Assembly: GCA_049511715.1 (NCBI GenBank)
Contig: JBEKXU010000003.1
Location: 36,408-100,407, forward strand
Source of the DNA: Anaerolineales bacterium
Lineage (GTDB): Bacteria; Chloroflexota; Anaerolineae; Anaerolineales; RBG-16-64-43
Direction: 5' to 3'
DNA length: 64,000 bases
In this document: positions 1 through 64,000 of the stretch, piece after piece
Numbering within the stretch: the stretch's first letter is position 1
How the letters are laid out: each line of letters opens with the position of its first letter
Program-made: the position numbers and the translations under genes
The notes under the pieces: generated by a model
What the model saw: only the letters and a program-made list of their open reading frames with translations
Told to the model about the DNA's origin: nothing
The model's database searches: none

Positions 1-211
1 CTCGGTCCGCCTATCCGCTCGGCGCATTCGCTAATTCCGATGCCTTGTGCGAGGAGGCTCGGGTGTGAGCCGTCCCACGAGAGTTCGGCCACGCTCTGTG
101 GGTGATGGCTGAGAATCAACTGGTCGGCCGGCTTCCGTTTGGATGGGTTCACGCCAGTCTCAGCTAGGTTCGCGGGGGTCTGGAGCCCGGTGTCTCCGTT
201 CCGAGCCGGCC

Positions 212-991
212 TTAGGACTCGGGCCTCCACCCAGTCAGAGGGAGGGTATGGCCACCGTCCACCAGGATTGTCTGTCCTCGGATCATCTCCGCCTCCGGCG
301 AACACAGGAAGGCCACGACCCCGGCGATGTCCTCGGCTGTAACCAGACGCCCGGCGGGGACTTGCTTCCGGGCTGCGCCCCGCCAATCTGCGCCCTGCAG
401 AATCTCGAAGTGACTCAGAGCTTCGGTGTCGACGATGCCCGGCGACACGGCATTGACAACGATGCCCAGCGGAGCGAGCTCCACGGCCAAGTAGCGGGTA
501 ATCGCCTCCAAGGCGGCCTTGGACGACCCGACCAGAACATAGTCGGGCATCACCCGCGTGGAGCCCGGGGAGGAAATGCTCACAATGCTTCCGCCTCCGC
601 GGGCTTTCATCAAGGGCGCAGCCCGCTGGGCACAGAACAGCACCGAACGGGCATTGATATTCATTGTCCAGTCCCAGCCCTTAAGCCGTTGTCTGAGCAC
701 AGGGCGGTTGTAGCCCGAGGCCGCATTGCAAATGAGAATGTCGAGCCCGCCAAACGTGTCGCCGATTCCCTGGAAGAGCCGGTCAATTCCCTCCGCCGTC
801 CCCACATCGGCTCGGATCACCTCCGCCCGGCGACCGATGGTCCGGATCTCTGCCGCGGTCTCCTCAGCAGGGGCTCGGTTCCGAAAGAAATTGATGGCGA
901 CGTCTGCTCCTTCTCTTGCCAAGCGAAGGGCGATGGCGCGCCCGATCCCGCGCCCGCCGCCTGTGACGACTGCCACCTTGCCTTCAATCAC
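212..991 (-). CDS. fabL: SDR-family enoyl-ACP reductase, FabL-like
   Basis: TGGGRGIG Rossmann motif, NAASG, Y-x5-SK (DYVLVGSSKAALE) and NAVSPG..DTEAL, typical of FabL-type SDRs. Start overlaps the upstream gene's stop. Confidence 0.75.
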   Translation of the reverse strand: MIEGKVAVVTGGGRGIGRAIALRLAREGADVAINFFRNRAPAEETAAEIRTIGRRAEVIRADVGTAEGIDRLFQGIGDTFGGLDILICNAASGYNRPVLRQRLKGWDWTMNINARSVLFCAQRAAPLMKARGGGSIVSISSPGSTRVMPDYVLVGSSKAALEAITRYLAVELAPLGIVVNAVSPGIVDTEALSHFEILQGADWRGAARKQVPAGRLVTAEDIAGVVAFLCSPEAEMIRGQTILVDGGHTLPLTGWRPES

Positions 992-2639
992 CTATTGCTC
1001 CTCCGCCCTTGGCGACGTTGCGGTTGCCTGGGCTGGCCCCCGTTGGCCCGATTCCTCCCCCGGGGGCAGCCTGGGGCGCAGGGACGATCGGCAAGAAGAG
1101 ATTCGGGTTCACGAGGCCGATGCGGGTCGGCCCCAGGGTTTCCACTTCGAATCGCAGCTGGCGTACGTGGCCGCGAATCTGCTCGACATCGATGCCTTGG
1201 CATGCCGAGGGCAGGGGGGCGAGCCAGAACTCCGCTCGGCCGAGCATGTTCATGGCCCCGCGGTAGTTCAGGCGTGATACCTGGTACCAGGCCAGCCCGA
1301 GCTGTAAGATGCCCTGATACAGATTCCTGGCTTGCCTCGGTTCCGCCCGCCAGGCAAGCTCAAGCTCCTCGTGAGCCTCAAGAAACTGCTTCTGGTTGAA
1401 GAGCTGCAACCCGGCCCGCGCGTGCTCGGAAAGAGTTCCTTCACAGCCTCTCTCGGCAGAGTAGCTCCTGGCCTTTTCCATTCGAGCGGCCAAGGGCGGA
1501 TGGCTGTAAAAGAGCGCGACTACCCAGGCGGGTGGGTCCACCTCCGCCAGGTTCTGATTCGCCAGTCGGTTCATCGCGCTTCCGAAGGCGTCCGGCTTGC
1601 CTGTCGCCTCCAGGGCATAACTGTCCGCCAGGCTTTCACGCCATCGAGAGAGGCCGTTGAGTGCGGGCAGCAGCAGCAGGCTGATCAGCGCAAGACTCAG
1701 CGCCAACACGGGCAGCGCCGCGGGATCCCAGACGGCCTGGTAGCCGAACGCCCGAGTGCCCCATTGCAGGGCCAGGCTCCCGGCAAACAGGGATCCCAGG
1801 ATGAGCACGCTCTGGCTCAGGATCTGGAAGGGGATGTCTCGATGAACCTGATGACCCAGCTCGTGGGCCAGGACTGTTTCGATCTCATCCGGGGTGAAGT
1901 TGGCGAGAAGGGTGTCACTGAGCAGGATCCGCCGCGTTCGGGCCAGTCCCGTGAGGGCGGCATTGGCGGCCTTGGTGCGGCGACTCATGTCGAAGACGTA
2001 GACTCCGCGGACCCGCGTCCCGGCCGCATTGGCCAGCTGCACGAGCCGGTCGCGCAGCTCCTTCCACTCCTCCCCCAACGGCTGAACGCGGTAGAAGACC
2101 GGCAAGAGCAGGATGGGGGCGAGAAGGGTCAGCACCAGGGTGAGCAGGATGTAGCCAAGCCCCGCCCACAGCCACCACCAGACCGGAAAGACGCGCAGGA
2201 AGAGATTCAAGGCCAGGAGCAGCGGAACCCCGAACAGGAGCGAAAGGCCGAGTTCCTTGAGTTGGTCGCTGACCCAGCCTGGCAGGGTCTGGGTGGAAAT
2301 CTGGAAACGGTGGGGAAGATGGAAGCTGCTATAGAAATCCACGGGCAGGGTGGCGATCCACCAGGGAGCAGCGATCAGCGCTGCCTCCAGCAGGATCAGC
2401 AAGGCTATTGCCGCCCATTCGGAAAAGGTCCGGCCGGGGAAGGAGCCGGAGCCGGGCAGGAGGGCGGAAAGCCGCTCGCGAAGCCGCAGGCTGAGCCCGC
2501 TCACAACCCAGAGAGCCAGGTAGAGGAAGCCCAGACACGTTTCGAGGATGGCCAGACGCCTCTGCAGGCGGGCATACTCGCGAGCCGAACCTTGCCGCTC
2601 CGGGTCCACGCTCCCGGCTTCGTTCTCCATGCTCGCCAT
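984..2639 (-). CDS. M48 (Ste24/HtpX-like) membrane zinc metalloprotease with C-terminal DUF309-like domain
   Basis: Multiple TM helices, ANAALTG, HELGH zinc motif, downstream E..AD and SHPP. C-terminus has FNQKQFLEAHEELELAW..YQGILQ (DUF309-like). Start trimmed to ATG 2639 (alternative 2630). Confidence 0.8.
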   Translation of the reverse strand: MASMENEAGSVDPERQGSAREYARLQRRLAILETCLGFLYLALWVVSGLSLRLRERLSALLPGSGSFPGRTFSEWAAIALLILLEAALIAAPWWIATLPVDFYSSFHLPHRFQISTQTLPGWVSDQLKELGLSLLFGVPLLLALNLFLRVFPVWWWLWAGLGYILLTLVLTLLAPILLLPVFYRVQPLGEEWKELRDRLVQLANAAGTRVRGVYVFDMSRRTKAANAALTGLARTRRILLSDTLLANFTPDEIETVLAHELGHQVHRDIPFQILSQSVLILGSLFAGSLALQWGTRAFGYQAVWDPAALPVLALSLALISLLLLPALNGLSRWRESLADSYALEATGKPDAFGSAMNRLANQNLAEVDPPAWVVALFYSHPPLAARMEKARSYSAERGCEGTLSEHARAGLQLFNQKQFLEAHEELELAWRAEPRQARNLYQGILQLGLAWYQVSRLNYRGAMNMLGRAEFWLAPLPSACQGIDVEQIRGHVRQLRFEVETLGPTRIGLVNPNLFLPIVPAPQAAPGGGIGPTGASPGNRNVAKGGGAIGD

Positions 2640-2668
2640 TCTAACCCGATCACCGCTTCGGCGGCCCT

Positions 2669-3343
2669 TCAGAGCGGTGTGCCCAGGAAATGCCAACAGG
2701 CGGCGAACAAGATCGCGAACTGGGCCAGGTGGTAGGTGACCATCACTCGCAGGTCGGCTTGGCGCAGCGGCCCAACAAATCGGTTCCAGGCCAGCTGTCC
2801 GTCCGAGGCGAAGAACAAGGCCGCTCCGACGCTGGCAAGCAAAGCGGGCTGGATCTGCCACTCGGGCCGGGTGAGTGTGGCCAGGGCCGAAAGGACCATG
2901 ACGGAAATGACCAAGGTATAGGCGAACACCGGCATCACCAGGCTCCGATTGCCCGATCGAAGGAGACCCGCCCGAACCCTGACGAATAGCCAGGCGGCGG
3001 CGAGGAACACCAGGATGACCAGGGGAAGGCTGACCAGCTTAATGGGAAGGGGTTCCTGGTTGAAGCCCACGATGAAGAAGAGATGAGCGACCAGAAAGGC
3101 GACGAGCCCGCCCAGGAAACTCTCGCGGGGCAACATAAGCAGGACGTCCCCCGCCAGGGAAAATACCAGGGCCAACTCGAACCAGACCAGGGTCGGCATC
3201 AGCCCGGCGCGGGCTAGAAGCCAGGCGAGCAGAAAGACCATGGTGCCCGGCTTGGCCACGTATTCAAGACCTTTCACGCCCCGGGCGACAGCCACCCAAT
3301 CGAGAACCGCGAGGCCGGCTGAAATAATGAGCAGAATGGCCAT
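2669..3343 (-). CDS. Lysoplasmalogenase (YhhN/TMEM86 family) membrane protein
   Basis: AKPGTM, FSLAGDVLL, GLVAFLVAH, FFASD and TYHLAQ motifs. GGAGG RBS precedes ATG 3343. Confidence 0.85.
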   Translation of the reverse strand: MAILLIISAGLAVLDWVAVARGVKGLEYVAKPGTMVFLLAWLLARAGLMPTLVWFELALVFSLAGDVLLMLPRESFLGGLVAFLVAHLFFIVGFNQEPLPIKLVSLPLVILVFLAAAWLFVRVRAGLLRSGNRSLVMPVFAYTLVISVMVLSALATLTRPEWQIQPALLASVGAALFFASDGQLAWNRFVGPLRQADLRVMVTYHLAQFAILFAACWHFLGTPL

Positions 3344-3679
3344 GTGGTTTTCCTCCACTGCAGATTCGAGCGTATAGTCACCCTGTTTGTGGACACGCTT
3401 ACGATTGTATAGGAAGCTCGGGAACTGCGCGTGGAGGTGGGATGCCAAGAGAGGGCGCGACGACCGTCCGGAACGGACCCCTCGCGCCCTCCCCCAAAGC
3501 CGATCTTCGGAGTCAGCGAGGCAGGATCTTGAGGATCCGCGATTGGGAGAGGAACTTCGCACCTTTCTGAGCGGCCTTGGCCTCTTAGGCGATGAGGACG
3601 GGGGGGACGACAGGCATTCCTGCATGAAATCCGAGCAGGGCCAGGGTGTTCACCCAGGAGGGCAGGGGGAGGGGCAGGT

Positions 3680-4243
3680 TCAGGCGATGCCGGCCAGCCC
3701 CAGGTCGGAGGCAATGCTCCGCATGGCCTCAATCACGTTGCCCACGTGCTCCCACAAGTCAAGTCCAAGTTCTTGAGCGCCTTTCTCGATATCGCTGCGA
3801 TTGACTCCAGCGGCGAAGGCATGGTCCTTCCACTTCTTTCTCACGGAAGATACAGTCAAGTCCGAAAGGGACCGCGAGGGCCGCACGAGGGCTACCGCGG
3901 TGATCAGCCCGGTCACCTCGTCGCACGCGAACAAGGCATGCTCCATCCGTGTCGCGCGGGGCACCCCCGTATGATCGGCATGGCTCTGGATCGACTGAAT
4001 GACGGGCTCGGGGACCCCGTGTTCGCGCAGGATGGGGACCCCGTCCTGGGGGTGTTGTTCAAGACTGGGGTGGATTTCCCAGTCGAAGTCATGAAGCAGT
4101 CCCACGATTCCCCACCGTTCCTCATCTTCCCCCCATTGGCGGGCGTAGAAGCGCATTGCCGCCTCCACGGCCAGCATGTGCCGGACCAGGTTCTCGTTCT
4201 TGACGAACTCGTGGACCAGGGTTAGGGCTTCCTCTCGTGTCAC
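3680..4243 (-). CDS. HD-domain (HDIG-type) metal-dependent phosphohydrolase
   Basis: H..AVE, LLHDFD, I.SH and ACDEVTG motifs. Confidence 0.85.
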   Translation of the reverse strand: MTREEALTLVHEFVKNENLVRHMLAVEAAMRFYARQWGEDEERWGIVGLLHDFDWEIHPSLEQHPQDGVPILREHGVPEPVIQSIQSHADHTGVPRATRMEHALFACDEVTGLITAVALVRPSRSLSDLTVSSVRKKWKDHAFAAGVNRSDIEKGAQELGLDLWEHVGNVIEAMRSIASDLGLAGIA

Positions 4244-4926
4244 GGTTTTCCTCTTGAGCCAGCTTGAGTGGGGCTTGGGAAAATGGGTTGGAAGGGGCCG
4301 AGCACCGGTTGCGGCCGAAACACATTGATATCCAGAACGGCCAAGCCCGAGGCGGGGACTTCTCGCGCGGACCAGAATAGCTGGGAGAGAAGCCGGTACG
4401 GGTGTCGATCGGCCGAAACTCCCACGACGCGAATCCCGATCCCCTCGCAGGTGTAAATCACACGGGGCAAATGAAAGTCCTGCGTAACCAGGATGGCCTC
4501 TTGGACTCCAAAGGCAAAGCGGGCCCGGTAGCAGGTGTCGTAAGAGCGGGTACCCGCAGGGTCAAGGACAAGATCTTCGTTGGGGACACCCAGCTGCAGC
4601 GCGTACAGGCGCATGGACTCGGGTTCGTTGTGGCTCGGGGTGCGGTTATCTCCGCTGAGAAGGAGTTTCCTGACCAACCCGGCGCGGTACAGATCTGCGG
4701 CCGTGGAAACTCGGTCAGCAAGGAGCTGGGTGGGAGTCCCGTCTCGTCGCAAGCCTGCCCCAAATACGATCGCGACGGGCGCGGGGGGCACTGTTTCGCC
4801 AAGCCCGTAGATTCGCGGTTGGGTCTTGACCCGCAGGTAGATCCAGGGGGCAAGCAGCACCACGACCGCCGCGCCGAGGACCGCCGAGAACACTCCAAGG
4901 GTGGAACCCAGATGCCTTTTTTTCAT
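4240..4926 (-). CDS. SanA/YdcF (DUF218) family membrane-anchored protein
   Basis: N-terminal TM helix, AIVFGAG, LLSGDN, GTRSYDTC and VTQDFHLPR. Confidence 0.85.
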   Translation of the reverse strand: MKKRHLGSTLGVFSAVLGAAVVVLLAPWIYLRVKTQPRIYGLGETVPPAPVAIVFGAGLRRDGTPTQLLADRVSTAADLYRAGLVRKLLLSGDNRTPSHNEPESMRLYALQLGVPNEDLVLDPAGTRSYDTCYRARFAFGVQEAILVTQDFHLPRVIYTCEGIGIRVVGVSADRHPYRLLSQLFWSAREVPASGLAVLDINVFRPQPVLGPFQPIFPSPTQAGSRGKP

Positions 4927-5381
4927 TGGCTGGGGCTTGCCGCTCCTCTGGGACTCGGGGGAGGACCGATTTCCCTTGAGGGCCCCTCTCTGTTTGCATC
5001 GTCCTGAGCCCCACGTGCCGGACAGCCTGCGCATTCTATCATCCCCAGGGAACCGGCGAGGGCCCCCCGTGCGAGGGGTTCGGTGAGAGGAGGAGGTCGG
5101 AGGGATTCCGTGCAGGAAGCTGCAGGGCTCCCTCCTGCTGAGGGAGGCGCCGCGCCAGGCAGGTCCTCATGACTCTTGGGCCACTGGGGGCCCGCAAAGG
5201 GAAGGGCTGTAGCCGAATTCGGCGTGGGTCCTGGCGGGCTTGGGAGCAAGGCCTCCCGTGGGCTGAAGGGACGATCCTCCCTGAAACGCGTCCGCCTTAA
5301 TGACGCGGGCCAGCCCCATGCGGCTGGCCGCTGATTCCAAGGACTTCCTGTGAACCCGCGCGAGAACTTCGCCTCCGGGAG

Positions 5382-5465
5382 TGCCGAAGCGGGGAGTTGA
5401 ACCCCGACGGCCTTGCGGCCACTGCGCCCTGAACGCAGCGCGTCTGCCATTTCCGCCACTTCGGC
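5382..5465 (-). tRNA. tRNA-Leu (anticodon CAG)
   Basis: Minus strand GCCGAAGTGGCGGAAATGGCAGACGCGCTGCGTTCAGGGCGCAGTGGCCGCAAGGCCGTCGGGGTTCAACTCCCCGCTTCGGCA. Acceptor stem GCCGAAG/CTTCGGC, anticodon arm CTGCG-TTCAGGG-CGCAG, long variable arm, GTTCAA T-loop. CCA not encoded. Confidence 0.95.
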
Positions 5466-5476
5466 GAGCAGACCAC

Positions 5477-5504
5477 ATTCTACCTTCTTTCCCTGTCGTG
5501 TCAA
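5477..5504 (-). promoter_or_regulatory. Sigma70-type promoter for tRNA-Leu
   Basis: Minus strand TTGACA-16 nt-TAGAAT, ending 12 nt upstream of the tRNA 5' end. Confidence 0.7.
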
Positions 5505-5655
5505 AATTTGCAGGGGCGTGCAGCAAGATCCCGGCCGGGATCCCGCCTTGGCGAGATCTGGCTGGTTGCGTCCCGCAACAGGATTTAATACCGGCCGGCG
5601 CCCTGTCCTCACGAGGAAGGGCCATGTATAATCCGGCCTTGCCCACAGGACCGCC

Positions 5656-7410
5656 ATGGAAAAGTCCGAATTTTCCCTGGAAGGGGAATACCGCTACGAC
5701 CGCTCGGGGCCGGTGCGCTGGATCGCTTCGCACACGTGGCGCTATCCGCTTTTTCCCATCTTGATGATCCTGGCGGCCATCGGAAATAACACCGCCTTCA
5801 GCTATGTTCAAATCTTCATCGGCCAGGCCTTCGATCTGATCACCCGAACAAGCTGGAGCCGCCTGGGGTTGATTCTGGCGGCCCTGGCCGTGCTCGGCGC
5901 TGCGACCTCCCAGGGCCTGACTGGCCTCCTGCGCAACTATGCCGGGGAATTCCTCGCACAGCGCATTGAGCGCGATGCGCGTCACGAATTGTATGTGAGC
6001 CTGCTGGGGAAGAGCCAAACGTTCCACGGCCGCCAGCGCATTGGCGACATCATGGCCCGTGCCACGAACGATGTTCACACCCTGAATCTGATGTTCAGCC
6101 CGGGGATGATGCTGATCACGGACATGGTGATGAATGTGATCATCCCCGTCGTGCTGATCGGTACGATCAACTCGCGGCTGTTGCTCATGCCTTTGATCTT
6201 CGTCGCCCTGCTGGTGCTGACCCTGGTGGACTACAACCGGCGCCTGAGCCCCATTACCGTGGCCATGCGCGATCAGTTCGGGGTGATGAATGCCGGGCTG
6301 ACCGAGGCGATTGCGGGCGTGGAGGTTGTCAAAGCCAACGTGCGGGAGCACTTCGAGTGGGACAAGTTCATTCAAAACGCGCGGGTGTTTCGCAATTACT
6401 ACGTCAAGCAGGGAGAAGTCGAGGCCACCTACTTTCCCATGCTGGCCTTCAGCGTCTGCTGGGCAGCCGGAATCTTCCATGCGCTGTTGGTCTGGCGGGC
6501 CGGCCTGATCACCTTGGGAGATGTGGTTTCCTTCGTGCTGTTGATGGGCGGATTGCGCTTCCCGACTTCCAGTTCGCTGTTCTCCTTCGATCTGGTGCAG
6601 CTGGGAATCGCCAGTGGCCGGCGGATCCTTGAGATGATCAATGCCAAGTCGGACCTGGATCGGAACGAGCAGGGACGCTCAGCCCCGATGCGCGGGGAAG
6701 TGGAGTTCCGCCAGGTGTCCTTCCGCTACAACGGCCAGCCTGTGCTGCGAGGGGTGAGCTTCGCAGCACACGCCGGAGAAACCATGGCCATTGTCGGCCA
6801 GACTGGATCCGGCAAGACCACGCTCACGCGGCTCATCAATCGGATCTTTGACGCCAGCGAGGGCAGCGTGCTGGTCGACGGCTTGGACGTGCGGGAGTGG
6901 AACCTTGAGTCGCTGCGCTCGCAGATCTCCACGATCGAGCAGGACATCTTTCTTTTCTCCCGGACGATCGCCGAGAACATCGCCTTTGGCAAGAGGGAAG
7001 CGACCCGGGAGGAAATTGAACGGGCCGCGCGGGAAGCTCAGGCGCACGACTTTATTATGGATTTCGCAGAGGGGTACGAGACGGTGATCGGCGAACGCGG
7101 CGTGACCCTCTCGGGAGGGCAGCGCCAGCGTTTGGCCATCGCCCGGGCTTTTCTCACGGATCCTCGCATCCTGATTCTCGACGACAGCACCAGCGCCATC
7201 GACAGCGCCACGGAGGACCTAATCCAGCGGGCCATGCGCCGGATCAGCGAGCAGCGCACGACCTTTCTGATCACGCACCGGCTCAGTCAGATCCGCTGGG
7301 CGGACCGCATTCTGGTGATGCGCCGGGGCCAGCTGGCCGATTTGGGAACCCATGAGGAACTCATGGCTCGGAGCGCCGATTATCGCAAGATCTTCTCCCG
7401 GTATGAATAG
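5656..7410 (+). CDS. ABC exporter half-transporter (TMD+NBD), degenerate-site subunit
   Basis: TM domain, Walker A GQTGSGKT, LSGGQ signature, non-canonical Walker B ILDDSTS. Confidence 0.92.
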   Translation: MEKSEFSLEGEYRYDRSGPVRWIASHTWRYPLFPILMILAAIGNNTAFSYVQIFIGQAFDLITRTSWSRLGLILAALAVLGAATSQGLTGLLRNYAGEFLAQRIERDARHELYVSLLGKSQTFHGRQRIGDIMARATNDVHTLNLMFSPGMMLITDMVMNVIIPVVLIGTINSRLLLMPLIFVALLVLTLVDYNRRLSPITVAMRDQFGVMNAGLTEAIAGVEVVKANVREHFEWDKFIQNARVFRNYYVKQGEVEATYFPMLAFSVCWAAGIFHALLVWRAGLITLGDVVSFVLLMGGLRFPTSSSLFSFDLVQLGIASGRRILEMINAKSDLDRNEQGRSAPMRGEVEFRQVSFRYNGQPVLRGVSFAAHAGETMAIVGQTGSGKTTLTRLINRIFDASEGSVLVDGLDVREWNLESLRSQISTIEQDIFLFSRTIAENIAFGKREATREEIERAAREAQAHDFIMDFAEGYETVIGERGVTLSGGQRQRLAIARAFLTDPRILILDDSTSAIDSATEDLIQRAMRRISEQRTTFLITHRLSQIRWADRILVMRRGQLADLGTHEELMARSADYRKIFSRYE

Positions 7411-7442
7411 CTCGGTTCCGGCCGACAGAGGGAATCGGGAAC

Positions 7443-9263
7443 ATGGGTTTTATCCTGGACGGACTGGAATCTGAGCCGTACGACCGCAACTACCGCGATC
7501 GGGATCTCCTGGCGCGCATCATCGCCTATTTCCGGCCGTTTGGCACCCAAGTCGCCCTGATTGCCGTCGTGATCGCGCTCAACTCCATCGCCGGGACCGG
7601 CGGCCCGATTGTCATTTCCCAGACTCTTGATGTGGTGGTGCGGAATCCCAGTACGGTGGAAATGCTGCTGCTCACCGGGGCGGTCCTGGGCCTGGGCCTC
7701 CTGGGATGGGTCACCAATTTCATCCAGCAGTGGGTCTCGGCGCGAGTCATCGGGGACGTTGTCCTCAAGCTGCGGGAGGATGTCTTCGACGCCACAATTC
7801 GCCATGACCTCTCTTTCTTCGAGGAACATGCCTCCGGCAAGATCGTCAGCCGCGTAACCTCCGACACTCAGGACTTCTCGGATGTGGTCTCGCTCGTGGT
7901 GAGTCTCGTCAGCCAGGTGCTTCTGGTCGCCCTACTGACGGTTTGGCTCTTGCACGTGAACTGGGAACTCACCCTCCTTTTGATTGCGATGGCGCCTGTG
8001 GCAGCGGGGATCGCCTTGGCCTTCCGGCGCGTCGCACGGCGGGTCACCCAACAGGCGCGGCGGGTGACAGCCAAGATCAATGCTCAGATTCAAGAGTCGG
8101 TCGGTGGGATTGTGGTGGCGAAGGCCTATCGCCAGGAACGCGCCATCTATGACACCTTCGAAGCCAACAACCGCCAGGCGTACCGGGTGGGCCTGCGCAG
8201 GGGCCTCACCCTGGACACGATCTTCCCGATCATGGGGTTGACCTCCGGGCTTGGGATCGCCTTGCTGGTCTATATGGGCGGCCTCTCGGTGCGGAGCGGT
8301 GCGGTCACCCCGGGGGATTGGTACCTCTTCATGCAGGCAGTCGGCTTCTATCTCTTCCCGATGATGAACATTGCATCCTTCTGGAGCCAGTTCCAGGATG
8401 GGCTCTCTGCCTCGGAACGCGTCTTCGCCCTCATCGACCGGGAACCCAAGGTCACGCAAATCGCCTCGGAACCTGTGGACCACGTGGAGGGAAAGATCGA
8501 GTTCCGCCATCTGGGCTTCACCTATACGGGAAAGGAGATCGTTCTGCCGGACTTTTCGCTCGAGATTCGACCGCAGGAAAACCTGGCCCTTGTCGGGCAT
8601 ACAGGGGCCGGAAAAAGTAGCGTGGCCAATCTGATCTTGCGCTTCTATGAATTCCAATCCGGACAGCTGCTGATTGACGGCCGGGATATCCGCCGCCTGG
8701 ATCTGAGCCAATACCGCCGATATGTTGGGCTGGTGCCCCAGGAACCGTTCCTCTTCTCGGGGAGCGTAGAGGAAAACATCCGCTATGGAACGCCTCAAGC
8801 CTCCCGGCGCGAGGTCGTTGGTGCGGCCATGCACGTCAGTAATGGCGATTGGATCGAAGACCTGCCGCAGGGGCTTGACACCGACGTCGGCGAACGGGGC
8901 TCCAACCTGTCCATGGGCCAAAGGCAACTAGTCGCGCTGGCCCGGGTTCTCCTCAAAGACCCCGCCATTCTGATCCTCGACGAGGCGACGGCGAGTATCG
9001 ATCCCTTCACCGAGTCACAGATCCAGGAGGGGCTGAGAACGGTCATGCGCTTCCGGACCTCGATCGTGATCGCCCATCGGCTCTCGACGGTTCGACACGC
9101 CGACCGCATCGTGGTCATGGATCATGGTCAAATCGTTGCCATGGGCAGCCACGAAGGGCTCATGGCCCAGGGTGGGCTGTATGCGGAACTATACAACACC
9201 TATTTCCGCCACCAGTCCTTGGAATCGATCAACCTTCCCTCCTGGCTTGCAAAGGAACCCTAG
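7443..9263 (+). CDS. ABC exporter half-transporter (TMD+NBD), consensus-site subunit
   Basis: Walker A GHTGAGKS, signature LSMGQ, Walker B ILDEATA, AHRL. Tandem with the previous gene. Confidence 0.92.
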   Translation: MGFILDGLESEPYDRNYRDRDLLARIIAYFRPFGTQVALIAVVIALNSIAGTGGPIVISQTLDVVVRNPSTVEMLLLTGAVLGLGLLGWVTNFIQQWVSARVIGDVVLKLREDVFDATIRHDLSFFEEHASGKIVSRVTSDTQDFSDVVSLVVSLVSQVLLVALLTVWLLHVNWELTLLLIAMAPVAAGIALAFRRVARRVTQQARRVTAKINAQIQESVGGIVVAKAYRQERAIYDTFEANNRQAYRVGLRRGLTLDTIFPIMGLTSGLGIALLVYMGGLSVRSGAVTPGDWYLFMQAVGFYLFPMMNIASFWSQFQDGLSASERVFALIDREPKVTQIASEPVDHVEGKIEFRHLGFTYTGKEIVLPDFSLEIRPQENLALVGHTGAGKSSVANLILRFYEFQSGQLLIDGRDIRRLDLSQYRRYVGLVPQEPFLFSGSVEENIRYGTPQASRREVVGAAMHVSNGDWIEDLPQGLDTDVGERGSNLSMGQRQLVALARVLLKDPAILILDEATASIDPFTESQIQEGLRTVMRFRTSIVIAHRLSTVRHADRIVVMDHGQIVAMGSHEGLMAQGGLYAELYNTYFRHQSLESINLPSWLAKEP

Positions 9264-9474
9264 ATCGGCGGTTCGGAGAGCGGCTTGCCTCCTCCTTCTC
9301 GGCGGGGGCAACCATTGCTCTGCCCTACAGTCGGCGCCTGGAGCTGTGGCGACCGTCTGGCCAAGAGGGGAGCCATATACCGTGCCCCTGCGAGAGATCT
9401 GAGCGCCCCTCCGTCCGAATCCCACCCCGCCCTTGCGGGGAAAAGGCGACTCCGGGCTCAGTCGCCAGGCCACA

Positions 9475-9501
9475 AAACGCCCCCTCATTGAGGGGGCGTT
9501 T
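9475..9501. terminator. Inverted repeat, probable bidirectional terminator
   Basis: AAACGCCCCCTCA-T-TGAGGGGGCGTTT between the convergent ABC exporter and AIM24 genes. Confidence 0.7.
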
Positions 9502-9588
9502 CAAGGACCGGGCCTTGGAGCCGTCCCGCCTTCCGTCTCCGCATGCCGAACGGTCGGCTCAGCCGGCGGGTCGGCACGGCCAGAGACG

Positions 9589-10332
9589 TCATCGACTCGA
9601 CCGCGCGGGCATATATTCCGCCAGGCGGTGGGCGACCTTGGTGACCGTCATCGAGTGAAGCCAGATGCGCCCGGGTCCCTTGAGCGTGGCCAGGAACATC
9701 CCCTCCCCGCCAAGCAGGATATTGGTCATTCCCTGAATCATCTCGATGTCAAAGGCCACCGTCGCTTCAAACAGGGCCACATGACCCGGCTCCACCCTCA
9801 TCACCTCGTCCGGTTTCAGGTGGTACTCCACGGCGTCTCCGTCCAGTTCGGCAAATGCGACCCCGGGGCCGGTGAGCTTCTGAAGGATGAAACCCTCTCC
9901 CCCGAAGAAGCCTGCCCCGAGTTTCCGGGTGAAGAATACGTCCAACGACACGCTTTTCTCCGCGCACAGGAAGGCGTGCTTGTGCATGACCAGGGCTTGG
10001 CCCGCATCCAGTTCAATGGGCAGGATCTTCCCTGGGAAGTCGGTGCTGTAGGAAACTTGACCCGGCTCCCCCGAGGCGGTGAAACCAATGATAAAGGCCG
10101 TCGCCCCCGAGGCGGCCCGCTTCAGCATCCCTCCCAGCCCGCCGCCTGAACTGGTGTTCATGCTGACCGAGCGAGTCATCCAGGACAAGGCCCCCGCGTC
10201 CGTGTAGACCTCTTGGCCGGGCTGCAAGTCCACGGCCAGGGTCTGCTGAACCGTTCCCAGGATGCGATAGCTGATCCCGCTCCTCGATGTTCCACTCGTC
10301 TCCGTCGGGTTGGGAAGATCTGGAATGGTCAT
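9589..10332 (-). CDS. AIM24 (TIGR00266) family protein
   Basis: PGKILPIEL, AFLCAE, GFFGGEGFILQKL.GPG and GGEGMFLATL.GPGRIWL repeats. GGAG RBS. Confidence 0.88.
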   Translation of the reverse strand: MTIPDLPNPTETSGTSRSGISYRILGTVQQTLAVDLQPGQEVYTDAGALSWMTRSVSMNTSSGGGLGGMLKRAASGATAFIIGFTASGEPGQVSYSTDFPGKILPIELDAGQALVMHKHAFLCAEKSVSLDVFFTRKLGAGFFGGEGFILQKLTGPGVAFAELDGDAVEYHLKPDEVMRVEPGHVALFEATVAFDIEMIQGMTNILLGGEGMFLATLKGPGRIWLHSMTVTKVAHRLAEYMPARSSR

Positions 10333-11242
10333 GGTTTATTCTCCAATTCTCCGGATTTGAGGTTTCCGAAACTGAATGGCCGAGATGTGGCGGCGCTGAG
10401 AAGTGGTCGTCCACTCCCCGGAACAGCCCGCTCCGGCGTCTTTCTCCTGTTGAAGTCCGGCATCCCGCTGGGTAAGCGGTGGACCCACCCGGGAGGCAAT
10501 CATAGTCGAAAAATGGGACGCGGGCCAAGAATGAGGTACCGGGCATTCTTCGCCCCAGGGTTGCGGCTGGGCAGGGGACTCGGGCAGGATTGCGGTGCTG
10601 CAATCAAGCACGGAATGGCCCGGGTTTGCTAGAGGGTGCGAACGGAGCAAAGGGGCATGACTGTCGGATCGAGGGCGGAAGCCGCCGCTGAGACGTCCCC
10701 CAGTGCCGAATTCGTCAACCGGGAGCGCAGCGCATCCTCTCCGAAACCGGACGATACAGAATCCAGCCCCCCTCGAAGCCGAACGGGCACCGAGGCAGCC
10801 CCTTAGTCACCTGTTCCCACTGCGGACGGGAGCGAATTGGCTCTTCGAGGGAAAGGCGACGTACAATGGGATCCGCAGGACGTCGGGATCTTCGCAACAA
10901 CGGATTAGAATGGGGTTCGCGGGTTACTGGAGGACCGCCCGGTTGTCAAGACAGGCTGCCAGATCCGTCAAATCCGTCTGTGGCCTGGAATCGCTGGCAT
11001 GGGTTCCGCACGTGGCCCGCATCGGCGATGGGGGGTTCCTTGACGGGGGGCAGGCCATGGTGGGGAGAAGAATGATCCTGGCTCTGCCGAGGCGTGGGCG
11101 CGAAGATCACGCAAGCACCCCCACTCGTACGGTTGGTGTTGTAACAGGAGAAACTGAGGATGGAGGCGAGTACGTGGGAACGAGGCAAGGTCAGTCCCAG
11201 TGCAGTCCTGTAAGGCCACCCTCTTCGAGGAGGTAGGGCGCC

Positions 11243-12469
11243 ATGGAAAAGAAAAGCTTCACGGTCTACGGGTACCGTTGGGCTGTGCTTGTGGCCTTTG
11301 CATTGGTGGTTGCGGTCACGCAGATTCTGTGGATCACCTTTGCATCCATAACCCATGATGCGGGGCAGTTTTACGGCGTTTCCGACCTGAGCATCAGCCT
11401 TCTCTCCATGAGCTTTATGATTGTTTTCATCATTCTGTCGATCCCTGCCTCCTGGGTAATCGACACCTACGGGATTCGCGTCGGCGTTGGGATCGGCGCC
11501 GCCCTCACAGCGCTTTTTGGCCTGATGCGGGGCCTAGGCCCTGTTTCCTCTTCCTTTACCTTGGTCTTGATCGCCCAGATCGGGATTGCCATTGGCCAGC
11601 CCTTTGTCCTCAATGCCCAGACCAAAGTGGTCGCGCGTTGGTTCCCCGTGAGCGACCGGGCGACGATCGTGGGTTTTACGTCTCTGGCCTTGTTCGTCGG
11701 TATCATCATCGGCATGGCCGTGACACCGTTTTTGGCGGCGCTTCCTTCCGGGATCCCGGGAATGCTGCTCATCTACGGGATCATTGCCTTGATTGCCGGT
11801 ATCCTGTTTTTTGCCCTGGTGCGGGAGCGCCCACCGACGCCGCCGTGTCCTCCCGAGCAGGAGGCTCGATCTCTCGTCTTCGTGGGCCTGCGCCAAATGC
11901 TGACGAAGGCGGACTTCCTGGTGACGATGGTCATTTTCTTTGTGGGCTTGGGCTTGTTTAATGCCGTGTCCACCTGGATCGAGGATATCGTCAAACCGCG
12001 GGGCCTGGACGCGACCCAGGCTGGAATCATCGGCGGCTTGATGGTCTTCGGAGGCATTCTCGGCGCCGTGATTCTTCCCATGCTGTCGGATCATTTTCGT
12101 CGCAGGGTTCCCTTCATCATCGTCGCCCTGGCTGGCGGCACGCTGGGCTTGGCTGGCCTGACTTTCTTTGGGACCTATCCCCTCCTGATCGTTTCGGCTC
12201 TGGTCCTGGGTCTCTTCCTGCTCAGCGCGGCCCCCATTGGTTTCCAGTACGGCGCCGAGATCACGCTTCCGGCGCCCGAAGGGACCTCCTACGGGATGCT
12301 GATGTTAATGGGGCAAATCTCCGGGATCATCTTCATTTTTGGCATGGACAGCTTTCGGACCCCCACTGGGGCGATGACCCCGTCATTGATTGCCCTGATC
12401 GTTCTCATGGCCGCCTGCATCCTCTTGAGCACGCGGCTGCACGAACCGAAGAGCCTGACCCAGGCCTAA
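11243..12469 (+). CDS. MFS transporter (FLVCR/SLC49-like)
   Basis: About 12 hydrophobic helices, F.VY.YRW N-terminus, WFP..R motif, SDHFRRR loop. GAGGAGG RBS. Confidence 0.88.
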   Translation: MEKKSFTVYGYRWAVLVAFALVVAVTQILWITFASITHDAGQFYGVSDLSISLLSMSFMIVFIILSIPASWVIDTYGIRVGVGIGAALTALFGLMRGLGPVSSSFTLVLIAQIGIAIGQPFVLNAQTKVVARWFPVSDRATIVGFTSLALFVGIIIGMAVTPFLAALPSGIPGMLLIYGIIALIAGILFFALVRERPPTPPCPPEQEARSLVFVGLRQMLTKADFLVTMVIFFVGLGLFNAVSTWIEDIVKPRGLDATQAGIIGGLMVFGGILGAVILPMLSDHFRRRVPFIIVALAGGTLGLAGLTFFGTYPLLIVSALVLGLFLLSAAPIGFQYGAEITLPAPEGTSYGMLMLMGQISGIIFIFGMDSFRTPTGAMTPSLIALIVLMAACILLSTRLHEPKSLTQA

Positions 12470-12573
12470 GGCACCAATCCCTGGGCAAGCCTTTAGGGGA
12501 GCAGGAGAGTTCGAGCCAGACGGAGATCCCAGGGGAGCTCCTCAAGAAGTTTTCTCCCTCCTCAGGAGGCTCC

Positions 12574-12602
12574 GCGAAGCCCCGGGGCAACCGGGGCTTC
12601 GC
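12574..12602 (+). terminator. Stem-loop downstream of the MFS gene
   Basis: GCGAAGCCCCGG-GGCAA-CCGGGGCTTCGC, 12-bp stem with a weak U-tract. Confidence 0.45.
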
Positions 12603-12868
12603 CCGTGGTTTGTGGGCCCAAGGGTACCAGCCCCTTGGAGTCGGCCCATTGGCACTCCCGGGCGGGGGCCCGCGCCTGCGGGCGGAGGTTACGGCGCGGT
12701 CGCCTCGCCTCCCTGACGGTGTGCCGAGGTGGGGCCTGTCGGGCAGAGGAGATCCGGTTCCAGAAGGCCATTCGCCTCGGGCCTGCGAAAAGAATCCGAT
12801 ACCCTGTTGATAATCTTGTCCTCCTGTCAGCGAGCGGCTGGACAGCCCGAGGCACCATTCCGTTTCAG

Positions 12869-14080
12869 ATGCTACGGACGCATAGGGTTCTGCTGTTCGA
12901 CCTCGACGGTGTCCTGATTACTCTCGGGGGCTACCACCGGGCTCTGCAGGCAACCGTGAACCTCCAAACCCGCCGAATGGGGCTTGGCGATCTGGCCCCA
13001 GATGAGGCTGCGATCGACTTTCTGGAAACGGGCGGCCTCACGGTCGAGTGGGACTCGTCGGCCATTTGCCTGGCCGTCCTGGTGACAGACCTGTGGTGCC
13101 AGGATCCGGGCTTGCGGCTTCCCGGGGTCTGGGAGGGGATTGTCTCGGCCATCCGCACCCGCTTCGGCGGGGCCCATCCTCATCCGGACTATTTCCGCTG
13201 GGGCGAGAAGATTTGCTCCGCGGTTTCCCAAGGGAGTCCCGCGCCTCGCACGGCACTGGATCTCCTTTTGGGTGCAGCGCAAGCGGTAGACTCCGGGGCG
13301 CGTGTGGAGGAACTGAGGTCGGCGCTAGAGGTTCTCCTTGGCCTGACCCGGGACTTTCGCCGCTCCGTAACCATGCGCGTCTTCCAGCACTTCACGTTGG
13401 GTTCGGAGGGATTTCGGCGGACCTACGGGGAAGAACCCTGCTTCGAGACACCCTCCCTGCTTGAGGAATACGACGGTCCCACCCTCCCGCCGGAGGAAAC
13501 TCAGGACCTCGTGAGCTTGACCCGCAGCGGGGAAACGCGGGCTGCCGTCTTCACCCTCCGGCTGACCCGGCCTGCCTTGCCTTCCATCTTGGGCGGCGAG
13601 TATGCCCCGGAGGCTGAGGTCGCCCTGGAGAGACTGGGACTGTCCGGTTGGCCTGTCGTTGGCTTCGGCCAGCTTCGCTGGCTGGCCGGGACGCGCAACG
13701 CCTACTCGGACCTCTACTTGAAACCATGCCCCGCCCACGCCCTGGCGGCCATCGCCCGAGCGCTTGGGGCGGCGGAGGAAGACGCCCTGCGGTCCGCCTC
13801 CCGCCTGCTGGAGGAAGATCAGCTCACAGGGACTCTGACCGACCTTCGGGAAGAAAAGCTGGCCCTGCACGTCTTTGAGGACTCTTCCTCCAGCTTGCGC
13901 GGAGTCGAGCAAGCCGTGCGCCTGCTCAGGGGTCAGGGAGCGAACGTCGCCTTCCATCCCTGGGGAATCGCGAGCACCCCGAGGCGTGGCCTGGGCCTGA
14001 AGGGCTTGGGTTACCCGGTTTTCGAAAAAGTAGGGCAAGCCCTCACCGAAGCCGGGATTCTTGCGAGCGCGCCAGCTTGA
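12869..14080 (+). CDS. HAD-superfamily hydrolase-like protein with large cap insertion
   Basis: LLFDLDGV (motif I), VFT (II), LKP (III), VFEDS (IV). Start trimmed to ATG 12869. Confidence 0.7.
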   Translation: MLRTHRVLLFDLDGVLITLGGYHRALQATVNLQTRRMGLGDLAPDEAAIDFLETGGLTVEWDSSAICLAVLVTDLWCQDPGLRLPGVWEGIVSAIRTRFGGAHPHPDYFRWGEKICSAVSQGSPAPRTALDLLLGAAQAVDSGARVEELRSALEVLLGLTRDFRRSVTMRVFQHFTLGSEGFRRTYGEEPCFETPSLLEEYDGPTLPPEETQDLVSLTRSGETRAAVFTLRLTRPALPSILGGEYAPEAEVALERLGLSGWPVVGFGQLRWLAGTRNAYSDLYLKPCPAHALAAIARALGAAEEDALRSASRLLEEDQLTGTLTDLREEKLALHVFEDSSSSLRGVEQAVRLLRGQGANVAFHPWGIASTPRRGLGLKGLGYPVFEKVGQALTEAGILASAPA

Positions 14081-14419
14081 CACCTCCCCGGCGATCTGGC
14101 CGGGGCCCAAACCGTGGCCTTCGCTACTCTCATCTTGTCTGAGCTCCTGCGCCCCTTCACTGCCCGCAGCGAGCGGCTCGGCCTGTTCTCGCTCGGCCCC
14201 TTTTCCAGCCCTGGGATGAACTCCGCTTGTCTTTCCTCGTTCCTTCTGATTCTGGCCGTGATCTACGTGCCTTTCCTCGATCCGGTCTTCAGCACCATGG
14301 CGCTTGGGTGGCGGGATTGGCTGGTCATGACTCCCTTGTACATATCCTCCCCGGTGGCGGCCGAGGTTACCAAGTTCGCCCTGCGCCGCAGGGCAGCCAG
14401 CAGACGGCCGTTGGCCTGA
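14081..14419 (+). pseudogene. C-terminal fragment of a cation (Ca2+-type) P-type ATPase
   Basis: AQTVAFATLILSEL..FTARSE and LAVIYVPFLDPVFSTMALGWRDW match the last TM helices of P-type IIA ATPases. No N-terminal or catalytic domains and no clear RBS. Confidence 0.65.
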
Positions 14420-14484
14420 AGCTGGTCCCGTCGGGGTCTGCCTTGAGCCGGGTTTTCCTGGGCCTCGCTGGCACCACCGGTTCC

Positions 14485-15456
14485 CTACCAAGCATACGCT
14501 TCCGGGGCCTCCCCGCCGGGTCCAGGCCAGATCTGGTCCAGTTCCGCCAACGTTCCACTCTCCATTTGGAGCCCCAGGGTCTCGACCGCCGTGGTCAGCT
14601 GTGCCGAGGTGCGGGGGCCAATGATCGGCGCCGTCACGGCCGGATTGTGAAGCACCCACGCCAGGGCAATCCGGGCTGGGTCCTCGCTTAGCTTCCGGCA
14701 AAGGGCCTCATAGCGATCGAGTTGGCCTTCGATCTTCGCCAGTTCCTCGCGCGCCATCTTGCTGGCCCGCCGTCCCTCTTGGGCCGCCCGAGCCCCGCCC
14801 GCCAGCAGGCCGCCGGCCAGGGGGCTGTAGGGGATCAGGCCCAAACCATAGCTGCGGCAGGCAGGGATGACCTCGAGTTCGATCGATCGTGTGGACAGGT
14901 TGTAGATGCTCTGTTCGCTCACCAGTCCCAGGAAGTGTCGCGAGGCCGCCGCGCACTCGGCCTGGGCAATATGCCATCCCGCGAAGTTGCTGCTGCCCAC
15001 ATACAGGACTTTCCCTTCCTGGACCAGCAGCTCCATCGCCTGCCAGATCTCATCCCAGGGTGTCTGACGGTCGATGTGATGCATCTGATAGAGATCGATG
15101 TGGTCGGTCTGCAGGCGGCGCAAGCTTTGCTCGCAGGCCCGCCGGATGTGATAGGCCGAGAGCTTGCCCTCGTTGGGCCATTCCCCCATCTTTCCATGGA
15201 CCTTCGTCGCCAGAACCACCTTTTCTCGGCGGCCCCCGCCCTGCGCAAGCCAGCGGCCGACGATTTGCTCGGTCAGTCCCTCGCCTGGCTTCCAGCCGTA
15301 GACATTTGCAGTGTCGAAAAAGTTAAGGCCGAGCTGTAGAGCCTCGTCCATGATGCGGAAGCTGGAGGCCTCATCGGTCAACGGCCCGAAATTCATCGTG
15401 CCCAGGCACAGGCGACTGACCAGCAGTCCGGTTCGTCCCAAGTGCGTGTATTCCAT
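14485..15456 (-). CDS. Aldo/keto reductase
   Basis: LCLGTMNFG, FDTANVYG, LATK, SLRRLQTDHIDLYQMH and YSPLAGGLL. Confidence 0.93.
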   Translation of the reverse strand: MEYTHLGRTGLLVSRLCLGTMNFGPLTDEASSFRIMDEALQLGLNFFDTANVYGWKPGEGLTEQIVGRWLAQGGGRREKVVLATKVHGKMGEWPNEGKLSAYHIRRACEQSLRRLQTDHIDLYQMHHIDRQTPWDEIWQAMELLVQEGKVLYVGSSNFAGWHIAQAECAAASRHFLGLVSEQSIYNLSTRSIELEVIPACRSYGLGLIPYSPLAGGLLAGGARAAQEGRRASKMAREELAKIEGQLDRYEALCRKLSEDPARIALAWVLHNPAVTAPIIGPRTSAQLTTAVETLGLQMESGTLAELDQIWPGPGGEAPEAYAW

Positions 15457-15533
15457 GTCCACCTCTCTCTCTGCAAGGTATCGCGGCTTTTCACTCTCTC
15501 GAAGCGGTCGCGCTGGCGCTCCGGCCGGTGCGT

Positions 15534-16697
15534 CTACCAAGCCCTTTCCAGGATCTCCGTCATCTCATCCTTGCCCAGTGAGATAGGATTGCCTTTCATG
15601 CTGCTGGAAACGGCAGATTGCTCCACCAGGGCGGGGAAATCGGCTGGGGTCAGACCGTAGGTTCGGAGCGGGGGGATCCCCAACTCCGTGCCGAGGTCCG
15701 TCACCCAGCGGACGCCATCTTCTGGAGTTGCGGTGGGAAGCCCGGTGAGAACTTGAGCAACCTCTCGATACCCATCGAGACCTGAGCCCTGCGGCCCTCG
15801 ACGCCGTAAGGCCCGGATGTTGACATCCATGGTCAATGGAAGCAACCGGGCACAGAGCGCGCCATGCGGGGCATTGTATTTCCCTCCGAGGGGGCCGGCA
15901 AAGCCGTGGGCGGCGCCCAGGCCCGCGTTGGCCAGGCTGATCCCGCTCAGCAGGCTGGCGAGGGCCATGTCCGCCCGGGCCTCCAGGTCGCTCCCCTGAG
16001 CGTAGGCTCGGCGCAATGACCGGGAGACGCGGGCCATGCCTTCGCGCGCCAGAGCTCGGACCATGGGATTGGAACGGGTAGACACAAACGGTTCGATCAG
16101 TTGTGTCAAGGCGTCCATTCCGGTACTGGCCGTTACCTGGGGCGGGGCGCTTGCGGAGAGGACCGGGTCCACCACGGCAAGCCGGGGGAGCATCAGACTG
16201 CTGCGGAGGCTGACTTTGACCTTGTGCTCAGGAGAAGCGAGAACCGCATTCTTGGTGGCCTCCGCCCCTGTCCCAGCCGTAGTGGGGAGGGCGATCAGGG
16301 GCAGGGGCGTCTGGGTCAGCGACCTGCCGCTCCCGATGATCTCCAGGTATTCGAGGAGTTCTCCGGGATTGGCGGCCATCGCCGCGATGGCCTTCCCGGC
16401 ATCCAGGGCGCTGCCGCCGCCCAAAGCGATGACAAGGTCGCAGCGGGATTCGCGCGCCAGGCGGGTTCCCTCGGCGACCAGCGTGGTGGTCGGCTCGGCC
16501 TGTACCGCCAGAGGGACGGGAACGAGCCCTTGGGCTCCCAAGGCCTCGATGAGAGCGGCTGAGCGTTCCGGATGGCTGCCGGTGACCAACAGTGGACGCC
16601 GGCCCAACGCCTTCGCCGCCGGGGGGACCTGCTCGGCCGAACCCACACCGAACAGGATGCGCGCGGCCGTGGCGAACTCAAACTGGGAGACACTCAT
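15534..16697 (-). CDS. Iron-containing alcohol dehydrogenase
   Basis: [30 protein letters not shown] and APHG. Confidence 0.9.
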
Positions 16698-17002
16698 TTC
16701 CACCCCCGGTCCTCTGGAAAGACGTTCGAGTACTTGAGGCTGGATCTTGGTTCGGCCATCAGCTCGCCTACGGCGTCTCGCCACCTGGCGTAGTGGGAGG
16801 TCTCCCGGTGGCGGGCATTGTCCTCGGGCGTGTGGTAGACCTCAATGAGTAGGAACCGGGTCGCATCGTCTTGCTGCTGAAGGACATCGAACCGCGCGAC
16901 CCCCGGTTCCTCGAGGCTGTGGCGGGCGTTTTCGATCGAGGCCGCCCGAAAGGTTTCGATGGCCTCAGGCTGAACATGGACAGATACCAAGACCACGTGC
17001 AT
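16694..17002 (-). CDS. ABM/LsrG-like putative quinol monooxygenase or isomerase
   Basis: [28 protein letters not shown] pattern. GGAGG RBS. Confidence 0.82.
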
Positions 17003-17015
17003 CGACCACCTCCGT

Positions 17016-18224
17016 CTAGAGCGATTTGTTGGAGCGGCCGGCCGCGGGGAAGCGGGGGCCAAGATCGCTTCCTCGCTCGATCACGTTTCGGCCGAAGCGC
17101 TCTCGGATCTCATCGATAGCAGCATTCAAGCGGCGCGCTTTTTCCGAATCTGCCTCCCACAGGCTTAGCTGGTGCACCGCGCTGGTCAGATGGCTAACCC
17201 CTACGCCAATCAGGCGAACGGCTCGTCCGTTGCTCCACGCTCTCTCGAAAAGAGCAAGGGCGGCCTGGTAGACCTCCTGGTCCTGGTCTGTTGGGTGAGC
17301 CAGAGTGGATTGTCGGCTGAGGGTTGTGAAATCGGGCCAGCGCAGCTTGAGGTGCACGGTCAATCCCAGTCGTTCCTCCTGACGGAGCCGGCCTGCGACC
17401 CCCTCCGCCTGAGAGCGAAGTATACGGCACAGCGCTTGACCGTCGCGCAGGTCCTGCGCGAAGGTCTCCTCCTGGCTCACGGACTTGATTTCCCGCTGCG
17501 CTTCAACAGGACGGTCATCGATCCCTCGCGACCGCTCCCAGAAATCGTGGCCGATGGTCCCGTGGCGGGCGACAAGCTCGCGCTCGGAGAGGCGCGCGAG
17601 ATCTCCGATCCGGTCAATACCCAGCTCGTGCAACTTGGCAGCGGTCTTTGGACCCACCCCCCAAAGGGCCTCAATGGGTAACGGGGCGAGAAAGGCCGCC
17701 TCCGAACCCGGGGGTACAACCGTGATGGCATTGGGCGGGCTTGCGCCACGCGCCGCCCCCTTGCCCACGTCTGTCGCGATCTTGGCAACCAGTTTGTTGG
17801 TGGCCACGCCCAGCGAGCACGGGAGACCGAGTTCATTGCGAATCCGGCGCTGGATCCCATGAGCGATCTGCTCGCCGGCTTCGGCAAGGTCGCTGACATC
17901 CAGGAACGCCTCGTCGATCGAAAGGGGTTCCATCACAGCCGTCACATCCCCCAGCCTTTCCATCACCCGTTCCGAGACCTCGCCGTAGACGGAGTGTCGA
18001 GAGGACACGATGATAAGATCGCGGCAAAGCTTGACGGCGCGCGCCATGGGCATGGCCGACCGGACCCCGTAGCGGCGAGCCGCGTACGAACAGGAGGCCA
18101 CGACCCCTCGTCCCTCGGGTCGGCCTCCTACCGCAAACGGCTTTCCCCGCAGCGAGGGATTGCGCAGTTCCTCCACGGCGCAGAAGAAGGCGTCCAGGTC
18201 AACGTGAATGATCTTGCGAGGCAT
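17016..18224 (-). CDS. dinB: DNA polymerase IV
   Basis: [41 protein letters not shown] and LWGVG. Confidence 0.95.
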
Positions 18225-18331
18225 GGAGGCGAGAGGTGAATCCGGGCGGCTCAGGCCCATTGGACCGCGGCCCGACGAAGGCAATCGTCACTCGATCGGA
18301 TTGGGCTCCAGTCCTCCCCCTCGGGGAGGGC

Positions 18332-19195
18332 TCAGGACCCTGCTCCGTGGAGGTGCTGGTGGTCAAGGCCATGTTGATGTGGATGTCGGTGTGTTTCCGG
18401 TGCCAGGTCATGACGGTGCCAGTGAGAATGGATCAAGTTGCTGGCGAGTAGCAGCGGCTCGTCCGCCAGGACTTTGTTCGGCGTGCCCTGGGCGGCCAGG
18501 CAGTGATCTTCGCCAAGAACCAGGACCCGGTCAGCGATCACCTCTACGATAGACAGATCGTGGGTCGCTGTGACCACGGTCTTCCCGGCCTCCCCCTGCT
18601 CGAGGATGAAATCCAGGAGCCAGGACTGAGTGCGCGGGTCGAGCCCGCTAGTCGGTTCATCCAGGAGCCAGACCTCAGGCATCAGGCTGAGCACGGAGGC
18701 CAGTGCGACCCGCTTTTTCTCCCCACTGGAGAGTTGATGAGGGGCTCGCTCGCGCAGTCGCTCGATTTGCAGGTTGCCCAGGGCCCTGTCCACCCGCTCC
18801 CTGACTTCCGAGGCCGCCAATCCAAGCTGGAGAGGAGCGAACGCCACCTCCTCCCAGACCGAGGGCATGAACAACTGGACATCACTGTCTTGAAAGACCA
18901 GGCCCACACGCCTCCGAAACTCGAAGTTGAAGGCCTCCTCCTGAAGTGCTTTCTCGCTTAAGGGCTGGCCAAAGGCCAGGACTGAGCCTTGGCCTGGGAA
19001 GTAGAGGCCGTCGAGGACCTTCAACAGGGTGCTCTTGCCGGACCCGTTGGAGCCCAAGATGGCGAGCCGCTCTCCGGCCTGGACGGTCAGGCTGACATGC
19101 TCGAGCGCGGGGACGCGGCCGTCATAGGCGAAAGAGACATCACGCACCTCGAACACCGAGGCTTGCTCCCGAGATTCCCCGAGTGCATTTGCCAC
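18332..19195 (-). CDS. cbiO: ECF-type Ni/Co transporter ATPase (CbiO/NikO) with His-rich tail
   Basis: GSNGSGKST, LSSGEKKR, LDEPT and ATHD. C-terminus HSHWHRH..HRHPHQH..HQHLH. Confidence 0.88.
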   Translation of the reverse strand: MANALGESREQASVFEVRDVSFAYDGRVPALEHVSLTVQAGERLAILGSNGSGKSTLLKVLDGLYFPGQGSVLAFGQPLSEKALQEEAFNFEFRRRVGLVFQDSDVQLFMPSVWEEVAFAPLQLGLAASEVRERVDRALGNLQIERLRERAPHQLSSGEKKRVALASVLSLMPEVWLLDEPTSGLDPRTQSWLLDFILEQGEAGKTVVTATHDLSIVEVIADRVLVLGEDHCLAAQGTPNKVLADEPLLLASNLIHSHWHRHDLAPETHRHPHQHGLDHQHLHGAGS

Positions 19196-19207
19196 GACTG
19201 CACTCCC

Positions 19208-20047
19208 TCAGCGCCCCAGCCAGATCAGGAGGGCGACTAGGATCAGCAGGATCACCGCCCAGACCCAGTCCTGGAATTCAAGGGTGTCGATCGTCCGCGG
19301 ATAGTCGCGAAAGCCGCGGGATTGCATGGCCAGATAGACTTCGCTGCTGACCTGCAACGACTTGCTGAGCAGGGCCCCCGAGGTGGCTGCGACCAGATTC
19401 CGTCCCTCGGCCCCCGTCATCGGCCGCAGGACCCGGCTCTTGCGGGACAACAACATGTCATTGGTGAGGTTCAGCAGGAGGTGAATATAGCGGTAGGTCA
19501 TCCCCAGGATCAGGATAATCACACCCGGCAGACGCAGCACGCCCAAGGCCTTGAGCATGCTGTTCCACGGGGTGGTGAGGATCAAGAGGACCGTCAGCGA
19601 GACTGAGGTGCCCACCCGGAGGAGCAGGAATAGGGCGGTCATTGCCCCAGTGGTTGTGGTTACCAACCCGAAGGGCAGATGGAGCCCGACCGGCCCGGGA
19701 GTGGTGAACAGGGCCGGGAGAGCAATGACCGCCGTGAAAAAAGGGATGAACAGCCAAACCCGCTTAACAAAGAACCCCATGGGCACGTGGGAAACTGCCG
19801 CGAGCCCGAGAGTCAGGAAGTAGACTAGGACGATGATGGCCAGGCTGTGTGAGAGGCTCACCGAGATGAGCAGCATCAGGACCGAGATGATCTTGAGGCG
19901 CGGGTCCAGCGACTGTAGCCATCCCGGTCCCCGCGCGATCTGCTCGGCGAACAGGGACTGCTCCAAGGCGTGGTCGATGTCCGCAAGCGTCCGTTCGATC
20001 ACACCGCTCCGGAGAACGGACTTGGAAGACTGAGGCCCTTTCGTCAT
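19208..20047 (-). CDS. cbiQ: ECF-type Ni/Co transporter T component (CbiQ/NikQ)
   Basis: LDPRLK, TTPW..L.AL..L..P, YRYI and AMQSRGF. Confidence 0.88.
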   Translation of the reverse strand: MTKGPQSSKSVLRSGVIERTLADIDHALEQSLFAEQIARGPGWLQSLDPRLKIISVLMLLISVSLSHSLAIIVLVYFLTLGLAAVSHVPMGFFVKRVWLFIPFFTAVIALPALFTTPGPVGLHLPFGLVTTTTGAMTALFLLLRVGTSVSLTVLLILTTPWNSMLKALGVLRLPGVIILILGMTYRYIHLLLNLTNDMLLSRKSRVLRPMTGAEGRNLVAATSGALLSKSLQVSSEVYLAMQSRGFRDYPRTIDTLEFQDWVWAVILLILVALLIWLGR

Positions 20048-21066
20048 GTCGAACCCGTCTTGTGCAGGGTGACGAGCATGGTCAATAGCCAGGCCAGGAT
20101 CCCAATGATGATCGTCCCGACCAGGGCCGAAAGGATATAGCCCATGTCGGCATTCCGTGCGGCCGGCAGATTGTAGCCCGGCAGCGGTGCGGACCAGAGC
20201 CCGGACAACTGCGCCATCCCTTTGGGAAGGGAGGCCAGCCCCCTTTGGGCCAGCTGCCGGGAACTCCATTCGCCCCAGGCGGTTCCGGGAGCCAGCAGCC
20301 CAAGCGGCACCAGGACCACCATCATGGCCAGGGCAATCCAAAAAAACCGCCAATTCATGAATCCACCCGCGGGGGCCTGCGCGCGGGAGTCGACCGAAAA
20401 CTGGAGGGCCGACTGGTTGGCGCGTTGCAGGTAGGCCACGACCAGGGCCGTAATGAGACCTTCGACGACCGAGGCCACCAGCGCATGCGCAAGGACCATC
20501 GCGGGCAGGGAAACGGAGAGAGGATAAGGGGCGTACAGCGGCGTCCCATCCGCGGCGTGGAACAGCATGGGTTGGATTCCGAATTCAAAACCTGCAAAGA
20601 AGGCGGCGACCGTCAGGCCGGTCCATCCCCCAAGGGCGGCGCCAACGACCCGCCGCCGGGAAGTGATCGGTTGATTGCGGGAAAATGCCTGATAGACCGC
20701 GAAGCTCACGTAGGGCAGGACTACCGCCATGTTGAAGCAGTTCGCGCCCAGGGCCAGGATTCCGCCGTCACCGAAGAAGAAGGCCTGAATGACCAGGGCG
20801 ATCGATACGGCCATGCAGGCAATCTCGGGACCGATGATGATGGCGGCCAGGGCTCCGCCAACGGCATGGGCGGTGGTTCCGCCCGGAATCGGGACGTTGA
20901 ACATCATGATCACGAAAGAGAAGGCGGCCAGCAGGGAAATCAGGGGAACGTTCTTGGCGCTCATCCTTTGGCGCAGCCTTCGCGCGCCCGTCACCCAGAA
21001 AGGGAGGACGATCAGAAACATGACGATGCAGGTTGCGGGACTGAGGTAGCCGTCCGGAATGTGCAT
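20044..21066 (-). CDS. cbiM: ECF-type Ni/Co transporter S component, CbiM/NikM fused to a NikN-like domain
   Basis: MHIPDGYLS N-terminus, GGTTAHAVG, GDGGILALGAN and C-terminal AWGEW..APLPGY. Possible alternative start at GTG 21234 (see findings). Confidence 0.9.
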   Translation of the reverse strand: MHIPDGYLSPATCIVMFLIVLPFWVTGARRLRQRMSAKNVPLISLLAAFSFVIMMFNVPIPGGTTAHAVGGALAAIIIGPEIACMAVSIALVIQAFFFGDGGILALGANCFNMAVVLPYVSFAVYQAFSRNQPITSRRRVVGAALGGWTGLTVAAFFAGFEFGIQPMLFHAADGTPLYAPYPLSVSLPAMVLAHALVASVVEGLITALVVAYLQRANQSALQFSVDSRAQAPAGGFMNWRFFWIALAMMVVLVPLGLLAPGTAWGEWSSRQLAQRGLASLPKGMAQLSGLWSAPLPGYNLPAARNADMGYILSALVGTIIIGILAWLLTMLVTLHKTGST

Positions 21067-21230
21067 GGCGGTTGTGCCCAGCCAAACGGCCAAAAGGCCG
21101 TAGTAAAGGAGGAGTCTGCGCCGGGGCCGAAGAGCAGTTGAGATCCGGGACGTGATCGCCGCAGTCCGACGCTTTACAGGGCTTTGGAGGTTTGTGCGGT
21201 CGGCCTCGACCGGCTCCCTTGGCACGACGC

Positions 21231-21689
21231 TCACGGGCGCCTCCGAAGGGTCAGGTCGCGGCGGTCCTCCGCTTGGCAGGCAGGACAAAGGCCCGAGAGG
21301 GTCAAGTGGTCGATATCCACCTGGAAATGCTTCTGCTCCTTGATCTGTGCGAACCAGCGCTGGACGGTGCAGTTGTCCAGCGGAAAGACCCGATTGCACC
21401 TTCGGCAAACTAGGTGGTGATGAGCGACTTTGCCCGCAATCTCATAGTAGGCATGACGCTGGATCCGGGTGGCCACCACCAGTCGCAAGTCACACAGGAA
21501 GTCCAAAGTGCGGTAGACCGTGGCGCGATGAATCGAGGGCGCCTTGCGGTGCACCTGTTGAAAAATCTCCTCTGGTGAAATGTGGCCCTTGCGCTTGCGC
21601 ACGGCATCGAGGATGAGTTGCCGCTGGGGAGTGACGCGAAACCCCTGCTGGTGAAAGAGGTCGCGGTAGTCACGGGCCGACGCCTTCAT
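21231..21689 (-). CDS. Fur-family transcriptional regulator
   Basis: GFRVTPQR, ATVYRTL, HHHLVCRRC and CPAC. Confidence 0.9.
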   Translation of the reverse strand: MKASARDYRDLFHQQGFRVTPQRQLILDAVRKRKGHISPEEIFQQVHRKAPSIHRATVYRTLDFLCDLRLVVATRIQRHAYYEIAGKVAHHHLVCRRCNRVFPLDNCTVQRWFAQIKEQKHFQVDIDHLTLSGLCPACQAEDRRDLTLRRRP

Positions 21690-21700
21690 GCATAACCTCG

Positions 21701-21759
21701 TTACTGGGAATTGTCGCAACAACTTGAGGCCATTATAGCGGGGCAAACGAAAAAGGCAA
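21701..21759 (-). promoter_or_regulatory. Promoter of the fur-cbiMQO operon with a possible operator
   Basis: Minus strand TTGCCT-16 nt-TATAAT (21759-21732), followed by the imperfect palindrome TGCGA-CAAT-TCCCA. Confidence 0.5.
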
Positions 21760-21936
21760 GGCTTCGGCTCGGGACCTGCCTGAGCCCTTCGGACGCCCGG
21801 CCCCGCAGGGGCCGGAGGGATGCGCTGGCGCCCCCTTCCAGCCTGGGCCGACTGGATTGTGGGATGGGGCGGACCGCTCTGGCCAGCGCTGCCGGCGGCC
21901 CTCGGAGGGCCAGGCGCCGGGCTTCGGGTGTCGTTG

Positions 21937-23127
21937 CTAGGGCGGAGCCTGCGGATACTTCAGGCCGGTTCCCGTGTTGAACAGGACGACGCGCTCCTGG
22001 CGGGAGATCCACCCGCTTCGCAGGAGATTGCGAAGGGCAGCCACGGTAGCTCCTCCCTCCGGGCAGGCGAAGATGCCCTCCCGGTAAGCCAGGTCTCGCT
22101 GGCCGATGAGAATCTCCTGGTCGCTGACCGCAGTGGCCGTGCCCTGGGAGTCTCTCAGCGCGCGCAGAACCAGAAAGTCGCCCAGGGTAGAAGGAACCCG
22201 CAGTCCGGCCGCGAGGGTGCGGGCGTTCTCCCACGGGTGGGCATACTCCTCGTTCTGCTCAAAGGCGCGGACAAGGGGGGCACATCCCGCGGCTTGGACC
22301 ACCACCATTCTTGGCCCGGCGCCCCGCACCCATCCCAGCTGCCTGAGCTCCTGGAAGGATTTCCAAATGCCGATCAGGCCCGTCCCTCCCCCCGTCGGAT
22401 AAAGAATCACATCCGGCAATTCCCAACGGAGCTGTTCAGCGACCTCAAACCCCAGGGTCTTCTTTCCTTCGATCCGGTATGGCTCCCGTAGCGTCGAGAG
22501 CAGGAACCAGCCAAAGCGCCTGGATTCCTCCAGGGCTTTCTGGCCGCATTCGGTGATCAGGCCGTCTATCAGATGGACATCGGCGCCGTAGGCTCGGCAC
22601 TCCCAGAGAAACGGCTCGGGGACGTCGGCCGGCATGAAGACGTGGGCGCCGATTCCGGCCCGGGCGGCATAGGCCGCTGCCGCGGATCCGGCATTCCCGG
22701 CGGAGGGGAGAGCCACTTCCTTCACGCCAAGCTCGCGGCCACGAGACACCGCCACGCAAATCCCGCGCGCCTTGAACGACCCGGTGGGGTTGAGGCTTTC
22801 ATCCTTGATGAACAAGGATGCCATCCCCAGGTCGCTTGCCAGCCGGTTCGCCCGGATGAGGGGGGTGAATCCCTCCCCCAGGGACACGACCCGGCTTGGA
22901 TCGCGCACTGGAAGGAGTTCGTGATAGCGCCACAGGGTGGCCTCCCGCCCGGCTAGGTCTTCCCGCCGAAGGTGGCGATGCAGCTCTTGCAGATCGTAGC
23001 GAGCGAGAAGCGGGCGTGAACAGCTGACGCAGACGGACTGCAGCTGGTCTGCGGGATGGATCCGGCCGCAGTGGGAGCATTCCAAGTGCGAGACCCCGTT
23101 TACGTGGATCTGGCTGGGTCGGGACAC
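21937..23127 (-). CDS. thrC: Threonine synthase (PLP, fold type II) with N-terminal CxxC..CxxC
   Basis: LGEGFTPL, NPTGSFKARG, SAGNAG, EGKKT, PTGGGTG and NTGTGLKY. Confidence 0.85.
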   Translation of the reverse strand: MSRPSQIHVNGVSHLECSHCGRIHPADQLQSVCVSCSRPLLARYDLQELHRHLRREDLAGREATLWRYHELLPVRDPSRVVSLGEGFTPLIRANRLASDLGMASLFIKDESLNPTGSFKARGICVAVSRGRELGVKEVALPSAGNAGSAAAAYAARAGIGAHVFMPADVPEPFLWECRAYGADVHLIDGLITECGQKALEESRRFGWFLLSTLREPYRIEGKKTLGFEVAEQLRWELPDVILYPTGGGTGLIGIWKSFQELRQLGWVRGAGPRMVVVQAAGCAPLVRAFEQNEEYAHPWENARTLAAGLRVPSTLGDFLVLRALRDSQGTATAVSDQEILIGQRDLAYREGIFACPEGGATVAALRNLLRSGWISRQERVVLFNTGTGLKYPQAPP

Positions 23128-23175
23128 CGCAGCGGCGGACCTCTCCTTCCGGAATGATTCGCGATGAGAAGAGCG

Positions 23176-23652
23176 CTACGCTTTGGCCGCCAGGCTGGCG
23201 ATGGCGAGTTCGACGCTTTTCTCCGGGGAGACACCGATTTGAGCGTCCACCACTCGGCCGGCCTCATCCAGGATGAAATGGCTGCGGATGATGCCCCAGG
23301 ACTTCTGACCAGCAAGGGTCTTCTCACCCCAGACCCCGTACCTCTCGGCGACCTTGTGGTCGGGATCCGAGAGCAGCAGAAAAGGAAGATCATAGTCCTG
23401 GCGGAACTTGGTGTGCGATGAACCGCTATCCGGACTAATGCCGATCACCACGGCGTTGTGTCCCTGGAGCTCGGAGTAGGCGTCCCGAAACCCGCACGCT
23501 TGCTTGGTGCAGCCGGGGGTGTTGTCCTTGGGGTAGAAGTAGAGAACGACCCGCTTTCCCAAGAACTCCGAAAGTTTGACCACGCCTCCCTGGTCGCTGG
23601 CGAGGGCAAAGTCGGGCGCTGGTTGACCGATGACGACAGAACTTTGGCTCAT
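23176..23652 (-). CDS. bcp: Thioredoxin-dependent peroxiredoxin Bcp
   Basis: YFYPKDNTPGCTKQACGFRD. Confidence 0.93.
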   Translation of the reverse strand: MSQSSVVIGQPAPDFALASDQGGVVKLSEFLGKRVVLYFYPKDNTPGCTKQACGFRDAYSELQGHNAVVIGISPDSGSSHTKFRQDYDLPFLLLSDPDHKVAERYGVWGEKTLAGQKSWGIIRSHFILDEAGRVVDAQIGVSPEKSVELAIASLAAKA

Positions 23653-23745
23653 GGAAGTCTCTCCTGAAATCTTCGGGTCCGCAGAAGCCTCGTGGCCCGC
23701 CAGGACCCAGGCCGCAGCGTTGGTCCAGGCGGTTCCCCAACAGGG

Positions 23746-25242
23746 TCAAGTGGAGGTTGCCCATGCTCGCGCAAACTCCGCCAGGGTGCGGACCCCAAAC
23801 CCTGTGGCTCCTTTGGAGAGGAACCCATTGGGGTTCTCTCGCAAAGCCACGCCGGCGATGTCCAGATGGGCCCACGGGTACGAGGTAAACTCGCGCAGGA
23901 ACGCTGCGGAGGTTCCCACGCCTCCCATCCGGCCTCCGCTGTTCTTGATATCCGCAACAGAGCTCTTGATCTTCTCACGATACTCCTCGTACAAGGGAAG
24001 CGGCCACAGCTTCTCGCCAGCCAACTCCCCGGCCGCACGGAGCTTGGCCAGGAGCGGTTCGCTGTTGCTGAAGAGTCCAGCGGCCACATCCTGACCCAGG
24101 GCGGTGACGCAAGCCCCCGTGAGCGTGGCGATGTCCACCACGGCGGCCGGCTTGTAGCGCGAGGCATAGCTTAGGGCATCGGCCAGAATCAAGCGCCCCT
24201 CGGCATCCGTTGAGATCACCTCGATCGTCTTGCCATTAAGCGCCCTAAGCAAATCACTGGGCTTGTAGGAGCTGCCGGAGGGCAAGTTCTCGCAGGCGGG
24301 AGCCAGCCCCACGACATGGAGGGGCAATTCGAGTTGGGCGATGGCCGTCATCGAGGCAATCACCGCGGCAGCACCGGCCATATCGCTCTTCATCTCCTGC
24401 ATGTCCAGACCCGGCTTGAGGCTGATCCCGCCGCTGTCAAATGTAATCCCCTTTCCAACAAATACGAGAGGTTCCCCTGCTCCCGGGTGATGTTCCAGAA
24501 TCGCCATGGTGGGAGGCTCGTTGCTGCCGCGAGTCACCCCTAGGAGCGCACCCATGCCTTCCGTTTCCATCTCTTTTCGGCCGAGGACATGGGCCTGCAA
24601 CCCGAACTGCTCCGCGAGTCGAAGAGCCGTGTTGGCGAGGATTTGCGGAGTCATCTGGTTAGCGGGTTCATTGACCCAATCGCGGGCGAGGTTCGTCGCG
24701 CGAGCCAGGATTTCGCCTGTGCGAGCAGCCCGCGAATGGGACGGGGCCTTCGCGTCATCAGAGAGAAGAAGCTCAATCAGCCGCACCTGCGGGTGCTCTG
24801 AGGCCGTGGTCCGATGCTGATTGAATTCGTAGAGGCCGAGGATCGCCCCTTCCACCGTTGCCTGGACATAGCCCTCCGCCAGGTTCTTTCCTTGCAAGGG
24901 CAGGAAGGGGGGCAGAGCGATCGAGGTCGCCCCCAGGTCGCGGGCCCGCTGGCAGGCTGTTCCCGCTGCTTCTCGGCACCGACCCGGATGGCAGTCGCTC
25001 TCTCGGCCCAGCCCGATAAGGATGAGGCGGGGGATCCCCACAGTGTCCGGTGGGAAGATGGGGGTGACTTCATTAGTCACGCCGCGCACAAGGCCCTTGT
25101 TGATGAGCCTCTGTATTTCTCCCGCAAGGAGGCGGTCCGCCTCCAGGCTCAGACCGGCCAACGCCGAGCCCTCGAACACCGGAACGATCAGCGCTTCGGG
25201 CTTCAGCAACGCCAGCGGTTGCATGCTTATCTTGACGTCCAT
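23746..25242 (-). CDS. pepA: Leucyl aminopeptidase (M17)
   Basis: VGKGITFDSGG, MKSDMAG, STDAEGRL.LADAL, ATLTGA and WAHLDIAG. Start trimmed to ATG 25242. Confidence 0.93.
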   Translation of the reverse strand: MDVKISMQPLALLKPEALIVPVFEGSALAGLSLEADRLLAGEIQRLINKGLVRGVTNEVTPIFPPDTVGIPRLILIGLGRESDCHPGRCREAAGTACQRARDLGATSIALPPFLPLQGKNLAEGYVQATVEGAILGLYEFNQHRTTASEHPQVRLIELLLSDDAKAPSHSRAARTGEILARATNLARDWVNEPANQMTPQILANTALRLAEQFGLQAHVLGRKEMETEGMGALLGVTRGSNEPPTMAILEHHPGAGEPLVFVGKGITFDSGGISLKPGLDMQEMKSDMAGAAAVIASMTAIAQLELPLHVVGLAPACENLPSGSSYKPSDLLRALNGKTIEVISTDAEGRLILADALSYASRYKPAAVVDIATLTGACVTALGQDVAAGLFSNSEPLLAKLRAAGELAGEKLWPLPLYEEYREKIKSSVADIKNSGGRMGGVGTSAAFLREFTSYPWAHLDIAGVALRENPNGFLSKGATGFGVRTLAEFARAWATST

Positions 25243-25745
25243 CCGTGTCCCCGTTTCCCTTCCTAGAGCAGGGCCTTTTCGCATTTGCGCCAGAAGGAGA
25301 ATAGCCTTGTCGGATGATGAAGACGAGCGGCCTCGAGAACCCGGACGACTTGTGAAAGGAAGCGATTTTTCCTCTGTCGTCTCCCGATTCGCAGGGTCTG
25401 CTCCGGCGCAGTCGTCTCGACGGTCGGGCCGCCATCGTGAAAGGCCGCTCCGACTATCAGGCAGGGCCGCCTGGTCTCGCTCCAGGCGCCCATGCTCCGG
25501 GCTTCGCGAATAGCCGCCGAAAGCGTATTTTCTGGCATCATAACATGGGAGCCCGCCGTTTCGAGAGAGCGGACTCAACCGAACGACCGGAACGGGTCTT
25601 CCAGCCCCCTGGGCATGGCCTTCTTCCACAGGACGCCTCGCCTCGCTTGCCACGGAACAAAAAAAGGCGAGCCCGGAACCCAGGATGCCCGCCCAATATC
25701 AGGCCATTGCGCTCAGTTGTTTCGCTGCCGACCCTAAGGGTGAGG

Positions 25746-25779
25746 CAAAGTCGAGAGGTGCCATTGCCTCTCGACTTTG
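25746..25779 (-). terminator. Stem-loop just downstream of the small ORF
   Basis: CAAAGTCGAGAGG-8 nt-CCTCTCGACTTTG, perfect 13-bp stem. Confidence 0.6.
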
Positions 25780-25788
25780 GAGCTCTGC

Positions 25789-25920
25789 TTAGTCTTCCTC
25801 CTGAGGCTCGTCTTCCACGGGTATCTTTGCCAACTCTCGGCCGCCCCGTTGCACCAGACTCCCTGCGGCCACAACCACGAGGGCCCCAAGCAGCGCAATC
25901 ACCGGCACCGTTAATCCCAT
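25789..25920 (-). CDS. Small single-TM protein (43 aa), not in the ORF track
   Basis: MGLTVPVIALLGALVVVAAGSLVQRGGRELAKIPVEDEPQEED. AGGAGG RBS just upstream of the ATG and a hairpin 9 nt after the stop. Confidence 0.65.
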   Translation of the reverse strand: MGLTVPVIALLGALVVVAAGSLVQRGGRELAKIPVEDEPQEED

Positions 25921-26297
25921 GTTTCCTCCTCATCCTGAGAGGTCTATCGGCCCTCAGAGACACCATTGAATACGAGATGATGGGCATTCTACGACGGGTC
26001 CTGGGCCATCGCCATTAGAAGGGTGTGAGTTGCAAGTTCCACGGAGAACAAAGGGCGGAGAATGAAATGATCTCCTCGAGTAGGTTCCATGGAATCGCCT
26101 TTGGTGGGGCTCCTGCAGAGGCCACTCCCGAGCACGGAGCGGATGGCCCGGGCTCCGCCTTCTCCTCCCAGGACGGGTGACAGGTCAGACCTGATGGCTC
26201 AAGGGCAGCCCTGGTGGCTGAAAATGGTATAGTCGACCCCAAGCTGCCTCGGGCTGTGCTGGCCGAGGGATCAAGAGTGAGTTCACGAGGAAAAACG

Positions 26298-26672
26298 GTG
26301 CCGAGGCACTTCAGCGTCGAGGAGGCAAATCGGACTCTCATCCGGATCCGACCCTGGATCAAGGAGATTCTGGAAATCCGAGACCGGATCGTGGCCCGAC
26401 ATCCAGAGGTGTGGCCTGCCATCGAACATTCCACCGGCAATGGTGGCAACACCGAGGCAAGCCGAATGGAGCCGGAATTCATCCGCTTGGATCATCTCGT
26501 CCATCAGGTTCTAGCCACGGGGGCTTTGATCAAGGACATCAACCAGGGGCTTGTGGATTTTCCGGCCCTGCGCGAAGGTCGTGAAGTGTTTCTGTGCTGG
26601 CGCTTCGGAGAAGATGACGTTAGGTTCTGGCATGGGCGCCAGGATGGCTTTGGGGGTCGGCAGAAGATCTAG
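26298..26672 (+). CDS. DUF2203 family protein
   Basis: FSVEEAN, IKDINQGLVDFPA..GREVFLCWRFGE..FWH..DGFGGRQ. GTG start with GAGG RBS and extended -10 TGgTATAGT at 26225. Confidence 0.85.
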   Translation: MPRHFSVEEANRTLIRIRPWIKEILEIRDRIVARHPEVWPAIEHSTGNGGNTEASRMEPEFIRLDHLVHQVLATGALIKDINQGLVDFPALREGREVFLCWRFGEDDVRFWHGRQDGFGGRQKI

Positions 26673-26827
26673 TCCCGGTTTTGAGCCCCCGCACGAGCAT
26701 CGGGGGGTCCAAGGGTGGCTCCTTCCCGGTCGCCTGCGGATCCATAGCACCCAATGTGGAAGCAGCAGTCCGCGCGAGCCTTGTCGGCAAGAGGCTTTCG
26801 CCTCCCGCTTTCGCCCGTGCTCCTGTC

Positions 26828-26850
26828 GCCGGCCTTTTTGGCCGGTTTTT
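26828..26850 (+). terminator. Possible intrinsic terminator
   Basis: GCCGGCC-TTTTT-GGCCGG followed by TTTTT. Confidence 0.45.
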
Positions 26851-27638
26851 CTCTATTCTGGCCTGTCCATCGGAGAAACTCCTTTTTGGCCGACCTGGGA
26901 GACTGGAGGGTCCCGGCCTGGGTTGGGTTGGCTGAACCGGAGTTGATCGCACGACTGGGAACTTGCGTGAGTTTAGGGGGCGAAACCTTCCTCGATCGAG
27001 GCTCCATCCTCCTAGCTGCCGCAAAGGAGCAGGACTCTCCCAGCTAGTCTTCCCTTCCACAATCCGTGCAAGCCGCAGGGAGTCGGGCAACACCCCCGCC
27101 CTTGGCCACTCCCATCGGCGTGGAGCCCCGTCAGGATCCTCCAAGGGGGTCGGGCCCCCATTTCAAGGGCCTCTGCAGAGAGAGCTTCCGCGTCCGTTCG
27201 GCGTCCAGGCGAGCGGGTCGCCGGGAAGGATATGACGTGCCTGCTCAGAGGGCCTGGCCCAATCGTCCAGATGATTCCGAAACCCTCGAGATCACCCAGG
27301 GAAATGAAATCGCGTGCGCTCCACAAGACCCTGCACAAGAGGCCGAATCCACGATCTTGAGAGGGGGAGCATCCGGGGAGAGTTGGGACCTCCCCGAGTT
27401 CCTGATCTCGGACTCTCCAGGGAAAGTCGAGGACTTTGCGCGAGGACGCATCCATCGTGGTGGGGTTGCCCGGGCGGAGACGCGCCCTCCTAACGATCCC
27501 GACCTTGCGTGATAAGTGAAGGCGCAGCCGATTATTAGATTGTCTTAAGGAGCGTGACATCGTTGGATAAGGACATTTGCGCTTGGTCGTCCTATGCTGA
27601 AAACGCTGGCAAAGCTCGCCGGGGAAGGGACGATCCTA

Positions 27639-28073
27639 ATGGAGGTATCAACGAGGAGGGTGCCCGTCTCGGGCGTGCTTGTTGCCTTGGTGGCCTTGAT
27701 CCTGGCTGGGTGCGGAGGAGCCCCACCGAGGCCCCAGGCAACCGAAGTCGATGTCACCCTTCAGGATTACTCGATCATTTCTTCAGTAACCACCTTCCAG
27801 GTGGGAGTCCCTTACGTCTTCGTGGCGAGCAACGAGGGGGGACTGGCCCATCAACTGGACATCATGCCCCCGACCGCAGCAGGGCCGGTCGCGGCGCAGG
27901 AAGTGCAAAAGGAGCTGGTGGCCGGAATTGGCGGATCGGGAATCGACCCGGGCAAGACCGTTCGGTTCCAATACACTTTTGCCAAAGCCTATCCTCCGGC
28001 ACAGCTGGAAATGGCCAGCCATCTGAAGGGGGATTACGAGGCGGGCATGTTCTTGAGCATCACTGTGCAGTAG
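27639..28073 (+). CDS. Cupredoxin-fold lipoprotein with degenerate copper site
   Basis: Lipobox LAGC, N.G..AH, PGKT and C-terminal ASHLKGDYEAGM (compare C..PGH...GM). Confidence 0.7.
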   Translation: MEVSTRRVPVSGVLVALVALILAGCGGAPPRPQATEVDVTLQDYSIISSVTTFQVGVPYVFVASNEGGLAHQLDIMPPTAAGPVAAQEVQKELVAGIGGSGIDPGKTVRFQYTFAKAYPPAQLEMASHLKGDYEAGMFLSITVQ

Positions 28074-28183
28074 CCAGCGGGGGGTGCTTAATCCGGCCCT
28101 ACAGGGGCGGGCGGTTGCCTTGAGGATCGGCAAACCGCGGATCGCTGGGCAAGCGAGGCCGGCGGCGACACGGAGGAGAAAGA

Positions 28184-28714
28184 ATGTCTGACTTGGTTCT
28201 CATAGGGGCGTACAGATCGATCGCATCCGCCGAGCAAGCAATCAGCTCATTGCAGCGCGCCAGGTTCCCGGAACGGCAAGTTTCTGTCATTGTCCAGGAA
28301 GCTCGGGCCAGCCATGTCGATGGATCCACCAGGGTCGGGATTCATCCGGGGAGCGGGATAGACGCGGCCATCGGCGGCGCTCTGGGCTATCTCTACGGCG
28401 GAGTTATCTTGCGGCCCAAGGGGTTGGGTCCCGTTCTGGTCGTCGGGCCGATGGCCGAGACACTGAGCATCACAATGGGGGGACGGGCAGCGGAGCCCGG
28501 CAGCGGCCAATGGCTTGTGCCCTGGGCCTCCCTGGGTTTGACGCCGAACGAAATTCGGTCCTATGAATACGCGCTGCGGGACCACCTGAGCCTCGTCGTC
28601 GCCCAGGGCAGCAGGGATGAAATCGAAAGGGCGCGTCGTGCGTTGGCGACCGTGAAACCGGAGCGTCTTGCCCGGTCCCTGGCCCTTCCGACTCCTGGGG
28701 CTTATGCCGACTGA
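28184..28714 (+). CDS. General-stress-protein-like membrane protein
   Basis: AEQAI..L...F...VSVI, Gly-rich GAAIGGALG..GLGPVLVVGP, LGL..EI..YE..L. GGAGG RBS. Confidence 0.65.
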   Translation: MSDLVLIGAYRSIASAEQAISSLQRARFPERQVSVIVQEARASHVDGSTRVGIHPGSGIDAAIGGALGYLYGGVILRPKGLGPVLVVGPMAETLSITMGGRAAEPGSGQWLVPWASLGLTPNEIRSYEYALRDHLSLVVAQGSRDEIERARRALATVKPERLARSLALPTPGAYAD

Positions 28715-30366
28715 CATCCAAGTTGCCGCTCGCTAGGCTATTGCGTCAGGAGCGACGGGAAGGCATTGGCGATCGCGGCACGCGGCAAGAAAGATGGCCA
28801 CCCGCGGTTTCGCGCAAGTGGCTGGCAGGACCCAGCGTTCCGGTGCGGGCTTGGTCTTCATCTTGACAGCGCGATGCGTTGTCTGACCTGTCGGGGGGAA
28901 TTTCGCCGGCGTCGACTCCAGCGGCAAACTGACCAGGACAGTCCCTCGAGCGTTCCGTCCAACCAGTTCTTTTTGAGGGCGTCGATAGTTCTTCAGGAGG
29001 CTTGGGAGTTCCAACCCGGGTTGGGAGCGGGGTGTGCCCAGGGACCGCCCAACGCGGTATCCCTATGTCTCAAGCCTGCCCCTTTTTGCGTGCGGTTGCG
29101 AAATCCCATCTACCTTCCAAGCGATTCGACCATCGTCCGCTTGCCCGCTTCCTGCCACGGATCGAACCGCCCCGGCTGGACCTCACGCCTGACGCACAGT
29201 GGTCGGATGCGCATGCCACCCGGCCGACCGGCTTCGCGGATCACTTGCGCCTTTAGGTCGCGCGCAGACTATTTGGCCGGGGGCGCCATGGGTGCCGTTC
29301 CTCCGGTGACTCCTTGCCGCTCTCTTTGGCCTCAATCCGTTTGAGTTCGGAAAGGGCTTTCAAATCCTGGACGGAGGCCCATCCTTTCCCTTTGGGCAAA
29401 GCGGATGGGAATATCGCTTCCAGAGGATGCCAAGTCCAAGCCGGACGGATTTCTCGCTTTTGGTTGCCTGATGGGTTTTGGGATTGGCCTCGTCATGGGC
29501 TCGGGCGGACCTCTCCCAGCCTGCCGGTCGACCGCCTCCGCCCTCGTCGCTGGACTGTTGCATCCCCGTTTGCTTACAACGTCGTGTTCTCGCACTCGGC
29601 CCATGCCCTGTGGATCGGGTCGGGGCAGGGGACCCGCCGCGCGCAACCGAGCCGTGGCGGGCCAATATCCTGTGGAAGCGGGAACAGGGGCCTGCAACAG
29701 GATGATCCAGCAGAGGTTGCCTCCAAGATTCGGGGTCGATCTTTGGAAGGGGCAGTGACCTATCGGGGCGGAGCCTCAAGGGAACGTGAAATGTAGCTGT
29801 CACGCCAAGACTCAAATCGCTTAACTGCAGGCAGAGGAGATCTGCTTCCTGCCAGGCCCAGGCAAGGCATGAAGTCATGCCAATTGAGATTGGGGGCATT
29901 CGCGCAACCCGCTTTGCCGGTTTGGTCATGGGCAATGGTGTGACTCTGATGGCCTCTTGCCGTGCGGACTTTCTGCTCACGCCTGTTGGCGCCAGGCTTC
30001 GTGGCGAAGGGCTCGCGGTTTGCTCTCGTTAGCACTTTCCACGAGCGGGCTTGGCATGAGGGGAGTGGAGGGACGGTCCGTATGGCGCGTCTCCTGCAAC
30101 CCCTGCTTTGTACCAGATTCGGTGACCCGAGCAGAGATCTCATGGAATGGGGAAGGGGGGCGCGCCGTCTCCAGGAATGGGCGGCACGAGCAAGCAGTCT
30201 TCCTTCTGTAGCTCCAGAAGGCGTCGGGGGGCGCGGGCCACTGCACCAGGAGAGGCGCTTCTGGGGTGTGAGGTGTCTTCGACACGGGAAAGAATGGCCC
30301 AGGGTGCGCATCATTCGAATCTCCTCAATTGCCCTGGCTATCCCCTCGCCTCTTGGCTGACTCGTC

Positions 30367-32253
30367 ATGCGAATTCTGATCATCGCACACGATGCGAAAG
30401 ATGCCCTTTTGATCGAGGGCGAGATCCGTCGAGATCATGCCGATCTTGTCATAGGGCGCGCCGCCACCCTTTCTGAGACGCTATTGGCCTTGGAAGAGAA
30501 TGAATGGGATGCGGTCGTCTGCGACGATTCCACGACTACGATCGACCCTTTGGCCACGCTCCGACTCGTGAGAGAGCGGTCGGGGGACCTCCCCTTCCTG
30601 TTCGTCTCCAACGGGATCGGAGAGGGAACCGTGCCACAGGCGATGCGCGCCGGAGCTCAGGATTGCTTGAGGAAGGACCAGCTTGAGCACCTGTCGACAG
30701 CCCTCGGGCGGGAGCTGCATGAAGCCAAGGGACGGCGTGACCGTCATCTCGTTACGCAGGCGGGCGAGGGGCGCGAAGCCAGATTTCGAGAGGTCTTCGA
30801 CCGCGCCTCCGACCTGGTCTTCCGCTTGGATCGGGAAGGCCGCCTGCTGGAAATGAATCCCGCCGCCGAACGCGCGAGTGGATACGCCTGGCAGGAGGCG
30901 CTTGGATCCCGCCCCCTGGCAATCATAGCTCCGGAACATCAGGGGAGGGCCCGAAAAGCCGCGGAGAGCCTGCTCGCCTCAGGAGGATCAGATCTCCTCT
31001 GCCTGGAGATGGTGGCGCGAGATGGCACGCGCATCCCCCTGGAAATTAATCTCCAGGGGATCGTGCATGATGGGAAGGCCGTGGGCTGGCAAGGAATTGC
31101 CCGCAATCTGACAGGCAGAAGGTCTGCCGAAGAGCAGACCCGCCGCGGGATGGAGCGCCTTTCGGGTTTGCATGCCGTCGACATGGCTGTCACCGCCAGC
31201 TTGGATCTCCGCGTGACCTTAAGCGTTCTCTTGGACCAGATAACCTCACAGATACATGTCGATGCCGCCGATATCCTGATGTTCTCTTCTCAACTGCAAA
31301 TCCTGGAATACGCGGCGGGCAGGGGGTTCAAGACCAGCGCACTTCAGCATTCTCGCCTGCGGCTGGGAGAAGGGCATGCAGGCAGGGCGGCACTCGAGCG
31401 GCATGCGGTCGTCATTCGGGACCTGAATGAAAACAGGGACGCCCCGCGCCGCGCTACGCTGATTGCCCAGGAGGGATTCGCCTCCTACATCGGGGTTCCG
31501 CTGATTGCGAAAGGGCAACTCAAAGGAATCCTGGAGATCTTTCAGCGGTCCAAATTGGGTGCCGAGCCGGAATGGATGGAGTTCCTCAACCTGCTGGCGG
31601 GGGACGCCGCTCTGGCGATCGACAACGCCGCCCAATTCGCCGAACTCCAGCGTGCCAACCTATCCTTGACTCTTGCCTATGACGAGACCCTGGAAGGATG
31701 GTCCCAGGCTCTCGACCTGCGTGATCCCGGGGTCGAAGGCCACACGCGCAGGGTAACGGAAATGACTCTCCAGATCGCCCAGGCCTTGGGGATCGAACCG
31801 GACCGGCTTGAGCACGTGCGTAGGGGTGCCTTGTTGCATGACGTCGGCATCATGGGGGTTCCCGACCGCATTCTGCTCAAACCCGGCCCTCTCACCCACG
31901 AGGAATGGGAGACCATGCGCAAACATCCGGTCTATGCCTACGAGTTGCTTGCCCCCATCGACTTCCTCCGGCCGGTCTTGGACATCCCCTATTGCCATCA
32001 TGAGAAGTGGGATGGTAGCGGATATCCACAGGGCCTTTGCGGAGAGCGGATTCCCATGCCCGCTCGGGCCTTTGCGATCGTGGACGTCTGGGACGCCTTA
32101 ACCTCGGACAGGCCTTTCCGACCTGCTTGGTCCGCGGAAATGGCCTCGGATCACATCCGCAGCCAGTCCGGATCCCATTTTGACCCGAGGGTTGTCGAAG
32201 AATTCATGCGCCTCATCAGTCCGCGGGGAACAGTCTCGGGCAGTTCAATCTGA
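30367..32253 (+). CDS. REC-PAS-GAF-HD-GYP cyclic-dinucleotide phosphodiesterase
   Basis: Receiver N-terminus, PAS (MNPAAE..SGY), GAF (GVPLIAKGQLKGIL), GHTRRV, LLHDVG and HHEKWDGSGYP. Confidence 0.9.
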   Translation: MRILIIAHDAKDALLIEGEIRRDHADLVIGRAATLSETLLALEENEWDAVVCDDSTTTIDPLATLRLVRERSGDLPFLFVSNGIGEGTVPQAMRAGAQDCLRKDQLEHLSTALGRELHEAKGRRDRHLVTQAGEGREARFREVFDRASDLVFRLDREGRLLEMNPAAERASGYAWQEALGSRPLAIIAPEHQGRARKAAESLLASGGSDLLCLEMVARDGTRIPLEINLQGIVHDGKAVGWQGIARNLTGRRSAEEQTRRGMERLSGLHAVDMAVTASLDLRVTLSVLLDQITSQIHVDAADILMFSSQLQILEYAAGRGFKTSALQHSRLRLGEGHAGRAALERHAVVIRDLNENRDAPRRATLIAQEGFASYIGVPLIAKGQLKGILEIFQRSKLGAEPEWMEFLNLLAGDAALAIDNAAQFAELQRANLSLTLAYDETLEGWSQALDLRDPGVEGHTRRVTEMTLQIAQALGIEPDRLEHVRRGALLHDVGIMGVPDRILLKPGPLTHEEWETMRKHPVYAYELLAPIDFLRPVLDIPYCHHEKWDGSGYPQGLCGERIPMPARAFAIVDVWDALTSDRPFRPAWSAEMASDHIRSQSGSHFDPRVVEEFMRLISPRGTVSGSSI

Positions 32254-32648
32254 TCCCCTCCTCCCGGCCGAGGACCCACAGGACCGATCACGCCAGAGTG
32301 TGGCTAAGCCCCGCCTCGCGAATTTGCGGGTCTCGTGCCTGGGATGCAGACAGCTCCGCCTATCACGGCCTTTTTGGTCTCCCCTAGTCCGACGGGGAAC
32401 GCGGGCTGAGGGGTGAAACTTAGGCCCCCTCAAGGAGGGGGAAACGCCTCCTCGGCCAATTCCGGCCGGGTTGTATGTCCGAATCTCACATGCGGCCCAA
32501 GTACTCAGGCCCACGGATCGGTCAGAACGAAAGGTCACCTGATCCGTGTCGCGCAGATGGTTCCCCTCCACGTCAGCCTTGACGATGCCCCCTCCGGTGC
32601 ATGGGCAGAGCCGAACCCGGACGGCTTTCGGACGTGCCCTTAGGTTTC

Positions 32649-32690
32649 CTTGTCTTTTTCTTGACGCCTCCCCGGCTATACTCTTATACT
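32649..32690 (+). promoter_or_regulatory. kdp promoter with a putative KdpE direct repeat
   Basis: CTTGTC-N5-CTTGAC (11-bp period) overlapping TTGACG, with TATACT at 32685-32690. Confidence 0.55.
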
Positions 32691-32726
32691 GTGGAACTGG
32701 GGGCTTTCCCCACGGAGAGCATTGCG

Positions 32727-32825
32727 ATGTTAGATCTCTTGTTCATTGGCTTGTCTCTCTTCTTCTGGATCCTCATCGGAGGGATCCTTGTGGCTTGCGA
32801 CAACCTAATGGAGAAAAAACCGTGA
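32727..32825 (+). CDS. Small hydrophobic peptide upstream of kdpF (32 aa)
   Basis: MLDLLFIGLSLFFWILIGGILVACDNLMEKKP. GGAG RBS. Stop overlaps the kdpF start (GTGA). Confidence 0.65.
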   Translation: MLDLLFIGLSLFFWILIGGILVACDNLMEKKP

Positions 32826-32914
32826 ACGTGCGCTACGTCATCTCGGGCCTCCTGACCCTGGCTCTATTTGTCTACCTCGTGCTGGCGCTCGTTAAACCGG
32901 AGTGGTTCGGATGA
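32822..32914 (+). CDS. kdpF: K+-transporting ATPase subunit F
   Basis: MNVRYVISGLLTLALFVYLVLALVKPEWFG has the YL..AL..PE.F signature. Overlaps the kdpA start (ATGA). Confidence 0.88.
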   Translation: MNVRYVISGLLTLALFVYLVLALVKPEWFG

Positions 32915-34713
32915 ACCTAGCGGATTTCCTGCAGCTCGGCCTCTTCCTGGTCGTTCTGTTCGCGCTGGCGGCTCCGCTCGGCGCCTACATGGCTCACGTC
33001 TATGAGGGAAAGAGGACTTTCCTGGACCCCATCCTGGGTCCGGTGGAGCGCCTTCTTTATCGGGCCTCGGGCGTTCGAACCGATGCCGAGATGGACTGGA
33101 AAGTTTACGCGATCGCCGTGCTCCTCTTCAATCTCCTCGCCCTGCTGGTGGTCTACGGGATCCAGCGACTGCAGGGTGTTCTCCCGCTCAATCCTCAGGG
33201 CCTTCCTGGGGTGCCGCCGGACCTATCGTGGAACACGGCGGTGAGTTTTGCCACCAACACCAACTGGCAGGCCTACGGCGGCGAAACCACGATGAGCTAC
33301 CTCACCCAAATGCTCGCCCTGGCCGTCCAGAACTTCATGTCCGCGGCGGCAGGGATGGCGATCCTGGTGGCTCTCATTCGCGCCCTGGTTCGCAATTCGG
33401 CCAAGACAATCGGCAACTTCTGGGTGGACTTGGTTCGGGGAACGCTCTACGTCCTGCTCCCGCTTTCCTTTCTGCTGGCGCTGGCGCTCGTCTCCCAGGG
33501 CGTGGTACAGAGTTTCGGGCCTTATCGGCAGGTCCCACTCCTCCAGCCCGTTTCCTACCAGCAGCCCAAGGTCGACGCGAATGGGAATGCCGTCCTCGGC
33601 GCAAATGGCCAACCCGAGACCGTAACCCAGGAGGCCACCAGCCAGTTGCTGCCTCTTGGACCGGCGGCTTCGCAGATTGCCATCAAGCAGCTGGGTTCCA
33701 ACGGCGGCGGGTTTTTCAACGTCAACTCAGCCCATCCCTTTGAGAACCCGACCCCCTTTTCGAATTTCCTGGAAGTGCTCGCGATCATCCTGATTCCCGT
33801 TTCCCTTTGTTTCACTTTCGGGCGAATGGTGGGGGATCGCCGGGAGGGCTGGGCGATCTCGGCCGCGATGGCGTTCATTCTCGTGACCCTGCTGGCGGTA
33901 GCGGTATGGTCCGAGCAGGCCGGGAACCCGATCCTCTCTTCCCTGGGAGTGGACCAGCGCGCCAGTGCTTACCAGTCCGGCGGGAACATGGAGGGAAAAG
34001 AGGTGCGCTTCGGTTCGGTCAACTCCGCCCTCTGGGCGACGATCACCACGGCGGTTTCCAACGGGTCGGTGAATTCCATGCACGACTCCTTTATGCCCCT
34101 GGGCGGTCTGGTACCGATGTGGATGATGCAGCTTGGCGAGATCATCTATGGCGGTGTGGGCTCGGGATTGTACGGGATGCTGGCATTTGTGATCGTGGCG
34201 GTCTTCGTCGCTGGCCTCATGGTGGGGCGGACACCGGAGTATCTGGGCAAGAAGATCGAAGCCTTTGAAATGAAAATGGCTTCGCTCATGGTGCTCACCC
34301 CCGTGGTCGTCGTGCTGGCTGGCACCGCGGTGGCGGTTGCGGTTCCGGCAGGCCGCGCGGGCGCCTTCAACCCAGGCCCCCACGGGTTCAGCGAGATCCT
34401 CTACGCCTTCTCCTCCACGGCCAACAACAATGGGAGCGCATTTGCCGGCCTGGGCGCCGATACCTTCTTCTACAATGTTTCTACGGGATTCGCCATGCTC
34501 ATGGGGCGCTATTGGCTGAAGGTGTTCGCACTGGCGCTGGCCGGATCCTTAGTGCAGAAAAAGAAGGTCCCTCCCAGTGCGGGTACTCTGCCCACCCATA
34601 CGCCGCTATTCGTTGCGTGGCTGGTTGCCGTGGTGGTGATTGTGGCCGCGCTCAGCTTCATCCCGGCTCTAGCACTCGGCCCGATCGTTGAGCACCTGAT
34701 GATCTTCGGTTAG
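32911..34713 (+). CDS. kdpA: K+-transporting ATPase subunit A
   Basis: SFATNTNWQ, GSNGGGFFNVNSAHPFENP, MEGKEVRFG, GGVGSG and NNGSAFAG. Confidence 0.97.
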   Translation: MNLADFLQLGLFLVVLFALAAPLGAYMAHVYEGKRTFLDPILGPVERLLYRASGVRTDAEMDWKVYAIAVLLFNLLALLVVYGIQRLQGVLPLNPQGLPGVPPDLSWNTAVSFATNTNWQAYGGETTMSYLTQMLALAVQNFMSAAAGMAILVALIRALVRNSAKTIGNFWVDLVRGTLYVLLPLSFLLALALVSQGVVQSFGPYRQVPLLQPVSYQQPKVDANGNAVLGANGQPETVTQEATSQLLPLGPAASQIAIKQLGSNGGGFFNVNSAHPFENPTPFSNFLEVLAIILIPVSLCFTFGRMVGDRREGWAISAAMAFILVTLLAVAVWSEQAGNPILSSLGVDQRASAYQSGGNMEGKEVRFGSVNSALWATITTAVSNGSVNSMHDSFMPLGGLVPMWMMQLGEIIYGGVGSGLYGMLAFVIVAVFVAGLMVGRTPEYLGKKIEAFEMKMASLMVLTPVVVVLAGTAVAVAVPAGRAGAFNPGPHGFSEILYAFSSTANNNGSAFAGLGADTFFYNVSTGFAMLMGRYWLKVFALALAGSLVQKKKVPPSAGTLPTHTPLFVAWLVAVVVIVAALSFIPALALGPIVEHLMIFG

Positions 34714-34728
34714 CAAAGGGATCAGGAA

Positions 34729-36816
34729 ATGACAGCTCGGACAGGCAAGGCACCATCATTCGGTCGGGACCTCTACCTGCGGGCGGCAGGGGACGCTTTC
34801 CGCAAGCTCAATCCTCGCTGGATGGTGCGTAACCCCGTGATGTTTGTGGTGGAGGTAGGGAGCGTCCTGACCACGGCCCTATGGGTCGAGGGGCTGTTCG
34901 GCAAAGGCGAAGCCCCTGGCGCTTTTATCGGGGCCATCGCCGTATGGCTCTGGTTCACGGTGCTGTTCGCCAACTTTGCGGAGGCGGTCGCGGAGGGGCG
35001 CGGCAAGGCTCAGGCTGAGGCCCTTCGCAGGACCCGCCAGGAAACAAAAGCCAAGAAGCTGCGCAAGCCGGAGCGTACCAGCGGGTTTGAGTTTGTTCCC
35101 TCCACCGCCCTGCGCAAGGAGGACGTCTTCCTGGTCGAGGCGGGAGAGGTCGTTCCTGCTGATGGAGAGGTGGTCGAGGGCATCGCCTCCGTGGACGAGA
35201 GCGCGGTCACAGGCGAAAGCGCGCCGGTTATCCGCGAATCGGGGGGGGACCGCAGCGCGGTCACCGGAGGGACCCGGCTTCTCTCGGACTGGCTGATCGT
35301 GCGCGTCACGGCTAGTCCCGGAGAGGGATTCCTGGATCGCATGATCGATCTGGTGGAGGGGGCGCGGCGCCAGAAGACGCCGAATGAGATTGCCCTGAAC
35401 ATTCTCCTTTCGGCCTTCACCATCATTTTTCTGTCGGTCTGCGCGACCCTCTTGCCCTATTCCCTCTACAGCGTCAGCGTAGCCGGCCAGGGAACCCCGA
35501 TCACGATCACGGTTCTCGTGGCCCTCTTGGTGTGCCTGATCCCGACCACGATCGGTGGCCTTCTCTCGGCGATCGGTATCGCTGGAATGGATCGGCTGAT
35601 CCAGCGCAACGTGATTGCGCTCTCGGGGCGAGCCGTGGAAGCGGCCGGCGACGTCGACATTCTGCTCCTGGACAAGACCGGGACGATTACCCTGGGGAAC
35701 CGCCAGGCGGTGGAGTTCGTCCCAGCGAAGGGGGTGGAGATACGCGACCTGGCCGAGGCCTCCCAACTGGCGTCCCTTGCGGACGAAACCCCGGAGGGGC
35801 GCAGCATCGTAGTCCTAGCCAAGGAGAAATACGGGCTGAGGGGCCGGACGGTGGGAGCGGGCCCAGATTCCCCCCAAGGGATGCGCTTCGTGCCTTTTAC
35901 CGCACAAACCCGGATGAGTGGCGTGGACCTGGATGGCACGAGCATCCGCAAGGGAGCACCCGATGCGATCGGCCGCTTGATCGACCAAGCTGGCCGGAAG
36001 ATGCCTTCCGACCTGGAGGAAACGGTGGCTCGCATCAGCCGCGATGGGGGCACCCCACTGGTTGTGGCCCGCAACGGCCAGGCCTTGGGGGCGGTCCGGC
36101 TCAAGGATGTCGTCAAGGGAGGAATCAAGGAGCGCTTCGCGCAGCTGCGCAAGATGGGGATCAAAACGATCATGATCACCGGAGACAACCCGTTGACTGC
36201 GGCGGCGATTGCGGCGGAGGCCGGGGTGGACGACTTCTTGGCCCAGGCGACGCCGGAGGCCAAGCTGAAGCTAATTCGAGAGTACCAGGGCGGAGGACGC
36301 TTGGTCGGGATGACCGGCGACGGGACGAATGATGCTCCGGCCCTGGCTCAAGCCGACGTGGCCGTAGCGATGAACACCGGCACCCAACCAGCGCGCGAGG
36401 CCGCCAACATGGTGGACCTGGACAGCAACCCCACCAAGCTGATTGAGATTGTGGAGATTGGGAAGCAACTGCTCATGACGCGGGGAGCGCTGACCACCTT
36501 TAGCATCGCGAACGACGTTTCCAAGTACTTTGCTATTATCCCGGCGGCATTTGCCTCGACTTATCCAGTTCTGGAGGCTCTGAACTTCATGCGCCTGGCG
36601 ACGCCGGAAAGTGCGATTCTCTCGGCTGTGATCTTCAATGCCCTGATCATTGTCGCCCTTATTCCCTTAGCTCTGCGCGGGGTTCCCTACCGGGCGCTGG
36701 GGGCGGCGCGCATCCTGCGCGATAACCTGCTGCTCTACGGGGTGGGGGGATTGATCGCACCCTTCATCGGCATCAAGCTCATTGACATGCTCCTGGTGGC
36801 CTTTCACTTGGTCTAG
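34729..36816 (+). CDS. kdpB: K+-transporting ATPase subunit B
   Basis: NPVMFVV, TGES, CLIPTT, DKTGT and [10 protein letters not shown]. Confidence 0.97.
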
Positions 36817-36904
36817 ATCCGCGGGACCCCGGCGGAGAGATTGCAGCGGCCCGCATGGGGCAGAAGAACATAATCTGGAGGCAAGGCCGTTCGGCCGCGA
36901 CAGG

Positions 36905-37477
36905 ATGCTCGAGCAATTGAAACCCCTTTTGGTCCTCTTTCTCCTGCTTTCGATCCTTCTTGGGATCGTCTACCCCGTGGTCGTTACGGGAATCGCGCAG
37001 CTCGTTTTCCCCCATCAGGCCAACGGCAGCGTTCTCCTCGATCAGGGCCGAGTCGTGGGGTCCGCCTTAATCGGGCAGCCGTTCGACGCCCCCCAGTACT
37101 TTTGGGGCCGCCTGTCCGCTACCAGCCCCTTCCCCTACAATGCCTCCTCCTCGTCGGGCTCCAACCTGGGGCCCACTAACCCGGCTCTGGTGGCCGAAGT
37201 TCAGGCCCGGATTGGCGACTTGCGAAAAGCGGACCCGGGCAACTCGCTTCCCATACCGGTCGATCTGGTAACTTCCTCGGGAAGCGGTCTTGATCCTGAC
37301 ATCAGCGTCGCCGCCGCTCTCTATCAGGTGCCTCGGATCGCTCGGGCCCGCGGGCTCTCCGACCAGTCGGTTCGTGCTCTCGTTCAGGAGCATACCCAAG
37401 GCCGGCAATTCTGGATCCTGGGGGAACCCCGGGTTAATGTCCTGGAGCTCAACTTGGCTCTGGACGCGCTACAATAG
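36905..37477 (+). CDS. kdpC: K+-transporting ATPase subunit C
   Basis: [31 protein letters not shown] and [11 protein letters not shown]. Confidence 0.95.
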
Positions 37478-37622
37478 TCGGCATCCAAGCCTTCCGCGGG
37501 GAGGAGGGCGGGTAAGAGGCCGTCCACCGCAGGCTTGTTCCCTGGCTTGGTGGGTCCCCAATTCCCAGGGGGGGCCGGGCGAGGAGCCCTGGCGCAGTCT
37601 CAGCTCGTTCTTGGCCGCCACC

Positions 37623-40319
37623 ATGAGTTCACAACTGGATCGACCCAACCCGGATGACCTGCTGGCGCGCGTCCAGGCCGATGAGGCGCAGCGCACCCGC
37701 GGCAAGCTCAACCTGTTCGTGGGCTATGCTGCGGGCGTCGGCAAGACTTACGCCATGCTTGAGGCGGCGCGGCAGCGCCAGGCCGAGGGAGTGGACCTTG
37801 TTGTCGGCTATGTAGAGACGCACGGTCGGCCGGAAACGGAGGCTTTGCTCCCGGGCCTGGAGATCGTGCCTCGCAAGCAAGCAGAGTACCGGGGCACGGT
37901 TCTCAAGGAGATGGACCTGGACGCCGTCCTTGCCCGTCACCCCCAACTTGCGCTGGTCGATGAATTCGCTCACAGCAATGCTCCTGGCAGCCGTCACCCG
38001 AAGCGTTACCAGGATATTGAGGAACTGCTGGGGGCGGGGATTGATGTCTATACAACCCTCAACATCCAGCACTTGGAAAGCCTCAACGATGTTGTTGCGC
38101 AGATCACAGGGGTCGTCGTCCTGGAGACAGTCCCTGACAAGGTGCTGGACGAGGCGGCCGAAATCAAAGTGATCGACCTGCCTCCGGAGGAACTTCAGGA
38201 GCGCCTGAGGGAGGGCAAGGTCTACGTATCGGAGCAGGCCGCCCGCGCCATCAACAGGTTTTTCCGGCTGGGTAATCTCACGGCTCTGCGAGAAATGACG
38301 CTGCGGCGAGCCGCAGAGCGTGTCGATGAGCAGATGCGGGCCTACATGACGACCCGGTCGATCCCCGGCCCCTGGCCGGCGGGCGAACGCCTCCTGGTCT
38401 GCGTCAGTTCCAGCTCGCTGGCGGAGCGGTTGGTTCGCTCGGCGCGGCATCTCGCGGACGAGCTGAACGCGGAATGGTTCGCTCTCAATGTCGAAGCCGC
38501 GGAGGGGCCTCCTCTCTCCCCGGAGCGCCGCGATCGCGTCGCGCGAATGCTTCATCTGGCCGAGGAGTTGGGCGCCAAGGTTGTCACGATTCCCGGCCAG
38601 TCGATTGCAGGGACGATCCTCGCCTACGCGCGGTCTCACAATATCAGCAAGGTGATTGTCGGGAAGCCGCTGCGGGCGCGCTGGCAGGATTTCCTGCGGG
38701 GCTCCGTCGTGGACCAGCTCGCTCGATCCAGTGGAGCTATCGACGTCTATCTCATCAGTGGAGAGCCCCAGCCACCCCCCGCCGTCCAGGGAACACGTGA
38801 CTGGCTCCCCCACCGGCCTTTGCGGCGGTACCTGCTGAGTCTCGTCCTGGTGGCCGCGGCCACGCTGGCCAGCTTCCCCATCGCTCCCATGATCTCCCCT
38901 GTCAATCTGGTGATGCTCTACCTAGTAGCGGTCGTCGTCACAGCGGTCTATTTGGGGCGGGGTCCCTCGATCGTGGCCTCGGTGCTGAGCGTCCTGGCCT
39001 TTGACCACTTTTTCATTTCTCCTCAACTGACTCTCCACGTGGCGGACGCGGAGTACATCTTGACCTTCGTCGGTTTCTTCGTGGTGAGCCAGGTGATCAG
39101 CACCCTGGCGATTCAGGTTCGCCGGCAATCGGAGGCGGCCCGTCGGCGGGAAGCGCAGACGGCAGAGCTTTACGCTCTGAGCCGCGACCTGGCCACCACC
39201 TACGGCCTCGAGGGGACCGTAAAGGTGGTGCTCAAACACTTGGAGCAGACCTTCCAGCGCAAATCATGCATTCTGGTTGCAGAGCCTGGAGGCTTGGTGT
39301 CCCGGGGGTCTACCGGAGGCCTCGCGTTAAACGAGGCGGAGTTGGCCGTCGCCGACTGGGTGTACCGCCACGGCGAACCAGCAGGGCTGGGAACAAACAC
39401 GCTCCCCGCCGCGGACCTTCGCTATGTTCCTCTGAAGACCTCGCGCGGGGTGGTGGGCGTTCTGGGATTAAAGGGTCCCGACACCCGCCAGCGGTACCTG
39501 ACCTCGGAACAGCAGCGGCTGATGGAGGCCTTCGCCAGCCAGTCGGCTCAGGCGATCGAGCGGGCCCAACTCGCCGATTCGGCTCACGAGGCCGAGCTTC
39601 TGCAAGCCACCGAGAAGCTTCAGAACGCGTTGCTCAATTCCATCTCCCATGACCTGCGGACCCCCCTGGTGGCCATCACCGGCGCCCTCAGCGCCCTGAC
39701 CGAAGACCCCGAGCCTGTCGACGCCTCGGCCCGGCAGGCCCTGGCTGAGAACGCGCTAGAGGAGGCCGAGAGGCTCAATCGCCTGGTGGGAAACCTTCTG
39801 GACATGACACGGCTTGAGGCGGGAGCCATGAGGGTCGCCGAGGTTCCTTCCGACGTTCAGGACGTTGTTGGGGCGGCGCTTGATCAGCTTGGGAACCGGC
39901 TGTCCGTTCGACCGGTGAAGGTCGATATTCCCTCCGATCTGCCCCTGGTCCCGATGGACTTCGTCCTGATTGTCCAGGTCCTGGTCAACGTGCTCGACAA
40001 CGCGATGAAGTACTCGCCCCGAGACGCGCCCATTGAAATCCACGCCCGCACGGTCGGGACCCGACTCGAGGTGCAGGTCGCCGACCAAGGCTTGGGCATT
40101 CCCGCCGAGGATCTAGGTCGTGTCTTCGACAAGTTCTACCGGGTCCATCGCCCCGAAAGCGTCACGGGAACAGGGTTGGGTCTATCCATTTGCAAGGGGA
40201 TTGTCGAGGCGCATGGTGGATCCATCTCGGCCGCGGACCGTCCCGCGGGCGGAACCATCATCACCTTCACTCTTCCCCTGAGCCCGTCCCAGCCTGGAGT
40301 CTCCCAGGGGGCCCCGTGA
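37623..40319 (+). CDS. kdpD: Sensor histidine kinase KdpD
   Basis: GYAAGVGKT, ETHGR, Usp-like domain, 4 TM, GAF, SISHDLRTPL and GTGLGL. Confidence 0.96.
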   Translation: MSSQLDRPNPDDLLARVQADEAQRTRGKLNLFVGYAAGVGKTYAMLEAARQRQAEGVDLVVGYVETHGRPETEALLPGLEIVPRKQAEYRGTVLKEMDLDAVLARHPQLALVDEFAHSNAPGSRHPKRYQDIEELLGAGIDVYTTLNIQHLESLNDVVAQITGVVVLETVPDKVLDEAAEIKVIDLPPEELQERLREGKVYVSEQAARAINRFFRLGNLTALREMTLRRAAERVDEQMRAYMTTRSIPGPWPAGERLLVCVSSSSLAERLVRSARHLADELNAEWFALNVEAAEGPPLSPERRDRVARMLHLAEELGAKVVTIPGQSIAGTILAYARSHNISKVIVGKPLRARWQDFLRGSVVDQLARSSGAIDVYLISGEPQPPPAVQGTRDWLPHRPLRRYLLSLVLVAAATLASFPIAPMISPVNLVMLYLVAVVVTAVYLGRGPSIVASVLSVLAFDHFFISPQLTLHVADAEYILTFVGFFVVSQVISTLAIQVRRQSEAARRREAQTAELYALSRDLATTYGLEGTVKVVLKHLEQTFQRKSCILVAEPGGLVSRGSTGGLALNEAELAVADWVYRHGEPAGLGTNTLPAADLRYVPLKTSRGVVGVLGLKGPDTRQRYLTSEQQRLMEAFASQSAQAIERAQLADSAHEAELLQATEKLQNALLNSISHDLRTPLVAITGALSALTEDPEPVDASARQALAENALEEAERLNRLVGNLLDMTRLEAGAMRVAEVPSDVQDVVGAALDQLGNRLSVRPVKVDIPSDLPLVPMDFVLIVQVLVNVLDNAMKYSPRDAPIEIHARTVGTRLEVQVADQGLGIPAEDLGRVFDKFYRVHRPESVTGTGLGLSICKGIVEAHGGSISAADRPAGGTIITFTLPLSPSQPGVSQGAP

Positions 40320-41008
40320 CGGATTCGGGCGCACGGGTCCTGGTCGTTGACGACGAGCCGGCCATCCGGCGCTTCCTGCGTGTCTCCCTGGGCTCTCAAG
40401 GGTACATGGTTTTCGAGGCGTCCACGGGGGAGGAGGCGCTCACAGAGGTCGTTGCCCACCGTCCCGACCTGATAATCCTGGACCTCGGCCTGCCTGACCT
40501 GGAGGGGGTCGAGGTCACCCGGAGGCTCCGGGAATGGTGCCAGACGCCAATCATCATCCTTTCGGTCCGCGGCCAAGAGGAGGTCAAGATCGCAGCCTTC
40601 GAAGCGGGGGCCGACGACTACCTCACCAAGCCTTTCGGCCTGGGAGAGTTGACCGCGCGCATGCGGGCCGCCCTGAGGCACAGCGCCCCCCTAGCCGACG
40701 AACCGATCTACACCAGCGGCGATCTCACGGTCGACTTGGGGCGCAGAATTGTGACCGTGTCGGGCCGCGAGCTTCAACTCACCCCGACGGAGTACGACCT
40801 GCTGAAAGTCCTGGTTCGGAATGCGGACAAGGTCGTCACGCATCGGCACCTGCTCAAGGAAATCTGGGGATCCGAATACGGGGCCGATGCGCATGTGCTC
40901 CGGGTCAATGTGAGCAACCTGCGCCGCAAGATCGAAGCCGATCCCTCCCGCCCTCGATTCATCATCACCGAGCCGGGCGTCGGGTACCGTTGGCGGACTC
41001 TAACGTAG
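40316..41008 (+). CDS. kdpE: Response regulator KdpE (OmpR family)
   Basis: VVDDE, LDLGLPD, GADDYLTKPF and ITEPGVGY. GTGA overlap with kdpD. Confidence 0.95.
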   Translation: MTDSGARVLVVDDEPAIRRFLRVSLGSQGYMVFEASTGEEALTEVVAHRPDLIILDLGLPDLEGVEVTRRLREWCQTPIIILSVRGQEEVKIAAFEAGADDYLTKPFGLGELTARMRAALRHSAPLADEPIYTSGDLTVDLGRRIVTVSGRELQLTPTEYDLLKVLVRNADKVVTHRHLLKEIWGSEYGADAHVLRVNVSNLRRKIEADPSRPRFIITEPGVGYRWRTLT

Positions 41009-41321
41009 GCGGGCCCAGGCGTGCTGGTCGCCACATGCCCCGGGGGAGAGGTTCCCGCTGGTTCGGGTGGGGAACGAGGTTTGCCTCTTCCGGCAACTTC
41101 CAGTGAAAATGAAGCGGCTTTCCGCGGCCATCGTTTGGGTTTTCGACCCCCTTTGACACATCCTTGACCTCTCTGCCCCAATTCTTGCCGCGAAGTTGGC
41201 AACCTCCGCAATGCTCTGAAAAAGAGCAGAACCAGCCTATTCCTCCAACCCCCTGGGGCGATCAGCAACGTTCTCCGATCGGGATGGGTCCAAGGGTGAG
41301 TTGGGTTGATAAGGAGACCCC

Positions 41322-41837
41322 ATGGATATTGCCCGCAGAGAATCCGAGCTGAATCCGATCGGCACCCCGGCTGAACTCGCGGTTGCCCGCGCAATCTCGA
41401 GGGATCCGTGGGGAAACTGGTCCAGGATCCTGCATGCGGGCCTCATCCTCTTGGGTGCCCTCGCCTCTGTCTCACCGTCTTGGGCAGGAAGCTCGATGGC
41501 GCGGCCTGACCGGGCGAATGCTCTCTTGGCGGGCGGTTGGCTCCTGGCGGTTGAGGTTGCCGCCCTTCGATTAGCAGCTGCCCCGGACCGCCGCCTTTGT
41601 TTCCAGGTCCTCCCCCCGAAATGGACGCATAGGATACGTACTTCCAAGGGCGAGCTTTTGATGATTCTGGATAGCCTCGCTTGTTTGCTGGGCGCGTGGC
41701 TGGTTCTTTCCCCCATTGTCTTCTCCCTGCGTTGGCCAAGCCCCGGCTTGCCGTCGATGCTGCTTGGGCTGAGCATCTTTCTGTTCGCGGAAGCAGGTCA
41801 GCTCGCAGAGCTCAACCACCAAGTCCCCGTCCGCTGA
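41322..41837 (+). CDS. Membrane protein with SPW-like repeats
   Basis: AAGGAG RBS. Two similar helices, LLGALASVSP and LLGAWLVLSP. Confidence 0.55.
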   Translation: MDIARRESELNPIGTPAELAVARAISRDPWGNWSRILHAGLILLGALASVSPSWAGSSMARPDRANALLAGGWLLAVEVAALRLAAAPDRRLCFQVLPPKWTHRIRTSKGELLMILDSLACLLGAWLVLSPIVFSLRWPSPGLPSMLLGLSIFLFAEAGQLAELNHQVPVR

Positions 41838-42290
41838 TCGTTTTCCCAATGGGACCCCGCGGGCTGTCCTACAACTCCTTGGTGGGCTTTCCATTTCCCT
41901 TCTCCTCCCCGAGTATTGTCTCCTCATGACCCTCCGGCCCGTCCGGCAGGCCCGCAGCGAGCCGAGGATCGTCACGACGGGCCGATGGCCATTCTGCGGC
42001 CGCTGACCTCGGCACCAGCTTCCTTCGTTTTCGGGAGGCGGGCAATTTGGTTGCTTAAGACTGATTCGCGGGTACACTGGGCTGGAGCCTCGTGAGTTTG
42101 CCTGCGGGACCGATGCCTTCCGGTGGGGTCATCCCCCCATGGCGGCTCGGCAGGCGGCGGTCAAAATATCGTCCGGCATTGGCGAAAACCTTTGGCAGGT
42201 TTGAGAGCGGAAAGGGTCACTCTGAGCGCCCGGCGTGGGGGATCCTCAATTTTGCCCATTCCTGCTCGGCAAAGGAGGCGAAGGAACCCC

Positions 42291-43598
42291 ATGGGAGCTG
42301 CGACCCGTCGAATTGCACTTCTCCTTCTGCTCCTCTGGGCTCTGGGTTTGGCGTGTGCCTTTTCGCGGCTGCGCGCGACGGGCTCCGTGGGCGCAGCGAC
42401 CAGCGAGGCGACGATTGCGGCCCCGACCGTCGCGCAGATCCAATCTCGCCTCGCGCCGCCGACGCCTCCGCCAATCCCCCCGGGGTATGCGCCTCTCAAT
42501 GATCTCCTGGGCACCCAGCTGGGTGACTTCGAAGCGAGGCTGAACGCGTCTTGGGATCATTCCCAAGGCAGCACGGTTTTCGCAACCGATCTTCTGTATG
42601 CCAACGGCAATTTGGGCGAGGCTCTGCTCACCCCGCAGATGATGAACCTCAATCGAACCCTCCTCGACCGGCTCCAGGCTCTCGGGGTCGAGGGTGTGGT
42701 CGTGGCCATCAAGTTTCCGCTGCTGAGCCCAAGCTTTCCTCGGTCGGCGGACTATCTCAACTTCTACAAGGAAATCGTATTGGAATGCCATGAGAGAGGC
42801 ATGCGGGTGCTCGTCGAGAGCGGAGCCATCTTCTCCGGCACTCCCTACTCCACGGTGCATGTGGACTGGTCCCAATACACCCGGGACAGCTTTTTTCAAG
42901 GGCTGGAGGACCAGTTGCTTCTTATTGCAACCCAGGTGCGTCCGGATTACTTGACCCTGGCCAATGAGCCGACCACGGACGCGGCGCTGACGGGCTTCCA
43001 GATTACCCCGGCCGTCTGGGGTGCGTTCCTGCAGGACGCGTCGTCCAAGGTCGACCGCTCGAGCGGCCTGAAGGTGGGTGCGGGCACGGGAACTTGGGAG
43101 GATCCCGCCTTCATGAGCGAAGCGATGAGCATCCCGGGCTTGGATTACATCGATCTGCACATCTATCCGCTGGGCCCGAATGGGTTGTACCTGGATCGCG
43201 CGCTGGACTACGCTCAGGAGGCTCATGCGGCCGGGAAAGGCGTGACCATCAGCGAATGCTGGCTTTACAAGGCCTCGCCAGCCGAGCTAGGGAACGGGCT
43301 GGGAGACATGCAGAAGATCATGAACCGGGATGTGTGGTCCTTCTGGAGCCCGAGTGATGAACGATTCGTCCTGGACATGATCGATCTGGCGGATGCCTCC
43401 CGGATGGACTTCGTCTCCTTTTTCTGGGCGCGCAATTTCTTTGCCTACCTGGACTACGCGTCTACCCCTCAGGATCTCTCCACCCAGGAATTCAACCAGC
43501 GTATCAATCAGGCCTCCCTGGCCAGCCTTCAGGCTGGAAGCCTCAGCCTGCTCGGCCAATTCCTTCAAGGTCAACTGGGGAAACGGGTCTCCCCCTAG
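42291..43598 (+). CDS. Exported lipoprotein, putative clan GH-A glycoside hydrolase fold
   Basis: Lipobox-like GLAC, Pro/Thr linker, LANEP (acid/base), DYIDLHIYP and TISECW (nucleophile). Confidence 0.65.
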   Translation: MGAATRRIALLLLLLWALGLACAFSRLRATGSVGAATSEATIAAPTVAQIQSRLAPPTPPPIPPGYAPLNDLLGTQLGDFEARLNASWDHSQGSTVFATDLLYANGNLGEALLTPQMMNLNRTLLDRLQALGVEGVVVAIKFPLLSPSFPRSADYLNFYKEIVLECHERGMRVLVESGAIFSGTPYSTVHVDWSQYTRDSFFQGLEDQLLLIATQVRPDYLTLANEPTTDAALTGFQITPAVWGAFLQDASSKVDRSSGLKVGAGTGTWEDPAFMSEAMSIPGLDYIDLHIYPLGPNGLYLDRALDYAQEAHAAGKGVTISECWLYKASPAELGNGLGDMQKIMNRDVWSFWSPSDERFVLDMIDLADASRMDFVSFFWARNFFAYLDYASTPQDLSTQEFNQRINQASLASLQAGSLSLLGQFLQGQLGKRVSP

Positions 43599-43923
43599 TT
43601 CGATCGACGGCCTGGGGGCGGAGCGGCGGTGAGGCCGGAAGCGATTTGCCTCAGACCCTATTGGAGATCCGGCCTAGTGGATTTCGCCGTTCAACGCGGG
43701 GGCGCTCCGAGTGATTCCCCCGGCAGGAATTGCCACTTGCTTGTTCGTTCCCCAGGGGAAGGATTTCATTTGCGACCTAAGTGTCGGATTGGATTTGGGT
43801 TGTGGGGGAGCAAGAGGAGGGCGACTCGGTCCAAGAATGATGGTTTTCAACGAGGTGGTTTCATCTTCCCCTAAGGATCTCAATATAGACTAAATCCATC
43901 CAAATCCATCCGGAGGCCATAGC

Positions 43924-44703
43924 ATGCAAAAGAGACAACCCATCCATTGGAGGCTCGGAGTGTTGATTGCGTTCGGGGCAACCTTTTCACTCTTGGCAGC
44001 CGCCTGTTCTCCGGCGGTTACCCCAGTTGCGCCCACACAAACCTCCGCTCCCGTCGTTCCCTCGGCAACCTTTGGGCCGATACTCTTGCCCACTTCCATG
44101 CCCTCTCTGGCGTTCCCCACTTTGACCGCCTCCGCTCCAGTTCCCAACGGGGATCTGAGGTTCGTTCTTGCGCCCAGCGGGAATGAAGCTCATTACACGG
44201 TAACGGAGCAACTGGCAAGCCGCAATTTTCCCAGTGACGCGGTCGGCACAACGAACCAGGTCAGCGGGCAGTTGGTTATTTCCCCGGACGGCAAGATCGA
44301 CGCTGAACAATCAGATTTCAAGGTTAGCCTGACCAACTTGACCTCGGACAGCCGGGGCCGCGACGGGTACATCCAGCGCAACACTCTTCAGACCGCTCAG
44401 TTTCCCAGCGCGGACTTCGTCCCCTCCGGGCAGCAGGGCCTGAGCGTCCCTCTGCCCACCAGCGGGCAGGTAACCTTCCAGCTGAGCGGTAATCTCACGA
44501 TCCACGGGGTGACTCGCCCGGCGACATGGGATGTGACGGCTCAGTTGCAAGGCTCCCAGCTTATCGGCAAGGCGACGACCGCGTTCAAGTTTGAGGATTT
44601 CGGGATGCAGCCGCCCAAGGCCTTTATCGTGCTCAGCGTCCAGGACAATATCCGGCTGGAATACGACTTTGACCTGGCCTTGGCGACCCCGAGCAGCCCA
44701 TGA
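43924..44703 (+). CDS. YceI-family lipoprotein
   Basis: AAAC lipobox, Pro/Thr linker, LTSDSRGRD, QFPSA.F, GNLTIHGVTRP and FEDFGM. Confidence 0.85.
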   Translation: MQKRQPIHWRLGVLIAFGATFSLLAAACSPAVTPVAPTQTSAPVVPSATFGPILLPTSMPSLAFPTLTASAPVPNGDLRFVLAPSGNEAHYTVTEQLASRNFPSDAVGTTNQVSGQLVISPDGKIDAEQSDFKVSLTNLTSDSRGRDGYIQRNTLQTAQFPSADFVPSGQQGLSVPLPTSGQVTFQLSGNLTIHGVTRPATWDVTAQLQGSQLIGKATTAFKFEDFGMQPPKAFIVLSVQDNIRLEYDFDLALATPSSP

Positions 44704-45304
44704 TCTCAGGCTCCGCATGAACTCCCGCGGCAGGCCTTTCCTTCGTTGTGGCGGACTTTGACCTCGGGCCAGGGGCCGAGCGACTGTTACTGCCCCTGGC
44801 TTTGTGGCCCCGATTAATTATATGAAGTGACTTCCAGTGAATGAGGGAAGTCGTCCTCTCGAATTGTCCCCTCTTGTGCTCGAACTGGACCAAATTCCTT
44901 GTAACACCCCACCAGGGGCCAAGCGACAGGTTGCGTAGCCTACCGGCTTGGGCGACACCGACCGATCCGATCCTGATACCTCGGCCGCTTGGCACCGGAA
45001 CCCCGGCCCTCGTCTTGCGCTCCAAACCGAGGTCCGCAGAGGCCTGGGTTCTGGAACCCACACGGATGATCTGGCATAGAATCACCATGAAGGCAAAGGC
45101 GATCCGGGGGAGGGGCCCGTGGCAGCGCCTCTTTCACGTTCTGTGGGCTCAGCCAGTGCATCGACGCGGCCCCCGTCGCTTTCTGGAATTGAGAGGTGTC
45201 GCGATCCCGCCTGCTCCCGGGAAAGGGTTTCTGGTCTCGGGAAGACCCGGCGATGGTTGTTGCCTGATCGCAGGGGTCAGGGCTTGACGTCGAAGGAGGC
45301 TGAC

Positions 45305-46378
45305 ATGGGCCCCGAGGAGGTTGCCAAGGGATCCGTTCCCCATCGTCGGTGGAACCCGCTGACAGGAGAGTGGGTTCTCGTCTCACCCCAACGCCTGAGC
45401 CGGCCGTGGCGCGGGCAAGTGGAGCCGGCTGAGGTCAAGGGAGGGCCGCCCTTCGATCCAGACTGCTACCTATGCCCAGGCAATCGCAGAACCAGCGGGA
45501 AGGTGAACCCAAGATATCGGTCAACCTACGTGTTTGAAAATGACTATCCCGCTTTGACCGGAGAGTCGAGTGACGGGGTGGAGGGACGGCCCCCTCTCTT
45601 CCTTGCCGAGTCAGAAACGGGAACTTGTCGCGTGATCTGCTACTCGCCCCGGCACGACCTATCGCTTGGAGAAATGAGCGAGGAGGAAATCGTGCCCGTG
45701 ATCGAGGTGTGGAAGCAGCAGATTGAGGAGCTTGGGCAGAGGCATCGATGGGTGCAGATCTTCGAGAACCGGGGTGAGATCATGGGCTGCTCTTGCCCTC
45801 ATCCCCATGGTCAGGTCTGGGCGGGATCGGTTCTGCCGAGCACGCCGGCCAAGGAGGACGAAGCCCAGCGAGACTACCTGGCCATTCACAGGACGTGCCT
45901 GTTGCTGGATTACGCTCGCCAAGAGTTAAAGGAGAAAGTCCGGACCGTGCTCGCCAGCAAGTATTGGATCGCCGTCGTCCCGTATTGGGCTGTCTGGCCC
46001 TTTGAACTTCTGCTTGTTCCCCTCCAGCCAAGGAGCAGCCTGGCGGACTTGACACGCGAGGAGGAACAATCCCTGGCGCAGGTGTTGAAGGGGGTATTAG
46101 TCCGTTACGACAATCTCTTTTTGTGCCCGTTCCCGTACACGATGGGCTGGCATGGCGGGCCTGGGACCGGGCAGGGTAGCCCGCACTGGCAGCTCCACCT
46201 GCACTTCTATCCGCCCCTGTTGAGATCGGCGACCGTCAGGAAATTCCTGGTGGGGTATGAGATGTTCGCCGAGCCCCAGCGGGACTTGACGCCGGAAGAT
46301 GCTGCCCAGACGCTGAGAGAGCTGCCGGATGTTCACTACAAGCTGGCTCCGGGGTCGAGCGGAGGAAAAACCGGGTGA
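45305..46378 (+). CDS. galT: Galactose-1-phosphate uridylyltransferase
   Basis: HRRWNPLTGEWVLVSP.R..RPW.GQ, CYLCPGN, FENRG.MGCS.PHPHGQ and RSATVRKF.VGYE. Confidence 0.95.
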   Translation: MGPEEVAKGSVPHRRWNPLTGEWVLVSPQRLSRPWRGQVEPAEVKGGPPFDPDCYLCPGNRRTSGKVNPRYRSTYVFENDYPALTGESSDGVEGRPPLFLAESETGTCRVICYSPRHDLSLGEMSEEEIVPVIEVWKQQIEELGQRHRWVQIFENRGEIMGCSCPHPHGQVWAGSVLPSTPAKEDEAQRDYLAIHRTCLLLDYARQELKEKVRTVLASKYWIAVVPYWAVWPFELLLVPLQPRSSLADLTREEEQSLAQVLKGVLVRYDNLFLCPFPYTMGWHGGPGTGQGSPHWQLHLHFYPPLLRSATVRKFLVGYEMFAEPQRDLTPEDAAQTLRELPDVHYKLAPGSSGGKTG

Positions 46379-46688
46379 GGCCGTCGAACCGTTGCCCAGC
46401 CTCCGCCCAATTCATGATGCCGCCAGGGCGTGACTGGCGGGGAGTGGGTTGCAGACCCGAACCGCCGAAGGATTGCAGCTCTGCGCGGAAGGTTAATGCC
46501 CTTGGGGCTCTCAGTCGCGGTGATCGGTGCTGTGGACCGTGTCCGGGGCGGATTGGCGCTTCGGCGCACACGACCGGGGGTCGGGCTTTTGGATGGCAAT
46601 CGGAGCCCGGGTGTGCAAATTGCTGAGCTCGAAATCCAGCCCAGGTTCCTTCGTCTGCCGCGGGCGCCTGGGGGGGGCCGAATGTCAC

Positions 46689-46731
46689 TTGACATGCCCC
46701 CTGTGACCGCCCGAGGATGTTATCGTTATCA
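46689..46731 (+). promoter_or_regulatory. Putative LacI-family operator and -35 element upstream of the sugar cluster
   Basis: TTGACA at 46689 and the CG-centred near-palindrome TGTTATCGTTATCA at 46718-46731. Confidence 0.55.
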
Positions 46732-47114
46732 AAGTTGGCGTGCATAGGTTCAGGTAGGTGCCCAGCCATTCTTTTTGCAGTTCCCCCGTCGATCTCAAGA
46801 GCGGTCCCGCCACGACGTGAACTCCCCCAGAGGATGTCCGGAGGCGGGAGGAAGGAGGTGCCAGGAGGCTGTCCATGAAGGCGCCCGCCGGGTCTTGAGG
46901 CAGAAGGCGCTGGGCCGCGCATGTGAGGCGCTATCTTTCAGCCCCCCAGCAGTTGCCTAGGACCCCCCTCAGGTCTATGGGAAGGGGCTTCTTCTTGGAA
47001 AACCATCGCCAAGCGAATTCAGTTCCCAGCAGGTTGTAATTAGAATCGGCAGGGCTTGGCCGCGTTCGACTGCGGCCAGGCACGAGGCTGAATGAGAATC
47101 ACAAGGAGGAAAAG

Positions 47115-48170
47115 ATGCGTGCTCGGACCGTAAGGAATATGGGGACCATTGTCGGGGTTGTGGTCTTGTTGGCGATGGTCGTCTCCGCCTGCGCTCCGGC
47201 GGCGGCGCCAGCAGCGCCAGCGGCCACAGGCGTGTCCGCTGCGGCCAAGTCCACCCCAATGTGGTGCAAGGGCGTGAACATCGTGTTCTTCCCAGGCGGG
47301 CCTGAGGGAGGGGTTTTCGCAGTCAATGTCTACAACGGCGCCGTGCAGGCGGCGGCCGACCTGGGACCCACGGTTCAGTACGAATGGTCCAACTGGGATC
47401 CCGAGACGATGCTGTCGCAATTCCAAGCGGCGGCGGCAACCAAACCGGACGGGATCGCGGTAATGGGGCATCCTGGTGACACCTCCTTCGATCCGCTCAT
47501 CGACGCCGCAGAATCCAAGGGAATCATCGTCACCAGCCAGAACACCCCGCTGCCCACTGTGGAGGCGAAATACGCCTCGGCGGGTTTTGGTTACGTCGGT
47601 GCGGACCTCTATGCGGCTGGGCAGGCTTTGGGCAACAAAGCGGTCTCGTACTACAACCTCAAGGCCGGCGATCGCGCCATGGTCTGGGGGCTGCTGTCTC
47701 AACCGACCCGCGGGCTGCGCACTAAGGGCGTGATCGACGCGCTCAAGGCGGCCGGCCTGACGGTGGACTACATTGAGATCGACTCCGCGACCAACGCGGA
47801 TCCATCGGCGGGAACGTCTACCTTTGTGGCCTATGTCTCCGCGCACCCGGACGTCAAACTGGTGGTGACGGACCATGGCGGCTTGACCGCCACAGCGCAG
47901 ACCTACCTGTCAGCGGCCGGCAAGAAACCGGGCGATATTGATGTTGCAGGGTTCGACATGTCGCCGGCAACGGTCGCGGCCATCCAGGGCGGCTGGACGG
48001 GCCTGGTGATTGATCAGCAGGAGTGGCTGCAAGGCTACCTGCCGATCCTGCAAATCTGCCTCACCAAGGTCTACGGCTTCTCCGGCCTGTATATCGACAC
48101 CGGAGCGGGCTTCGTGGACAAGGATAATGTAGCTACAGATGCTCCTCTGGCGGCCCAGAATATTCGGTGA
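47115..48170 (+). CDS. Sugar ABC transporter substrate-binding lipoprotein (RbsB-like)
   Basis: VSAC lipobox, Ala/Pro linker, KPDGIAV, AGFD and IDQQ..LQGY. AAGGAGG RBS. Confidence 0.9.
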   Translation: MRARTVRNMGTIVGVVVLLAMVVSACAPAAAPAAPAATGVSAAAKSTPMWCKGVNIVFFPGGPEGGVFAVNVYNGAVQAAADLGPTVQYEWSNWDPETMLSQFQAAAATKPDGIAVMGHPGDTSFDPLIDAAESKGIIVTSQNTPLPTVEAKYASAGFGYVGADLYAAGQALGNKAVSYYNLKAGDRAMVWGLLSQPTRGLRTKGVIDALKAAGLTVDYIEIDSATNADPSAGTSTFVAYVSAHPDVKLVVTDHGGLTATAQTYLSAAGKKPGDIDVAGFDMSPATVAAIQGGWTGLVIDQQEWLQGYLPILQICLTKVYGFSGLYIDTGAGFVDKDNVATDAPLAAQNIR

Positions 48171-48179
48171 GAACGTGCG

Positions 48180-48221
48180 GAGACCTGACAGGTCGAGGAG
48201 ACCTGTCAGGTCTCTTTTTTT
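48180..48221 (+). terminator. Intrinsic terminator or stabilising hairpin after the SBP gene
   Basis: GAGACCTGACAGGTC-GAGGA-GACCTGTCAGGTCTC followed by T7. Confidence 0.75.
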
Positions 48222-48242
48222 AGAGGGTACGGAGGCAGTCGG

Positions 48243-49025
48243 ATGAACCCGGCGGCGGTTGTTCAGATGAAAGGAATCTCCAAGACCTTTGGAGAGGTGG
48301 CCGCACTGCGGAACGTGAACTTTGAGGTGGGCCCGAATGAGATCGTGGGGCTCCTGGGGGACAATGGCGCGGGCAAATCGACCCTGGTCAAGATCCTGAC
48401 AGGGTATTACCAGCCGGACCCGGGCGGGGAGATCTACTTGAAAGGAACGAAAATTGACCGCCTCTCTGTGGCCAAGGCCCGCGACCTGGGCATCGAGGTG
48501 GTGTATCAGGAAAGAGCCCTTTCGGAGCTGCATTCCTTGTGGCGGAACATTTTCATGGGCCGCGAGCTGGCCAACCGCTGGGGTGTGCTCGACCTGAAGG
48601 CAATGAAGTCGGAAACCCAGAGGCTGATGATGACCGCCATGGGTTTCACCTCGGCGGCCGTGACCCCTGATTCGGTAGTGGGCGCATTCTCCGGTGGCGA
48701 GCGCCAGGGCGTGGCGATCACACGCGCGCTCTATTTCCACGCCGAACTGATCATCCTCGACGAACCCACCATGGGGCTGTCTTTGTCCGAAACGCGCAAA
48801 TGCACTGACTTCGTGCGGGGCATCAAGCAGGCGGGGAAGGCAGCCATCTTCATCGATCACAACATCTTCCATGTTCACCCCATTGCCGACCGCATCGTGG
48901 TCCTGGACCGGGGAGCGGTGGCCGGGGAGTTCAAGAAGGACGAGCTGACGCTCGACCAGCTCATTAGCCGGCTTGAAATGGTCGCCCAAACCGGAAGCCT
49001 CGAAAACCACAATTCCGTTGCCTGA
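48243..49025 (+). CDS. Sugar ABC transporter ATP-binding protein (single NBD)
   Basis: GDNGAGKST, VYQE, FSGGERQ and LDEPT. Confidence 0.92.
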   Translation: MNPAAVVQMKGISKTFGEVAALRNVNFEVGPNEIVGLLGDNGAGKSTLVKILTGYYQPDPGGEIYLKGTKIDRLSVAKARDLGIEVVYQERALSELHSLWRNIFMGRELANRWGVLDLKAMKSETQRLMMTAMGFTSAAVTPDSVVGAFSGGERQGVAITRALYFHAELIILDEPTMGLSLSETRKCTDFVRGIKQAGKAAIFIDHNIFHVHPIADRIVVLDRGAVAGEFKKDELTLDQLISRLEMVAQTGSLENHNSVA

Positions 49026-49044
49026 GAAATAGAGAGCAGGTGCC

Positions 49045-50073
49045 ATGAATTCAGCCGCGGAAGCGAGTCCCATATCTCCCGTCGCGTCGAGCTCCAGGAT
49101 CGGCCGGACCCTTCGAAAGTACGCCCTGCAGATCGCGATCGTGCTGGTCTTGGTGGTTATCTGGGCGTTCTTCTACTGGCGGTCTCCCAGGACCTTTGGG
49201 CACTACGACATCTATAACGCCCTGATGGTGACCACCCCATACTATGCCCTGATGGCGATTCCTCTAACCCTGGTGATCATCGCCAAGGAAATTGACCTGT
49301 CCTTTTGTTCCATCATGGCCTGGGGCATGGCCGCTTACGACTTGGTCTTCTTGGCACTTAACCGGACCAATCCCATCCTCGCGGTCTACCTGGGCTTTGT
49401 GGCCTGCCTTGTGGCGGGGCTCGTGGCCGGCTATCTGAACGGGTGGATCGTGGTGCACCTGGGAATCCCCTCGCTGGTGGCGACGCTGGGAACCCAGTAC
49501 TTCTGGCGGGGGGCGGTGCTGGTGGTGACCAACGGCGAGGGGCTCGGCATGACCGTGGTTCAGTCGACGGTGCTGTACCCTGTTCTGGACGGCTACTTGT
49601 TCGGCAAGATCCCGGTGGATTTCGTTTGGATGATCTTGTTCGCCGTGGCCACCTGGTGGTTCCTGAACCGCCATAAGTTTGGAGCCCATGTCTACCTGAC
49701 CGGCGACAACACGGAAAGCGCCAACCTGATGGGGGTGGACACGGGCCGAACAAAGATCCTGGCCTTCACCCTCGTGGGAGTGATCTCGGCCTTTGCCGGC
49801 TTCGTCGTCAGCGCGGGGCTCCTTTTCCTGTGGCCAACGCTCGGCGAGGGGTACCTGCTGAACACGCTGGCCTCGGTGTTCCTGGGCGGCACGTCGGTCT
49901 TCGGCGGGACCGGAACCATTTTTGGGACTTTCGTGGGCTCCTTCATCATTGCGATTATCGACCCCGGCATCGTTGCCGCCGGCTGGACGGCCTACTGGAC
50001 CCAATTCATCTACGGTGCCATCATCGTGGTTTCGGTGGCGCTGCAGGCTGTGCTGCAGAGGAGGCTGGCCTAG
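49045..50073 (+). CDS. Sugar ABC transporter permease (RbsC-like)
   Basis: EIDLS, IPSLVATLGT, GDN.ESA.L.GV and LGGTS..GG.G. Confidence 0.92.
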   Translation: MNSAAEASPISPVASSSRIGRTLRKYALQIAIVLVLVVIWAFFYWRSPRTFGHYDIYNALMVTTPYYALMAIPLTLVIIAKEIDLSFCSIMAWGMAAYDLVFLALNRTNPILAVYLGFVACLVAGLVAGYLNGWIVVHLGIPSLVATLGTQYFWRGAVLVVTNGEGLGMTVVQSTVLYPVLDGYLFGKIPVDFVWMILFAVATWWFLNRHKFGAHVYLTGDNTESANLMGVDTGRTKILAFTLVGVISAFAGFVVSAGLLFLWPTLGEGYLLNTLASVFLGGTSVFGGTGTIFGTFVGSFIIAIIDPGIVAAGWTAYWTQFIYGAIIVVSVALQAVLQRRLA

Positions 50074-50176
50074 GCGACACTGGGGAATCCAGGAAAGTGT
50101 GCCGGTCAACATCGCGCAATCATCCCGCATGCTCTAGACCGCAATTCCCGCGCCGGAGCCCGGAGGCCGAAGGCCG

Positions 50177-51400
50177 ATGAACTCGCGCGAACGTGTTTGG
50201 CTGGCCCTCAACCACCGGGAACCCGACCGAGTGCCCATTGACCTGGGGGCGACGATCGTCTCCTCGATCGTGCGCCCAACCTATATCGCCCTCAAGAAGT
50301 ACCTGAATATGCCTCTGGAAGAGATTCGCATGCTGGACTATGTCCAGCAGCTGCCCTATGTCGACGAGGCTTTTCTGGAACGCTTTGCGGTGGACTTTCG
50401 GCTCGTCCAGCTTCCGGCCGCCACCGCTCCCGGGGTGGAAATCTTCGAGGAGGGGAACTACTTCGCCTTCATTGACCGCTGGGGTTCGAAACTCCACATG
50501 CCCAAGGAGGGTGGGCTTTACTTCGACTGGGTGGATTTCCCCATCCGGGCCCCCACCCTGGAGGCTCTGGACCGCTACTCGTGGCCGCGGCCTGACCCGG
50601 AGACCTACCTCACCCAGCTGCGCGACCAGGCCCGGTCCCTTTCCGAAAAAACGGATTTTGCCCTGGTCGGGAGTGCCATCATTGGGGGAGGCATCTTTGA
50701 GCAGCCAGCCCGAACCATGGGTTTGCAAAATTTCTTTGAGGCACTGGTCACAGAACCGAAATTTGCGGACCGGCTGATGGAGGGGATCACGGACCTGTAT
50801 GTCGAGTCCTGCGATCGCTATCTGGAACAGGTGGGGCCCTACCTGCAGGTCTTCACGTACTGGGACGATCTGTGCGGACAGAACGGCTGGCTCATTCGGC
50901 CCGACTTGTACCGCACGATGATCAAGCCCAAGCAACGACGGCTGGTGGAGGCGATCAAGCGGAAGACGGAGGCCAAACTCTTCTACCACAGCTGCGGTGC
51001 CAGCCGCGAACTGATCCCCGACCTGATCGAACTGGGATTTGACATCCTCAATCCCGTCCAGGTATCCGCCCGCGGGATGAACACGAAAACGCTGAAGGCG
51101 GAATTCGGGAAGGATATTGTCTTTTGGGGCGGCGGCGTGGACACCCAGGGGGTCTTGCCGTTTGGGACGCCTGAGCAGGTGGCCGACGAGGTCAGGCGCC
51201 GCATCGACGACCTGGCTCCCGGAGGGGGATTTGTCTTTGCCGCGGTCCACAACATTCAGGCTTTTGTCCCTCCTGAGAACATCGTGGCGGCCTTTGACAC
51301 CGCGCGATCCTACGGTCGCTACAGGACCTCGGGGTTCCAGGAAGGGGGGGGCGCATCATCGGGAAAGGGGCTGGCGGCTCGCCAGGGAGGTTCGGCGTGA
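50177..51400 (+). CDS. URO-D/MtaA-fold protein, copy 1
   Basis: RERV..AL.H.EPDRVP, DRWG, WDDLCGQ, FYHSCG, LNPVQ, FWGGGVDTQ and VHNIQ. Confidence 0.85.
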   Translation: MNSRERVWLALNHREPDRVPIDLGATIVSSIVRPTYIALKKYLNMPLEEIRMLDYVQQLPYVDEAFLERFAVDFRLVQLPAATAPGVEIFEEGNYFAFIDRWGSKLHMPKEGGLYFDWVDFPIRAPTLEALDRYSWPRPDPETYLTQLRDQARSLSEKTDFALVGSAIIGGGIFEQPARTMGLQNFFEALVTEPKFADRLMEGITDLYVESCDRYLEQVGPYLQVFTYWDDLCGQNGWLIRPDLYRTMIKPKQRRLVEAIKRKTEAKLFYHSCGASRELIPDLIELGFDILNPVQVSARGMNTKTLKAEFGKDIVFWGGGVDTQGVLPFGTPEQVADEVRRRIDDLAPGGGFVFAAVHNIQAFVPPENIVAAFDTARSYGRYRTSGFQEGGGASSGKGLAARQGGSA

Positions 51401-52512
51401 AGCACCGGGATCGGGTCCTGGCGGCGCTCAGCCACGAGATCCCGGATCGCTGCCCGATGCAGATCAGTTTCACGCCCGAGTTCGCCGCGCGGCTCGAAAC
51501 GGACCTGCGGGCCCGGGGGAGCGGCAGTCACAACCCGCACGGGGGCGGCAACACCTATGAGCTGGAGCGGGCCCTCGATGAGGATATGCTCCTCTCCTCG
51601 GTGGGCTGGGTGAATTCCTACTACCAGCCCGGCTATGAGCACTGCGATTCGTACCTGGACGAGTGGGGAGTACGCTGGAAAACGGTCGAATATGCGACCC
51701 GCTTTGGGACGGGAAGGTACACGGAACCCGCGGGTCATCCTCTAGCGGAGGACACCGCCATCCAAGGCTATCGGCCGCCGGATCCGATCCGTCCGGCGCT
51801 GTATGCCGATTTCTCGCGGGTGGTGCGGGAATTGTCCCAGGAATATTGGATCGTGGGCGTCGTCGTGACCACGGTTTTCGAGTGCGCGTGGGCGCTGCGC
51901 GGCTATGAGCAGCTGTTGATGGATTTCCTGCTCAATCCGGAACTGGCGGAGCAAGTCCTGGATTTTCCTTTTCGTTATCACCAGGAGGTCGCGCGGCGAC
52001 TGGTGGAACTGGGCGCGGATATGATCTGGCTGGGAGATGACGTAGGATCCCAATCCTCCATGCTCCTGTCGCCGCAGCTCTGGCGCAGGTTTCTCAAACC
52101 GCGCCTGGCAGCCATCATTGCGACCCTGAAGGCGGTCAACCCGCAACTCAAGGTCGCCTACCACTCGGACGGCTGGATCGAGCCCGTCATTCCGGAGTTG
52201 ATTGAAATCGGAGTGGACGTCCTGAACCCAGTCCAGCCGGCCGTCCTGGATCTGGAGGGGTTGGCCCGGCGATACGGGACGCGCCTGTGCTTCTGGGGGT
52301 CGATCGATATTCAGCGGACCCTGCCGTTTGGAAGCCCCTCCGACGTGGCGAATGAGGTGCGGGCACGCCTGCGGACGCTCGGGCGGCACGGCGGTCTGGT
52401 GATTGGACCGACCCACAATGTTCAGCTTGATACTCCCCTGGAAAACTTCTGGGCGATGGTCAACACGATTGTCCAAACGCCCTATTCCTCCCTTTCCCTG
52501 GGGGACACCTAG
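51397..52512 (+). CDS. URO-D/MtaA-fold protein, copy 2
   Basis: RDRV..AL.HE.PDRCP, DEWG, GDDVG.Q, YHSDG, LNPVQP, FWGSIDIQ and PTHNVQ. Confidence 0.85.
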   Translation: MKHRDRVLAALSHEIPDRCPMQISFTPEFAARLETDLRARGSGSHNPHGGGNTYELERALDEDMLLSSVGWVNSYYQPGYEHCDSYLDEWGVRWKTVEYATRFGTGRYTEPAGHPLAEDTAIQGYRPPDPIRPALYADFSRVVRELSQEYWIVGVVVTTVFECAWALRGYEQLLMDFLLNPELAEQVLDFPFRYHQEVARRLVELGADMIWLGDDVGSQSSMLLSPQLWRRFLKPRLAAIIATLKAVNPQLKVAYHSDGWIEPVIPELIEIGVDVLNPVQPAVLDLEGLARRYGTRLCFWGSIDIQRTLPFGSPSDVANEVRARLRTLGRHGGLVIGPTHNVQLDTPLENFWAMVNTIVQTPYSSLSLGDT

Positions 52513-52577
52513 CCAGGCGATTCGACCGGCCCCCGCGCGCAAACCGGCTGCGGGAACCGAGGAGGAGAATGCGACGT

Positions 52578-53624
52578 ATGGATCGCGCGGGAGAGCGAAG
52601 GCATGTGACCCTGCGGCAGGTGGCCAGTCAGGCGCGCGTGTCGGCTCAGACCGTCTCGCGGGTGATCAACAACGTTCCGGCCGTCGCCCCCGGAACGCGA
52701 CTCCGTGTGCAGCAGGTGGTTTCGGAACTGGGCTACCAGCCGAATGTGCTGGCGCGGAGTCTGGTGCATCGTCGCAGCTACACCCTGGGGGTGGTCGCGA
52801 CGGGGCTGGAGTATTTTGGCCCTGCAGGCACCCTAGTCGGGATCGAGCGCCAGGCCAGCGAGCTGGGTTACTCGATCCTGCTCCATCTTCTCCCGCAGCC
52901 CCAGCTGGACAATGCAGAGCCGGCGCTCAACAGCCTGCTCTCCCGTCAGGTGGATGGGATCATTTGGGCGGTGCCGGAGATCGGCTCGAACCGCAACTGG
53001 CTCCGGAGGGAAAGTCCGCATCTCCCCGTCCCGATCGTGTTTCTGAGCATGCACGCCTCCAGCAGTCTGCCCGTTGTCTCTGTGGACAACTTTGAGGGCG
53101 GGCGGCTGGCCACGGATCACCTGCTCTCTCAGGGGTACCGGCATATCGGCCTGATCACCGGGCCGCTGACTTGGTGGGAGGCGCGTGAGCGCAGGCGGGG
53201 ATGGCGGGACTCCCTTCTGGCGGCAGGGCTGCAGGCGGATGAGCGCCAGGTCTTTGAGGGCGATTGGACTGCCTCCAGCGGCGAGCAGGGGTTCTCCTCC
53301 CTGGCCGAGCGGTTTTCTGAAATGGATGCCGTATTCGCCGGGAACGACCAAATGGCCCTGGGCGTCTTGCAAGCCGCGCATCACCGCAGCCTGCGGGTTC
53401 CCGCCGACCTGGGCGTTGTGGGCTTTGATGACATCCCGGAGTGCGCGTATTTCTGGCCGCCGCTGACGACCGTCCGGCAGGAACTGCGCCAACTGGGAGG
53501 GATGGCCGTGCATCACATCGCTGAGATGATCCGCGCCAGCCGCGGAGAGTCGGCTGCACCGGAGGAGAACACGCTCTGGGTGGCCCCGATGCTGGTCGTG
53601 CGCTTCAGTTCGACCAAAGTCTAG
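52578..53624 (+). CDS. LacI-family transcriptional regulator
   Basis: TLRQVA..A.VS.QTVSRVIN HTH, YQPN.LAR, NDQMALG, VGFDD and LTTVRQ. Alternative start 52569. Confidence 0.93.
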   Translation: MDRAGERRHVTLRQVASQARVSAQTVSRVINNVPAVAPGTRLRVQQVVSELGYQPNVLARSLVHRRSYTLGVVATGLEYFGPAGTLVGIERQASELGYSILLHLLPQPQLDNAEPALNSLLSRQVDGIIWAVPEIGSNRNWLRRESPHLPVPIVFLSMHASSSLPVVSVDNFEGGRLATDHLLSQGYRHIGLITGPLTWWEARERRRGWRDSLLAAGLQADERQVFEGDWTASSGEQGFSSLAERFSEMDAVFAGNDQMALGVLQAAHHRSLRVPADLGVVGFDDIPECAYFWPPLTTVRQELRQLGGMAVHHIAEMIRASRGESAAPEENTLWVAPMLVVRFSSTKV

Positions 53625-53685
53625 CCCGTGCCCCCTTGGAGCCTTGGTAGCCTGCGAGGTCCCGAAGACCCATGGGAGGTCATGC

Positions 53686-54705
53686 ATGACCAAACGGGAC
53701 GTGGTGAAGCAGGTTTTCCTGGGGGAGCGGCCGCTCTACGTGCCCTGGTCGTTCGGATTCACGTACGAGGCCAAAGTCAAGCTTCAGGAGCATTTCGGGA
53801 CGAGCGATCTCGAGCCGGCCCTTCAGAATCATCTGCTCAAGCTGGGGAGCGATATTGGTTTCTTCACAGAGCTCGGGGCGAACTGTGTCCAGGATGTGTT
53901 TGGGGTCGTTTGGGACCGCAGCGTAGACCGGGACATCGGGATTGTGAAGGGCTGCCGCCTGCCTGAGCCGACCCTGCGGGGGTACGATTTCCCCAACCCC
54001 CTGGACGCGCGCTTTTTCGCCGACATTCCCGATCGCATCCGCCGCTACGGCGACCGGTTCCGGGTCTTCCAAATTGGGTTCTCCCTGTATGAGCGGGCCT
54101 GGACCCTGCGCGGCCTCACCAATTTGCTCATGGACTTCTACGATCATCCCGAGTTTGTGCGCGAGCTCCTGAGCCGCATTGCGGACTACAACATCGCCCA
54201 GATCCGCGAGGCCCTGAAGTACGACATTGATGCGGTGTACTTCGGGGATGATTGGGGGCAGCAGCGCGGACTGCAGATGGGACCCGTCCTATGGCGCGAG
54301 TTCATCCGGCCGGTGCTGGCGCGAATGTACGCCGTCGTCCGTGAGGCAGGCCGATTCGTGATGATCCACTCCTGCGGAGATGTCGACGAGTTGTTCGACG
54401 ACCTGATCGAAATCGGTGTCAACTGCTTCAACCCGTTCCAGCCGGAGGTCATGGACGTCACTTCGCTCCTTTCCCGGTACCGGGGACGCTGGGCCTTTCA
54501 CGGAGGGCTGTCCACCCAAAGGACCCTGGCCTACGGAACGCCAGAGGAGGTGCGCCGCGAATCTCGGCGGCTGATCGAACTCGGCCGCCCGGGGAGCTAT
54601 ATCTTTGCGCCGGCGCACGACGTCGAAGGCGATGTCCCCCTCGCGAACATGCTTGCCTTCATCGAGGTGGCCCTTGGCCAAGAGGGATATTCGCCTTCTG
54701 CTTGA
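53686..54705 (+). CDS. URO-D/MtaA-fold protein, copy 3
   Basis: DVFG, LYERAW.LRG, GDDWGQQ, IHSCG, FNPFQPE, GGLSTQ and PAHDV. Confidence 0.85.
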   Translation: MTKRDVVKQVFLGERPLYVPWSFGFTYEAKVKLQEHFGTSDLEPALQNHLLKLGSDIGFFTELGANCVQDVFGVVWDRSVDRDIGIVKGCRLPEPTLRGYDFPNPLDARFFADIPDRIRRYGDRFRVFQIGFSLYERAWTLRGLTNLLMDFYDHPEFVRELLSRIADYNIAQIREALKYDIDAVYFGDDWGQQRGLQMGPVLWREFIRPVLARMYAVVREAGRFVMIHSCGDVDELFDDLIEIGVNCFNPFQPEVMDVTSLLSRYRGRWAFHGGLSTQRTLAYGTPEEVRRESRRLIELGRPGSYIFAPAHDVEGDVPLANMLAFIEVALGQEGYSPSA

Positions 54706-54747
54706 GCCGTCCAGGTCCCATTCGTCTGCGGCCTTGGGGGGAAAGAT

Positions 54748-55668
54748 GTGATTAGCCAAACCGCACGTCTCAACCGGCTCTTCGGGCAGGACGGGAAATG
54801 TCTGGTGGTCGCCCTCGATCACGGGTCGACCGGGGAGCCTCGCGCTTACCAAGGGTTGGAGAATCTGGGGGCCGCGGTCCGAGTGGTGGCGCAATCGCTT
54901 CCGGACGCGATCCTCTTGGGTCCGGGGCAGGCGCATTGGTTGCAGGAATTTCCCGGGCGATCCAAACCCTCGCTGCTTGTGCGCGCCGATGTGACCAGCC
55001 TCTACTCGCGCCCCGGTCCTGATCCCCTCTTCTGCAACCTCCTGGAGGGGGCCCTGGAGCAGGCGGTGCGCGCGGACGCCGTTGGTGTGGTCGCCAATCT
55101 CTTGGATCTCCCTGACCCGGCCGGGATCCGGGAACAGTGCCTGAGAAACCTCAGTCTGCTGCGTGCCTGTTGTGAGCGCTATGGGATGCCTCTCATGGTG
55201 GAAACGCGACACATGCGTCGCTCGCGTCGCTCGGGGATGTGCGAACCCAGCGGCGAAGTCGGGCATCTCGGTTCGCTTGTGCGCCAGGCCGTGGAACTGG
55301 GAGCGGACCTGATCAAGAGCGACCGCACGGGGAATCCGCAAGAGGTCGACTGCCTCGTGGAGGCCGCCTCAGGCAAGCCGTTGCTGATCCTGGGCGGGGC
55401 CGTGATGGAGGAGAAGGACATGGTCCGCCAGACGCAGGCCGTCCTCCAGCGAGGCATCTCCGGCCTGGTGTATGGACGGAACGTCTTCTCCGCGCCGGAT
55501 CCGGCCCGCAGGGTTCGCATCCTGATGGCCCTCTTGCATGAGGGCGGTTTGCCGCGGGACGTGGGGGACCCCGGGCTGGGCCAGGACCCGGGCGGCCGAG
55601 ATTCCGGGAAGCAAGAGGGGATTTCGCGGCGCGGCGGTCGCGGCCCAACCGGGAGAGGCGGCCGCTGA
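54748..55668 (+). CDS. Class I (DhnA/LsrF-type) aldolase
   Basis: VVALDHG, ELGADLIK (Schiff-base Lys), ILGG and YGRNVF. Confidence 0.8.
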   Translation: MISQTARLNRLFGQDGKCLVVALDHGSTGEPRAYQGLENLGAAVRVVAQSLPDAILLGPGQAHWLQEFPGRSKPSLLVRADVTSLYSRPGPDPLFCNLLEGALEQAVRADAVGVVANLLDLPDPAGIREQCLRNLSLLRACCERYGMPLMVETRHMRRSRRSGMCEPSGEVGHLGSLVRQAVELGADLIKSDRTGNPQEVDCLVEAASGKPLLILGGAVMEEKDMVRQTQAVLQRGISGLVYGRNVFSAPDPARRVRILMALLHEGGLPRDVGDPGLGQDPGGRDSGKQEGISRRGGRGPTGRGGR

Positions 55669-55754
55669 GGTCGCGCCCGGCATGCTCCGGAGGGCATCCG
55701 CGCCCGCGGTTGGATGAAGGAAGCTGCTGCCGGAGAAGCGCCAGGACCGCTGGG

Positions 55755-57260
55755 ATGAGTTTCCTGGGAATCGATGTCGGCACGACCGGGCTGAAGGCGG
55801 CGGTCATCTCGGACCGGGGAAGAATCCTGGCTTCGGCTTACGAGGAGTGCGCACTTCATCAACCGGAGCCGGGCTGGGCTGAGCTTGACGCGGAGGCGGC
55901 CTGGGGGCAGATCCGGCGCTTGATCCTTCGTACCGTCTCCCAGGCCAAGCGCGATCCGGTCAAAGCTTTGGCGGTGTCGTCCTTGGGCGAGGCCATGGTC
56001 CTCGTGGGCCCCCAAGGGGAAGCCCTTGCCCCATCCATCCTCAACTCGGATGTGCGCGGCGCAGAATACTTGGAGAGAGGAAAGCGTCCGATTGGGGACT
56101 CCCGCCTCTACGCCCTCAATGGCAACACCTTGGGGAACCAGTACGGCCTGACCAAGCTGCTCTGGATCCGGGACCACCGGCGATCAATCTTCGATCGGAC
56201 CGAGAAATTCCTCCCATGGGGGAGCTACGTGGCCTGGAAGTTGGGCGCCGAGCCAGTGGTGGACTATTCGCTGGCCAACCGAACTTTGCTCTTCGATCTT
56301 GAGCGGGAGACTTGGTCGGTGGAGCTGATGAGCCGGGCGGGCTTGGACCCGTCAAAGTTCCCCGAGCCGAGACGTTGCACAGAGGCCGTGGGAACCGTGC
56401 CCGTCGGCCTGGCGGCCGAGCTCGGGCTGCCGGAGGGGGTGCGGATCATTAACGGGGCCCACGATCAGTGTGCGAGCGCGGTTGGATGCGGCGTCCTGGA
56501 GGAGGGGCAGGCCGCCTGCGGGATGGGCACCTATACCTGCGTGACGCCGGTTTTCCGGAGGCGACCTCCGGCCGCCAGCATGATCCGCCGAGGGCTAAAC
56601 ACCGAGCATCATGCCGCGCCGGGAAGGTATGTCTGCTTCATCTTCAACCAGGGAGGCGCCTGGGTCCGATGGTTCCGCGGAGCATTCGCCCAGGCGGAGT
56701 GGCAGGCGGCCCGAGAGACAGGGGAGGACGTGTACTCACGATTGTTTGCCGAAATGCCGGAGGGCCCGAGTTCGGTGCAGTTTGTTCCCCACTTGACTCC
56801 GAGCAAGGTGATCAAGGCATTCTCGCCCCCTGCCCAGGGAGTCCTGGCCGGAGTCGAGCCGGGGACACCCCGGGGTGAGATCCTGAAGGGGATCATCGAG
56901 GGGGTCACCCTTGACCTGCGTCGGCGCCTGGAGTCGGTCGACACCGCCGGAATTCGGGTGGGCGAGCTGAGGGCCTCTGGAGGCGGCAGCCGCTCCGACC
57001 TGTGGCTCCAACTGTGCGCGGACCTCCTGGAACGGCCGGTGCTTCGCACGCAGGTGGCGGAGGCTGGGGTGCTGGGAGCGGCCATCATCGCTGGCGTGGG
57101 TTATGGGGTGTTTCCCAGCCTGGAAGCGGGAGCCTCACAAATGGTGGGCGCGGAGCGCCTTTTTGAACCTCGGCGCAGCGCCCGAACGGAATACGCCGCC
57201 CGCTATCAGAAGTTCCTGGAATTGAGCGCAGGATGTCGGGGATGGGCGGGAGAGAACTGA
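55755..57260 (+). CDS. FGGY-family carbohydrate kinase (xylulokinase-like)
   Basis: LGIDVGTTGLK, GAHDQ, MGT, SGGGSRS..W.Q..AD and LGAAI.AG. Confidence 0.88.
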   Translation: MSFLGIDVGTTGLKAAVISDRGRILASAYEECALHQPEPGWAELDAEAAWGQIRRLILRTVSQAKRDPVKALAVSSLGEAMVLVGPQGEALAPSILNSDVRGAEYLERGKRPIGDSRLYALNGNTLGNQYGLTKLLWIRDHRRSIFDRTEKFLPWGSYVAWKLGAEPVVDYSLANRTLLFDLERETWSVELMSRAGLDPSKFPEPRRCTEAVGTVPVGLAAELGLPEGVRIINGAHDQCASAVGCGVLEEGQAACGMGTYTCVTPVFRRRPPAASMIRRGLNTEHHAAPGRYVCFIFNQGGAWVRWFRGAFAQAEWQAARETGEDVYSRLFAEMPEGPSSVQFVPHLTPSKVIKAFSPPAQGVLAGVEPGTPRGEILKGIIEGVTLDLRRRLESVDTAGIRVGELRASGGGSRSDLWLQLCADLLERPVLRTQVAEAGVLGAAIIAGVGYGVFPSLEAGASQMVGAERLFEPRRSARTEYAARYQKFLELSAGCRGWAGEN

Positions 57261-57302
57261 CCGAAGCATTGCGCCGCTTCCCGGCCGGCTGAGGAGGCTA
57301 CG

Positions 57303-58754
57303 ATGGTCACGGACATCACGCTCGGCGTCATTGTCGGAAACCGCGGCTTTTTCCCCGATCACCTTTGCGATACGGGGCGGAAGACGATGTTGGGGATCCT
57401 GGCGGAGGAGCACGTGAAGGTGATCGCCCTCGGGCCGGAAGACACGAAGTTCGGCAGCGTGGAGACCCTCTCCGATGCCCACCGATGTGCGGAGCTCTTT
57501 CAGCAGCACCGCCGCGAGATCGCTGGGGTGCTGGTCACGCTTCCCAATTTCGGCGATGAGCGAGCCGTGGCCAACACCCTGCGCTGGGCCGGCCTCGATG
57601 TGCCGGTCCTCATTCATGCCTTCCCCGATGACCCTGAGCGGATGACCGAGAACGACCGCCGTGATTCCTTCTGCGGCAAGATCTCGGTCTGCAATAACCT
57701 GGCGCAGTACGGCATCCGCTATACGCTGACCCGCCTCCACACCATGAGCCCGGAAAGCGACGAATTCCGTGCGGACCTGGAGCGCTTTGCCAGCGTTTGC
57801 CGCGTGGCGCGAGGGCTACCAGGCAGCCGGATCGGCGCTGTCGGGACTCGACCGGCCGCCTTCAATACGGTCCGCTTCAGCGAGAAGCTGCTGGAACGGG
57901 CCGGGGTCACGATTGAACCCTTGGACCTTTCCGAGGTCTTAGGGCGCGCTGCGCGACTTGGGGAGGGAGACGCCAAGGTGAGGTCCAAGCTGGCCGACCT
58001 CAAAGCTTATGTCCCCGCCCAGGGCACGCCGCCCGAGTCCCTGGTGCGCATGGCCAAGCTGGGAGTGGTTATCGATGAATGGGCGAGCGCGAATGATCTG
58101 GTCGCCACCGCCATCCAATGTTGGACTTCCCTGGTGGAGTTCTACGGGGTGGTGCCCTGTGCTCTGATGAGCATGATGAGCAGCCGGCTCATGCCCTCCG
58201 CGTGCGAAACGGACGTTACCGGGGTCGTCGGCATGTACGCACTGGCCTTGGCTTCCGGGAAACCCAGCGCCATCGTGGACTGGAACAACAACTACCGCGG
58301 GGATCCCGACCGGGCGGTAATCTTCCACTGCTCCAACCTTCCGCGGGAAATGTTCATGACGGAAAGCGCCTCGGCCTCCGAGGCTCCGGCGATGGGCTAC
58401 CAGAACATCCTGGCCGGGACGGTCGGGAAGGAAAACAGCTTCGGCACGGTAGTGGGGAGATTGCGTCCCTCCCCGTTTACGTTTTGCCGGGTGTCGACCG
58501 ACGAGATGAATGGGCGGATCCTGGCCTACGTGGGTGAAGGGGCCTTGACGAATGACCCGCTGAAAACGTTCGGCGCCTATGGAGTGGTTCAGATCCCGCG
58601 CCTGCAGAAGTTGCTGCGGTACATCTGTGAGAACGGCTTCGAACACCATGTAGCGATCAACCTGTCGCGCAGTGCTTCGGCCGTTGAGGAGGCCCTGTCC
58701 AAGTACCTGGGGTGGGAGGTCTACAACCATACCGCGGCTGATCAGGGGATGTAA
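57303..58754 (+). CDS. L-fucose/L-arabinose isomerase family protein
   Basis: NFGDE, RRDSFCG, IQCW, ACETD, FHCSN and GFEHH. Confidence 0.85.
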   Translation: MVTDITLGVIVGNRGFFPDHLCDTGRKTMLGILAEEHVKVIALGPEDTKFGSVETLSDAHRCAELFQQHRREIAGVLVTLPNFGDERAVANTLRWAGLDVPVLIHAFPDDPERMTENDRRDSFCGKISVCNNLAQYGIRYTLTRLHTMSPESDEFRADLERFASVCRVARGLPGSRIGAVGTRPAAFNTVRFSEKLLERAGVTIEPLDLSEVLGRAARLGEGDAKVRSKLADLKAYVPAQGTPPESLVRMAKLGVVIDEWASANDLVATAIQCWTSLVEFYGVVPCALMSMMSSRLMPSACETDVTGVVGMYALALASGKPSAIVDWNNNYRGDPDRAVIFHCSNLPREMFMTESASASEAPAMGYQNILAGTVGKENSFGTVVGRLRPSPFTFCRVSTDEMNGRILAYVGEGALTNDPLKTFGAYGVVQIPRLQKLLRYICENGFEHHVAINLSRSASAVEEALSKYLGWEVYNHTAADQGM

Positions 58755-58757
58755 ACC

Positions 58758-59849
58758 ATGGACGAATTCCAAACCAAGCAGCAGCGGATTCTCCGCCTGC
58801 TTCAGGAGCGAGGCCTGGGAGCTTTGCATTTGCGCCGGGCCGGCAGCTTTGCCTGGGCGACCTGCGGGGCTAGCTCGCAGGTCAACCAGGCCTCCAGCTT
58901 CGGCGAGGCCTCGCTGCTGGTCACACCCCAGGCGCGTGTCGTGATCTGTAACAACATTGAGGCCCCGCGCTTGGTCGACGAGGAGGGGCTGGAAGCCCAG
59001 GGTTGGGAGATGCGTGTCACTCCCTGGCATGAAGACCGGGACGCGCTCCGGGCCCTTCTTCCGACCGGGCCATTCGGAGCAGACGAGTCCGAAGAGGGGG
59101 CAGTGGATCTGTCCGTGGAGGTCGCGCACCTCCGGGCGGAGCTCACGCCTCCGGAGGAACAGCGCTTCCGGGAGCTGGGCAAGCTCTGTGCGCAGGCAAT
59201 CTCCGCCGCTGCTCGAGGGGTCCGGCCCGGCCAGAGCGAGCTGGAAATTGCGGCCGGACTTTCGCGCGAGTGCGAGAATCGGGGAGTGCAAGCGACTGTC
59301 AACCTGGTCGCCAGCGATGAGCGCGTCTACCGATACCGGCATCCCCTCCCAACGGCCAAGACCCTCGAGCGGTACGCCATGCTGGTGGTCTGCGGACGAA
59401 AAGCGGGCCTGATTTGCTCCGTGACCCGCTTGGTCCACTTTGGGAAGCTGCCGGCCGAACTGGCACGGAGGCAGGAGGCCATCGCGCGGGTCGATGCCCA
59501 ATGGATCCGGGCGACCCGTCCGGGACGGGCGCTGGGCGACGTCTTCCGCGAGGGCGTAGCCGCCTATGGCGAGGTGGGCTTCCCGGAGGAATGGCGCCGC
59601 CATCACCAGGGAGGGCCGGCGGGCTACGAGCCGCGGGAGTGGCTGGCCCGGCCCGATTCCCCCGAGATCATCCGCGCCGGGCAGGCCTTTGCATGGAATC
59701 CATCCATTGAAGGAATCAAGATGGAAGACACTCAACTGGTCGGCCAGGGGGAACCTGAGATTCTGACCACCCTCACCGACTGGCCCACTATTCAGGTGGC
59801 GCTGGACGGAGGCACCCTCCCGCGCCCGGCGATCCTGGAAATAACCTAG
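58758..59849 (+). CDS. M24 (Xaa-Pro/creatinase fold) protein lacking the canonical metal ligands
   Basis: Creatinase-like N-domain, YRHP, SVTR, HHQGG, WNPS and KMEDT. Confidence 0.75.
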
Positions 59850-59907
59850 GGCGAGGGGCGCGGACAAAACCCGGTCGCCTTTCGCGGAATCATGGCCGGA
59901 GGACGAG

Positions 59908-61608
59908 ATGAGTAGACGAAAGTACACCGTCGGGGTTGATTTTGGGACTGAGTCGGGGCGGGCGGTCCTGGTCGAGGTAGGCAGTGGGCGGGAGATTGCC
60001 AGTTCGGTCTACGTGTATCGAAACGCCGTGATCGACGAATCCCTTCCGCTTCCCGGGCGGCCGGTCCGGCTGGAGCCGGATTGGGCGCTGCAGGACCCGG
60101 AAGACTACTTGAGAACGTTTCAGCGTGCGGTCCCGGCACTGCTGCGCCAGACCGGGGTGGAACCGGATGATGTCGTCGGCGTGGGGATCGATTTCACGGC
60201 CTGCACCATGCTGCCGACGAGGGCGGACGGGACCCCGCTGTGCCTGGTCCCCGAGTTCCGGCGCAACCCGCATGCCTGGGTGAAACTGTGGAAGCACCAT
60301 GCCGCACAGCCGGAGGCGGACAAGATCAATGCCACCGCCCGGGCTCTGGGAGAACCTTGGCTCTCGCGTTACGGGGGCAAGATCTCCTCGGAATGGTTTT
60401 TCGCCAAGGCGCTGCAGATCTTGGAGGAGGCTCCCGAGATCTATTCGGCGGCGGATCGGCTGATCGAGGCCGCGGACTGGGTGGTCTGGCAGCTTTGCGG
60501 GGTGGAGACCCGCAACTCCTGCACCGCAGGCTACAAGGCCATGTGGTCGAAGCGGGACGGGTTCCCGGGGGAGCGGTATTTTGCGGAGCTGGATTCTCGC
60601 CTGGCCAACATCGTAGACGCCAAGATGTCGCGACGGATCACCCCTCTGGGCCAGCGGGCCGGAAACCTCACCCCTCAGGCCAGTCGCTGGACGGGGCTGA
60701 GAGCGGGCACGGCAGTAGCCGTGGCCAACGTTGACGCTCATGTGTCCGTTCCCGCTGCCACGGTGACCGGACCGGGACGCATGGTGATGATTATGGGGAC
60801 CAGCATTTGCCACATGGTCCTGGGGCCGGAGGAACGGGCCGTCGAGGGGATGTGCGGCGTGGTGGAAGACGGAATCATCCCCGGGCTTTTTGGTTATGAG
60901 GCCGGTCAGTCGGGGGTGGGCGACATCTTTGCCTGGTTTGTTGAGTCGGCCGTCCCGCCCGAATATCACGCTGCGGCCCGGCGGGCTGGGCGGGACTTGC
61001 ACCGCCAGTTGGAGAGGGAGGCCGCGACGCTCCGGCCTGGGGAGTCGGGGCTGCTCGCCCTGGACTGGTGGAACGGCAACCGCTCGGTGCTGGTCGACGC
61101 CGATCTCAGCGGGATGCTTCTGGGGGCAACCCTGTCGACCAAGGCACCCGAAATCTACCGGGCGCTCATCGAAGCCACGGCCTACGGAACCCGCATGATC
61201 ATCGAAGCCTTCGAGCGAAACGGCGTCCGCGTGGATGAGTTGGTCGCCTGTGGCGGGCTGCCGGAGAAGAACCTGTTGCTCATGCAGATCTTTGCCGATG
61301 TGACCGGGAAAGAGATCAAGGTCACGGCCTCGCGCCAGGCCCCGGCGCTGGGGTCGGCCATGTTCGCGGCGGTCGCTGCGGGCCGGACAGCGGGCGGGTA
61401 TGATTCGATTGTGGAAGCCGCGGAGCGCATGCCACGGCTGAAGAAGAGGGCCTTTGTCCCGGCGGCTCTGAACCAGCGCCTCTACAGGCAGTTGTATCAG
61501 GAGTACACCGTGCTGCACGACTACTTCGGCCGGGGACAGAATGACGTGATGAAGCGGCTGAAAGCGATGCGACAGGAGATGCGAAGCGGGGAACTGCACG
61601 AGGCGTAG
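59908..61608 (+). CDS. araB: L-ribulokinase
   Basis: [42 protein letters not shown] and DWWNGNRS. Confidence 0.93.
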
Positions 61609-61754
61609 GCGCACCTGAAGTGCGCCCCGGAGTCAGGCGCCCTGACAGGGAAACGCTCCCATCAGCGAACCGTCTGGCCGGGCCAAGGGGCTGGCGGGCC
61701 TCCGGGATTGGAGAGCACGAGAGCGCGCGGGCGGAACCTGCAGGAGGATCTGGC

Positions 61755-62399
61755 GTGCTTGAGGACCTGAAACGAGTTGTCTGGCAGATGAACCTGGAGT
61801 TGCCGAGGAACGGGCTGGTGGTTTGGACCAGCGGGAACGTAAGTGGCCGCGACGAGGGCACCGGCTTGGTGGTCATCAAACCGAGTGGAGTGCGCTACGA
61901 GACCCTCACGGAGGACAAGATGGTTGTCGTCGACTTGCAGGGCAAAGTCGTGGAGGGAACCCTCAAGCCGTCGTCCGATGTGTTCGCCCACGTCTACGTC
62001 TACCGCCATCGGCCTGATGTGGGCGGCGTGGTCCACACCCACTCGACGTTCGCCACAGCCTTCGCGGCCCTTGGCCGGCCCATCCCGCCGAGCCTCACAG
62101 CGATATGCGATGAGTTCGGGGGGGCCATCCCCTGCGGCGGGTACGCTCGAGTGGGCGGGGACGAGATCGGCCAGGAAATCGTGGCCAACATCGGGAGCAG
62201 CCCGGCAATTCTGTTGAAGAACCACGGGGTGTTCACCCTCGGGCGCAACCCGGAGGAGGCGGTAAAGGCCGCGGTCATGGTTGAGGATGCTGCGCGCACC
62301 ATGTATTTTGCCTCGTTGCTCGGCCAGCCCGAGGAGATCAGCCCCGAGGAAGTCCAGCGCGCTCACCTGCGCTACCTGCGCGACTACGGGCAGGGCTGA
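61755..62399 (+). CDS. araD: L-ribulose-5-phosphate 4-epimerase (class II aldolase fold)
   Basis: WTSGNVS, IKPSG, KPSSD, VVHTHS, NHG and C-terminal YGQ. AGGAGG RBS before GTG 61755. Confidence 0.88.
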   Translation: MLEDLKRVVWQMNLELPRNGLVVWTSGNVSGRDEGTGLVVIKPSGVRYETLTEDKMVVVDLQGKVVEGTLKPSSDVFAHVYVYRHRPDVGGVVHTHSTFATAFAALGRPIPPSLTAICDEFGGAIPCGGYARVGGDEIGQEIVANIGSSPAILLKNHGVFTLGRNPEEAVKAAVMVEDAARTMYFASLLGQPEEISPEEVQRAHLRYLRDYGQG

Positions 62400-63143
62400 A
62401 GGGGAAGGGCGGGCCGCCCACACACCGGCGAGAAGCTTTCCCCTGTCCACGGCAGGACCAGGCAGCCCCAGCCCTTCAAGCCCGGGAGACTCAAGGCCGA
62501 GGTTCCTCAAGCTCCGTACGGACGAAACAGCACCCTCCGGGCGTTTTCCCTCTTCGGTGGAATTCCTCTGTGTCAGGACCCTCCGCCCGCGCCGTGCGGT
62601 CGGGCTCTTGGGTCTCACAACGGTCGCCCTGGTTCCCCCTGGAAAGGAGATCGGGGGCAGGTGAGGGAATTTCCACCTCAGCCCGGTGCCATGCCGCGGT
62701 TCGGAGCATGGGCGCCGACCGGGAGGATTCGCGTCCACGTCCATCTCCGACCCCCTGATCGTTATTCGGGCTGAACATCGGGGAAAGCGCGCCTGCCTCT
62801 CGCCGGGTTGCAGCAGCCGGACCTCCTTGTCAGACACCGCCTCACCGGGTTCAGGGGTTTGAAAGGCCGCGAGGGTTTCTCGTTGGATGGCAGATCCCTC
62901 CGGACGGCTTTCAGGACTTTTTCTTTCTTCCCGGGACCTCGCGTTAAGGGGGGCCACCTCGATTCTGAAAACAAGCGACGGCTCTTTGGGCATCCGGGGG
63001 GATCAGCTGAGGGCTCTGCCCCAGGTTCCTGGTTCCGCAAGCGGGGAACGCTCCGAGGTATTATTCGGCCTGTGAGCGCCCCCGGGGGGACCAGAGCGAT
63101 CCAAGCCCGGAAGGGATAGCCACGCTTGGAGAATGGGACCAAA

Positions 63144-63827
63144 ATGAGGATCCGCGCAGCGCTGTTTGACATGGATGGCACCCTGGCGTACACGCTGGAA
63201 GACATTGCACAAGCCATGAACCAAGTCCTGACTAGGCGAGGGTACCCGAGCTTGCCTGTCGAAGACTACCGCAGGCTGGTATCGGAAGGGATTCCAGCCC
63301 TCATCACGCGGGCGCTACCGCCGGAGGGCAGAGATCCCGAGACGATCGTTGTTTGCACGAAGAGCTTTGACCGCGAGTATGCAAGACAACTGGGCGTGCG
63401 GGCGCGGGTCTACCCCGGGGTCTCGGAAACGCTGGAGGCTCTGGTTGCGCGAGGCGTCAAAAGGGCCGTACTCTCCAATTCGCAGGATGAGCTCGTCCGT
63501 CTGCTGGCGTCGGGTCTTTTCCCGGCGGGGACCTTTGAGGTCGTGCGGGGAGCCCAGGATGGGGTTCCTCCCAAGCCGGACCCACGAGGGGCTCTGGCTG
63601 TTGCCGCTTCTCTAAAGGTGAGGCCGGAAGAGTTCCTCTACCTGGGGGATAGCGGGGTCGACATGCAGACCGCAACGGCCGCATCCATGTTCCCGGTGGG
63701 GGCCCTCTGGGGATACCGCTCCCGGGAGGAACTGCTCGCGGGCGGAGCCAGGGTCCTGATTGACCGACCCCAGGGTCTCCTTGAACTGTTGGAGGGGACT
63801 GTCATCAGCCGGAAGGGCGCAAGTTGA
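63144..63827 (+). CDS. HAD-family phosphatase (phosphoglycolate phosphatase-like)
   Basis: FDMDGTL, LSN, KPDP, LGDSGVDM and WGYR. Confidence 0.88.
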   Translation: MRIRAALFDMDGTLAYTLEDIAQAMNQVLTRRGYPSLPVEDYRRLVSEGIPALITRALPPEGRDPETIVVCTKSFDREYARQLGVRARVYPGVSETLEALVARGVKRAVLSNSQDELVRLLASGLFPAGTFEVVRGAQDGVPPKPDPRGALAVAASLKVRPEEFLYLGDSGVDMQTATAASMFPVGALWGYRSREELLAGGARVLIDRPQGLLELLEGTVISRKGAS

Positions 63828-64000
63828 TTCGGCGAAGGCTCAGCCTTCCGTGGGGCAGCGCTTCTCCAGAGGCCCGGATTGCTCATCGGGCGCGGGGTAT
63901 ACCGCGTCACGGAGGCGGCCCTGCTCGACTTGGGGGCCGTTCCTGGGCCTGCGGGCCTGTTCCTCTGGCCGCAAGGCCGTCCCTTGAGGACGTTCGCCCG

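Follow-up and report, generated by a model that had tools for sequence, protein, structure and literature searches.

The operon analysed here raises the question of why three proteins of the uroporphyrinogen decarboxylase (URO-D)/MtaA fold should be encoded between a sugar importer and genes of pentose metabolism in an Anaerolineales genome.

Organization of the operon

Inspection of the window (the whole stretch of 64,000 nucleotides that was analysed) by ORF coordinates and Pfam matches revealed 13 genes (positions 47115-62399), all on the plus strand and separated by gaps of -4 to 103 bp. The first three encode (i) a CUT2 monosaccharide-type solute-binding protein (SBP; 47115-48170; PF13407), (ii) an ABC ATPase (48243-49025) and (iii) an ABC permease (49045-50073). 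They are followed by genes for two URO-D-fold proteins, U1 (50177-51400) and U2 (51397-52512), a LacI-family regulator (52569-53624), the third URO-D-fold protein, U3 (53686-54705), a DhnA/LacD-type class I aldolase (54748-55668; Pfam family DeoC/LacD), an FGGY kinase (55755-57260), an L-fucose-isomerase-family protein (57303-58754; assigned by its Pfam C-domain and gene context), an M24-fold protein (58758-59849), L-ribulokinase AraB (59908-61608; also FGGY) and L-ribulose-5-phosphate 4-epimerase AraD (61755-62399; class II aldolase family). Positions 53686 (U3), 55755 (FGGY kinase) and 61755 (AraD) are likely to be the true starts of these genes. AraB (NF003154; 760 bits, cut-off 428) and AraD (NF005123; 320 bits, cut-off 251) exceed their NCBIfam thresholds; the other FGGY kinase is nearest to xylulokinase XylB but falls below the cut-off (TIGR01312; 251 vs 380 bits). 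The best NCBIfam match of the SBP is the rhizopine SBP (86 bits vs a cut-off of 420), and its best fold match is 4ru1 (TM 0.80), whose ligand we take to be myo-inositol. The ligand of the SBP is not readable from this match, because the two share only 29% identity.

A promoter-like TTGACA (46689-46694) precedes, on the plus strand, a putative LacI-type palindromic operator, TGTTATCGTTATCA (46718-46731), detected by pattern search. This is the sole match, at no more than one mismatch, to its own palindromic pattern in the 3.2 Mb genome; chance alone would give 0.03 exact matches, for a pattern that was itself drawn from this site. Two congeners (G001 and G002) of the host genome (G000) retain the same operator-like sequence with TTGACA upstream, as well as all 13 genes in identical order. 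No further match with one mismatch or fewer occurs near the corrinoid protein gene of contig C5, the glycyl radical enzyme gene (G000:C5:13153-15246) or the araA gene of contig C6 in the host genome. A 16-pair hairpin followed by a T run (48179-48215, plus strand) lies 3' of the SBP gene; it may be terminator-like or mRNA-stabilising and constitutes a caveat on the co-transcription of the 13 genes. Neither the window nor three partner loci contain Rfam elements at gathering score, including a cobalamin riboswitch, and a plasmid search returned weak partial matches only.

The initial annotation, made from the window alone, described 13 co-oriented, closely spaced genes with an internal LacI gene, an upstream LacI-type operator, and araB and araD. 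This description was upheld at each point, with the operator remaining a predicted one.

The three URO-D-fold proteins

U1, U2 and U3 match the URO-D Pfam family with E-values of 6e-23, 5e-28 and 1e-24, respectively; they are mutually 27-31% identical and fall into three separate clades. Pfam, NCBIfam and alignment identified the motifs WDD and HSCG with a distal His in U1, a predicted substrate:corrinoid methyltransferase, and GDD, HSDG and a distal His in U2. In U3 (GDD, HSCG and a distal His) a structure model was also available (pLDDT 94.5). Its top Foldseek match is MtaA, the methylcobamide:CoM methyltransferase (PDB 4ay7/4ay8; 4ay8, TM 0.76), which is also the top profile-HMM match, with 16% identity in the structural alignment. 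In the fold comparison MtaA and UroD tie (both Z 27.8), and the modelled fold by itself does not tell one from the other.

An assignment to MtaA was rejected. The three proteins reach 46-70 bits against cut-offs of 235-400 for the MtaA/CmuA-type NCBIfam models (TIGR01463, NF004889, NF040654), the His-Cys-Cys zinc site is missing, and the host is not a methanogen. In the alignment the HxC motif of MtaA corresponds to HSCG of the URO-D proteins and its third Cys ligand to a His; at this position, 117 of 134 URO-D ORFs carry His, none carries Cys and 17 could not be matched. The predicted metal site is thus His-x-Cys/Asp...His, in which the His-x-Cys/Asp of MtaA is kept and His takes the place of the third Cys. 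In described systems, S-methyltransferases possess His-Cys-Cys and O-methyltransferases lack one or both Cys (PMC10418091); some UroD-family methyltransferases are zinc-independent (PMC13222342). Known O-demethylases are described as having a carboxylate swap, from which the exchange of Cys for His differs; this counts against the reading preferred below.

Related clusters and corrinoid machinery

In a survey of 80 related loci, orthologues of U1 were found in 21 and of U2 in 26, and 26 loci hold both U2 and U3 orthologues. This revealed a conserved Anaerolineae cluster in which an importer and the three URO-D enzymes are accompanied by a corrinoid protein as well as by a glycyl radical enzyme with its activator, often followed by araA-M24-dehydrogenase-araB-araD. 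The corrinoid protein gene is present in 22 of the 26 loci with U2 and U3 (one of the four exceptions is a 3-kb contig), in most clusters directly downstream of U3; in locus L063 it lies at 9622-10269. The corrinoid protein and the glycyl radical enzyme have become detached from the cluster in the genus of the host, a feature invisible from the window alone.

Genes for a corrinoid protein, RACo and a THF methyltransferase are absent from the operon in the window. The genome search for corrinoid proteins and activators recommended in the initial annotation was positive: the host encodes elsewhere corrinoid proteins, three RACo activators, THF methyltransferases, and CODH/ACS and Fhs of the Wood-Ljungdahl pathway. 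One corrinoid protein gene (G000:C5:40157-40783) adjoins a THF methyltransferase gene (C5:41352-42212). Its product, a close paralogue of the in-cluster corrinoid proteins of relatives, shares 58-64% identity with them. Strict orthology was rejected, as two quick trees place it outside their clade (support 99-100). It is therefore a putative partner of U1-U3, and the lack of a carrier gene in the operon itself counts against the reading preferred below.

Proposed function

We consider it probable that the operon serves to remove O-methyl groups from methylated sugars or cyclitols, in a corrinoid-dependent reaction that delivers the methyl group to THF. Because the related enzymes adjoin a vitamin-B12 carrier protein, U1-U3 are likely to strip methyl groups from sugars without oxygen. 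With substrate present, LacI would leave the operator, and O-methyl carbohydrates would be taken up by the SBP/ABC system. Each of U1-U3 would hold the ether oxygen at its His-x-Cys/Asp...His metal site, with Co(I) of the corrinoid protein accepting the methyl group; the three enzymes probably serve different sugars or ring positions. The C5 corrinoid protein would pass the methyl group to the adjoining methyltransferase, and from there to THF and the Wood-Ljungdahl pathway, while RACo would re-reduce the corrinoid cobalt. The demethylated sugars would be processed by the isomerase, AraB and AraD, in this genus also by the extra kinase and aldolase, and the bare sugar would then join pentose metabolism. 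Anaerobic O-demethylation by MtaA-like metal enzymes had been the leading hypothesis of the initial annotation; it gains from the linkage to a corrinoid protein in orthologous clusters and from the machinery elsewhere in the genome. The reading also draws on the co-occurrence of the enzyme family with RACo and on the carbohydrate-type neighbours of U3, both detailed below.

We see even odds that a widespread, unstudied URO-D subfamily with His-x-Cys/Asp...His supplies the missing B12-dependent means by which O-methylated sugars and cyclitols are used anaerobically, the methyl group entering the Wood-Ljungdahl pathway and the sugar being fermented; in Anaerolineae these enzymes would be coupled to a glycyl radical enzyme of a new kind (active-site loop ACWE) that acts on sugars. 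Plant and algal glycans contain O-methyl sugars, which are stable ethers. In the literature searched, the one removal route found for their methyl groups is oxidative: in marine Flavobacteriia a P450 demethylates 6-O-methyl-D-galactose with release of formaldehyde (PMC10033563). Both routes remove a methyl ether so that the sugar becomes usable, but the proposed system would be anaerobic and would save the methyl group on cobalt and folate. No B12-dependent removal of methyl groups from sugars was found in this search of mainly open-access papers, and a lead on Bacteroides genes had no match in the main text of PMC3243724. If correct, the proposal would account for the use of O-methyl sugars by anoxic communities, tie the fermentation of sugars to acetogenic C1 metabolism, and assign a role to thousands of proteins that currently bear the database name uroporphyrinogen decarboxylase (7,917 matches among 8,000 candidates scored). 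All the parts required for direct assay can be read from the conserved cluster, whose glycyl radical enzyme, so far uncharacterised, offers another target.

Among the closest described counterparts are the corrinoid aryl O-demethylases (MtvB, OdmB, VdmB and MtoB, with a corrinoid protein, MT II and an activator), which act on methoxylated aromatic substrates (PMC13222342, PMC10418091). The operon resembles them in having a UroD-superfamily methyltransferase I devoid of His-Cys-Cys, with the corrinoid carrier, THF methyltransferase (MT II) and RACo activator available elsewhere in the genome. It differs in that its enzymes are encoded beside a sugar ABC importer and kinases for ketopentoses, with the genes for MT II and activator outside the cluster; the distinction from MtvB, OdmB and VdmB is by description.

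Alternative explanations

The enzymes might instead be corrinoid methyltransferases for non-carbohydrate donors (N- or S-methyl solutes, methanol), or include one with a non-folate acceptor, the sugar genes being merely co-regulated neighbours; we regard this as unlikely. It draws on the scarcity of in-locus THF methyltransferase genes (1/80 loci, as for RACo), on the mobility of the ara block, and on the type 1 mlp clusters of Kountz and Balskus, in which three such enzymes use methyl-Se/S compounds (PMC10418091). Those clusters, mostly from Firmicutes, combine His-Cys-Cys enzymes with an in-cluster RACE gene in an S/Se context (PMC10418091). The likeness extends to three divergent MtaA-like proteins (at least two are expected; that paper sets >25% identity to a CoM methyltransferase, and the structural alignment to MtaA gives 16%), the corrinoid protein of the relatives' clusters and the lack of an in-cluster THF methyltransferase. 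However, the third ligand here is His, the window contains neither a corrinoid protein nor a Ram/RACE gene, RACo is encoded outside the cluster, and the surrounding genes belong to sugar catabolism. The enzymes come with a CUT2 sugar importer, whose SBP is present in 17/26 loci with U2 and U3. Beyond the cluster, in other phyla, 67 direct neighbours of U3 were scanned; of the 32 with a Pfam annotation, 16 are transporters of the sugar type or enzymes acting on carbohydrates, among them GH43, GH29 and a glucuronoyl esterase.

Quite unlikely, in our judgement, is that U1-U3 work without cobalamin, as metal hydrolases, decarboxylases or isomerases of sugar acids or branched sugars, the corrinoid gene serving another purpose. 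In the host and both congeners U1-U3 are preserved, at 85-90% identity, although none of these operons has a corrinoid gene, and the tie with UroD in the fold comparison permits decarboxylase chemistry. Against this stand the position of the corrinoid gene right after U3 in most clusters and a dependence on RACo at the genome level. In a sample of 150 genomes from the planctomycete class of G062, RACo occurs in 4/4 genomes with the enzyme family vs 2/146 without it, and in 60 relatives in 20/20 vs 25/40; the family is therefore found in 0/144 and 0/15 RACo-negative genomes, respectively, although kin are not independent. RACo is common across Anaerolineales regardless (46/61). All 22 genomes with an in-locus corrinoid gene encode RACo elsewhere, and 21 of them a match to the C5 THF methyltransferase. 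Of the 58 U3 loci that lack such a gene, 50 were covered; RACo was found in 47/50 of these genomes and a corrinoid protein in 45/50.

It is improbable that the locus is a mosaic in which an ordinary arabinose-type block is fused to a methyl-transfer block whose carrier was lost in this genus, and that the whole has ceased to work as a unit. Such an origin would fit the three operons of the genus, none of which encodes the corrinoid protein or the glycyl radical enzyme, the variable gene order among relatives' clusters, and the hairpin behind the SBP gene. The intact 13 genes in the same order, together with the conserved promoter- and operator-like sequences, speak against it, as does the retention of the glycyl radical enzyme elsewhere in all three genomes (68-69% identity).

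The N-terminal RQAGR sequence is a catalytic motif of HemE. That U1-U3 are true uroporphyrinogen decarboxylases, as their database names and common fold might suggest, has almost no probability and was rejected, given that U2 and U3 score 19-23 bits against the HemE model TIGR01464 (cut-off 303) and U1 does not match it, that RQAGR is absent from all seven URO-D proteins of the host genome, and that, in agreement with the initial annotation, no heme or methanogenesis gene was detected among 31 upstream ORFs scanned.

The isomerase, kinases, aldolase and M24-fold protein

Returning to the proposed demethylation operon, a single linear pathway through six extra enzymes, as first envisaged, is not supported. 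The aldolase and second FGGY kinase are present in 1 of the 80 related loci and in both congeners, so the pair in this position is genus-specific; among 11 remoter aldolase homologues from Chloroflexota (43-46%), the six regions mapped carry neither URO-D nor ara genes. In other Chloroflexota, 6 of 14 loci have the isomerase-araB-araD block but lack URO-D genes, and the presence of the block is therefore no proof of a pentose substrate.

The locus resembles the L-arabinose pathway AraA-AraB-AraD in its AraB and AraD, but the isomerase comes from the L-fucose isomerase family and the block includes an M24-fold protein devoid of the metal site. A gene of this isomerase family stands beside araB-araD without araA in 6/14 loci, and araA was not found in 4/4 other genomes whose cluster carries the fucose-isomerase-like gene. 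The protein, which has no sequence match in the PDB, is probably a non-orthologous stand-in for AraA that forms L-ribulose. Alignment to 5giu indicated that, of the dimetal ligands Asp, Asp, His, Glu and Glu of M24 metallopeptidases, the M24-fold protein retains only the last Glu. The other four positions are occupied by Cys, Ser, Gly and Asn, which hardly vary across 15 close homologues, the protein of the window among them. Its gene travels with araA/araB/araD.

Architecture and surroundings of the operon

The 13 genes of the operon (47115..62399) all run in the + direction, separated by -4 to 103 bp. The co-orientation of these genes and their families, as proposed in the initial annotation, were borne out by the ORFs and by Pfam, and AraB and AraD score above the NCBIfam cut-offs. 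A TTGACA sequence (46689) and a palindrome (46718-46731) are kept in both congeners, G001 and G002; the pattern of the latter, allowing up to 1 mismatch, has a single match in the whole host genome (G000; 96% completeness). The 385-base leader (46730-47114), which gave no Rfam match, contains blocks kept across the three genomes, e.g. GCGGGAGGAAGGAGGTGCC. A strong hairpin and a T run are located directly 3′ of the gene of the sugar solute-binding protein (SBP).

In all three congeneric genomes galT (45119-46378) is the direct upstream neighbour of the operon; a 491-aa ORF with no Pfam match lies at 42123-43598. The window also carries an ordinary kdpABC-kdpDE potassium uptake operon (32902-41008) and, 26 kb upstream of the operon, CbiMQO-type cobalt/nickel uptake genes (18332-21408).

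The URO-D-fold proteins

The products of three genes (U1, U2 and U3, starting on the + strand at 50177, 51397 and 53686, respectively) are URO-D proteins by Pfam; the nearest named homologs come from Anaerolineales. The three proteins share 27-31% identity and form three separate, well-supported clades. Membership tests for HemE and MtaA failed, the scores being far below the cut-offs (46-70 bits with the MtaA/CmuA models, against 235-400). The best Foldseek match of the AlphaFold model of U3 (pLDDT 94.5) was MtaA (TM 0.76); in a wider structural search MtaA and UroD reached the same Z (27.8), so the predicted fold does not decide between them, and the active-site residues are more telling.

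The first match of a 43-sequence profile was MtaA, whose HICG motif corresponds to HSCG, with His in place of its third ligand, Cys. With U3 residues counted from the start at 53686, the same alignment shows complete conservation of His311, and conservation of 90% or more for Asp188, Asp189 and His228. In the 134 URO-D ORFs from related loci, the first motif takes the form HxCG (102) or HxDG (24; 8 unmatched), and the distal position is occupied by His in 117 and by Cys in none (17 unmatched). From these residues we infer that U1, U2 and U3 bind a metal. According to Kountz and Balskus (PMC10418091), S-methyltransferases of the UroD family have His-Cys-Cys, and O-methyltransferases are without one or both Cys. 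The O-demethylases MtvB, OdmB, VdmB and MtoB are placed in this superfamily by PMC13222342, with zinc absent in some.

Gene neighbourhoods in related genomes

The system is real and conserved across relatives. The neighbourhood analysis suggested in the initial annotation, performed on the best 80 of 586 confirmed U3 genome loci, revealed that URO-D genes recur with a sugar importer and often with ara genes. The first half of a recurrent Anaerolineae cluster encodes LacI, SBP, ATPase, permease, U1, U2, U3, a corrinoid protein, and a glycyl radical activator and enzyme; a frequent second half encodes AraA, M24, a zinc dehydrogenase, AraB and AraD. Within the 80 loci, 26 carry both U2 and U3, accompanied by a corrinoid protein (22/26), the glycyl radical enzyme (18/26) or araA (8/26). 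The four lacking the corrinoid gene comprise L020, L032, a contig of 3 kb and L012, whose genes are ordered as in the window. When metagenomes were scanned with the glycyl radical enzyme, this cluster emerged again, and 17 of the 80 loci (many short, three near-identical) had a corrinoid gene. The layout resembles that of type 1 mlp clusters; the operon failed the membership test for that class.

A transglutaminase-like gene, absent from the window, separates the permease gene from U1 and is oriented opposite to them in 15 of the 26 clusters (L063:4953-5984 and 14 other loci).

Candidate corrinoid partners and predicted function

A search for corrinoid proteins and activators, recommended initially, detected both in G000: its contigs yield six B12-binding, three RACo (corrinoid activator) and five pterin-binding matches. 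CODH, acetyl-CoA synthase, the CFeSP gamma subunit and Fhs are also encoded. The corrinoid protein of contig C5 (40157-40783), adjacent to a THF methyltransferase gene, is the closest in G000 to the in-cluster ones (58-64% identity vs 45-50% for the C4 copy) and falls outside their clade in trees; it is therefore a plausible, not proven, candidate partner of U1, U2 and U3.

This pair of genes is part of a region (C5:24599-42212; L102, L103) that also encodes LacI, two GH94 phosphorylases, a GH5 and an ABC system of the oligopeptide type; an aminotransferase gene between the two genes of the pair is intact in G001 and G002 and seemingly a remnant in G000. A compact locus on C31 (35739-40369; L106), encoding RACo, a corrinoid protein, a divergent URO-D protein and a THF methyltransferase, resembles a classical demethylase system.

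The simplest reading, which we favor to a modest degree, is a corrinoid methyltransferase system with O-methylated carbohydrates as donors. The carbohydrate would be imported, its methyl group moved to Co(I) and then passed to THF and the Wood-Ljungdahl pathway, and the sugar isomerised and phosphorylated; the system would work in a like manner to aryl O-demethylases. Corrinoid dependence of U1, U2 and U3 is highly probable and, given this dependence, a carbohydrate O-methyl donor is likely.

Use of another methyl donor is unlikely. Where U2 is missing (loci from Planctomycetota, Verrucomicrobiota and further phyla among them), a Pfam family was assigned to 32 of 67 direct U3 neighbours, and 16 of these 32 are, by our own count, sugar-type transporters or carbohydrate enzymes.

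Cobalamin-free chemistry is slightly less probable still. Where the U3 locus has no corrinoid gene (50 genomes, from 58 such), RACo is encoded in 47 and a corrinoid protein in 45. The co-occurrence counts, which are patterns rather than test statistics because kin are not independent, place RACo in 4/4 genomes with the enzyme family vs 2/146 without it in the planctomycete class of G062, and in 20/20 vs 25/40 among relatives; no genome with the family and without RACo was found in either control set. All 22 genomes having an in-cluster corrinoid gene encode RACo elsewhere, and 21 matched the THF methyltransferase of C5; outside this set the latter was matched in 19/28, and less strongly, so that a different acceptor of the methyl group may operate in those genomes.

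A mosaic or decaying operon is improbable. Identity with HemE can practically be dismissed, given profile scores of at most 23 bits against a cut-off of 303. In the literature searched (mostly outside subscription journals), corrinoid- or cobalamin-dependent demethylation of methylated sugars, monosaccharides or pinitol was not found; the sugar demethylation on record there is an oxidative P450 route (PMC10033563). Under the corrinoid reading, O-methylated carbohydrates would be a substrate class new to corrinoid demethylases, a directly testable prediction.

Downstream half and importer

In 6 of 14 Chloroflexota regions the fucose-isomerase-like gene accompanies araB and araD, with neither araA nor URO-D genes present. 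A search of the four other genomes with this gene in their cluster detected no araA, which was found in the control, G074. These results make the product the probable isomerase of the L-ribulose block, and the gene (57303-58754 in the window; also L237-L245) a candidate for a non-orthologous L-arabinose isomerase gene, although a true araA stands by itself elsewhere in G000 (C6:82667-84217).

Among the best 80 of 586 U3 loci and the congeners, the window, G001, G002 and L012 alone have the aldolase and second kinase genes at this place in the operon, which in other clusters is taken by the corrinoid and glycyl radical genes.

The M24-fold protein (58758-59849) retains 1 of 5 metal ligands and so is not a standard peptidase; it belongs to a metal-less subfamily linked with sugar catabolism. 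On C11 (18851-24345; L099) a split transketolase and a ribokinase-like gene stand between two remoter copies, next to genes for an FGGY kinase and an ABC system of the sugar type.

The SBP has a CUT2 sugar-binding fold, with at most 29% identity to solved proteins. The ara genes suggest pentoses as candidate substrates; a rhizopine SBP model and 4ru1, whose ligand is myo-inositol, are matched weakly and no more than hint at cyclitols.

The glycyl radical enzyme

The glycyl radical enzyme, an uncharacterised protein of 700 aa, has an ACWE loop and is encoded together with its activator (L063:11048-13162; G000:C5:12140-15246, L101). It scores below every named GRE cut-off; among PDB entries it matches PflD of E. 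coli best, an isomerase acting on C-O bonds of sugar phosphates. The terms 'methoxy' and 'methanol' are absent from the accessible part of a glycyl radical review (PMC13450708), as is 'demethyl' from that of PMC12282258. The enzyme is present in 19 of the best 80 of 586 U3 loci, and its 80 metagenome loci include URO-D genes in 19 and a sugar-type ABC ATPase in 22. In G000, G001 and G002 its gene lies apart from the operon; the G000 enzyme and activator, alone on C5, share 68% and 66% identity, respectively, with their in-cluster counterparts.
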